A DNA stretch of 32,000 nt, from positions 4,710,001 to 4,742,000 of the forward strand of contig NC_010296.1 of NCBI RefSeq assembly GCF_000010625.1. The letters are read 5' to 3'. The position numbers and the translations under genes were made by a program. How positions within the stretch are numbered: position 1 is the stretch's first letter; each line of letters begins with the position of its first letter. The notes beneath the pieces were generated by a model that was not told the origin of the DNA, made no database searches, and saw only the letters and a list, made by a program, of their open reading frames with translations. This document shows positions 1-32,000 of this stretch, piece by piece. Origin of the DNA: Microcystis aeruginosa NIES-843. Its GTDB lineage: Bacteria > Cyanobacteriota > Cyanobacteriia > Cyanobacteriales > Microcystaceae.

Positions 1-30
1 TGGGGTGTAGGGTGTAGGGTGTAGGGTGTG
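1..30. repeat. G-rich tandem heptamer repeat (GGGTGTA/GGGGTGT units), cut by the window edge
   Basis: Reads tggggtgtagggtgtagggtgtagggtgtggg. It belongs to the same heptamer family as the G/C tracts inside the MITE copies at 3314-3344, 27177-27200, 27263-27293 and 29779-29838. Confidence 0.7.
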
Positions 31-51
31 GGAAGAATAACTAAAAATAAT

Positions 52-82
52 CTCCTGACCCCTGACTCCTGACTCCTGACTA
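52..82. repeat. Tandem heptamer repeat CCTGAC(C/T), 4 units
   Basis: Units lie at 54-60, 61-67, 68-74 and 75-81. A similar CTGACTA array lies at 8011-8052. Confidence 0.7.
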
Positions 83-583
83 TCACTGCGGGTTAATCAT
101 TGGGGCAGCGGGGAGGGAAGGGGAAGGTATGGGTGCGGGTGTCGGAGAAGCAGCCGGTTGGGGGGAAGTTTCGTTATCTTGGACTAAATAAATTGACTCC
201 ACCTGCTGACTGGTTTGGGGAGTAGCGATAAATCTGCCCTCATCGACAAGATAAGTCATCGTTTCGGCGCGGATACTGTTGCCTTCCTGCAAAACGTAAA
301 CGTTACCCGTCATCACTAAACGACGTTCGCGGCTAAAATACTGAGCTTGAGCAGAAGTGGCCTGCATTTTGCGGGCGGGATAGAACACTTGTACGTTACC
401 CCTCGCAGTAATTACCCCCGTTTTTGAGTTCGCCTCCTGAATATCCGATCGCACTGTCATGGCATTACCTGGTACAATGTTCTGCTGTGCTTTGACTAGG
501 GGAGAATTGCCCAATCCCATGATTAAGCCAGCAGAAACGAGGGCAACTAGCCATCCTCTGATTTTTGCGTATCTTGCTCTCAT
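83..583 (-). CDS. Periplasmic LptA/OstA-like (OstA N-terminal domain) protein with signal peptide
   Basis: 166-aa ORF with an N-terminal hydrophobic signal-like segment. The repeated GNV..(V/L) beta-jellyroll pattern (ARGNVQVFYP..., MTGNVYVLQEGNSIRAETMTY) is typical of OstA_N/LptA. The C-terminal tail is Pro-rich. Confidence 0.7.
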   Translation of the reverse strand: MRARYAKIRGWLVALVSAGLIMGLGNSPLVKAQQNIVPGNAMTVRSDIQEANSKTGVITARGNVQVFYPARKMQATSAQAQYFSRERRLVMTGNVYVLQEGNSIRAETMTYLVDEGRFIATPQTSQQVESIYLVQDNETSPQPAASPTPAPIPSPSLPAAPMINPQ

Positions 584-632
584 AGAAATGTCACCTATAG
601 ACGTAATTGTATTGACTAACTAATCTAGCTTT

Positions 633-1058
633 TTAGAGAACGGGTTGACTTTTGAGGATTTTCGGCAGAGAACAGATAGATCGATCGAGGTGGGGATGAG
701 GATGTTCCTGATTGCTTTTCATCGCTTCTAGCACTGCCGGTAATGCTTGGGGATCAAGATTCTGTAAAAAGTTTAATAGATCCAAACTCTCCCCAACCAA
801 GTGCGTCACGTTGATCCCCTCGTAATCGGGTTGATAGTGTTGCAAACGTCTAACCCCTTCTCCCAAAAGGATTACCGCTCCGCGCCAGTTATTATTTTCC
901 AGATGGTAACAAGCGACAGCAATCTGCAAAATGCCTTGATAAAAGGTTTTTTCAGGCTCTGCGGACTCCATCCACAAAGCCTCCAGGGTATCATGACAAG
1001 CATAGAATTGCTGGCGATTAAATTCGTCGATTCCTTGGCCAAAAGCGGTGGCTGTCAT
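633..1058 (-). CDS. DUF309 domain protein
   Basis: 141-aa ORF. FNRQQFYACHDTLEALW...YQGILQIAVACYHLENNNWRGA matches the DUF309 signature as I recall it. Confidence 0.7.
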   Translation of the reverse strand: MTATAFGQGIDEFNRQQFYACHDTLEALWMESAEPEKTFYQGILQIAVACYHLENNNWRGAVILLGEGVRRLQHYQPDYEGINVTHLVGESLDLLNFLQNLDPQALPAVLEAMKSNQEHPHPHLDRSICSLPKILKSQPVL

Positions 1059-1067
1059 TACCCTAAA

Positions 1068-1427
1068 CTAATGCCCCTTCATCGATTCGCGGACTTCTTG
1101 GATATAGTCGAGGGAAATTATCTGTTCTTCCCCAGCAAACTCGTTATCGGGGGTAATAAATAGCATACAGTGACATTCTTTCCGTTCCCGCATCGGTACA
1201 CAGGGACAATTCCAGAAAGTATTTTTTACCTCCGCTTCTTTGTCTTCGTAGTGACGACAGGGACATAAAGGAGCGCCTAATTCGTCCTTATGACGCGCTA
1301 ATCCCTCAATTACTACGGCTGTCACCGAGAGATCGCTACAGAAATAAGTATTTGTACGTCTAGCGTACTGTTCGGCAAAATTCTTCATCGCCTCAAGACT
1401 CTTATCCGTGTCTGTGATCTGGCTCAT
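1068..1427 (-). CDS. ftrC: Ferredoxin-thioredoxin reductase catalytic (beta) subunit
   Basis: 119 aa. The Cys cluster CPCRHY...WNCPCVPMRERKECHCMLF is the 4Fe-4S/disulfide motif set of the FTR catalytic chain. Confidence 0.9.
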   Translation of the reverse strand: MSQITDTDKSLEAMKNFAEQYARRTNTYFCSDLSVTAVVIEGLARHKDELGAPLCPCRHYEDKEAEVKNTFWNCPCVPMRERKECHCMLFITPDNEFAGEEQIISLDYIQEVRESMKGH

Positions 1428-1682
1428 AGTTATCTTATCTCCCTAGCTTTCTACAAAAAAACTTTTTACTATCCTATCTCGATCCGCTTCCCCTTGGCTG
1501 AGGGGAATTTTTAGAATCTCTTTTGATTTTGCGACCGCTCCCCTTGTTAATCTAATACGATAAAAAGACTCCCTTTGGCCAAAAGCTCGATTTTTTGGCC
1601 AGCAAATCGGAATTATGGGGGCAAAGTTCCTCAAAACCTGTCCTTGATTCCCGCAATCTCTGTCCCCTATCACTACCAGAAC

Positions 1683-1982
1683 ATGATTTTATCTTTCTTG
1701 GAGACAAATAAAATTTCTGACGATAATACACCTTGGTGGCTGAAAATTACCTCCCTTTCCCCCCACTGTATTTACTATTTTGGTCCCTTTGCTTCTTTTG
1801 AGGAAGCACAACAGCATCAGGGGGGTTATCTACAAGATATAGAGTCCGAAGGAGCGCAAGGAATTAGTCTTTCGATCGAGCGGAGTAATCCCCATTATTT
1901 GACCGTTTTTGACGATGGAAATCAGGATCTAGCTAAAACTTTGACTTCCCATGCTCGAACCTTTTCTCGCTTTATTTCTTAA
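1683..1982 (+). CDS. DUF1816-like small cyanobacterial protein
   Basis: The ORF track starts at 1575, but the ATG at 1683 (MILSFLETNK...) is the plausible start. WWLKITSLSPHCIYYFGPFASFEEAQQHQGGYLQDIESEGAQGI resembles DUF1816. Confidence 0.6.
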   Translation: MILSFLETNKISDDNTPWWLKITSLSPHCIYYFGPFASFEEAQQHQGGYLQDIESEGAQGISLSIERSNPHYLTVFDDGNQDLAKTLTSHARTFSRFIS

Positions 1983-2598
1983 GTCTCCCTGTCCTCTTTG
2001 TCAACGGCAGAGCGAGCGAGAGCTTTGCCGTGATTGTGGGCGACAATTACAGTCCTATCGTCAGAATAACCCGCTTTTTCTCTGGCGTGGTTCTATTCCC
2101 CTGTTTATCTGGGGACGCTATGAAGGTAAATTAAAACAGGCGATCGCTAAAATGAAATATGATCGCCATCCCGCTCTCGGCTCTTTGCTAGGCAGTTGCA
2201 TGGGGGAAACTTGGCTCCTTCGTCCTCCCCTCACCGATAAACGTTTGACGGTGATTCCTATCCCTCTCCACCCAGAAAGGTTAAAGGAAAGGGGTTTTAA
2301 TCAAGCAGAAGTCATTGGCGAGGGTTTTTGCCGTTTAACCGGTTATCCTCTGGCTAGTCGCGGATTAATTCGGATTAAGAACACGGCAGCTTTATTTAGT
2401 CTGGCAGCCGAGGAAAGAAAAAAGACGATGCAAGCGGCTTTTCAACTGGGGAAAAATTTACCGAAATCAGTGCCGATTCTCTTAATTGATGATATTTATA
2501 CCACGGGAACCACGATTGAGGAGGCTGTGCAGGTTTTACAAACAGAGGGGTATCGGGTAGTCGGTGCGATCGCTCTTGCCAGTTCCAAAATTAGCTAA
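1951..2598 (+). CDS. ComF-family phosphoribosyltransferase-domain protein
   Basis: 215 aa with an N-terminal CxxC...CxxC zinc-finger-like motif (CPLCQR...CRDCG). The C-terminal PRTase PRPP loop is LLIDDIYTTGTT. Confidence 0.8.
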   Translation: MLEPFLALFLKSPCPLCQRQSERELCRDCGRQLQSYRQNNPLFLWRGSIPLFIWGRYEGKLKQAIAKMKYDRHPALGSLLGSCMGETWLLRPPLTDKRLTVIPIPLHPERLKERGFNQAEVIGEGFCRLTGYPLASRGLIRIKNTAALFSLAAEERKKTMQAAFQLGKNLPKSVPILLIDDIYTTGTTIEEAVQVLQTEGYRVVGAIALASSKIS

Positions 2599-2629
2599 AA
2601 TGCCCAGACGGAATCGGTCTAGGCATTTT
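2597..2629. terminator. Bidirectional hairpin between convergent comF-like and psbX genes
   Basis: aaaatgcccagac ggaatcg gtctaggcatttt forms 8+4 bp arms with one mismatch. A/T runs lie on both sides. Confidence 0.55.
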
Positions 2630-2640
2630 AGGATTTTAAA

Positions 2641-2760
2641 TTAAGTCCGTTTGATCTTGTCGTATTGACTGATGAAAATCAAACCGATAGTAGCAGGGAT
2701 CAGGACGATAGCCGCACCTAAAACAAGGCTCCAGAGAAAGTTAGCTAAAGAGGGTGTCAT
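2641..2760 (-). CDS. psbX: Photosystem II reaction centre protein X
   Basis: This gene is not in the ORF track because it is under 60 aa. My manual translation of the minus strand gives MTPSLANFLWSLVLGAAIVLIPATIGLIFISQYDKIKRT*, a 39-aa single-TM peptide matching the PsbX consensus from memory. Confidence 0.85.
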   Translation of the reverse strand: MTPSLANFLWSLVLGAAIVLIPATIGLIFISQYDKIKRT

Positions 2761-2978
2761 GATAGATAAATCCTTTGTCATATTTTCAAAGACTTAGTTT
2801 TTTATCTTATCACCTTGGGCGAGAAGACCTCCAGTTCCACGACCAGATAGATGCGATCGCAGGTTTTATATGTCTTCAATCGCTGAAAATAAAATCTCCC
2901 TTGACTTCTCAAGGGGATAGGGATGTTTGACAATAGGTGATAGTTACAAAAGTTCACACTAGATTGGCAAAGATTGTT

Positions 2979-3278
2979 ATGGCTACTGACGATCGCAAAC
3001 GGCGCATTCTCGATCATCTCTCCAGAAGTACCACTGGTGCTGACTATATTCCCAAAAAACCGCTGCCAATTGTGGAAACTCCTCCGGTGGCAGCGGAACC
3101 CGTGGCAGCGCCGCCTCCAGTAACTCCTTCACCGGAATTAACTGCTAAAGAGCGCAAAAGAAAGATAATGTCCCATCTTTCCATGAGTAGTGAAGATTTT
3201 GGCGAAATTACTAGCACTGCCCCCGAAGAAAAGCGCAAACGCCAAATTAATGACCATCTACGCCAAAGCCAAGGATAA
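2979..3278 (+). CDS. Hypothetical protein with three (K/R)KR..I..HL..S repeats and a Pro/Ala-rich linker
   Basis: The ATG at 2979 (MATDDRKRRILDHLSRS) is preferred over the track start at 2937. Repeat motifs are DRKRRILDHLSRS, ERKRKIMSHLSMS and EKRKRQINDHLRQS. Confidence 0.5.
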   Translation: MATDDRKRRILDHLSRSTTGADYIPKKPLPIVETPPVAAEPVAAPPPVTPSPELTAKERKRKIMSHLSMSSEDFGEITSTAPEEKRKRQINDHLRQSQG

Positions 3279-3279
3279 A

Positions 3280-3499
3280 TAGGGTTTGCTGAAAAAGTTT
3301 TTCGGTGGTGGCAGGGTGTGGGGTGTGGGGTGTGGGGTGTGGGGTTTTACCCATTTTCAGGGAGTCAATTACCTAATTTTCAGGGAAAAAGTACCTGAAA
3401 TTTCCCTCCCCAATCACTCCAATCGCTGGCACTTTTTGATTTCAAAAAAGCCTAAAGATATTATCCAACAAGGTTTTTAGATTTATTCAGCAAACCCTA
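3280..3499. mobile_element. MITE-like element with TAGGGTTTGCTGAA termini and an internal GGGGTGT heptamer tract (G-rich strand is +)
   Basis: The 14-bp terminal inverted repeats are tagggtttgctgaa and ttcagcaaacccta. The interior is homologous to 27024-27233 and 29626-29872, which lie in the opposite orientation. Confidence 0.8.
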
Positions 3500-3535
3500 A
3501 ATAGTAAGGAGTGAGAATTAGCAACTAGGCATCTT

Positions 3536-4468
3536 CTAGACTGTTCTCACTCCCTCATTTTCTGCTGTCGATGGGGATAATGACAGTTGTTGCAAATCAG
3601 TTCCTCGCTCTGGCAACAAGGGAATGTTAAAGTTAGTAATGATCGCTTCGGTGATCGGATGACGCAATTTTTCTGTGGAACCCACATGATAAAAATGCTG
3701 TTTAGTATAGATATAAAACTTATCAGCACTCCAATTTTTTTTAATTAAAGGATTGCTTCTAAACTGATTACTGTGCCAAGTGGACAAAATAAACCGACAA
3801 GAAATATCCTTTAAAATAGTCACCAAACAATCTTCATCCTCTTCAGACCAAGAGTTAAAATAATCGGTGTGTCTCCCTAAATAAGGAGGATCGAGATAGA
3901 TCAAGTCTGTTTTTTGCCAATCAGATAAAGTCTCTCGAAAGTCAGCAACTTGAAAATCATAATCAGTTTTAATAAGAATATTTTCTATGGCAATAACTTG
4001 ATTGACTATTTTGGTAATATATGCTTGAGAAAATCGCTCTGATTTATGACAGTAAGGGACGTTAAACTGTCCCTTACGATTGAATCTCATCACGCCATTA
4101 AAACAGGAGCGATTGAGAAATAAAAAATCTAGAGAATTAGGAGATTGATTAAATCTTTCTCGTACTTGATAATAATAACTTTCTCCCTGATCCTTAAGGA
4201 CTTGACCATTTTCTTGCAAAAAAAGCTTCACAGTTTTACTGGTAATAACTTGATTTTTTAGATTATTATAAAACTGGATAATATGAGTATTTGTGTCTGC
4301 AAGTAAAGCCTTTTTGGGATTAATATTAAAAGCCACCACCCCCGATCCAGAAAAGGGTTCTATCCAACGCCCAAAGCTAAGATCAGACACAATATTTTTA
4401 ACATCTTTTACCAATTTAGTTTTAATTCCTTGACACTTAATCGGTGGCACAAGTGGCGTTAACTTCAC
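3536..4468 (-). CDS. Type II N6-adenine DNA methyltransferase, Dam/M.EcoRV-like (D12 class)
   Basis: 310 aa. The AdoMet motif EPFSGSGVV comes before the catalytic LDPPY motif, which is the alpha-group order. The GTG start overlaps the upstream endonuclease stop (TAGTG). Confidence 0.85.
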   Translation of the reverse strand: MKLTPLVPPIKCQGIKTKLVKDVKNIVSDLSFGRWIEPFSGSGVVAFNINPKKALLADTNTHIIQFYNNLKNQVITSKTVKLFLQENGQVLKDQGESYYYQVRERFNQSPNSLDFLFLNRSCFNGVMRFNRKGQFNVPYCHKSERFSQAYITKIVNQVIAIENILIKTDYDFQVADFRETLSDWQKTDLIYLDPPYLGRHTDYFNSWSEEDEDCLVTILKDISCRFILSTWHSNQFRSNPLIKKNWSADKFYIYTKQHFYHVGSTEKLRHPITEAIITNFNIPLLPERGTDLQQLSLSPSTAENEGVRTV

Positions 4469-5331
4469 TAAACACTCTCCTCATTAACAGTAATTTCTTG
4501 ATAGTCTGATGATAAATTAATTATTTCATCTTCACGAAGTTTTAGGGCATCACTACCTCTTTGTTTATATTCAAGATAACTTTTAAGATTGGTATAAGGA
4601 CGAGAGGAATCTACTTGTTTTGCCATATCTGTTGTCAGGTAATACATCCAATAGTCATCATATACTTCTTCTCCTAATAAAGAAAAAATACCTTTTCCTT
4701 CGATTAATTCAGAAATTTTAGTCACAGAACCGATATTTTTTGTATTACCACTACCAGGACTGGAGGAGGCAATTTTATATTTAGGTTGAGCAAAGAATTG
4801 AAAATCTTTAATAACAGAAGGTATTTTTTCTATATCTTCAAGTCTGAAGGATTTTCTCTCATCAGCTACCAGATCGCACTTAGTGTAAATAACACCCAGA
4901 ACATAGTGACCTGAATACTCTTGGTAAGGATATTTTATATTTTTGCAGCTATTCCTCTGTCGAAAGTATCCAGTAAATGTACCTAATGTCATTCCATTGA
5001 CTTCTTGATTATTTTTTCTGTAAGTGCTTTTTATATCCACAGCAAACTTAGCTCCTGTTGGCTCGTGAATAAAGGTCAAATCAGGGTAAAAATTTTGTTG
5101 AGATACTAACTCTATCTTTAATTGGTTACATCTAGCAAAATTATCAAATATGGGAAAAAGAAGCAATTCTAGGATTTTAGAGATGATTTTCGTATCAATA
5201 GATATAGTATATACTTTTTTATGTATATCGATAAAACCCTTAATAATCCATTCACCTTCATTAGTTGACACAGTTTGAGCAAAGGAAGAAGTTTGATGTT
5301 GTAAAAGTTGCAAAAAATGTTCTGGAGTCAT
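4468..5331 (-). CDS. Type II restriction endonuclease, EcoRV family
   Basis: 287 aa. Blocks are colinear with R.EcoRV as I remember it: SIDTKIISKILELL, NFYPDLTF (PD), FAVDIKSTY ((D/E)xK), LGTFTGYF..N.KNIKYPY, GSGNTKNIGS (recognition-loop GSGNTTNIGS in EcoRV) and IEGKGIF...DDYW. Confidence 0.8.
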   Translation of the reverse strand: MTPEHFLQLLQHQTSSFAQTVSTNEGEWIIKGFIDIHKKVYTISIDTKIISKILELLLFPIFDNFARCNQLKIELVSQQNFYPDLTFIHEPTGAKFAVDIKSTYRKNNQEVNGMTLGTFTGYFRQRNSCKNIKYPYQEYSGHYVLGVIYTKCDLVADERKSFRLEDIEKIPSVIKDFQFFAQPKYKIASSSPGSGNTKNIGSVTKISELIEGKGIFSLLGEEVYDDYWMYYLTTDMAKQVDSSRPYTNLKSYLEYKQRGSDALKLREDEIINLSSDYQEITVNEESV

Positions 5332-5359
5332 AAATCTCTCAGATAATCAGTGGCTTTTG

Positions 5360-5452
5360 ATAAGCTGTTCAGTCTCTAAATTTCCGAGCAGATCGAGAAA
5401 AGGCAAGGGTTTCAACACCGTTCACCCACGATTTAAATTGCGAACAGCTTAT
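5360..5452. mobile_element. Small MITE-like element with 11-bp TIR ATAAGCTGTTC/GAACAGCTTAT
   Basis: Perfect inverted repeats lie at 5360-5370 and 5442-5452. The TAAGCT-type termini resemble the IS630-family element at 24237-25470 and the 91-bp element at 12285-12375. Confidence 0.45.
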
Positions 5453-5754
5453 ACACTGTGTAGTTTACACGCTCTAGAGTAAAGAATAGTAAAAACTTCT
5501 ACTGTTAAATCTTGACCATCGAGATAGTCCTTCTCTAATCCAGCTTATCCCAGAAACCATGAGACTCTTGCTAGAACAAATGAACTAAAAAAATCTCTCG
5601 TCACCATTCTTGTCAGAATTATGAGAATTACGTTACATTTAGTTAAGATTTAATTGGCTGCGGGGATTAATATCGAAAAAATAACGTAAAATCCTTGACA
5701 AAAACAGCTAAATGAGTTAAGCAAAAATCTTTATCCTAGAACCACTAAACAAAC

Positions 5755-7641
5755 ATGAAACTATCTTGGAAAACGATTTTACTGTGGACATTGCCCGCCC
5801 TCGTGGTCGGTTTTTTCCTCTGGCAAGGCACTTTTGCCACCGCCACCAGTAATATCGGCAATAACACCGCCACTACCCGCATGACCTACGGACGCTTTCT
5901 AGAATACCTAGACAGTGGTAGGGTTGTCAGCGTCGATCTCTACGAAGGGGGCAGAACCGCGATCGTACAGGCCCTAGATCCAGAACTAGAAAACCGAGTA
6001 CAACGCCTACGGGTCGATTTACCGGCCAATTCCCCGGATTTGATCGCCCGTTTACGCGATTCTAAAATTAGTTTCGATGCTCACCCGATGCGGAATGACG
6101 GCGCTTGGTGGGGATTCCTCGGTAATCTACTTTTCCCCTTTTTGCTGATTGCCGCTCTCTTTTTCCTGTTCCGCCGTTCTAATAATATCCCAGGCGGTCC
6201 GGGTCAAGCGATGAGTTTTGGTAAATCAAAAGCCCGTTTCCAGATGGAAGCGAAAACCGGTATCACCTTTGATGATGTGGCGGGAATTGACGAAGCGAAG
6301 GAAGAATTACAGGAAGTCGTCACTTTCCTCAAACAACCGGAGAAATTTACCGCCGTCGGTGCCAAAATCCCCAAAGGAGTCCTTTTGGTTGGCCCTCCTG
6401 GTACGGGTAAAACCCTGTTGGCTAAAGCGATCGCCGGTGAAGCGGGTGTACCTTTCTTCAGCATTTCCGGTTCGGAATTTGTGGAAATGTTTGTCGGTGT
6501 CGGTGCTTCTCGCGTGCGCGACTTGTTCAAAAAAGCCAAGGAAAATGCTCCCTGTTTAATCTTTATCGATGAAATTGACGCAGTAGGTCGTCAACGGGGT
6601 GCCGGTATCGGTGGTGGTAACGATGAACGGGAACAAACCCTAAACCAATTATTGACAGAAATGGACGGTTTCGAGGGGAATACGGGAATTATCATCATTG
6701 CCGCCACTAACCGCCCCGATGTTCTCGATTCCGCTCTCATGCGTCCGGGCCGTTTTGATCGCCAAGTAACCGTCGATGCGCCCGATTTTAAAGGTCGTTT
6801 AGAGATTTTAGACGTTCACGCCCGCAATAAAAAGCTGGCCAACGACGTTTCCATCGAAGCGATCGCCCGTCGCACTCCAGGGTTCAGTGGAGCAGATTTA
6901 GCCAATTTACTGAACGAAGCGGCAATTTTAACCGCCCGTCGTCGTAAAGATGCCATTACCCTCCTAGAGATAGATGACGCGGTAGATCGCGTTATCGCCG
7001 GTATGGAAGGCACTCCTTTAGTCGATAGCAAGAGCAAGCGCTTAATCGCTTACCATGAAGTGGGTCATGCGATCGTGGGTACGCTCTTAAAAGATCACGA
7101 TCCCGTCCAGAAAGTGACTCTGATTCCCCGGGGCCAGGCCCAGGGTTTAACTTGGTTCACTCCCAACGAAGAACAGGGTTTAACCACGAAAGCTCAGTTA
7201 ATGGCCCGGATTTCCGGTGCTTTAGGTGGTCGGGCAGCCGAGGAAGAAATCTTCGGCTATGATGAGGTGACTACCGGTGCCGGTGGCGATTTACAGCAAG
7301 TCTCTGATATGGCGCGTCAGATGGTGACTCGTTTCGGGATGAGCGATTTGGGTCCTTTGTCCCTAGAAAGTCAAGGGGGTGAAGTGTTCCTCGGTGGCGG
7401 TTTGATGACTCGTTCCGAGTATTCTGAGAAGGTCGCTACTCGCATCGATGATCAGGTGCGCTCGATCGTGGAACACTGCCATGAAATTTCTCGGCAAATT
7501 ATTCGCGATCATCGCGAAGTGATCGATCGAGTGGTGGACCTGCTGATCGAAAAAGAAACGATCGATGGGGGAGAATTCCGGCAAATTGTGGCTGAATACG
7601 CCTACGTTCCCGAAAAAGAACAGTTTGTACCACAGTTATAG
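5755..7641 (+). CDS. ftsH: ATP-dependent zinc metalloprotease FtsH
   Basis: 628 aa with two N-terminal TM segments. It has Walker A GPPGTGKT, Walker B IIFIDEID-type (LIFIDEID), the SRH region and the zinc motif HEVGHA. Confidence 0.95.
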
Positions 7642-7662
7642 GTTGATTTCAATCTATATGCG

Positions 7663-7694
7663 ATCGGGTGGGTTAAGGCTCACCCGATTTTTTT
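7663..7694 (+). terminator. Rho-independent terminator downstream of ftsH
   Basis: The stem atcgggtg / cacccgat is followed by a T7 run. Confidence 0.65.
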
Positions 7695-7702
7695 ATCCTA
7701 GT

Positions 7703-7919
7703 TAGGGTTTGCTGAATAAATGTGAAATGTAGGCAAGGTAAGAGTTTTGTGGCTTTTTTCGCGAAACAGGTGCAAGATTTTGAGAGAATCGTCGTTCAAA
7801 ACCTTGCGTCTTCATCGGCCCGCGTCCTGTAGGGGCGAAGCATTCGGACAATCACCTATCGGTGAAACCGTAGATTTTCTAACCGAATGCTTCGCCCGTA
7901 CTTTTTGCCGCAAACCCTA
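7703..7919. mobile_element. MITE variant sharing the TAGGGTTTGCTGAATAAAT terminus, with a 15-bp perfect internal hairpin
   Basis: The left end is tagggtttgctgaataaatg and the right end is tttttgccgcaaacccta, the same right end as 27311-27328. The internal arms are gggcgaagcattcgg (7833-7847) and ccgaatgcttcgccc (7883-7897). Confidence 0.7.
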
Positions 7920-8010
7920 GTTAAGGGTTCAAAAGCTGCAAAAATAAGGATTAAATTGCCTAAAATCTGTAAATAGACCATTTAATTGATTATTATTCTC
8001 ATTCTTAATT

Positions 8011-8052
8011 CTCCTGACTACTGACTACTGGCTACTGACTCCTAACCCTAAC
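8011..8052. repeat. Tandem heptamer repeat CTGACTA / CTAACC units
   Basis: Reads ctcctgactactgactactggctactgactcctaaccctaac and lies directly downstream of the lipoprotein gene. Confidence 0.6.
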
Positions 8053-8074
8053 AATAATTTTTTGATTTTTACAA

Positions 8075-8290
8075 TTAGTCGTCATCGTCATCGTCATCGT
8101 CTTTATTCTGGTCATTATCACCGTCTTTTTGCTGCTTTTCTCCGTCTTTATCGCTATCTTCGTCTTTTTGCGGCGATTCCACCGTGGTAGGGACGTTTTT
8201 CGGTTCTTCGGCTTCTTTTCCTCCCTGACAAGCACCTAAAACCGTAGTCAAGGTTAACAGAATCAGCAAAACTAAGGATTTCATTTTCAT
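8075..8290 (-). CDS. Small secreted acidic lipoprotein with poly-Asp C-terminus
   Basis: The ATG at 8290 has a GGAGA 8 nt upstream; the track start at 8305 is GTG. The signal peptide plus lipobox reads LLTLTTVLGAC. The mature part is Glu/Asp/Lys-rich and ends in DDDDDDDD, encoded by a GAC/GAT triplet repeat. Confidence 0.7.
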   Translation of the reverse strand: MKMKSLVLLILLTLTTVLGACQGGKEAEEPKNVPTTVESPQKDEDSDKDGEKQQKDGDNDQNKDDDDDDDD

Positions 8291-8327
8291 GGTCTTTCTC
8301 CCCACTCGATCGATAAATATAACAATT

Positions 8328-9293
8328 TTAAGACTTTTGGGCGGTGGATAGCTTGGCTAATGCCAAGAAAGTGCATTCCCAGACTAAACGGGGTTGAACG
8401 TAGGCTAACAGCTGCCGGCGGGTTTTTTCCAAGATTTCTAAAATCGATCGCTCTCGTCGTCGTTGCCAATCCTCATACTGAAGATAACTCACATACCATA
8501 ATTGGGTTTCCGTGTCAAGAGTTTGAGCAATAATTTTGGCTAATTCCAGTGCTTGGGAGAGTTTTAGGGGAAATTTGCTCAAAGATCGCGGTAAATCTTG
8601 GGGGAGACTGTCGAGAAATTCTAAAGCGGCGATCGCTTCTCCGGGGCTACCTTGGGCTAAACCGAGAATTGCCGGATAATTGAGAACGCGAGCGTGTCCG
8701 TTAGAGCGCAAGACTTGAGCGAGATTTTCTTCCGAAAGACGCTGAAAAGGGATATGTTGACAGCGAGAAACGAGAGTGGGTAGTAAAGAGGAAGGACTGG
8801 GAGCAATCAGGATTAAAGTGGCTTTTCCCGGTTCCTCAAGCGTTTTTAAGAGGGCATTTGCTGCTGATTCCGTCATGGTGTCTGCTTGCTCGATCACTAC
8901 CACAGAGCGGGACGATTCCAGGGGAGGACGACTTAAAAAGTTAGTAATCTCGCGAATTTGCTCGATGCGGATTTGCGGGGGGGCTTTACGCTTGAGATTG
9001 CTTTCCTGTGCTTCTTTTGCGGTGAGCAGTTTGCCTTGGTGTTGATAAGTGGGTTCAATCCAGAGTAAATCGGGATGATTGCCCCCGAGAAAGCGTTTCA
9101 GGATTAATTCCCTTGTTTCCGGAGATCGATCTCTAGTTAACAAGTCTTGACAGAAACATTTTGCTGCTAGATTGCGTCCAATCCCCTTAGCGCCGGCGAA
9201 TAAGTAAGCGGGAGCGATCGAATTGATTTCAAGCGCTCTTTGTAGTAGTTCAATGGCCTGATTTTGACCGATTAACCGTGACCAATCTATCAT
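8328..9293 (-). CDS. holB: DNA polymerase III subunit delta prime
   Basis: The N-terminus MIDWSRLIGQNQAIELLQRAL...APAYLFAGAKGIGR is an AAA+ clamp-loader P-loop variant, followed by VVIEQADTM and SRCQ (sensor). The internal ATG at 9293 is preferred over the track start at 9350. Confidence 0.85.
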   Translation of the reverse strand: MIDWSRLIGQNQAIELLQRALEINSIAPAYLFAGAKGIGRNLAAKCFCQDLLTRDRSPETRELILKRFLGGNHPDLLWIEPTYQHQGKLLTAKEAQESNLKRKAPPQIRIEQIREITNFLSRPPLESSRSVVVIEQADTMTESAANALLKTLEEPGKATLILIAPSPSSLLPTLVSRCQHIPFQRLSEENLAQVLRSNGHARVLNYPAILGLAQGSPGEAIAALEFLDSLPQDLPRSLSKFPLKLSQALELAKIIAQTLDTETQLWYVSYLQYEDWQRRRERSILEILEKTRRQLLAYVQPRLVWECTFLALAKLSTAQKS

Positions 9294-9305
9294 CTTTTCC
9301 CTGCC

Positions 9306-9647
9306 ATGGCTCGCTATTCCTGTTCTTATTTTGTCGGAATTTCTCCCCATCAGACCGGGCTTTTATACGATGATATCCTAAGTTTGGGTGAATTTGAAAT
9401 CATCAAGCGCCGGCCCGATGTGTTACTTTTATCGGAGGTTCCTAACGATGCGCTCTTTCCCCAGTTAGTGAAAGTGGAATTATTTATTCATCCTCCCACT
9501 AGCTCGGAACTTCAGATCGATTTATTGGTAAAAAATCATGAATTGCCCCTGAGAACTAATAATCGTTGTCGGCAATTTTTCCAATCTATTCACCAGATTA
9601 TTACCAAAAATTATCAAGGCCAATCCCTGACCAGAATTACTGCTTAA
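9306..9647 (+). CDS. Hypothetical protein, divergent from holB
   Basis: 113-aa ORF with no motif I recognise. Its codon usage and GC look like the neighbouring core genes. Confidence 0.45.
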   Translation: MARYSCSYFVGISPHQTGLLYDDILSLGEFEIIKRRPDVLLLSEVPNDALFPQLVKVELFIHPPTSSELQIDLLVKNHELPLRTNNRCRQFFQSIHQIITKNYQGQSLTRITA

Positions 9648-9846
9648 CCCGATTTGTTCCTGTCTCCGTCAACTGACAAAGACGGGGACAAAATACCATC
9701 TTGGCTCTCTTGGGTAACGAACCACAAAGACACAGAGGACACAGAGATTGATCGCTCCTGTATCAGTGAAACTTATCACACAAAGAATAAGAGAGCCGCT
9801 CTTTTTGGTGCTTGATAGATTTATCGAGAAAAAATCGGTAATTGCT

Positions 9847-12177
9847 TTAGTTTTTGCCTTCCTGCGTCGATTTGAGCGGAGGAAATTGACGACGTAAAAG
9901 CAGGGAATTACTCACTACCATAACCGAACTAAAAGCCATTAAAGCTGCTGCTAAGGCCGGACTGAAAGCTAGACCCCAACGGGGCAGTAATAAACCACCG
10001 GCAATGGGAATAGCAAAGGTATTATAACCCAAAGCCCAAAAAAGATTTTGTCGGATTTTTTGCCATGTGGCCAGACTTAAATGCAGAGATTGCACCACAT
10101 CCTCCAGGCGATCGCTAATTAAAACGATCCCAGCCGTTTCCATGGCCACTTCTGTGCCACCGGCCAGAGCAATACCGATGTTAGCCTGTCCTAGTGCGGG
10201 AGCATCATTGATACCATCCCCGACCATAGCCACGATTTTGCCCTCTTTTGTCTGTAGGTCGGCAATTAAGGCGGATTTTTCGGTGGGGGCAACTTCGGCA
10301 TAAAATTGGCTAATACCCAAACTATTAGCGATCGCTGTCACCACTTCTTGGCGATCACCACTGAGTAAAATCACCTCTAAACCGAGTTTTTGCAACTGAT
10401 TCACGGTTGTTTGAGCATCGGGACGTAATCGATCCTGAAAAGCGATCGCACCGAGTAATTGTTCTTCCATCCCCAGATAAATCACCGTTTTACCCGCTTG
10501 TAAAAGCTCTTGAATCCCCCAGATAGTTTCATCGATTTTAATGCCGTTTTGCGCCAACCATTGCCGATTTCCCAGAACAATTTTCGACCCCTGCACCCTT
10601 GCCGAAACTCCCAATCCGGCGACAGTTTGAAAATCTTCCCCCGTCAGGTTAGTAGGGGGAGTAACCGCGTCTAAAATCGCCCGAGCGAGGGGATGATTAG
10701 TACCACTCTCCACTACTGCCGCTAATTGTTGAATTTCCAGGGAATTAAGGATAGAAAAACTCAAACAATCGGTAATTTCTGGATGACCTTGGCTGAGGGT
10801 TCCCGTTTTGTCAAAAACCACCGTTTGCAGTTGCGAGACGGTTTCCAAAACATCGCCCCCTTTAATTAAAATACCCCGTTCGGCTGCTAAACTGGTTCCC
10901 ACCAGTAGGGCCGTCGGTGTGGCTAAACCGAGAGCGCAGGGACAAGCGACCACAAGCACGGAAATCGCTAATTTTAGGGACAAAAGTAGGGGAGAAGTGG
11001 GTTGAATCATCTCGTGGTGTCCTGTGGTTGACCCTAACACCTCTGGAAAGAGCCTAGTTCCCCAAAAATACCAAAAGAGCAGCACAATTAGGGCAATTAT
11101 CATGACTCCGTAGGCAAAATAACCCGCTACCCGGTCCGCTATCTTCTGTACCGGGGCCTTGCGAGTTTGGGCTGATTCCACGGCTGCGATAATCTTAGCT
11201 AGGGTGGTATCGGTCCCCACCTGACGAGTTTGCACAGCGATCGCACCAGAGAGATTAAAACTGCCAGCAATGACTAGATCTCCCATTTCCTTGACCACCG
11301 GCAGCGATTCCCCCGTTAACAAAGCTTCATCTACCGTGGTTCTTCCCTGAATAATCTCCCCATCCACGGGAATTTTTTCCCCGGGTAAGACGCGCACCCA
11401 TTCCCCGACGCGCAGCTGTTCCACCGGAATCGCCACACCCACACGGTCATCTGTACTACCAATCAGGTGAGCCACTGCCGGTTGTAGGGAAGTAAGCGCT
11501 TCTAAGTCTGCGGCTGCGCGATGACGGGAATGCGCTTCTAGAGTCCGTCCGAGGAGAATAAAACCTAACAGCATGACTGGTTCATCAAAAAAGCACTCTA
11601 GACCGAGATTAGGGAAGATAAGAGCCAAACAACTGGCTATATAGGCGCTACCTGTGCCTAAACTAACGAGAGTGTTCATATTTGGCATCCCGTGCCGTAA
11701 TCCCCGCCAACCATCGATGAAAATATCGCGGCCGGGGAATAAAATGGCTAGGGTGGCTAAAATCCAGTGAAAAGCAATACTTTGAAAGATGGGGATTTCT
11801 GGTCCCCCGATGTGGTGTAAGTGACCAATCAGGGAAAAAACCAGTAAACAACAAGCGATCGCTAATCGGTATAATTGTTGTTGCCGTTCTTTTTGTTGGT
11901 TTTGCAGCCGTTGATTTTGTTGAGAAAGGGGAGTCGATGAGCTGCGCGGTTGGGTGGGGAATCCGATTGCGGTTAATTTTGCGGCTAATTGCTCTGGTGC
12001 GATCGCATCTGGTTGGTATTCAATCACGGCAATTTCCGTGATTAGATTAACTTGGGCCGATTTTACCCCTTGATTTTGGCTGAGTTGTCGTTCCACGGCA
12101 CTCACACAGCCAGCGCATTTCATGCCTTTTACGTCTAGAGTAGCGGTTTTTAGTCCAGTTTCGGCGGCTAGGATCAT
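9847..12177 (-). CDS. Copper-translocating P1B-type ATPase (CtaA/PacS class)
   Basis: The N-terminal HMA domain has GMKCAGC. Other motifs are TM CPC (ACPCALGLATP), phosphorylation site DKTGTL and hinge GDGINDAP. The ATG at 12177 (MILAAETG...) is preferred over the TTG at 12192. Confidence 0.9.
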   Translation of the reverse strand: MILAAETGLKTATLDVKGMKCAGCVSAVERQLSQNQGVKSAQVNLITEIAVIEYQPDAIAPEQLAAKLTAIGFPTQPRSSSTPLSQQNQRLQNQQKERQQQLYRLAIACCLLVFSLIGHLHHIGGPEIPIFQSIAFHWILATLAILFPGRDIFIDGWRGLRHGMPNMNTLVSLGTGSAYIASCLALIFPNLGLECFFDEPVMLLGFILLGRTLEAHSRHRAAADLEALTSLQPAVAHLIGSTDDRVGVAIPVEQLRVGEWVRVLPGEKIPVDGEIIQGRTTVDEALLTGESLPVVKEMGDLVIAGSFNLSGAIAVQTRQVGTDTTLAKIIAAVESAQTRKAPVQKIADRVAGYFAYGVMIIALIVLLFWYFWGTRLFPEVLGSTTGHHEMIQPTSPLLLSLKLAISVLVVACPCALGLATPTALLVGTSLAAERGILIKGGDVLETVSQLQTVVFDKTGTLSQGHPEITDCLSFSILNSLEIQQLAAVVESGTNHPLARAILDAVTPPTNLTGEDFQTVAGLGVSARVQGSKIVLGNRQWLAQNGIKIDETIWGIQELLQAGKTVIYLGMEEQLLGAIAFQDRLRPDAQTTVNQLQKLGLEVILLSGDRQEVVTAIANSLGISQFYAEVAPTEKSALIADLQTKEGKIVAMVGDGINDAPALGQANIGIALAGGTEVAMETAGIVLISDRLEDVVQSLHLSLATWQKIRQNLFWALGYNTFAIPIAGGLLLPRWGLAFSPALAAALMAFSSVMVVSNSLLLRRQFPPLKSTQEGKN

Positions 12178-12284
12178 AGAAAAAGTAGGCAAGGATGGTC
12201 TTTACTTCTATCCTAGAAATTCTCGACGGATTTTTAAACTATTTTGGCCTGTAGGGTTACAGATAGATGAAATTTCATTACAGA

Positions 12285-12375
12285 TAAGCTAAACGGCTTT
12301 TACTTCGGATCACCGATATAGACTCCAAAAGGGTTATAGCTGTTGGATCATGCAGGTTAAGCGCCGTTTAGCTTA
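12285..12375. mobile_element. 91-bp MITE-like element with 13-bp perfect TIR TAAGCTAAACGGC/GCCGTTTAGCTTA
   Basis: The inverted repeats lie at 12285-12297 and 12363-12375. The TAAGCT terminus is shared with the IS630-family element at 24237-25470. Confidence 0.55.
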
Positions 12376-12401
12376 GCTGAAATTTTAGGTAGCCGATCTG
12401 G

Positions 12402-12760
12402 TAGTGGACTGACACAGCTAAAATAGGGCAATAGATAGGCTCAACTGAGGACATCAATCATGGGAAGATGTAGGCGAGATAAAGTTCATCTGACAGTCGC
12501 ACAACGAGAAAACTTGGGAGCATCTCACCTTTGCAATGAGCATAAATACTTAGTGGAAAAATAGGCTTTTCGAGGGTAATTCTTGTTTTAATTCTCCATG
12601 TACGCAGTCTTTAAAAGCCTCTATTTCGTTCCAAGACACGATTAAGAGTGGCTTTTAGGCTAAGTATAATTACTTATCGCGTAAGTGAGATGCTCCCGAA
12701 AACTTTGAACAAATCAGTGGGGAAGGGTTCATCACAGAGTACGCTAATCGGCATAACACG
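12402..12760 (+). pseudogene. Remnant of the IS630-family left end and transposase N-terminus, interrupted by a MITE and abutting the group II intron
   Basis: gtagtggactgacacagctaaaatagggcaatag...atgggaagatgtaggcgagataaag is clearly homologous to 16797-16925. It encodes MGRCRRDKVHLTVAQRENLEQIS versus MGRGRRDKVNLTGEQRENLEQIS there. Confidence 0.75.
12516..12697. mobile_element. 182-bp MITE with 13-bp perfect TIR (GGGAGCATCTCAC/GTGAGATGCTCCC) and 8-bp target duplication GAAAACTT
   Basis: The TIRs lie at 12516-12528 and 12685-12697. GAAAACTT occurs at 12508-12515 and 12698-12705. Removing the insert plus one duplicate restores colinearity with 16905-16925. Confidence 0.8.
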
Positions 12761-12803
12761 ATTAGGGGTCGAGAAGGTCGTCACCGACCTCCCCTCCCAT
12801 TCA

Positions 12804-12837
12804 GAACCGTGCATGAGACTTTCACCTCACACGGCTC
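12804..12837 (-). ncRNA. Group II intron domain V
   Basis: The minus strand reads GAGCCGTGTGAGGTGAAAGTCTCATGCACGGTTC. This is the 34-nt DV consensus shape (AGC triad, GAAA tetraloop), immediately after the IEP stop codon. Confidence 0.85.
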
Positions 12838-14679
12838 CTAGCTTGATTGTTCCCTTGTTAAGGATACAGCTTGACTTCTTTTGGTTGACCTTGTGTTATC
12901 CTGTTTAACAGATGATGTCAAACTAGATGATTCTAGGCTTCCATCGGTTGCCGATTTATCATCGTGACAGTGGCGGTGTAGTAATTGAAGGTTTTTATAT
13001 TCATCCTTTCCGCCTAGGCTTAACGGGAGAATGTGGTCAACTTCAATTAAATCCGATGGGGTGAAGTATTGTCCACATCGGCTACACTTGCCTTGTTGCT
13101 TTTTGAGTAGTTTGGCTACTCTTGTCGGTGTGTCGATTGCTTGTCCTCGTCTGGTCGCCCAGTAAGTCCAATTTCCGTCATAAGGTGAGGCGTCGGCGCG
13201 TACTAGGGTATGTCTGACAATTGGTGTCCAATTATGTTTCCATAATTGATGACCGTCTTTGGTCTTAAATAACCAAGATTCGTGTCTTTCTTTCCCATTG
13301 CTGAGTTTAACTGTATCCGGTCTAAAATAATTTCTCAGCTTTTCGTAGTTCGCTTTACCGCATCTTGATACTGTCCATGCCCTTAACATTAACCAGGTTG
13401 TATTGTCTAGTTTATTGAAGGTATCCATAGATACTACTCCTGAGTAGTAGTTAGCCCAACCTCTAATGATTGGGTTTAGTCGACTAATCAGGGCTGATTG
13501 AGGTGCTGTTTTGTGTTTTTTGATTACACCTTTAATCGCTTCTGTGTGGGTTTTAACTGCTTTTTGGCTGGGTTTGATGTGGGTTTTGTGACCAATTAAT
13601 CGTTTTGCCCCATCTTTCCCAGATTTGTATTTTCCTACTGGATATTGCCTGATATTGAATCCTAGAAAGTCAAAACCGGGTTCTTCCATTTTCCCATTGT
13701 ATTCAATAGGTTTGAGTGTGTGACACACTCTGGTTTTTTCTGGTTTAAGTTCTAATCCAATAGGCTTTAACCATTCAGAAATGGCAGTTTTGCACTGTTC
13801 AATGATTTCGAGTGATGGTGAAATCACCACAAAATCATCGGCGTACCTTATTAAAACAGCTTGATTTTTACCATTTCCCTTTTTGGGAAATAGTGTTTCA
13901 ATTAATCTTGCCATTCCATCCAGTGCGATGTTGGCTAGTAGTGGACTTATTACCCCTCCTTGTGGTGTCCCTGTTTCTGTTTCTTCAAATACACCGTTAT
14001 CCAAAACTCCTGCTTTGAGCCATTGTTTGATGTCTCTTTTCAGGGAGCTTGGACAATGAATTTTGGACAGTAAAAAGTCGTGATTAATTCGGTCAAAACA
14101 CTTGGCAATATCAGCATCTAATACAAAGTAGCTACTTTGATTAATGGTGATGTATATCCTTGATATAGCGTCATGGTCAGACCTTCCGGGTCGGAAACCA
14201 TAGCTGGTTCCTTCCATTTTTGACTCCCATTCTGGTTCAAGTGCCGATTTAATCAACGCTTGTCTAGCTCTGTCTTTGATGGTTGGTATTCCTAATGGGC
14301 GTTTTTCATCCCTGCCGGGTTTAGGAATCCATACCCTTCTTAGCGGTTTTGCTTTAAGTGTTCCTTTGATTTCTTCGGTTAGATTTAGCCTTTGTTCTGG
14401 GGATATTGCTATCATTCCATCGACTCCTGCTGTTTTCTTTCCTTGATTATCTTGGGTTACTTTGCGAACTGCTAATAAACGAGCATAGTATGATTTCACC
14501 AATAGACGTTGCAACCTTCTAACCTTTGCATCCTGTCCCGATTTAGCCGCTTGGTATATTCTCTTTTGGAGCTTGAAAACATATCTTTGGACTTTTGCCC
14601 AATTGATAGTTTTCCATACATTCGTAGTCTTAGTGGTTTTCGGTTTCCCGAATCCTTTACCTTCTCTCGATTTCGTCAT
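12838..14679 (-). CDS. Group II intron-encoded protein (reverse transcriptase / maturase / HNH endonuclease)
   Basis: 613 aa. RT blocks are RVWIPKPG...RPLGIPTIKDR, TPQGGVISPLLANI and YADDFVV. The maturase X motif is RGWANYY. The C-terminal HNH reads CSRCG...EVDHILPLSLGG...NLQLLHRHCH. Confidence 0.92.
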   Translation of the reverse strand: MTKSREGKGFGKPKTTKTTNVWKTINWAKVQRYVFKLQKRIYQAAKSGQDAKVRRLQRLLVKSYYARLLAVRKVTQDNQGKKTAGVDGMIAISPEQRLNLTEEIKGTLKAKPLRRVWIPKPGRDEKRPLGIPTIKDRARQALIKSALEPEWESKMEGTSYGFRPGRSDHDAISRIYITINQSSYFVLDADIAKCFDRINHDFLLSKIHCPSSLKRDIKQWLKAGVLDNGVFEETETGTPQGGVISPLLANIALDGMARLIETLFPKKGNGKNQAVLIRYADDFVVISPSLEIIEQCKTAISEWLKPIGLELKPEKTRVCHTLKPIEYNGKMEEPGFDFLGFNIRQYPVGKYKSGKDGAKRLIGHKTHIKPSQKAVKTHTEAIKGVIKKHKTAPQSALISRLNPIIRGWANYYSGVVSMDTFNKLDNTTWLMLRAWTVSRCGKANYEKLRNYFRPDTVKLSNGKERHESWLFKTKDGHQLWKHNWTPIVRHTLVRADASPYDGNWTYWATRRGQAIDTPTRVAKLLKKQQGKCSRCGQYFTPSDLIEVDHILPLSLGGKDEYKNLQLLHRHCHDDKSATDGSLESSSLTSSVKQDNTRSTKRSQAVSLTREQSS

Positions 14680-15373
14680 ATAGACTCCTACTAGACTCTA
14701 TCCTTACAATCAAACCGTAACCCGTCAGCATATCCTGATTATTACTGTCAGGCGTTGGCTTTTGGTTACATCTCACACCCTTGAAGGCTTGCGTTTACAC
14801 TTATCACTACTGAGTATTTCGACCGATACTCAGAGCCTAAAAGGGCTTATAACGTTCCGTTTATGTGGGCATTCCATCTTTAGATTTGTCCTCTCCACCG
14901 GGGTATTTTAAAGGTCTGTGTAAGTGATGATATGAGTACCTTACTGTTTCCCCTTGTTCTTTTGAACGCAGTGTGTCAACCTATTTCACTACTGCAATAT
15001 TTACGATGGTTCAAGTCGGACATTCGGTTCACACCTAATCATGGATGGTTGGCAGTGGTCTCGGTTTGGATGTTAGGTTACATCTAGGAGCCTTCCGTTC
15101 CCCGCTTCAGTCCCAGAGTTGTGATTTCTGAATCTGGGGGTGGCTATCGCCGTTACTCTCACCTTTGTAGCGATTGTAAATAATTGTTACAAAGTGTTTT
15201 GACCTTGAGTCCCCTTGCCTAGTTTGGTATCTGACGATACTAAACGTCGGGACATATAAACAGTTATAAGGTTGGTCTGGGTTGACCTCTTAGATTCAGT
15301 CGGGGGACTGAAGACCTTACTAGGCGGTTATTTCGGGCATTTCAGCCCTATTTCATGCCTAAACGTTTCGCAC

Positions 15374-15500
15374 CTTATCGTAATATTATACGGAAAACTT
15401 CTTGCGATCGCTCCATTTGAGCGTAATATACGGAAAGATTCTTAAAAAAATGCGTATTTAGCGTCACATACGGAAACTTTCCGTATATTATATAGTCGGG
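15374..15500 (+). repeat. Module A: ~130-bp repeat with three ATACGGAAA boxes at 40-bp phasing plus an inverted fourth box
   Basis: The boxes lie at 15388-15396, 15428-15436 and 15468-15476. The palindrome atacggaaa-c-tttccgtat spans 15468-15486. Together with 12753-12760 it is paralogous to 18897-19032, roughly four-fifths identical by manual alignment. Confidence 0.85.
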
Positions 15501-15572
15501 CTGCTTTAGGTTTTGGTAACGGCAGCATATTTAGCTTAGTCAAATTAAAAAGAATGAAGACATTAGTGGAAT

Positions 15573-16658
15573 ATGAAAATTTACGCTATATCACTCGTAG
15601 GTAATGTCTATTGGAGGATTCACCCCAATGATCCATTAATACTAAATCTTAAGTCCTTGCCTGGATGGTTTTTTATCAATCCCTTAACCTACTCAGAAGT
15701 AGAATTAGCCTCTAAAAGTTTTAGTTTCAAAAAGGTTGGAGTTGTTAATGGCACGATCATTGTTTTGACAGGAGGTTTTATATTAGGAACCTCGCTTGGG
15801 GAGTTTGACCCTACTTCTATTCCATTTCCTATAGAAGAAGAAGAGGCAAAGATTTTTCGGATTGATTCAGGAGGAAAAGTAAGTTCTGACTATAACCCAC
15901 TTCCCACTTATGTAGAACGCTTCTCTTCAAGCCTGCGTCAAATGAGTAAGCAGGTTACAATCCCTAAAAGTTTTTCCTGTATTTCCGAACGTGAACTCCT
16001 TGAGCTACCTGAATTAAATTTTACGGCTGCCAAAAAAACAGTGTTGGGTATACAAAGATACATAGTAGACACGGCGGTTACATGGGAAAATTTAAAGGAT
16101 GCAGATTTAGATTTTTTGGCTTCAAAGAGCTTTGTATATGAAAGACTGTTACTCGACTCAATCCATGCTTACAAAGACAAAGATTATAGAAGATCTCTGC
16201 TGTATACAGCTATTTCTGTCGAAACATTAGCTGCGACAAAATCAGATGAAGCATATGAACTTATTACTCAAAATGGAGATGCTGATAATGTTTTAAGATT
16301 AGTTCCTTTTTCTCAAAAAGGAGGAACTTTAATTACTAAAGATCCTGTTTATGAATTGCTACGTAGTAGAAGCAAGTTTCTAGAGCTTCTTCATGAGATA
16401 CCCTTATATATTTTTGGAAAATCTTTACTGGTTGATAATGAGGCTTTATACCAAAAAGCTACCAGGCTTTATAAAACTCGAAACAAGATAGCGCATTTAG
16501 GCCAACCTCATGCTGGAAATCAAACAACATTTGCACTGACCGAAGAAGATGCTTTAGAGGCTATAGAATGTGCAATGAATATCTTTCAATGGTTTGAGGT
16601 ATCAACACATTTTCCTATTCCTAAGTTATCCTTCATTAAAGGAGATTCACCTTCATAA
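15573..16658 (+). CDS. Hypothetical protein with a C-terminal HEPN-like domain (RNxxxH motif), candidate RNase/abortive-infection-type effector
   Basis: 361 aa and AT-rich. The C-terminal helical region has YKTRNKIAHLG (R303...H308, nt 16479-16496), flanked by the helices DYRRSLLYTAISVETLAA and ALEAIECAMNIFQWF. I did not recognise the N-terminal ~190 aa. Confidence 0.55.
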   Translation: MKIYAISLVGNVYWRIHPNDPLILNLKSLPGWFFINPLTYSEVELASKSFSFKKVGVVNGTIIVLTGGFILGTSLGEFDPTSIPFPIEEEEAKIFRIDSGGKVSSDYNPLPTYVERFSSSLRQMSKQVTIPKSFSCISERELLELPELNFTAAKKTVLGIQRYIVDTAVTWENLKDADLDFLASKSFVYERLLLDSIHAYKDKDYRRSLLYTAISVETLAATKSDEAYELITQNGDADNVLRLVPFSQKGGTLITKDPVYELLRSRSKFLELLHEIPLYIFGKSLLVDNEALYQKATRLYKTRNKIAHLGQPHAGNQTTFALTEEDALEAIECAMNIFQWFEVSTHFPIPKLSFIKGDSPS

Positions 16659-16672
16659 TTTATAAAGTTTTA

Positions 16673-16717
16673 GTGCGATCGCCGATCTCGTAGGGTGCGT
16701 TAACGAAGTGAACGCAC
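16673..16717 (+). repeat. Hairpin repeat (a): GTGCGATCGCCGATCTnGTAGGGTGCGTTAA...AACGCAC
   Basis: It is nearly identical to 22203-22249 and 22609-22655. The stem is gtgcgtt/aacgcac. It lies 14 nt after the HEPN-like gene stop. Confidence 0.8.
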
Positions 16718-16796
16718 TAATTCCCTCGCAAACCCTCAAAATAAAGCTCAAATGCGATAGAATGAGGGACAAATAAAATTCAGTCAAGAGATATTG

Positions 16797-17533
16797 TAGT
16801 GGACTGTTTCAGCTAAAATAGGGCAATAGCTCGAACAAGCAGAGGACATCAATCATGGGAAGAGGTCGGCGAGATAAAGTCAATCTAACAGGGGAACAAA
16901 GAGAAAACCTCGAACAAATCAGTCGTAATGGCTATGCACCAGCTAAAAAAATTCTCCACGCTCGGATTTTGCTGATGTGTGACGAGGGAGAACAGGCGAA
17001 AAGGAAATGGACAGATGAAGAAATAGGCGAAGCTTTAGAAGTTCATAGAAATACAGTGGGACGTATTCGTCAAAGATTTCTTCAAAAAGGCGAAAAACCA
17101 GCATTAGAACGGAAATCGAGAAAAACTCCCCCCACTCCGGCAAAAGTTGATGGAGCCGCCGCCGCCCAAATCATTGCCCTGTGCTGTTCGGAGCCACCAT
17201 CTGGCCGAGCCGAGTGGACAATCCGACTATTAACCTCGGAACTCAAACAAAGACAAATTATCACCGAGATTTCCAGTCCAACGGTGTGGCGTACTCTAAA
17301 AAAAACCAATTACGCCCTTGGAAAACCCAAAGATACTGTATTCCGGAACAGGATTTAGCCCGATTTGTTGCCCAGATGGAAGTTGTCCTTGACCTGTATG
17401 GCACTCAGCCATCGGAAGAAGAACCGTTAATCGCGATGGATGAAGCATCAAAGCAACTACTTGGAGAAGTTTACCCTCCGATACCCATGCAACCTGGACA
17501 AGATAAAAAAGAAGACTATCACTATAGTGATAG
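16797..17533 (+). mobile_element. IS630-family element, left part only (right part displaced or lost at the IS701-family insertion)
   Basis: The left end is ta-gtggactgtttcagctaaaatagggcaatagc. The transposase coding sequence runs from 16855 and stops being recognisable at 17534. Confidence 0.75.
16855..17533 (+). pseudogene. IS630-family transposase: HTH part in frame 0, DDE part in frame -1 across an A8 run, then truncated
   Basis: The ORF 16855-17358 is an HTH/Paired-like N-terminus. The frame starting at the A-run 17298-17305 reads KKNQLRPWKTQRYCIPEQD..., the canonical IS630 linker. It ends at 17533 before the DDE triad is complete. Confidence 0.75.
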
Positions 17534-18896
17534 TGGGACTTAAACAAATTTCAAGCCCAAACAAAGCCTAAACTGGCTTTGTAAGCGGCAAACACATCCC
17601 GATTCTCGGTCAGCCACTCAAAGAAACGGAAAGACATCGCTGTCCGAAAAGCTTCCAAGGCTTCCACAAAAGTGTTTAAAGGTCGATTCGCCCACTGCCT
17701 TTGCAATCCCCCAGTTAACTTATGCCACAGGATAAATGTATAGGCACAAAACACCAGGATAAAATGACGAAGTAAGCTTCGTTTATCCCTGACTTGGTAT
17801 TCCCTTAACCCTAACCATCCTTTGGCTTCTCGGTAGAATACTTCCACCCAATTTCTTTCGGTGTAAGTCTTGACTATCCACGACGCTGTTACTGTATCTG
17901 CCTCAACTACATTGGTGATGAAATAGTCCACCTCTGTGGCTTTTTCCATTGAACTTGCATTCATGACGATCGCCAAGTTCCTTTCTCCTTCTAGTTGAGA
18001 TATTTTCGCTCTGAATACCGCTACCCAAACCGTTTTTTCTTTATCTAGATTTAGGGTGATTTTCTCCCAATCCTTTTCTGATAGGCTTTTTGCTAGTTGC
18101 TCAAGCTGGATTGTTTCTTCCACACCCCCTTCTTTTTCAATAATTACTTTTCGATTTTTTGCCAATCCTCCTAAGTATTTTAGCTTTCTTTCTTCCAGGG
18201 CTTTGAGAAAATTTGTGTTGTTGCCATAACCAGCATCTATTAAGACGATTTTCGGTCGATAGCCTCTGGTTAAGCTCCGGTCAATTAAATCTATCGCTAT
18301 CTCCGGTTTCTTCTTAAATTCTTTGTCTTCTTTCCCCTCGGCTAAGGAACTAGCCGGTTGATAAATTTCAATGTCTAGGGGGACACTTTTTTTGCCGTCG
18401 TAGAGATGGGTAGTGACGGCGACTATTCCGTTGTCTGTCTTGCCAATTTCTCCTAGGTACTGCCTGCCAACTCCGGCGGTCAGATTGCCACTTTTTCGAT
18501 GTCCTGAGTCATCGACAATCAGGGAAAATCCTCGGGGGATTTGCGTCTGGCGGCATTGGTTCATCACTTGCAACCGACATTCATTCACCTGACGGTCTGA
18601 CCAGGGAGATTCGGTCAAAAAGTGATGTAATCGGTTATAAACTACTCCGACGGCATTATTGGCCATTTGAGTGAGGTTTTTCCGCTCACTTTCCCCTAAT
18701 AATCCTCCTAAATATTGTCTGAAGCCGTTTTTTTGCGCTTCGTTTTTGAAGCAATTGTCAAACCGCCGACACCATCGGTCAAAGCATGGGGGCATCGCGG
18801 CTGGGGTTGTCTCTTTCATCGCTGCTCTTTCAACGTAAAGTGCTTACTCTTTAACGATTATACTCGATTTGATCTTTATTTGGCGTTTAAGTCCCA
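17534..18896 (-). mobile_element. IS701-family insertion sequence (1363 bp)
   Basis: The 12-bp perfect terminal inverted repeats are tgggacttaaac (17534-17545) and gtttaagtccca (18885-18896). They enclose a single 422-aa transposase ORF. Confidence 0.8.
17551..18819 (-). CDS. IS701-family DDE transposase
   Basis: 422 aa. The N-terminal LHHFLTESPWSD motif is typical of IS701-type transposases. Acidic residues sit in LIVDDSGHRKSG, VLIDAGYGNN and YTERNWVEVFYREAKGWLGL. Confidence 0.85.
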   Translation of the reverse strand: MKETTPAAMPPCFDRWCRRFDNCFKNEAQKNGFRQYLGGLLGESERKNLTQMANNAVGVVYNRLHHFLTESPWSDRQVNECRLQVMNQCRQTQIPRGFSLIVDDSGHRKSGNLTAGVGRQYLGEIGKTDNGIVAVTTHLYDGKKSVPLDIEIYQPASSLAEGKEDKEFKKKPEIAIDLIDRSLTRGYRPKIVLIDAGYGNNTNFLKALEERKLKYLGGLAKNRKVIIEKEGGVEETIQLEQLAKSLSEKDWEKITLNLDKEKTVWVAVFRAKISQLEGERNLAIVMNASSMEKATEVDYFITNVVEADTVTASWIVKTYTERNWVEVFYREAKGWLGLREYQVRDKRSLLRHFILVFCAYTFILWHKLTGGLQRQWANRPLNTFVEALEAFRTAMSFRFFEWLTENRDVFAAYKASLGFVWA

Positions 18897-19032
18897 ATAA
18901 CACGCTTATTGTAATGTTATACGGAAAACTTCTTACGATCACTCGAATTTGGAATGATATATGGAAAGATTCTTTAAAAAATGCATATTTGGCGTGATAT
19001 ACGGAAAATTTCCGCATAATATATAGTTAGGC
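18897..19032 (+). repeat. Module B: second copy of the ATACGGAAA-box module (unoccupied intron site)
   Basis: The boxes lie at 18919-18927, 18959-18967 (atatggaaa variant) and 18999-19007. The inverted box lies at 19009-19017. The phasing is again exactly 40 bp. ataacacg|cttattg at 18897-18911 equals the exon junction of the intron at 12761-15373. Confidence 0.85.
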
Positions 19033-19174
19033 GAAGCCAATGATTCGCAAAGGAGGTGGTCACTATGATTTTGCTCTAATGCCAGAGATGAATCACAACT
19101 CATCAGGATTGACCGAACGTTTTTTGTCCGAGTCCATCCAATGATCATCAGTCAAGTCAAAAGGAGAGAAAACA

Positions 19175-20503
19175 ATGGCAAAGCAAAGTTTCGACCTTGC
19201 TAAGTTACGACTCGGCATCTATCAGGATCGCATTTTTCTAGGGGTGCCACTCCAGGAACTGCTGGTGGCTGTTGAAATCACAGCGATTTGCCACTACCCC
19301 ACGTTCACGATCAATCTGGATGCTGGTTCAGATATCGCCTATCACTTCGATGCGCGTTCCTCTGAAGGGCGAATTGTGCAAAATACCTGTGTTGCTGGAG
19401 CTTGGGGTGCAGGGGGAGAAATTTTGTCCATGCCCCCTGAGTTCGTCTCTTCTCAGCCCTTTACCCTCAAGATTGCGGTTGAGCAAGAGTTGGTAGTTTA
19501 CCTCAATGGCCGGGTGCTAACTCGGTATGCCCACTGCCTGCCTCTGACTCAAATCAATACCGTTCATATTGTTTATCCGCCTGAAAATTTGCAGGTGCAG
19601 TCAGTGCAGGTATTTGAGCAGACTGCACCTGCCATAGAGCAACCCCCATTACCACCGCAGGAGATAACCGATATGCCAGCGTTTCTGGAAAATTTGCCGC
19701 CTCAGTTTGAGCCGCTGCGATTGTTTCTGGAAGCCAACTTAGTGCCTTACATCAAATTCACGGCGACAGACGCGGGACATCTCAATTCTGCGAGCTTCCG
19801 TGGCCCCGCCGACTGGAGTGGCGATCCGTTAGAACTTTGGCAAAGTAAAATTGGCGGTCATCCTTACCTACCGAAAGGCACGAGCTATCCTACCGATGCC
19901 GAAACGGGTGAGATGATGATGTTTCTCATGCAGATCAACTGCGCCGATCTGCCGGTAATCGAAAGTCTTAACTTGCCACGACAGGGGCTTTTGCAATTTT
20001 ACATCGGTTTAGATGTCCCCATGTGCACGCTGAGTCCTGAACAACACCGCGTTCTGTATTACCCCGACGTTTCTAAAGATAAAAATGACTTAATCACTGA
20101 CTTTAGCTTTTTAGCAGAACCTGCTAGCTCTCTGGAATGGTACGACGATGTTTATGCCTTAAATTTTTCTGTGCAGCGGGACGTGTTCTGGAATGCTCGT
20201 CGGCAACTGGATGAATCGTTTGAGATGCCCGAAGCGTTGACGGAACTGGGGGAAGACTTTACTGAATGGATTTCAGACTATGAGGACGAGTGTACGCTGA
20301 GGCATGGGCGGATCAATAAACTGGGTGGATATCCAGAACTTCACTCCTATGTGGATGAAACCATAGAGGGATTTAGAGGACGCTTATTGCTAGAACTTCA
20401 ACATCCTTTTGATATCGATAATAACTTTTACTTTTTTATCGAAGACTTGGATTTGGCAAACCTGAACCTTAGCAACGTTGAATCCTATTTCGTTAGCGTT
20501 TAA
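19175..20503 (+). CDS. Two-domain protein: N-terminal galectin-like beta-sandwich plus C-terminal DUF1963 (YwqG-like)
   Basis: 442 aa, with a GGAG 8 nt upstream of the ATG. The N-terminal AYHFDARSSEGRIVQNTCVAGAWGAGGEI...FTLKIAVEQELVVYLNGRVLTRYAH follows the galectin CRD pattern (H.N.R / V.N / W..E). The C-terminal KIGGHPYLPKG...MMFLMQINCADLP...GLLQFYI...NKLGGYPE follows DUF1963. Confidence 0.6.
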   Translation: MAKQSFDLAKLRLGIYQDRIFLGVPLQELLVAVEITAICHYPTFTINLDAGSDIAYHFDARSSEGRIVQNTCVAGAWGAGGEILSMPPEFVSSQPFTLKIAVEQELVVYLNGRVLTRYAHCLPLTQINTVHIVYPPENLQVQSVQVFEQTAPAIEQPPLPPQEITDMPAFLENLPPQFEPLRLFLEANLVPYIKFTATDAGHLNSASFRGPADWSGDPLELWQSKIGGHPYLPKGTSYPTDAETGEMMMFLMQINCADLPVIESLNLPRQGLLQFYIGLDVPMCTLSPEQHRVLYYPDVSKDKNDLITDFSFLAEPASSLEWYDDVYALNFSVQRDVFWNARRQLDESFEMPEALTELGEDFTEWISDYEDECTLRHGRINKLGGYPELHSYVDETIEGFRGRLLLELQHPFDIDNNFYFFIEDLDLANLNLSNVESYFVSV

Positions 20504-20531
20504 TGGTGTAGTCAGTCGATGGAATCAAGCG

Positions 20532-21047
20532 ATGCTAAGTTATCTATATCTTATACTCGTGGTTACACCGCTGATTGCATCTGGAGTGATCGCGTTTCTG
20601 TTCAGTCAATCTCTCATGTCGCTGTTGATGGTATTGGTGGGAGCGATCACTGGAACGATCAGCATTGTGCCGTTTGGGATTTTCTGGTTACAGCTTTTTC
20701 ACCGTGACTGGATGGAATCACAAGCCGCAGGATTTATCTTTGTTCCTGTAATTTTGCCATTCTATGGTTATATCGGTGCGGTTGCTGGAGCGAGTCTGTT
20801 TGCTATTCTGTGCGGTTACGACAGGAACGATTTACCAGTAGTTGTATTTCAGGCGATCGCAATCTGTTGCACTGTGATGTTGGGGGGATTCATTCCGGCT
20901 GCGATCTTTGCCATTCCATCTTTTGTGACATCAGCCCCTGAAGTGAACACGGAAGTAGAAAGAGTTGCGGTTGTACTTATTTTTGCGATATGTGTTGGGC
21001 TATACTTTGCACGGCTACAACTTGCATTTTTTCCTCAAGGACAATAA
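20532..21047 (+). CDS. Multi-pass membrane protein (about 5 TM), hypothetical
   Basis: The track ORF starts at a TTG at 20478 that overlaps the upstream gene. The first ATG is at 20532 (MLSYLYLILVV...). The protein is hydrophobic throughout. Its stop codon abuts the IS630-family left end. Confidence 0.55.
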   Translation: MLSYLYLILVVTPLIASGVIAFLFSQSLMSLLMVLVGAITGTISIVPFGIFWLQLFHRDWMESQAAGFIFVPVILPFYGYIGAVAGASLFAILCGYDRNDLPVVVFQAIAICCTVMLGGFIPAAIFAIPSFVTSAPEVNTEVERVAVVLIFAICVGLYFARLQLAFFPQGQ

Positions 21048-22142
21048 TATAGTTTAAGAGTCATAATTAGAAGCAAAGCACTCATTAAAAACATGATTAA
21101 CCTAGAATTCACGGAAGAAGAAAAGAACTCACTGTATTATGAAAGATTTCATCATCCCCATCCCCGGGTTCAACTGAAGATGGAAGTTCTCTGGTTAAAG
21201 AGCCAAAAGATACCGCACAAAAAAATTTGTCAGTTAGCAGGAATCTCGCCAAATACCTTATTAACCTATCTTCGAGATTATGAAGAAGGCGGAATAGAAA
21301 AATTAAAAGAAATCAACTTCTATCGCCCTAAAAGTGAATTAGAGTCTCAAAAAGAAACGCTCAAAAAATACTTCGAGAAAAATCCACCAGCCACAATAAA
21401 TGAAGCTGTATATAGGAGAGAAGAATTAACGGGAATAAAACGAAGTCCTACCCAAGTTAGAAAATTTTTAAAATCAATGGGAATGAAATGTTTAAAAGTA
21501 GGTTCTCTTCCTTCTAAAGCTGACCGGGATGAACAAGAGGACTACAAAGAAAAAAAGCTAGAACCCAGACTAAATGAGGCTAAAGAAGGAAAAAGGGCTG
21601 TTTTTTTTGTTGATGCCGCTCACTTCGTCATGGGAGCATTTCTCGGTTTTGTTTGGTGTTTTGAGAGACTTTTTGTTAAGTCACCGAGCGGGCGTAAACG
21701 CTTCAATGTTTTAGGAGCATTAAATGCAATAACTCATGAAGTTATTCTGGTTACGAATGACACTTATATTACAGCAACTCAAGTCTGTGAACTCCGGTCA
21801 AAAATAGCTGCTTTAGGAATAACTATTCCCATCACTCTAGTCTTAGATAATGCCCGCTATCAAAAATGTAAAATTGTTGAAGAATTGGCTCTTTCTTTGT
21901 CAATAGAGCTACTCTATTTGCCGTCTTATTCGCCTAATCTAAATTTAATTGAAAGGCTGTGGAAATTGGTCAAAAAGAAATGTTTGTATGGTAAATACTA
22001 TGAAAACTTTTCTGACTTTTCTTCAGCTATTTATGAATGTCTGAATGATGCCCACCTGAAACATAAAAAAGAACTGGATTCCTTGCTCACTCTACGATTT
22101 CAGAAGTTTAATAAATCTCAGATTATGAACGTCTAAAGTATA
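21048..22142 (+). mobile_element. IS630-family insertion sequence, apparently complete
   Basis: Imperfect TIRs are tagtttaagagtcataat (left) and attatgaacgtctaaagta (right). TA dinucleotides lie at both borders, and there is a single intact transposase ORF. Confidence 0.75.
21093..22136 (+). CDS. IS630-family DDE transposase
   Basis: 347 aa with an N-terminal HTH. DDE-region blocks are VFFVDAAHF, LVLDNARYQK and YLPSYSPNLNLIERLW. Confidence 0.9.
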   Translation: MINLEFTEEEKNSLYYERFHHPHPRVQLKMEVLWLKSQKIPHKKICQLAGISPNTLLTYLRDYEEGGIEKLKEINFYRPKSELESQKETLKKYFEKNPPATINEAVYRREELTGIKRSPTQVRKFLKSMGMKCLKVGSLPSKADRDEQEDYKEKKLEPRLNEAKEGKRAVFFVDAAHFVMGAFLGFVWCFERLFVKSPSGRKRFNVLGALNAITHEVILVTNDTYITATQVCELRSKIAALGITIPITLVLDNARYQKCKIVEELALSLSIELLYLPSYSPNLNLIERLWKLVKKKCLYGKYYENFSDFSSAIYECLNDAHLKHKKELDSLLTLRFQKFNKSQIMNV

Positions 22143-22202
22143 GCAAGTTCCTGGCTTGCTAGTCAGTTGGCATATCTCCTTGTAATCCAGTTTGTTTAGG
22201 AA

Positions 22203-22249
22203 GTGCGATCGCCGATCTGGTAGGGTGCGTTAATGGAATGTAACGCACC
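22203..22249 (+). repeat. Hairpin repeat (b)
   Basis: Reads gtgcgatcgccgatctggtagggtgcgttaatggaatgtaacgcacc with the 9-bp stem ggtgcgtta/taacgcacc. Confidence 0.8.
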
Positions 22250-22311
22250 TCATTTTTATCCTGTGATGATAGAGTTGAGTTGTACTGATAGTGATAGTTG
22301 TCTAGTTCCAA

Positions 22312-22629
22312 ATGCCATTACCTCAAGTGGTTATTGATACCAACGTCATTGTTGCTGGGTTGAGGTCTAGGCGAGGTAGTGCATTTCAATTGCTCACGCT
22401 CATCGATACAGGGCAGTTTGATATACATTTGTCAGTGCCTCTGGTACTCGAATATACAGAAGTTTTACTGCGGGAATTGCCAAACCTTTGCCTGAGTCGT
22501 GAAGAGGTTGACGACCTAATTGATTTCTACTGTGCAGTAGGCGTACAGCATGAAATTTTCTTTCTTTGGCGACCATTCCTGCGCGACCCCAAAGATGAAA
22601 TGGTATTAGTGCGATCGCCGATCTTGTAG
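22312..22629 (+). pseudogene. PIN-domain toxin (VapC-like), C-terminally truncated by hairpin repeat (c)
   Basis: The N-terminus VVIDTNVIVAG... has the first PIN Asp, followed by LEYTEVL and DPKDEMVL. From 22609 the frame reads into the repeat (RSPIL*), so the last helix and last acidic residue are missing. No antitoxin ORF lies upstream. Confidence 0.65.
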
Positions 22630-22655
22630 GGTGCGTTAATGCAATGTAACGCACC
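22609..22655 (+). repeat. Hairpin repeat (c)
   Basis: Reads gtgcgatcgccgatcttgtagggtgcgttaatgcaatgtaacgcacc. An inverted degenerate copy follows at 22674-22706. Confidence 0.8.
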
Positions 22656-22721
22656 TTATCTAATGTTCAAAATCCGTGCGTTATGCTGACGCTAACACAC
22701 CCTACTGGACTGTTTCAGCCC

Positions 22722-22778
22722 TAGGGTGCGTTCCCTAATGCGGGATTTTTGAGAACGCACCATGCACATTGATTGAAG
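22722..22778 (+). repeat. 57-bp direct repeat, copy 1 (GGTGCGTTC...GAACGCACC hairpin plus ATGCACATTGATTGAAG)
   Basis: Near-identical to 24151-24208 with about 3 mismatches. It is preceded at 22707-22720 by a 15-nt scrap of the IS630-family left end (tggactgtttcagcc). Confidence 0.8.
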
Positions 22779-22890
22779 CTGTGAGGTTAGGTGCGGTGCT
22801 GCTCTTGTGGGACCAGTTGAGGAATGTTAGCGAAGATTGCCAATGTTTAGGTTAAAATAGAGGGGCAAAAGTTGCCACAGGGTCGCTTCA

Positions 22891-23166
22891 ATGACAGTTC
22901 GACAACCCCGCTACAGCAAAGAAGAATTTGCCCGACGTGGACACGAAGTCTATGAATCTCAGGTACGCTCCCAAATCGAGGAAGGGAATCATGGGAAGAT
23001 TGTAGCAATAGACATCGAAACAGGGGCTTTTGAAGTGGCTGACGACAGCCTAACAGCTGCTAAACAACTGTTAATACGTTTTCCTGATGCACAAATATTT
23101 GGTATTCGCATTGGACATCGTGCCGTCCATCGTTTTGGCTTTCGTTCCCCCAGTGTATCGCCATGA
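22891..23166 (+). CDS. Small conserved hypothetical protein, upstream partner of the retropepsin-like protease
   Basis: 91 aa. RYSKEEFARRG.EVYE...GKIVAIDIETGAFEV is a pattern I recall from cyanobacterial paralogues. Its stop overlaps the next start (ATGA at 23163-23166). Confidence 0.65.
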   Translation: MTVRQPRYSKEEFARRGHEVYESQVRSQIEEGNHGKIVAIDIETGAFEVADDSLTAAKQLLIRFPDAQIFGIRIGHRAVHRFGFRSPSVSP

Positions 23167-23534
23167 TGATGGGGAGCGTCAATTCGCGCCGAGAAGCAAT
23201 TATTCAATTCGTAGTGCTAGGCGAAAATCACCAGAGGCAAGCGATTAAAGCAGTTATTGACACTGGTTACACTGGATTTCTCACGTTGCCTTCTGCTATC
23301 ATTACAACACTAGGATTAACGTGGTATATGCAAGAAGAGGGAATCTTGGGCGATGGAAGCCTCTGTATGTTTAACGTATTTGAGGCAACTGTGATCTGGG
23401 ATGGTCAGATCAAATCTATTGAAATCAATGAGTCAGAGACAGATCCATTAGTTGGTATGGGTTTACTTGATGGCTATGAGTTGAATATTCAGGGTTTTGC
23501 TGGGGGATTAGTGACAATTAAACCTTTGTCATAG
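23163..23534 (+). CDS. Clan AA (retropepsin-like) aspartic protease
   Basis: 123 aa. The active-site motif is VIDTGYTGFLTLP (DTG), followed by LLGMG-type GMGLL near the C-terminus. The size fits a single-lobe protease that dimerises. Confidence 0.75.
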   Translation: MMMGSVNSRREAIIQFVVLGENHQRQAIKAVIDTGYTGFLTLPSAIITTLGLTWYMQEEGILGDGSLCMFNVFEATVIWDGQIKSIEINESETDPLVGMGLLDGYELNIQGFAGGLVTIKPLS

Positions 23535-23925
23535 TCTCTAGTTAGAAAAATGTCTAACAAATCACTGCACCCGACCTATGATTAGACTATTTATACCAAA
23601 TTTCTAAATTCCTGACAGTGCGATGCCGAAGGCACTGCCTAGCAGTGCGTTAATGAAATGTAAAGGATCTTTTTCTGTGGCATGATCAGTTCGACAACCG
23701 ACAATCTATAATCATTTCAGATAAGTCTGATACACTCTAGACCAGTTAAACTCTTATGGACTCTGGCATTGATATTCTCAATCTTAATTGAAATGACTAT
23801 ACGAATTGCAGTGCAGACAATACCTTACTCGAAAAACCCTGCGCTACTATTAGAATTAGATGCGATCATTTTGAGAGCGACTGAGCCACCCTATAATGTT
23901 CAAATTCATGCTGGAGTCCTAACCC

Positions 23926-24132
23926 ATGCGAGCGAAACTTTCAGAGCAAATCTCGTCCACTGATGCAGAAATTATTTTAAGACGCTTACCAGACTGGATT
24001 CAGGATGCTTTGATTGCTCGCGCTACTGAAATTGATTATCCCGTTGAAGCGATTCTTGAGATGGCGATCGCCAGTTTTTTAGACACAGAGGCATTAAGTT
24101 TTGCCGACTGTAAGCCAGGGCGAGGTCGATAA
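23926..24132 (+). CDS. Small hypothetical protein (68 aa)
   Basis: LPDWIQDALIARATEIDYPVEAILEMAIASFLDTEALSFADCKP resembles small proteins I recall as widespread in cyanobacteria. Function is unknown and there is no clear SD. Confidence 0.45.
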   Translation: MRAKLSEQISSTDAEIILRRLPDWIQDALIARATEIDYPVEAILEMAIASFLDTEALSFADCKPGRGR

Positions 24133-24150
24133 GTGGGATGGCTACCGCTG

Positions 24151-24208
24151 TAGGGTGCGTTCCCTAATGCAGGATTTTTGGGGAACGCACCATGCACATT
24201 GATTGAAG
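24151..24208 (+). repeat. 57-bp direct repeat, copy 2
   Basis: Reads tagggtgcgttccctaatgcaggatttttggggaacgcaccatgcacattgattgaag; compare 22722-22778. Confidence 0.8.
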
Positions 24209-24236
24209 TCGTTAGACCGCTTCAATTTTAGGGTAA

Positions 24237-25470
24237 TAAGCTTTTACGCATTTAAGTTACATTGACAGCATTACCCTTATTTTTAAGTTTTCTACTCCAT
24301 TTAATAATCAATCCCCCTTCATTTAAAAGCTGATTGACTACTTTTTCCAGTTCTTCTTTATTTTCAAATTCTCGATTAGCTATGTACTCTTTAGCGGAAT
24401 GCCACACTAATTCTATTAGGTTGTAATCTGGACTATAAGCTGGTAAAAACTCTAGCCTAATATTGGGCAACTCTTTTTCCACCTGCTCAATAACATCTTT
24501 CTTTTTGTGATAACTAGCATTGTCTAATATGATGATAATTTTCGGTCCTTTTTCTCGAAAATCTTCGGGCAGATTTCCCAAGTTTATCCATTCTTGACGA
24601 ATCTCTTCATGAAGTTTCTTTAATTGTTCATGGAAAGTTTCTGAATTTCCTTTTTTGATCATAAAACAGACTCGTTTTTTGTCATTATATCTTAAGGCTC
24701 CCATCACATTCACCCTTCCTCTTTTTCTTTGTCCATTCACTTTTTTTCGCTTTCCTTTTTTTGTCCAAGCTCTCCTTCTTATTACTCTCAAACTAAATCC
24801 ACACTCATGAGGGGCTGTGTGGCGAACCTGCGTCGCCACCTTGAAAGCCCCGTCCCAAAACCATACCTGGATTGACTCTGACTTTTCTTTAGCCAACCTT
24901 AAATATTCATCTAATTTTTCTTTAAATGCTTTTCTTAATTTCTTGTCTTGCTTATCTTCTAGACTATATTTCGCCCAGATATACACATACTTTTTTCTTC
25001 TCAATATTCTTCTCACTTGCGAGCCACTCAGTTTAATTCTTGTTTCCTTTTCTAGATGCTCTGCTAATCTTGCCGCTGTCCATCTCCCGAATTCATATCC
25101 AAATTCCTTCGGGTCTTCATCAACTATTTTTAATAGTAAATTAATATATTCCTCTGTGGCTTTTTTATGATTTCCATTTTTTCTCCCATCTTCTAGACTT
25201 TCTAAATTGTTAGGATCACCGTGAACACACCAAGGGGCGACCGTTTTGAGTGAACAGCCAATAAAGTCAGCTATTTCTCGTTGAGTTTTTCCGTCGTTTA
25301 GCAAGAGAAACATTAAAATTCTTTCCCTAACCTCTGCTCTTTCTTCTTCTTTAAGAGCTTTTTGTAAGTTTTTCTTTTCTTCTAAGTCTAGGAAATCTTT
25401 GGCTGGCATAAGTAGGATTTTTCTAAAATTACTATTTCTATTTTAGGTGGTTTAAGTGCGTTTTAGCTTA
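24237..25470 (-). mobile_element. IS630-family insertion sequence with TAAGCT termini
   Basis: The TIRs are taagcttttacgcatttaag (24237-) and cttaagtgcgttttagctta (-25470), with TA at both borders. Confidence 0.8.
24252..25409 (-). CDS. IS630-family transposase carrying a 45-nt in-frame palindromic insertion next to the first catalytic Asp
   Basis: 385 aa. WFWD-GAFKVATQVRHTAPH-ECGFSL replaces the expected contiguous WFWDECGF. The later blocks ILDNASYHKK and FLPAYSPDYNLIELVW are intact. Confidence 0.85.
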   Translation of the reverse strand: MPAKDFLDLEEKKNLQKALKEEERAEVRERILMFLLLNDGKTQREIADFIGCSLKTVAPWCVHGDPNNLESLEDGRKNGNHKKATEEYINLLLKIVDEDPKEFGYEFGRWTAARLAEHLEKETRIKLSGSQVRRILRRKKYVYIWAKYSLEDKQDKKLRKAFKEKLDEYLRLAKEKSESIQVWFWDGAFKVATQVRHTAPHECGFSLRVIRRRAWTKKGKRKKVNGQRKRGRVNVMGALRYNDKKRVCFMIKKGNSETFHEQLKKLHEEIRQEWINLGNLPEDFREKGPKIIIILDNASYHKKKDVIEQVEKELPNIRLEFLPAYSPDYNLIELVWHSAKEYIANREFENKEELEKVVNQLLNEGGLIIKWSRKLKNKGNAVNVT

Positions 25471-25812
25471 GTTGCTAAGGTTCGCTAACCTCACCGGTGA
25501 AGCCACCTAGGGAGAGGTTTTTGAGCGCTAAAAAATTTTTTCTTCTCCATAAAGACAATAAAATCTCTATTCTGGAAGCATAAAGAGGCTTCAGGCGAAT
25601 TTAAAGGGACATTGAACCCGTATAAATCGAATATTTCCAGTTTTTTGAGCTAATCAAGCCATTAATGGCTTGATTTATTTGCATCTAACCTAACTAAGAG
25701 TGTATAAATTTTTCTCCAATGTATTGAAATTGTTTTTTATTTCGTATAGAATACAATTCTAGAAAAAATACCTAGCAATCTCCCATAAATAAACAAAGGA
25801 GCCGATGACATC

Positions 25813-26895
25813 GTGATCCCTGATCCTAGATCCCCAAAACCGAAAACCCTCTTACCTTTTATTTCTCTAGCTACGGCTGCCGTCGTCACAACGGGAATCG
25901 GACTAGCTTCTAGTCCCCTATCAGCATCGAGTAATCTGCTGGCAGCTGCGGATAAAGAGCAAGCTAAACAACAAACCGTGGAAATCACCCTGGTTTCCTA
26001 CGCGGTGACTCAATCGGCCTACTCAAAAATTATTCCTCTATTCGTCAACAAATGGAAAAGAGAGAAAAAACAGGATGTGGTGATTAAACAGAGTTATGGC
26101 GGCTCTGGTTCCCAAACCCGCGCTGTTATCGACGGATTAGATGCAGATGTGGTAAATTTGGCTATCGGTTCCGATGTGGAACGCTTGCAAAAAGCGGGTT
26201 TAGTTAACCCCGGTTGGCAGAAAGAATTACCCAACAATGCCATCGCCACTCGTTCCGTGGTAGCTTTAGTTACTCGTCAGGGCAATCCCAAAGGAATCCG
26301 CAACTGGCCAGATCTAGCCAAATCGGGGATTAAAGTCATCACTGCCAACCCGAAAACCTCTGGGGTGGCCCGGTGGAATTTTCTGGCCCTGTGGGGATCG
26401 GTAACTCGGACCGGCGGCAATGAAGCACAAGCGACCAATTTCGTCCGCAATGTCTATAAAAACGTGCCTGTACTACCCAAAGATGCCCGGGAAGCCAGCG
26501 ATGTCTTCTTTAAACAGGATCAGGGGGATGTGCTGCTTAACTACGAAAACGAAGTGATTCTGGCCCGTCAAAAAGGAGAAACTGGTTTTTCCTATACTAT
26601 TCCTGCGGTCAATGTTTCGATCGATCCGCCCGTGGCCGTAGTGGATAAAATAGTTGATAAACGCAAAACCCGGGAAGTAGCGACAGCTTTTGCCCAATTT
26701 CTCTTTACTCCCGAAGCACAGCGGGAATTCGCCAAGGTGGGTTTCCGTCCCGTTAATGCTAATGTGGCTAAAGAGTTTAGTAAACAATACCCAAAAGTGT
26801 CGAATCTGTTCCCCTATACGGCGGTCGGTAGCTGGGATGCGATCCAGAAAAAATTCTTCGCTGATGGGGCGATTTTTGACCAAATTCAGCGTTAA
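25813..26895 (+). CDS. sbpA: Sulfate/thiosulfate ABC transporter periplasmic binding protein
   Basis: 360 aa with a GTG start 11 nt after AGGAG and a signal peptide. SYGGSGSQTRAVIDGLDADVV, NPKTSGVARWNFLALWG and VLLNYENE are Sbp/CysP family blocks. Confidence 0.85.
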   Translation: MIPDPRSPKPKTLLPFISLATAAVVTTGIGLASSPLSASSNLLAAADKEQAKQQTVEITLVSYAVTQSAYSKIIPLFVNKWKREKKQDVVIKQSYGGSGSQTRAVIDGLDADVVNLAIGSDVERLQKAGLVNPGWQKELPNNAIATRSVVALVTRQGNPKGIRNWPDLAKSGIKVITANPKTSGVARWNFLALWGSVTRTGGNEAQATNFVRNVYKNVPVLPKDAREASDVFFKQDQGDVLLNYENEVILARQKGETGFSYTIPAVNVSIDPPVAVVDKIVDKRKTREVATAFAQFLFTPEAQREFAKVGFRPVNANVAKEFSKQYPKVSNLFPYTAVGSWDAIQKKFFADGAIFDQIQR

Positions 26896-27023
26896 TTAGT
26901 AGTAGGCCGTCAGCCGTCAGCTAAGTAAGTGGTTCTGATTAAATAGAAGATAGATTTTGCTTTTGATCCCCCCTGCTCCCCTTAATAAGGGGGGTATCTG
27001 ACAATTTTCAACACCTACTTACT

Positions 27024-27233
27024 TAGGGTCTGCTGAATAAATCTAAAAACCTTGTTGGATAAGACTTTTGGACTTTTTTACCCTCAAAAAGTGCCGGCCA
27101 TTGGGGGGATCGGGGGGAAAATTCCTGGACTTTTTCCCTGAAAATTAGGTAATTGGCCTCCTCAAAACCGATAAAACCCCACACCCCACACCCCACACCC
27201 TGCCCCCAGGAAAAACTTTTTCAGCAGACCCTA
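27024..27233. mobile_element. MITE copy (C-rich strand is +), termini TAGGGTCTGCTGAA/TTCAGCAGACCCTA
   Basis: Homologous over its length to 3280-3499 (inverted) and 29626-29872, with 3 CCCC runs in its heptamer tract. Confidence 0.8.
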
Positions 27234-27328
27234 GGTAGTTGACCACCTGAAAATCGATAAAACCCCACACCCCACACCCCACACCCCACACCCTGCCACC
27301 ACCGAAAAGCTTTTTGCCGCAAACCCTA
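27234..27328. mobile_element. Truncated MITE copy (right half only) abutting the previous copy
   Basis: ggtagttgaccacctgaaaatcgataaaacccc... matches 29745-29872. It has 4 CCCC runs and ends tttttgccgcaaacccta like 7902-7919. Confidence 0.7.
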
Positions 27329-27382
27329 CTTAGATAGCTGATGGCAAAAAAACAAAACTAATAGTTAGTAACTAAAAAAAAG

Positions 27383-27763
27383 ATGTATCTACTTGACAAA
27401 ATAAAAAACGGAAGCTTGGTATTGATTGGTTACTTATTATCGCCCCTGTGTTGGTGGAACGATCTAATTTTTAATCTGCCGATCGCCTACGGTTTCGGTC
27501 GTTTAATTGCTTGCTTGCACGCCGATTTTTTTCTCCCCGCAGCCGTGGTTGGTTATTGGTTATCTAATCTTGTGGGAATCCTACTGATGCAATTCGGAAC
27601 GAAAGAATTAATCGGTGGAGAGAAAAAAGAACGCAATTGGCAAAAAGAATTAAGAAATGGATTACTTTCCTCGACAGTTTATACTTTAGTAATCCTAGCT
27701 TTGCTGCATTTTCAGGTTTTAGAAATGCCCCTGTTATCCTCGATCGCTACTTTTTCCCCGTAA
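27383..27763 (+). CDS. Small membrane protein, hypothetical
   Basis: 126 aa with 3-4 hydrophobic segments. Its stop overlaps the PAP2 start (TAATG at 27761-27765). Confidence 0.55.
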   Translation: MYLLDKIKNGSLVLIGYLLSPLCWWNDLIFNLPIAYGFGRLIACLHADFFLPAAVVGYWLSNLVGILLMQFGTKELIGGEKKERNWQKELRNGLLSSTVYTLVILALLHFQVLEMPLLSSIATFSP

Positions 27764-28428
27764 TGCCCAAAATCTACTTAAACAATAGCTTAATTTTCTT
27801 AGCCATCTTGTTAACATCGCTAAGTTTTACGGATTTAGCGATCGCTATTGACCAGCATCCCCAAGGATTTGCTTGGGAAAAATCGCTGCTGCTATCTATT
27901 CATCAAACTGCTAATTTAAACCTAAACTTTTTGGTCATAAAACTAACGGGATTAGGCACTTATTGGGGAGTGGCCCCGATACTAACAATTTCACTGCTGA
28001 TTTTTGCCCTAAAAAAATACTGGTATGGGTTCGCTTATCTCCTTGTGACCATGGCGGGAGGTTGGGCAATTAGTTATAATCTCAAGATTCTTTTTCATCG
28101 AAACCGCCCGCAATTTTGGCAGTTATTTTATCCCTTACCCGATGATTTTGCCTTCCCTAGCGGTCATGCTTTATTTAGTTCCCTGTTAGTCATTTCTTTA
28201 CTGATCCTATCTTGGAGAAAGCGGTGGTTTTTAGGGGTAGTTTTACTGGGGATTCCCTTCGTCTTGGTTATTGCTTGGACCCGTCTTTATTTAGGAGTTC
28301 ACTTTCCTAGTGATATCCTTGCCGCTTGGCTTTTAGCGATCGCTTGGTCTCTCCTAGTTCATCTCTGGTGGCAACAGTTATTAGAGACACCCAAGGCGAT
28401 CAACACCCAAGAGGAAACTAATAATTAG
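27763..28428 (+). CDS. PAP2-family membrane phosphatase
   Basis: The ATG at 27763 is preferred over the track start at 27637, which lies inside the previous gene. The PAP2 motifs are KILFHRNRP, PSGH and TRLYLGVHFPSD. Confidence 0.8.
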   Translation: MPKIYLNNSLIFLAILLTSLSFTDLAIAIDQHPQGFAWEKSLLLSIHQTANLNLNFLVIKLTGLGTYWGVAPILTISLLIFALKKYWYGFAYLLVTMAGGWAISYNLKILFHRNRPQFWQLFYPLPDDFAFPSGHALFSSLLVISLLILSWRKRWFLGVVLLGIPFVLVIAWTRLYLGVHFPSDILAAWLLAIAWSLLVHLWWQQLLETPKAINTQEETNN

Positions 28429-28536
28429 TTGACGACTTGCTGCAAAAAAAATATCACGTTATACCTAAATTTTTGGAGAAAGCTAATCAAAGCCCTATAG
28501 TAATTATCGTTTGATACTCGTCGCTGACACTGAATC

Positions 28537-29535
28537 ATGAAACCAAAACTGCGTCAAGGGAAGGGTCTATCCCTGGGACGGTTTCACAGCCGTCCCCTTG
28601 CTTTTTTCACTTTAGTTCTCCTCTGCATTTTAACCTTTACCTTAGCCCCGTCATCGCCCCTGATGGCCACGTCTAAATCTGAGACTAAGATAGACTTTGT
28701 ATCGCCGGCGTGGGTGGCACAAAATCTCAACGATCCGAAGTTAAAAATTCTCGATGTGCGGATTAATCCTTTAGAATATATCACCGGTCATTTACCGAAA
28801 GCGGTGAATATAGCCGACAATAATTTTCGCGGTCCAAACGGATTTTTACCGGTTCAATATTGGCAAGAGGATAAAATTGGCAGTCTCTTTGCCGCTGCGG
28901 GAATCACTAATGGCGATCGAGTGGTAGTATATTCCGATGGTCGCGATGTCTTGGGGGCAACCATGGTCGCTTATTTATTAGAGCGATCGGGTTTCCGAAA
29001 TGTGGCGGTCTTAGATGGTGGTTTTAAGGGTTATAAGGGTTCTGAACAAAAGGTAACTAAAGAATTCCCTAAATATCAACCAGGGAGCTTTACTGTCCGT
29101 GATAATCCCTCGATTCGGGTAAATTTAGCAGAAGTAGAGAAATTGATCGGCAAACCCGATGTGGTTTTTATCGATCCTAGACCGGAAGAACTTTTTCAGG
29201 GGAAACAGGATATCTGGCTGAGAAATGGTCATATTCCGGGGGCGAAAAATATACCCTGGCCGACTTTTACGGAAGCGAATAATCCCGATGAATCTCTAAA
29301 AAATCCCCATAAATTGAAATCTTTAGACGAAATCAGGAAGATTCTTGCCCAACGCAACATCAAGCCCTCCGATAATATTATTGTCAGTTGCAGTACGGGA
29401 CGGGAAGCGACTTTACAGTATATTGTCCTCAAACATCTGCTCGGTTATCCCAAGGTGCGAATTTACGAAGGTTCTTGGACAGAGTACAGTACCACAGATC
29501 TGCCCGTCGCTACCGGGCCAGAAAAAGCAGTCTAA
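28537..29535 (+). CDS. Secreted tandem-rhodanese sulfurtransferase
   Basis: 332 aa with a signal/TM segment and two rhodanese-like halves. The active-site loop CSTGREAT is in the second half. Confidence 0.8.
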   Translation: MKPKLRQGKGLSLGRFHSRPLAFFTLVLLCILTFTLAPSSPLMATSKSETKIDFVSPAWVAQNLNDPKLKILDVRINPLEYITGHLPKAVNIADNNFRGPNGFLPVQYWQEDKIGSLFAAAGITNGDRVVVYSDGRDVLGATMVAYLLERSGFRNVAVLDGGFKGYKGSEQKVTKEFPKYQPGSFTVRDNPSIRVNLAEVEKLIGKPDVVFIDPRPEELFQGKQDIWLRNGHIPGAKNIPWPTFTEANNPDESLKNPHKLKSLDEIRKILAQRNIKPSDNIIVSCSTGREATLQYIVLKHLLGYPKVRIYEGSWTEYSTTDLPVATGPEKAV

Positions 29536-29568
29536 AGTCAAGTTTGTCGGTTTATACTCGTTGTGTTT

Positions 29569-29596
29569 AACCATCTTGCCCAAGATGGTTTTTTTG
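29569..29596 (+). terminator. Rho-independent terminator after the rhodanese gene
   Basis: The stem aaccatctt gccc aagatggtt is followed by T7. Confidence 0.7.
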
Positions 29597-29625
29597 TTAG
29601 GGTAGGTTCCCGACGACGACTAAGT

Positions 29626-29872
29626 GAGGGTTTGCTGAATAAATCTAAAAATCTTGTTGGATAAGGTTTTTAGACTTTTTTTCTCTCAAAAATTGCCGAC
29701 CATTGGAGTGATTGGGGGGAAAATTCAGGTACTTTTTCCCTGAAAATTAGGTAGTTGACCACCTGAAAATCGATAAAACCCCACTTCCCCACACCCCACA
29801 CCCCACACCCCACACCCCACACCCCACACCCCACACCCTGCCACCACCGAAAAACTTTTTCAGCAAGCCCTA
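29626..29872. mobile_element. MITE copy with the longest heptamer tract (8 CCCC runs on +)
   Basis: The termini are gagggtttgctgaa and ttcagcaagcccta. CCCC runs begin at 29779, 29787, 29794, 29801, 29808, 29815, 29822 and 29829. Confidence 0.8.
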
Positions 29873-29886
29873 AGTTAGACGGACGC

Positions 29887-29913
29887 AAAAAAACCTCGGC
29901 GCTCATCCCGAGG
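29887..29913 (-). terminator. Rho-independent terminator after the cpcA-like gene
   Basis: The minus strand reads cctcgg gatgagcg ccgagg followed by T7. Confidence 0.6.
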
Positions 29914-29959
29914 TGAATTTAGGAGATTTGAGCTTGTGTTGACGTGAAGTTGACGTAAA

Positions 29960-30451
29960 TTAGCTAAGGGCGTTAATCACATAGTCAATGTAGGAATTAG
30001 CTTCTACAGCAGCATCCCCACTTAATCCGTGATTGGTTTTGATGTATTTTAAGGCTTCGATATACCAACTAGGAGATAGTTCAAAGGCACTATTAATTTC
30101 ACTCAAACCAGCGACTAGATATTCATCGATCGGGCCCGTACCGCCCACCACGAGGGCATAGGTGATAATTCGGATATAGTAGCCGATATCGCGAACGCAC
30201 TTGGATTTCCCCCGCTCATCGTAGGCATAGTTCGGCCCCTGGAGTTGGGTGGTGTAGGGAAATTTTTGATAGACAGCGTTGGCTGCTTCTTGGGCTAAAC
30301 TGGGGGCTTTTTGGGCGAGGATTTTTACCGCTTCTAGGGTGATGGCGGCCTGACGGAAACGACCGAACGCTACTTGTAATTCAGCACTGCTGAGAAAACG
30401 GCCTTGGGAATCGGCAGTAGCTACCGCTTCGGTTAAAGGTGTTTTGGTCAT
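29960..30451 (-). CDS. Phycobiliprotein alpha subunit, phycocyanin/phycoerythrocyanin family
   Basis: 163 aa. [22 protein letters not shown]..., the bilin Cys in [12 protein letters not shown], and [14 protein letters not shown]...[13 protein letters not shown] are colinear with CpcA/PecA. Confidence 0.85.
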
Positions 30452-30506
30452 GGATGGAATTGCTCCTACAAAAGTTTAATCGGATTGAGATAAGAAAGTC
30501 ACAGCA

Positions 30507-31028
30507 TCAGGAAACTGCCGCCGCCGCTCGATCGAAGTAAGAAGCGACTTCTGCTAGTAAAGAACTGCAATCCCCGCGAGTGATCCCGTTGGGATCGGCC
30601 GCTAGGGCAAGGGAAGCGTCTTTGAGCTTGAGAATTCCGGCCGCAACAGAAGCTCCCGGAACTCCCAGGGCGACGTAGGTTTCCCGGAGACCGTTCAAGG
30701 CGCGATCATCGAGGATGCTGGCATCGCCGGTGAAGGTGGCATAGGTAACGTAGCGCAGGATAATTTCCAAATCCCGCAAGCAGGCGGCCGCACGACGGTT
30801 TGTATAGGCGTTGCCACCGGGGGCAACTAAAACGGGCTGTTCTGAAAACAAACTACGCGCGGCATCGGTAACGATCGCAGAAGAATTACTGGAAAGACGA
30901 TTGACCACATCCACGCGTTTATTACCATCTTTGACGAAGGCAATTAGGGCATTGACTTGATTCTCGCTCAGGTATTCCCCCCGGGTATCGGCCTGAGAAA
31001 CGACTTTGGCAAAGGCATCTAACACCAT
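30507..31028 (-). CDS. Phycobiliprotein beta subunit, phycocyanin/phycoerythrocyanin family
   Basis: The second ATG (31028, [10 protein letters not shown]...) has AGGAG 9 nt upstream. The bilin sites are [13 protein letters not shown] (Cys82 equivalent) and RGDCSSL (Cys153 equivalent). Confidence 0.85.
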
Positions 31029-31695
31029 AGTTTTCATCTCCTATAATGATGATTGGTTTCGGCAAAATATCGAGGTTGATTGCTCTGGCTTTTCTTTATT
31101 TTTTCCGATAAAGTATCTAGGAGTTTTTTTCTTGGGACTATACTATCGTCCTTGAAAAAAATTTACTCTCCCTTGGCCAGATTTTTTTGTATATCGAGGA
31201 ACAATTCTTGTTAATTGAATTTAGCGTTTATTGACGCTCCTAGACACACTTCGTTTTTGCCATGAATTATTTTATAAACCATTTTCCTACTTTTATTTAT
31301 TAAAAATTGTTTCCTAAAAAACCAGCAAAAAAATAATTTTTTAGGATAAATCTCAGAAAACTTTTTTAAATGTGTAACCCTATACCAAGAAAAAGTATCG
31401 CTCTTTTCATCTCTCTAATAATTCCTTTAAGTTGTTTAAACAAATGTGCTTTTATATACTAATAATAATTAACTAAATTAAGAGAAATTTCCCAAGACAA
31501 CTTTGCCGATTGTGCTTCGATATACAAAAAAAGTGGCAAGGTAATAAAAATCGACAGGGATTATCCCCGCCGACGTTGTGATCAGAGGTGCCAACACCAG
31601 CATTTTGCAGTGTACTCCGACTTAAAAAGTATTGTAAAACATCTTAAATACATATATAATCAAAAATAGTCAACAAGTATAAAGCAAGTGGGATT

Positions 31696-32000
31696 ATGCC
31701 GATCGCAAGAGACATCACCCAATTGGTAGGAAGGACTCCCCTAGTCCAACTGAATCGAATCCCAGTGGCAGAGGGAGTAAAAGCCCGCATCGTCGTCAAA
31801 CTGGAAAGTATGAACCCCGCCGCCTCGGTTAAAGATCGCATCGGGGTCAGTATGGTGGAGGACGCGGAAGCTGCCGGACTAATTCACCCCGATAAAACAA
31901 TTCTGGTGGAACCAACTTCCGGTAATACCGGCATCGCCCTGGCCATGGTAGCGGCGGCCAAAGGCTATCGCTTAATCCTGACTATGCCCGAAACCATGAG
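31696..32000 (+). CDS. cysK: Cysteine synthase A (O-acetylserine sulfhydrylase), 5' part running off the window
   Basis: This gene is not in the ORF track because it has no stop within the window. My manual translation gives [23 protein letters not shown]...[16 protein letters not shown] (PLP lysine)...[12 protein letters not shown]. Confidence 0.85.

Follow-up and report, generated by a model that had tools for sequence, protein, structure and literature searches.

A repeated palindromic module in Microcystis aeruginosa NIES-843 is probably the attI region of a chromosomal integron

Two copies of a phased module and their surroundings

The window, the whole 32,000-nucleotide stretch of Microcystis aeruginosa NIES-843 analyzed here, contains two copies of one module on the plus strand, copy A (15374–15495) and copy B (18897–19026). 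A repeat finder and alignment pair 15374–15501 with 18905–19032 at 83% identity, in agreement with a previous reading of this DNA from sequence alone, which described direct paralogs about four-fifths identical. A group II intron (12761–15373, minus strand) separates copy A from its left part (12733–12760, plus strand), and its removal widens the blastn match of copy B to 18897–19027. The intron-removed sequence is gap-free and collinear with uninterrupted relatives, so that 12753–12760 does continue the module across the intron, as had been proposed. The insertion point is precise (ACACG|CTTATCG). Domains V and VI match Rfam RF00029 at 12761–12839 on the minus strand (59.7 bits), and an ORF on the same strand (12838–14679) encodes a reverse transcriptase/maturase with an HNH domain (Pfam RVT_1, RVT_N, GIIM, and HNH). 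This interruption is seen in none of about 35 other modules examined.

Each copy contains three ATAYGGAAA boxes, and the reported offsets of 0, +40, and +80 are correct, the spacing being exactly 40/40 in both. Boxes 1 and 2 of copy A lie at 15388–15396 and 15428–15436, and box 3 forms a perfect 19-bp palindrome with an inverted box at 15468–15486 (ATACGGAAAcTTTCCGTAT). The boxes of copy B begin at 18919, 18959 (ATATGGAAA), and 18999, and its palindrome (18999–19017) has one mismatch, so the claim of a near-perfect palindrome also stands. Exact matches to ATAYGGAAA occur in the window at 15388, 15428, 15468, 18919, 18959, and 18999 on the plus strand and at 15478–15486 on the minus strand, giving seven against 0.97 expected, a number reached in 0 of 100 shuffles. 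The argument from exact same-face phasing is weak, since 40 bp is ∼3.8 helical turns and the sites therefore do not share one face exactly. In the wider family described below, the box period is 38–42 bp.

Homology ends shortly past the palindrome, as had been noted, at 19027–19033 in copy B and at 15496 in copy A, where similarity to all relatives stops. The next ORFs begin 176 bp (copy B) and 105 bp (copy A) after box 3, at the distances given before. Copy A is followed by a 361-amino acid ORF (15573–16658, plus strand) with no family match in Pfam, NCBIfam, or PADLOC. The sequence inserted after copy B (19027–21047, plus strand) is unrelated to that 3′ of copy A; it contains a galectin/DUF1963 ORF (19175–20503; Pfam PF09234 and PF00337) and a 189-amino acid ORF (20478–21047). 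To the left, copy B is truncated by a DDE_5-type insertion sequence (17535–18895, minus strand; Pfam DDE_5, 1.8e-43) with terminal inverted repeats gggacttaaac/gtttaagtccc, which also truncates an IS630 copy at 16793–17534.

Integrase gene, core site, and attC sites of the module family

An exact palindrome scan using one genome per species returned at least 120 loci. Among the matches listed, at least 92 are cyanobacterial or Chloroflexi-like, so the family is not specific to Microcystis. A strict test finds the tail AATnnATAG|TTRRRY in 78 of the 92 cyanobacterial or Chloroflexi-like loci listed, most of the others carrying variants of it, and in 0 of the 28 listed loci from other phyla. The family-wide consensus reads ATTATACGGAAAnTTTCCGTATAATnnATAG|TTRRRY, and homology stops there, at the integron core site. 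Copy B has this core (G19026|TTAGGC) exactly where homology between the two copies ends. A second set, of 21 metagenome modules, was gathered through a spacer pattern, so neither box 3 nor the tail entered into its selection. It shows 19 different right flanks, and divergence begins immediately after ATAGT or the variants TTAGT/CTGGT in 20 of the 21 modules; the core is absent from one decayed copy.

Upstream of the palindrome, ∼80 sites agree with the box at 8/9 positions or better, against roughly 2 expected by our own estimate. They fall at discrete offsets (−40/−30, −80/−70, −62 to −64, −111 to −113, and −152 to −154), with three strays at −38, −41, and −89. The box units are conserved from Chloroflexi to Nostocales, but the spacers cannot be aligned. 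The sequence-only reading had called for boxes to be compared with spacers; conservation of the boxes is clear across the family, but within Microcystaceae alone they are just slightly better conserved (0.93 versus 0.88 mean pairwise identity). The central base of the palindrome is free (0.2 bits at position +9).

In relatives, one gene alone recurs beside the module, a divergent ORF of ∼320 amino acids directly to its left. This is an integron integrase, scoring 470, 429, and 469 bits with TIGR02249 (cut-off 265) and aligning over its full length with VchIntIA (PDB 2A3V; E = 8e-94). Among the matches listed, intI or its remnants flank the palindrome in 24 genome loci, and IntI fragments flank further metagenome copies. 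Canonical attC sites (GTCTAAC...GTTAGAC, 84–88 nt) lie downstream in four relatives (L012, L098, L089, and L094). From the adjoining intI, the core site, and the downstream attC sites in relatives, the module is therefore the intI-attI intergenic region. We put at roughly 85% the probability that it combines attI, the site at which cassettes insert, with the leader and promoter sequence separating intI from the first cassette in a cyanobacterial/Chloroflexi chromosomal integron. The genes after copies A and B are unrelated because inserted DNA follows where homology ends, at G|TT. Counting against the integron reading, intI is missing from the window, attC sites are present there only as remnants, the core of copy A, GTCGGGC with its crossover G at 15495, agrees with GTTRRRY at only 6/7 positions, and the palindrome of copy B carries its mismatch.

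Both functions suggested from sequence alone contain part of this answer. A recombinase-type multi-site array ending a cargo-delivering unit was essentially right, the “cargo” sitting at G|TTRRRY, the integron cassette insertion point, but the unit is a chromosomal integron attI rather than an uncharacterized element. A shared regulatory cassette was partly right, because attI regions normally carry the promoters Pc and PintI, but its identity is attI.

Copies A and B are orphan attI platforms without an integrase gene. Beside copy A, only the first 14 nt of intI remain (12719–12732, minus strand; ATGAACCCTTCCCC, M-N-P-S-P); they align with the start of intact intI in L012, and with L077, and are fused to an IS630 left-end fragment at 12718|12719. 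A tblastn search with IntI found no further IntI in the window. The left part of copy A (12733–12760) is the 5′ leader of intI, and the intron that splits this copy lies in the intI leader, or attI left arm, and is oriented like intI. Copy B, cut by the DDE_5 element, is 91% identical to the attI adjoining the intact intI of a Snowella genome (L022), versus 83% to copy A, and a junction identical to its own is present in a metagenome (L235). As both platforms are orphans, any recombination at them would need IntI in trans, and in a window with no intI, they may be inert relics.

Eroded remnants of a cassette array occupy 22786–24217 (plus strand). These include an attC R′′/L′′ half at 23552–23577, with 26/26 identity to the 5′ half of an attC of L012; R′ cores GTTAGGT at 22786 and GTTAGAC at 24211; and small paired ORFs at 22891–23534. 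A PIN-domain ORF (PIN_3, 22312–22629) lies just upstream. In a heuristic attC search, the window yielded these remnants and no intact attC. Immediately after the crossover of copy A is a conserved 45-nt motif (15495–15537, plus strand; GTYGGGCTGCTTnAG...GGTnAnGGCAG), which nhmmer finds directly 3′ of attI in seven distant cyanobacteria and once 3′ of an attC, in L094. This motif could be the right arm native to an attI without cassettes; the 361-amino acid ORF beyond it is either a first cassette or a flanking gene. The left flank of the window, 6952–12515, is collinear with L027, L029, and L089, and past ATAG|TT at this orthologous site four strains have four different sequences. These differences could stem from homologous recombination among tandem attI units instead of IntI activity.

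Proteins, structures, and elements that could account for the boxes

We propose that each box (ATACGGAAA) would be one half of a degenerate 19-bp palindrome, with such palindromes recurring every ∼40 bp. In the proximal one, the right half plus AAT (GTATAAT), 5 nt from G|TT, would supply the expected L box of the attI simple site, for which GTATATT at 15483–15489 (plus strand) is the candidate in copy A. The upstream units would be accessory IntI-binding sites, like DR1 and DR2 of attI1, assembling the attI × attC synapse. As they overlap near-consensus −10 hexamers in both orientations (most of the family has TATAAT, copy A TATATT/TATTAT, and copy B CATAAT), these units would in addition gate the promoters of the cassettes and of intI. 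TATAAT is near-invariant just ahead of the crossover across the family. A sigma-70 scan is weak, with one 9/12 match in copy A and none in copy B. Half-sites of 9 bp set 1 bp apart (10 bp center to center) better suit a small dimeric HTH or RHH protein than two tyrosine-recombinase clamps, and the Microcystis box is without a GTT/AAC triplet, G(T/A)TATAC occurring only in part of the family.

Set against operators for another protein, accessory IntI binding has about even odds as the function of the boxes. On the operator account, which we regard as a possible but doubtful alternative, the region is still attI, and a dedicated or host dimeric transcription factor binds cooperatively to two to four phased palindromes, repressing or activating the divergent Pc and PintI as LexA and CRP do in other integrons. 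The geometry of inverted 9-bp half-sites, 10 bp center to center around a variable central base, fits such a factor, and the proximal palindrome lies between a weak −35 element and the −10 element, with TATAAT embedded on both sides. There is also precedent, as PintI is known to be controlled by operators in the equivalent region of other integrons (PMC3108266; PMC8618304). However, no second conserved gene accompanies the platform. Among the cyanobacterial and Chloroflexi matches listed, the exact palindrome is essentially restricted to attI, so no wider regulon is visible. The site is conserved over two phyla although the IntI proteins have diverged to ∼57% identity, and the operator account would thus require the same host factor in both. 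Orphan units also retain the boxes, where there is no intI for an operator to control. The cyanobacterial LexA box (RGTACNNNDGTWCB) is absent from both modules at up to one mismatch, and its five occurrences in the remainder of the window fall short of the 6.8 expected by chance.

We think it improbable that the repeats act instead as single-stranded structure, with ∼40-nt hairpins arrayed along the intI mRNA leader or along single-stranded DNA, like folded attC. Each hairpin would combine a box half, a spacer stem, and the next box half. Spacers often hold a short inverted repeat (ACCCC...GGGGT, CGCC...GGCG, or CCTC...GAGG), and T-G pairs are commoner than A-C in their stems, but only ∼37%–63% of spacer-stem cells are Watson-Crick, with few true compensatory changes, and the Microcystis spacers barely fold (−0.7 to −3.2 kcal/mol). 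The module does fold better than shuffles (z ∼ −3), but equally well on both strands, as any DNA palindrome would. No Rfam family matched, and attI is recombined as duplex DNA in the systems studied (PMC8946536).

The association with IS630 is secondary. In about half of the Microcystis copies, a 127-bp IS630 left-end fragment, the same each time, sits at a constant distance of ∼35 bp, and the same IS630/intI junction recurs in L027, L029, L089 (three times), and 11 metagenome copies. On the IS630 side this junction interrupts the ORF, and on the intI side it falls at codon ∼5, so it marks a deletion rather than an element end; in other module copies and other genera, intI itself occupies the position of the fragment. 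The hairpins GTAGGGTGCGTT, whose pairing with the module the sequence-only reading had wanted checked, accompany it only in Microcystis, as a MITE preceding some units. The Microcystis units are arranged in tandem as [MITE - IS630 fragment - intI stub - attI], each followed by different DNA.

The sequence-only reading had raised the prospect that the module is a relic IS630 interior, which does not hold: an IS or MITE relic with unrelated downstream neighbors is refuted at the level of sequence, since no IS630 copy in the window and no IS630 interior resembles the module, and the right boundary of the module is the integron core site GTTRRRY. We consider this reading, or a multi-site Tn7/Mu-like end, extremely unlikely, even though the region is crowded with IS630 copies, the DDE_5 element, and MITEs, about half of the Microcystis copies adjoin the IS630 fragment, and box 1 with inverted box 3 resembles terminal inverted repeats; there is no transposase, no target duplication, and no TG...CA termini, and the sole linked gene is intI.

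Comparison with known integrons

In attI1, L and R boxes are accompanied by two direct repeats, DR1 and DR2, that bind IntI and favor recombination of attI with attC, and each attI co-evolves with its cognate integrase (PMC8946536). The attI1 sequence used for comparison occurs in at least 5000 plasmids. Like attI1, the module is flanked by a divergent intI on one side and the first cassette on the other, has its crossover at G|TT of GTTRRRY, and has several repeated sites upstream of the simple site, which in attI1 bind IntI1. Some family members read GATGTTATACGG, resembling DR2 (GATGTTATGG). In contrast, the two have no sequence similarity beyond the core, and the repeats differ, being 7-bp direct repeats with periods of 19 and 32 bp in attI1 and 19-bp (imperfect) palindromes with a period of ∼40 bp here, where IntI binding is only predicted. 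The attI1 site spans 65 bp, against two to four units over 100–170 bp. The module architecture is conserved across two phyla, whereas characterized attI sites of different classes share the core alone.

The attIA site of Vibrio cholerae lacks accessory repeats (PMC8946536) but belongs, as here, to a sedentary chromosomal integron in which intI is divergent and the numerous cassettes are of unassigned function or toxin-antitoxin type. Its integrase, VchIntIA, is the one with which IntI of this clade aligns over its full length. V. cholerae has one platform with an intact intI, whereas Microcystis has several per genome, mostly without a working intI.

Xanthomonas is an example of degenerate chromosomal integrons with inactivated intI. 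As in those integrons and in CALINs, which are attC clusters without an integrase, intI in Microcystis has suffered truncation, frameshift, or deletion, IS elements have eroded the array, and cassette content varies between strains at a fixed chromosomal site; here, however, the attI module itself survives and repeats, and not only an attC cluster. CALIN and In0 are defined in PMC4889954. Neither this attI architecture nor the tandem arrangement of orphan attI units appears to have been described before.

A broader and tentative proposal, one we would not yet favor, is that the cyanobacterial/Chloroflexi clade has an attI of new architecture, in which two to four phased 19-bp palindromes would form a higher-order array of IntI, or of IntI and a partner, coupling recombination to the divergent promoters. 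The intI-less Microcystis units, multiplied in tandem, would go on providing promoters and landing pads for cassettes via IntI in trans, possibly moving themselves like cassettes (attI × attC or attI × attI).

Class C-attC group II introns home into integron recombination sites. The window intron likewise sits in an integron recombination region, with its strand transcribed with the neighboring gene, but in the attI left arm/intI leader rather than in attC, and it encodes the HNH endonuclease domain that class C introns lack.

Two attI copies and their relatives

The module present twice in the window is not a new kind of element. It is the intergenic region between an integron-integrase gene (intI) and the attachment site attI, with the crossover at G↓TT, because in relatives it lies between a divergent intI on its left and attC sites downstream. 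The two copies, 15374–15501 (copy A) and 18905–19032 (copy B), form a direct pair with 83% identity by repeat finder, and the MAFFT alignment agrees; the paralogy proposed in the sequence-only reading is thus real. Its box positions are also borne out. ATAYGGAAA occurs seven times in the window, against 0.97 expected, and always within the two copies: at 15388, 15428 and 15468 and inverted at 15478–15486 in copy A, and at 18919, 18959 and 18999 in copy B. The core reads GTCGGGC in copy A and GTTAGGC in copy B. Copy B (18897–19027) shares 91% identity with the attI next to an intact intI in a Snowella MAG, as against 83% with copy A, only 3.5 kb away, which indicates that the two copies come from different attI lineages or origins.

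Copy A is split by a complete group II intron (12761–15373, minus strand) exactly between ACACG and CTTATCG. The eight nucleotides on the far side, 12753–12760, do belong to the copy, as had been suggested: with the intron removed, copy A aligns without gaps to uninterrupted relatives. The intron has Rfam domain V/VI at 12761–12839 and an RT/maturase/HNH ORF at 12838–14679 (minus). Its position is in the intI leader (the left arm of attI), with 28 nt between it and the downstream intI ATG; it has the orientation of intI and is absent from all of the ∼35 other Microcystis-type modules examined. To our knowledge, integron-associated introns target attC, not attI. The intron was the only match in the Rfam scan, a permissive Rfam scan of copy A gave sub-threshold noise only, and a tRNA scan found none.

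The left flanks in the window are IS and MITE remnants, so that the window alone gives no hint of a partner gene. Copy A is preceded by a 14-nt piece and an IS630 left-end fragment itself broken by a MITE, and copy B begins directly after the end of a DDE_5 IS, which also truncates an IS630 copy. We therefore turn to relatives. The box-3 palindrome ATACGGAAANTTTCCGYAT was sought in a single genome of each species, which gave at least 120 loci, and the ORFs lying up to 4 kb from the oriented sites were all clustered. One family is linked at a fixed position, a ∼320-aa gene directly left and reading away from the module; the next-largest cluster comprises six loci at scattered positions, and no second gene within 4 kb travels with the palindrome. 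The ∼320-aa gene encodes an integron integrase, with TIGR02249 scores of 470, 429 and 469 bits (cut-off 265) and a full-length alignment to VchIntIA (PDB 2A3V; E = 8e-94). By tblastn, IntI or fragments of it adjoin the palindrome in 24 genome loci, and fragments also lie beside further metagenome copies. Downstream attC sites are found in L012 (two of 86 nt, GTCTAAC...GTTAGAC), L098 and L094 (two each) and L089 (GCCTAAC...GTTAGAC), all related loci; a heuristic attC search of the window returned only implausible matches inside genes.

Among the matches listed, 92 are cyanobacterial or Chloroflexi loci (or clearly mis-assigned bins), including Nostoc, Calothrix, Leptolyngbya, Phormidesmis, Tumidithrix, Microcystis, Snowella, Gloeobacterales and Anaerolineales, and 28 loci of other phyla resemble chance background. 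In the cyanobacterial and Chloroflexi loci the palindrome forms part of ATTATACGGAAAnTTTCCGTATAAT(A/C)nATAGTTRRRY, a longer conserved string after which similarity between loci ends. GTTRRRY is the integron core site. Under a strict test for this tail, 78 of the 92 listed cyanobacterial and Chloroflexi loci pass, most of the other 14 being variants, and none of the 28 listed from other phyla does; among the cyanobacterial and Chloroflexi matches, the exact palindrome hardly occurs outside attI regions. Integrated DNA follows the crossover, which explains why homology stops soon after the palindrome and unrelated genes begin. A plasmid collection held no match to the module. In viral contigs the palindrome was hit five times, never with the attI tail, and these hits resemble coding sequence or chance matches.

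Both Cyanobacteria and Chloroflexi are known to have integrons (PMC4889954; PMC8618304). For most integrons the attI sequence is said to be unknown, and IntegronFinder recognizes exact class 1–3 sites only (PMC4889954). No description of this site or of Microcystis integrons emerged from literature searches on the box sequence and on integron attI sites of Microcystis or other cyanobacteria. What is unusual is the conservation of phased palindromes across two phyla, together with the multiplication of attI units without intI (orphan attI). The string ATTATACGGAAAnTTTCCGTATAATnnATAG↓TTRRRY plus ∼40-bp phased units provides a usable signature for the whole clade, and one that finds platforms even where intI is missing.

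Multiplied units and their right flanks

The left flank of copy A (6952–12515) is collinear with the Microcystis loci L027, L029 and L089, and the sequence after ATAG↓TT is different in all four strains. A metagenome scan by spacer pattern, a query that favors neither box 3 nor the tail, yielded 21 modules of the Microcystis type, which have 19 different right flanks. All but one of the 21 diverge right after ATAGT or a close variant, the exception being a decayed module that has lost its core. Units are also repeated within genomes: M. ichthyoblabe (L089) carries three tandem units, 1.0 and 2.0 kb apart, each comprising a hairpin MITE, an IS630 fragment, an intI stub and attI, with different genes after each and an intact attC between units 1 and 2. 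L226, L233 and L012 have two units each. In bloom-forming Microcystis, then, there are several orphan attI sites, and the genes after them are highly diverse.

Nearly all intI genes of Microcystis proper are degraded: they occur as an allele of aa 1–113, as an IS630 junction or, in one case, as a near-full copy with an apparent frameshift. Recent exchange, if any, must accordingly have relied on IntI acting in trans; or else part of the right-flank diversity may stem from homologous recombination among the repeated units.

A 45-nt motif directly follows the crossover of copy A (15495–15537). It occupies the same position in seven distant cyanobacteria (among them L110, L040, L073, L036, L076 and L118), and follows an attC once (L094, 5335–5379). 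The motif forms a small hairpin, one stem position of which shows C-G, A-T, T-A and G-T. Two identities suggest themselves, a recurrent cassette leader and the native right arm of an empty attI; in the latter case copy A would be an empty site and the 361-aa ORF downstream no cassette. PADLOC and NCBIfam gave no match for the ORFs downstream of copies A and B, so that defence enrichment is not shown for these two.

Phased palindromes at attI

Upstream of the proximal palindrome formed by box 3 and its inverted partner, sequences that agree with ATACGGAAA or its complement at eight or more of nine positions occur almost only at fixed offsets. The common pattern is −40/−30 and −80/−70, Nostocales have −62 to −64, −111 to −113 and −152 to −154, and three stray matches lie at −38, −41 and −89. 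Upstream matches number ∼80, against an estimated ∼2 by chance. Each box is thus one half of a degenerate 19-bp palindrome, and these palindromes recur every 38–42 bp in two to four units. The half that is kept varies by clade, the forward half in Microcystis and the reverse half in loci of the L059/L083 type, which argues against simple decay of a duplication. The expectation that boxes be better conserved than spacers holds across phyla, where no alignment of the spacers is possible; in Microcystaceae, conservation extends over the entire module and is only slightly higher in the boxes (mean pairwise identity 0.93 versus 0.88).

In a tyrosine-recombinase site, the cleaved binding element has to be accompanied by another one a few base pairs away. 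At that distance the only conserved sequence is GTATAAT, which forms the right half of the proximal palindrome and ends 5 nt short of G↓TT; it is taken as the putative L box of attI. The upstream units may be accessory IntI sites, comparable to DR1 and DR2 of attI1, which bind IntI1 and favor attI × attC recombination (PMC8946536); the attI1 sequence used in the comparison was verified in at least 5000 plasmids. The box in part of the family reads G(T/A)TATAC or GTATAAC, matching GTTRRRY or RYYYAAC at six of seven positions. The main rival to IntI as the binder, because 9-bp half-sites 10 bp apart suit its geometry better, is a small dimeric regulator, which we consider less likely than not. 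A structural RNA or single-stranded DNA role for the repeats is poorly supported; covariation in spacer hairpins is weak, with 37–63% Watson-Crick pairs. Conserved as it is across two phyla, the array is a natural system in which to test the role of attI accessory repeats.

In most family members the proximal palindrome has TATAAT on both strands at its flanks, so occupancy would be expected to affect transcription towards both the cassettes and intI. Of the two, the rightward TATAAT alone hardly varies within the family; its counterparts in the window are TATATT/TATTAT (copy A) and CATAAT (copy B). When both modules were scanned for promoters and terminators, at most one weak promoter match emerged.

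Erosion of the integron in the window

Copy A retains an intI stub (12732–12719, minus strand) of the start codon and four further codons, identical to the start of the intact L012 intI and joined to position ∼130 of an IS630 element. The same junction recurs in L027, L029, the three units of L089 and 11 metagenome copies, and is therefore an old deletion allele, copied since. The 127-bp IS630 left-end fragment fused to codon ∼5 of intI is seen at 12402–12718 and in L027, L029, L089 (three times), L226 and L233, which indicates copying of an attI unit with a dead intI, often in tandem. A 184-bp MITE (12514–12697; inverted repeats 12516–12560 and 12653–12697) interrupts this fragment in the window.

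Upstream of copy B, the DDE_5 IS (17535–18895) is inserted in an IS630 copy (16793–17534) with no target duplication. The 3′ part of that IS630 copy and whatever preceded copy B are missing there, and both were probably removed by an adjacent deletion. Farther right, attC remnants lie at 22.3–24.2 kb together with a PIN toxin ORF and small paired ORFs; one of the remnants matches the 5′ half of the L012 attC at 26/26 positions. An eroded integron thus takes up 12.4–24.3 kb, with a Cu-ATPase gene on one side and, on the other, an IS630 copy followed by housekeeping genes. The Microcystis “island” is accordingly explained as an eroded chromosomal integron.

Two other origins were considered and rejected. 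A mobile intI-attI platform with a fixed left end was dropped, as within-genome paralogues break at arbitrary points inside intI. Nostocales deletion derivatives retain the intI 3′ end and attI, and the seeming left boundary in comparisons between genera is simply the intI stop codon. The sequence-only reading had named a relic IS630 interior as the finding that would undo it; the module has no similarity to the IS630 copies of the window, and the IS630 junction is the old deletion allele.

Orphan attI sites with a 55–70-nt intI 5′ stub also occur in Nostocales genomes that hold an intact integron elsewhere. L010 and L100 (Calothrix NIES-3974) share 338 bp at 97.6%, and L118 and L080 (Goleter) 355 bp at 88.7%. 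Nostocales copies with only the last 26–74 codons of intI beside attI exist as well.

Hairpins of the form GTAGGGTGCGTT...AACGCAC lie at 16689–16716, 22219–22250, 22625–22705, 22722–22760 and 24151–24190, and in L012 (2519–2703) and L089. They were rejected as attC sites because GTTA precedes TAAC, the reverse of the attC order. They belong to a small element bounded by GTAGGGTG...CACCCTAC, often found inside arrays and directly upstream of IS630-fragment/attI units. Long runs of the heptamer CCCCACA/GGGGTGT lie at 3280–3345, 27146–27293 and 29748–29845, within ∼100–170-bp repeats present three times in the window, once inverted.

Follow-up and report, generated by a model that had tools for sequence, protein, structure and literature searches.

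The window analysed here, a 32,000-nt stretch of the Microcystis aeruginosa NIES-843 genome, contains a 361-aa open reading frame (ORF) that encodes a family-specific N-terminal domain followed by a predicted HEPN domain (Table 1). The ORF is intact, with an ATG start, exactly where the first-pass annotation of this DNA had placed it, and the peptides quoted there are found in the translation; one of these, LYKTRNKIAHLG, includes R303-N-K-I-A-H308 (nt 16479-16496). The gene had also been described as AT-rich, and this is correct: its GC content is 36.0% (GC3 26%) vs 43.4% in the remainder of the window, where ftsH, holB, a Cu-ATPase gene, and a DUF1963 gene have 47-51% GC. HIP1 sites, 20 of which are present in the window, are indeed absent from the ORF. 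However, since only ~0.7 sites are expected in 1086 nt, observing none is not significant; the absence carries no weight and has been dropped as a sign of foreign origin.

The intron, IS elements, and hairpin repeat that had been said to surround the ORF can all be located. Upstream lie a group II intron on the opposite strand and repeat D2, while downstream a dispersed HIP1 hairpin repeat is followed by an IS630-like element that is itself interrupted by another IS. When examined as host attC sites, neither D2 nor the 45-nt HIP1 hairpin repeat contains a recognisable R'' box, and no integrase is encoded by the 20 longest window ORFs scanned. A gene enclosed by an intron and IS elements, with an attC that has been lost and a core site that has been mutated (see below), might be the decaying passenger of a riddled region, nonfunctional in this genome. 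Yet its reading frame has kept its full length and runs collinear with those of all the homologues, its conserved residues are all retained, and a -10-like element is present directly upstream of the conserved leader, where a promoter-like site lies at 15463-15491. In addition, dN/dS values against four close homologues are 0.17-0.51 and so lie below 1. As judged from these sequence comparisons, purifying selection acts on an intact gene, and decay is very unlikely.

Table 1. Features of the ORF, its putative cassette borders, and the surrounding elements (positions in the window)
Feature	Position	Strand	Details
Group II intron, upstream of ORF		-	RT/maturase/HNH ORF 12838-14679; domain V 12761-12839
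Repeat D2, upstream of ORF	15374-15501		second copy 18905-19032, which ends in GTTAGGC
GTCGGGC, degenerate integron core site	15495..15501	+	one mismatch to GTTRRRY; putative 5' cassette boundary
5' leader, 71 nt	15502..15572	+	small hairpin CTGCTTTA...TAAcGGCAG; possible second pairing over start codon
361-aa ORF	15573..16658	+	ATG start; family-specific N-terminal domain and predicted C-terminal HEPN domain
N-terminal alpha/beta domain, aa 1-168	15573..16076	+	disordered, indel-rich loop at aa ~76-108
Predicted HEPN domain, aa ~186-345	16128..16607	+	from secondary structure, fold matches, weak Pfam HEPN matches
HEPN helices			helix 1, aa 188-201; helix 2, aa 205-234 (E217); helix 3, aa 290-307; helix 4, aa 324-340 (W340)
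Insert between helices 2 and 3, aa 235-289			D257-P258, H274, Y279, S284 conserved
R303-N304-K-I-A-H308, predicted Rx4-6H catalytic motif	codons 16479..16496	+	at C-terminal end of helix 3
Conserved 3' stub, 16 nt	16659..16674	+	homology to L009, L010, L011, L027 ends at 16674
Dispersed 45-nt HIP1 hairpin repeat, downstream of ORF	16667-16717		copies at 22202, 22603
IS630-like element, downstream of ORF	starts ~16790		interrupted by DDE_5 IS at 17551-18819

An AlphaFold2 model of the full protein (pLDDT 86, pTM 0.84) contains the core of a four-helix bundle, for which the best PDB fold matches found by Foldseek are HEPN domains: 1wol, 1ufb, 2hsb, 2q00, 1o3u, the sacsin HEPN domain, and Csm6. 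These matches have probabilities of up to 0.99 and target-normalised TM scores of 0.5-0.64 (probability 0.99 and TM 0.61 for 1wol; TM 0.64 for 2q00), with weak Foldseek E-values of 0.19-1.1; for the best of them, the ranges are 0.87-0.99 (probability), 0.53-0.64 (TM), and 0.19-0.75 (E-value). [quoted passage not shown] The modelled layout, in which the motif ends helix 3 and is followed by a loop and helix 4, with an insert between helices 2 and 3, is the published one (PMC3710099). Within 139 diverse members of the family, R303 and N304 are each 99% conserved, H308 is 100% conserved, and E217, which lies within the helix spanning residues 205-234, is 97% conserved; the Ex3[KR] spacing is absent from helix 2, where the sequence reads E217-TLAAT-K223. 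An R[NHD]xxxH motif is found in 163 of 171 sequences, and five of the eight exceptions are truncated.

Although the window protein itself has no Pfam match at E<=10, the commonest weak Pfam matches among the 139 members are HEPN_Apea (9), HEPN_RiboL-PSP (6), and HEPN_Swt1 (3), with LA2681 (1) also present. All 19 matches to these four HEPN-named families are below threshold (best E 7.6e-4); in homologue P0025, for example, the HEPN_Apea match, which spans a TRNKIVH motif, scores 14.8 bits vs a cut-off of 24.4. The fold that the first-pass annotation had proposed is supported, and R303 and H308 are conserved. That annotation had assigned the HEPN domain to the C-terminal third of the protein; its C-terminal position stands, but it occupies about half (residues ~186-345). 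Together with the model, these observations support a predicted RNA-cutting HEPN domain in the C-terminal half. Non-catalytic HEPN families do exist (PMC3710099), and the protein has no significant match to any characterised RNase, as might be expected if the HEPN-like domain were an inert scaffold for binding a ligand or nucleic acid and the protein acted through its N-terminal domain. This is extremely improbable. Whereas the Rx4-6H motif has been lost from inactive HEPN families (PMC3710099), conservation of R, N, and H reaches 99-100% in the present family, E217 is conserved as well, and no part of the protein is more conserved than its C-terminal half.

The N-terminal 168 residues always accompany the HEPN domain, and they evolve faster than the C-terminal half (column entropy of 3.0 bits vs 2.1-2.25 bits); within them, conservation is 91% or higher at W14, P37, R122, and Q127. 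A beta-rich structure had been suggested for this region. Beta structure is present, but the domain is mixed alpha/beta. The accompanying remark that it resembled nothing recognised agrees with what is found: when modelled separately (pLDDT 83), the domain has no match among PDB folds (best E 0.34, probability <=0.12), and the N-terminal half has no Pfam match at the cut-off and no recurrent one among the weak matches listed for members. Flavin-reductase, Cas6, and Csm3 folds that appeared for this domain were rejected as chance-level. We infer that the domain is a regulatory or sensor module.

Other databases likewise provide no name for the protein. Neither an NCBIfam scan nor a PDB sequence search yields a usable match, and PADLOC, whose library includes models of defence systems, returns 0 families. 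PDB profile searches with 25- and 139-sequence alignments give chance-level matches only; an antibody heavy chain was rejected on these grounds, and a SIR2-like protein (E 0.31) was rejected since the position of its catalytic His is Gly in the family. A profile search of 5.8 billion proteins with the 139-sequence alignment reveals no remote annotated relatives among the matches listed. No match is found by Foldseek to viral structures, no relative by tblastn (with the protein and a family consensus) in 50,697 phage and 72,556 plasmid records, and none by a scan of IMG/VR. The PHROG family phrog_12454 (unknown function, 339 positions) weakly matches 28 of the 139 members; none of ten divergent members scanned to locate this match contains it.

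The DNA bordering the gene points to integrons. An attC site is an imperfect hairpin of 50-140 nt with the form R'' (RYYYAAC) ... R' (GTTRRRY) (PMC5027507). Among five close homologues, conservation extends from a GTTRRRY core ~78 nt 5' of the ATG to an attC-like hairpin. The hairpins of relatives are 89-115 nt and start 9-22 nt past the stop codon; they are present in L006, L009, L010, L013, L048, and L049, while the L011 site is degenerate. In L009, the R'' assigned by the scanner overlaps the stop codon, and a GTCTAAA R'' is present ~22 nt past the stop. Among L009, L010, and L011, conservation extends as far as the GTT within the attC R'. The L006 locus consists of an attC (6878-6969), the ORF (7001-8086), and a second attC (8097-8185). 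Arrays of attC sites are found on the contigs of three relatives, with two sites in L006, five in L048, and eight in L049, and each of the five attC-like hairpins in L048 comes after a co-oriented ORF. In several relatives, two integron recombination sites enclose this gene and no other ORF. An IntI integrase is not seen beside any locus, and the array contigs end within the arrays. Overall, a crude scanner with a 2.7% background places attC-like sites 3' of 7 of 78 family genes vs 11 of 413 control ORFs (p=0.014); with this scanner, an attC is seen in a minority of loci (at least 7 of about 80). Of 13 attC-like sites, 10 fold more stably on the bottom strand, as has been published for attC (PMC5027507).

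In the window, conservation with four close homologues begins exactly at 15495, the start of the degenerate core site, and the upstream repeat D2 ends at the same site. The counterparts of this core site are GTTGGGC in L010 and L027, GTTGGAC in L009, and GCTGGGC in L011. The leader that follows is conserved in five loci whose DNA further upstream is unrelated. Its predicted consensus structure is weak (-10.8 kcal/mol, with three pairs showing compensatory change), and no Rfam family is found in the leader or attC regions. At the other end, homology to relatives stops 16 nt past the stop codon, no attC is present 3' of the ORF, and the attC position is occupied by the dispersed HIP1 hairpin repeat and the IS630-like element. 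Nor does the window contain an ORF-attC array. Because the attC is missing and the core site has a mismatch, the cassette origin of this copy rests on the homology of its borders, which suggests that it is the remnant of an integron gene cassette whose attC has since been lost. Such an origin would account for the fact that the ORF stands alone, is AT-rich, and lies in mobile surroundings.

The family is unannotated and comprises 402 cluster representatives (at 50% identity), nearly all of them 320-370 aa; the window protein has 27 close homologues. Its distribution is very patchy, with 18 loci among 185,579 species genomes, and spans six phyla (Cyanobacteria, Chloroflexota, Acidobacteriota, Myxococcota, Bacteroidota, and Verrucomicrobia). 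The gene has 35-36% GC in loci of 43, 43, 48, 48, and 60% GC, with dS values of 0.16-0.52. A near-constant GC content of ~35% in hosts of 43-60% GC, together with low dS, argues for recent horizontal transfer of the close cyanobacterial copies. No neighbouring gene is conserved across loci, either in 22 loci or in 85, and 150 neighbour proteins match 138 different Pfam families. A housekeeping operon is not seen around the gene. The company that it keeps includes toxin-antitoxin (TA) pairs, IS elements, integrases, a STAND NTPase with conjugation genes, a restriction-modification system, TIR, and SIR2-pAgo; the association of the family with defence islands is anecdotal.

The first-pass annotation had reported that no MNT or antitoxin partner ORF accompanies the gene. 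None is found, and the 900-nt flanks have no generally conserved content across homologous loci, with two exceptions: 3 of 22 loci have DUF433 genes, and close relatives have untranslated sequence in common in their flanks. Three candidate partners were rejected: a DUF433/DUF5615 pair, which is adjacent in only a few loci; response-regulator and kinase genes, which recur at variable distances only; and a 329-aa upstream gene in L006 and L007, which is a separate cassette with its own attC. These findings bear on the idea that the protein is the toxin of a TA system, whose antitoxin would be either a small RNA (from the leader or a 3' hairpin) or a protein encoded elsewhere and whose function would be addiction or stabilisation of the integron array or island, not the sensing of phage. 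Toxins of the HEPN type are well known from TA systems, and TA cassettes abound in integron arrays (PMC3710099); furthermore, TA modules (DUF433/DUF5615, PemK, PIN/Phd, and HigB) adjoin the gene in several loci, and the conserved 71-nt leader may form a structure that covers the start codon. However, these adjacent TA pairs are complete modules themselves, a conserved partner ORF, whether MNT or other, is absent from 85 loci, and the single-ORF cassettes of L006 and L048 are too short to encode a protein antitoxin as well. ToxI-type tandem RNA repeats, as in type III antitoxins, are absent, and the constant fusion of the N-terminal domain suggests regulation in cis. A TA toxin is, on this evidence, rather unlikely.

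An accessory RNase, acting in host RNA turnover or stress-induced dormancy as an adaptive trait carried by integrons and not in immunity, is unlikely as well. Such a role would agree with the proposal by Anantharaman et al. of stress dormancy via integron-borne HEPN proteins (PMC3710099), as well as with the purifying selection on the gene, the lack of matches to known defence models, and the anecdotal nature of its adjacency to defence genes. It would not readily explain a gene found in so few genomes yet in six phyla, its recent horizontal transfer, its variable neighbourhoods rich in mobile elements, or an N-terminal half that diverges faster than the catalytic half. Patchiness, transfer, mobile neighbourhoods, and a fast-diverging N-terminal half are typical of conflict systems.

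The explanation that we favour, with modest confidence, is that the ORF descends from a single-ORF integron cassette that now lacks its attC and encodes a HEPN ribonuclease that is complete in itself and spreads horizontally. The protein would most likely be a self-gated HEPN RNase that serves as a toxin or an anti-phage effector. By established HEPN biochemistry, two copies would dimerise, so that their Rx4H motifs build one composite, metal-independent RNase site, and this site would cut RNA to leave 2',3'-cyclic phosphate ends. The anatomy of the protein suggests that the fast-evolving N-terminal domain most likely holds the nuclease off until a trigger is sensed; gating in cis is the most likely arrangement because the cassette encodes no antitoxin. 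The conserved residues of the insert (D257-P258, H274, Y279, and S284) may contribute to this gating. The role would most probably be in abortive infection or anti-phage defence, or else that of a related stress or addiction toxin. A tentative further step, possible rather than probable, is that the whole family consists of single-protein immune effectors in which an N-terminal sensor with a new fold gates the HEPN RNase and which spread as one-gene integron cassettes through Cyanobacteria, Chloroflexota, Acidobacteriota, and further environmental phyla.

Immune mechanisms and RNA tools are currently being drawn from stand-alone HEPN RNases (ApeA and Cas13, for example) and from integron defence cassettes. 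The proteins of the present family, which has no annotation and is widespread among bacteria of the environment, are compact (about 340-360 aa), and a single ORF is likely to be sufficient for function because integron recombination sites bound the unit in relatives. Should the gene serve in defence, it would add a new sensor fold, extend the idea of "integrons as defence biobanks" to cyanobacteria and soil phyla, and be a candidate determinant of cyanophage resistance. If the immune-effector reading is true, chromosomal integrons and attC clusters outside the Proteobacteria also store anti-phage genes, and the N-terminal domain is a new module for trigger recognition. Even if the protein is simply a toxin, it would represent a new HEPN architecture with built-in self-control.

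Several known systems resemble the family in part. The HEPN-MNT system HepT/MntA (type II/VII TA) shares a HEPN domain with an Rx4-6H motif, and the best fold matches, 1wol, 1ufb, 2hsb, and 1o3u, are minimal HEPN proteins of this group. However, no MNT gene is adjacent in 85 loci, no nucleotidyltransferase family is present among the neighbour families listed, and the window protein, in which the N-terminal domain is a constant part, is three times larger. The Abi2/AbiD/AbiF and RiboL-PSP-HEPN clade contains HEPN proteins of the abortive-infection type with an R-N-x3-H style motif, as here. RiboL-PSP-HEPN is the second commonest weak Pfam match (6 of 139, below threshold), while Abi_2 is not among the 25 Pfam families listed for the 139 members; unlike this clade, the family has neither an L-PSP fusion nor a ParB operon. 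A parallel in genetic setting is 3jrt, a HEPN protein with Rx4-6H from an integron gene cassette, described from Gammaproteobacteria (PMC3710099). Both are cassette-borne HEPN proteins with this motif, although the window family has an additional 168-aa N-terminal domain, and neither the matches from PDB sequence and profile searches (E<=10) nor the best 50 Foldseek matches listed include 3jrt.

BRiCs (bacteriophage-resistance integron cassettes) are small, self-contained defence genes present as integron cassettes, e.g. the AbiV cassette brcN, and their homologues are also found outside integrons, with the attC degraded or missing (bioRxiv 10.1101/2024.07.02.601719). The window copy, whose attC is missing, resembles these non-integron homologues. 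For BRiCs, phage protection and recombination have been proven experimentally, whereas the window family is known here from sequence and model; it is not among the families named in the BRiC paper's text as searched, in which "HEPN" has 0 occurrences (bioRxiv 10.1101/2024.07.02.601719). ApeA, like the window protein, is a single polypeptide with an N-terminal domain of unknown fold, a C-terminal HEPN domain, and no partner gene. It differs in length (about 600 aa vs 361 aa), and ApeA models are not matched, with 0 families from PADLOC, HEPN_Apea (PF18739) below its cut-off only, and no ApeA N-terminal domain. The motifs, however, are nearly the same, RNKITH in ApeA vs RNKIAH in the window protein, and in ApeA the two motifs are predicted to come together in a homodimer (bioRxiv 10.64898/2026.03.20.713152). 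By analogy, the defence role considered most probable here would parallel both the single-protein HEPN defence of ApeA and the integron-borne BRiCs.

The 361-aa ORF at 15573..16658 (+) is intact and begins with ATG. The first-pass annotation, which proposed that it encodes a stand-alone HEPN defence or abortive-infection effector, described the ORF and its peptides accurately, the RNKIAH motif included. The protein itself matches nothing in Pfam, NCBIfam, PADLOC, or the PDB sequences, and none of the HEPN models. A word-indexed search finds 27 relatives, all "hypothetical" or unnamed and none (0/27) with a precomputed Pfam domain, while an exhaustive search at E<=1e-3 finds 402 cluster representatives (50% identity). 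Nearly all of these are 320-370 aa long, and since the alignments span both halves of the protein, the two-part architecture, an N-terminal domain followed by a HEPN domain, is fixed; no fusion to another domain is seen among the 402. Across 139 diverse aligned members (residue numbers are those of the window protein), P37, H308, and W340 are invariant, and W14, R122, Q127, D195, L210, A213, E217, R242, D257, P258, L263, F269, H274, L278, Y279, S284, T302, R303, N304, and G310 are at least 90% conserved. Of the 171 retrieved sequences, 163 contain the motif R[NHD]xxxH; the eight exceptions comprise five truncated sequences, two with R[TS]xxxH, and one in which W replaces R. The C-terminal half is clearly better conserved than the N-terminal half (column entropy of 2.1-2.25 versus 3.0 bits), and residues 76-108 form an indel-rich loop.

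As described by Anantharaman et al., an Rx4-6H motif closes helix 3 of a HEPN domain, with a polar N, D, or H after the R; helix 2 carries a conserved acidic residue, and inserts are common between helices 2 and 3 (PMC3710099). In a confident AlphaFold2 model of the window protein, built from 25 sequences (pLDDT 86, pTM 0.84), helix 290-307 ends C-terminally in R303..H308 and is followed by a loop and helix 324-340. E217 lies inside a long helix (205-234), separated from helix 290-307 by a 55-residue insert (235-289). Thus, the modelled positions of the motif, the acidic residue, and the insert are those of the published layout. The best Foldseek matches in the PDB are HEPN domains: 1wol (prob 0.99, target-normalised TM 0.61), 1ufb, 2hsb, 2q00 (TM 0.64), 1o3u, the sacsin HEPN domain, and Csm6, with E-values of only 0.19-1.1. 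The commonest weak Pfam matches among the 139 members are also to HEPN families: HEPN_Apea (9 members, best E 7.6e-4), HEPN_RiboL-PSP (6), HEPN_Swt1 (3), and HEPN_LA2681 (1). In one homologue, P0025, the HEPN_Apea match covers residues 256-312, including a TRNKIVH motif. Each of these lines is weak, but combined, sequence and model make it very probable that the fold is HEPN and the catalytic motif intact. The C-terminal HEPN layout that had been proposed by eye holds up in the model helices, the conserved R, N, and H, and the Foldseek matches, and the reading as a HEPN effector is supported as a candidate.

The N-terminal region, which the first-pass annotation could not recognize, likewise matches nothing here. 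Modelled separately, residues 1-168 form an alpha/beta domain (pLDDT 83) that is covered by no Pfam family and finds no fold match in the PDB (best E 0.34, prob <=0.12, TM <=0.24); a BFVD search with the full-length model also gives none. In the full-length model, a strand at 354-359 lies outside the HEPN bundle, and the high pTM suggests that both lobes pack together in a single fixed orientation.

In a pattern-based scan of 185,579 species, each represented by one genome, 18 loci appear, spread over Cyanobacteria, Chloroflexota, Acidobacteriota, Myxococcota, Bacteroidota, and Verrucomicrobia, and a metagenome scan adds 65 more. Relatives were not found in phage, plasmid, or IMG/VR collections, and phrog_12454, a PHROG family of unknown function, weakly matches 28 of the 139 members. 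As had been claimed, there is no partner ORF: an all-against-all comparison of called ORFs retains no neighbour family beyond near-identical contig sets, and the 150 nearest neighbour proteins match 138 different Pfam families. At individual loci the neighbours are often mobile or conflict-related. They include transposases, integrases, and group II introns, toxin-antitoxin pairs (DUF433/DUF5615, PemK, PIN/Phd, HigB), a STAND NTPase adjoining conjugation genes, a BsuBI/PstI-type R-M system, TIR, and SIR2-pAgo.

The sequence evidence marks the HEPN gene as a present or former integron cassette, an origin that goes beyond the first-pass annotation. Four close cyanobacterial homologues (76-85% aa identity) lie in unrelated neighbourhoods, in a metagenome (L027), an Elainellaceae genome (L009), Microcoleus vaginatus (L010), and Leptolyngbya (L011). 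In all four, DNA similarity to the window begins abruptly ~78 nt 5' of the ATG, at GTTGGGC, GTTGGAC, or GCTGGGC (GTCGGGC at 15495-15501 in the window), a boundary whose sequence fits GTTRRRY, the integron core. Past the stop codon, L009, L010, and L011 have 90-115 nt in common that can fold into an imperfect hairpin. That of L010 (89 nt, dG -34.6) reads GTCCAAC ... CCCATgCAC ... GTGATGGG ... GTTGGGT; its ends fit R'' (RYYYAAC) and R' (GTTRRRY), and there is one unpaired base on the L'' arm. The inner stem varies (TTCTGGT/ATCAGAA in L009, GCCCAT/ATGGGC in L010), and similarity among the loci stops at the GTT of R'. In sequence, this is the anatomy described for attC sites (PMC5027507).

The integron signs are plainer in more distant relatives (L006, L013, L048, and L049; see table) than in the close homologues. 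Two metagenome contigs, L048 (1-4854) and L049 (1-13427), are textbook cassette arrays, and in L048 every attC-like hairpin is preceded by a co-oriented ORF; one of these cassette ORFs (2149-2661) looks macro-domain-like by eye. More candidate defence cassettes may be found in such arrays. Of 13 attC-like sites, 10 are more stable on the bottom strand, as has been reported for attC sites (PMC5027507). With a crude scanner, attC-like sites are found 3' of 7/78 family genes versus 11/413 control ORFs (Fisher p=0.014); the former count is a minimum, since L049 and L011 escape the scanner and many contigs are short. At the cassette loci, where arrays reach the contig ends, IntI genes are not seen, so the arrays may be attC clusters without an integrase; there is also no integrase among the 20 longest window ORFs scanned.

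Features of the window and of homologous loci (L006, L013, L048, L049)
Feature	Position	Strand	Remarks
R303-N-K-I-A-H308 codons	16479-16496	+	translated ORF
Group II intron	12720-15373	-	complete-looking; RT/maturase/HNH ORF and Rfam domain V
RT/maturase/HNH ORF of intron	12838-14679	-	
Group II domain V	12761-12839	-	Rfam
D2 repeat	15374-15501, 18905-19032		128 nt, 83% identity
IS630-family element	starts ~16790, region 16790-18900		HTH ORF 16855-17358, other frame to 17543
DDE_5 insertion sequence	17551-18819	-	interrupts IS630-family element
Further IS630-family transposases	21093-22136, 24252-25409		
45-nt dispersed HIP1 hairpin repeat	16667-16717, 22202-22253, 22603-22659		HIP1 site and short hairpin
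L006 cassette	attC 6878-6969, ORF 7001-8086, attC 8097-8185		attC-like hairpins
L013 site			131 nt, GGCTAAC...GTTAGGC, starts 10 nt past stop
L048 array			HEPN ORF, then five hairpins (103-128 nt, dG -57 to -62), spacing ~0.75-1.05 kb
L049 array			eight attC-like sites, one 11 nt past HEPN stop

In the window, homology to the relatives ends at 16674, 16 nt past the stop codon, and the attC position is taken by the HIP1 hairpin repeat and the IS630-like element. Thus, the window copy would be a stranded cassette. Its 15502-15572 leader, which contains a small hairpin, is conserved in the four close homologues, and CATATTT could pair with the start-codon-containing GAATATG (5 sequences, 3 compensatory pairs), a faint hint of translational control. 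The ORF is AT-rich, as had been noted (36.0% GC and 26% GC3, versus 43.4% GC in the rest of the window and 47-51% in neighbouring core genes). It is also free of HIP1 sites (GCGATCGC; 0 of the 20 in the window), but this second observation, although correct, is uninformative by itself, since only ~0.7 sites are expected per 1086 nt. The five close copies all have 35-36% GC in host loci of 43, 43, 48, 48, and 60%, with pairwise dS of 0.16-0.52 and dN/dS of 0.17-0.51. These values indicate recent transfer between different cyanobacteria, which would explain the AT-richness, and purifying selection on the protein.

The flanks (group II intron, IS elements, hairpin repeat) are as previously described. 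The intron, whose 5' GTGCG starts at 15373, is flanked by an IS630-like left-end fragment (12395-12718) on one side and on the other by D2, a repeat upstream of the HEPN gene that is rich in TATACGGAAA motifs and has a long-range inverted repeat. To the left of each D2 copy is a mobile element (the intron or the DDE_5 IS), and similarity stops at a right-end GTYRGGC core (GTCGGGC, GTTAGGC). No R'' box was found in D2, which might be a recombination or target site of the genome. Group II introns are known to be associated with integrons and attC sites (PMC7923331), and L006 has a domain V match as well (5503-5599), ~1.3 kb before the first attC-like site of its cassette array. An 85-nt hairpin (12288-12372), with the start of the Cu-ATPase gene on one side and the IS630-like fragment on the other, ends in GCTAAAC...GTTTAGC, each one mismatch from the R''/R' consensus; it may be a chance occurrence or a further degraded attC. 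Inside that fragment is a MITE-like inverted repeat (12516-12697; 45-nt arms, 73% complementary, span 182 nt), with a related arm-like sequence in the intron (15157-15185). The 45-nt repeat has the consensus GTGCGATCGCCGATCTnGTAGGGTGCGTTAAyGnAnTG(T)AACGCAC, and two copies bracket a PIN_3-domain gene (22312-22629). Directly after the second D2 copy, 19175-20503 encodes a 442-aa protein with an unusual pairing of a galectin-type lectin domain and DUF1963. Another dispersed repeat family (~100-250 nt, 79-97% identity, internal short tandem units) is present at 3276-3503, 27017-27353, and 29619-29894. A second AT-rich defence module, probably acquired, lies on the - strand in a stretch of 32-36% GC: a D12-class N6-adenine methyltransferase (3536-4468) with a restriction endonuclease of EcoRV type (4468-5331).

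The unit is a conserved single ORF with cassette-type mobility and no partner gene, pairing a predicted HEPN fold, its motif intact, with a faster-evolving, family-specific N-terminal domain. A HEPN active site needs two paired HEPN domains (PMC3710099; bioRxiv 10.64898/2026.03.20.713152); thus, the protein should work as a homodimer, and by analogy with HEPN biochemistry its predicted site would cleave RNA independently of metal, leaving 2',3'-cyclic phosphate ends. Since cassettes like that of L006 hold this ORF alone, control of the potentially toxic RNase would have to lie within the protein, and its anatomy points to two candidate gating or trigger-sensing elements, the N-terminal domain and the insert with its conserved D257-P258, H274, Y279, and S284. 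Its role is most likely to be in abortive infection or anti-phage defence, or else that of a related toxin; defence specifically has close to an even chance.

Among known systems, the closest analogue in function is ApeA, likewise encoded by one gene, with an N-terminal sensor of unknown kind followed by a C-terminal HEPN domain with RNKITH. However, the window protein fails to qualify as ApeA: there is no PADLOC match, the Pfam match is below cut-off, and it is about half the length. Membership of the HEPN-MNT toxin-antitoxin systems fails because an MNT gene is absent. One "integron cassette HEPN" family, that of PDB 3jrt, was already known in 2013 (PMC3710099); it shows no relation to the HEPN gene in PDB sequence or profile searches or among the Foldseek matches listed. 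The ecological precedent is provided by BRiCs, integron defence cassettes that include an AbiV cassette and attC-less homologues (bioRxiv 10.1101/2024.07.02.601719). Family and architecture are new, but within a kind already known, that of stand-alone HEPN RNases and integron-borne toxin/defence cassettes, and so unsurprising in principle. The family is compact, lacks annotation, occurs widely among environmental phyla, and can be tested directly.
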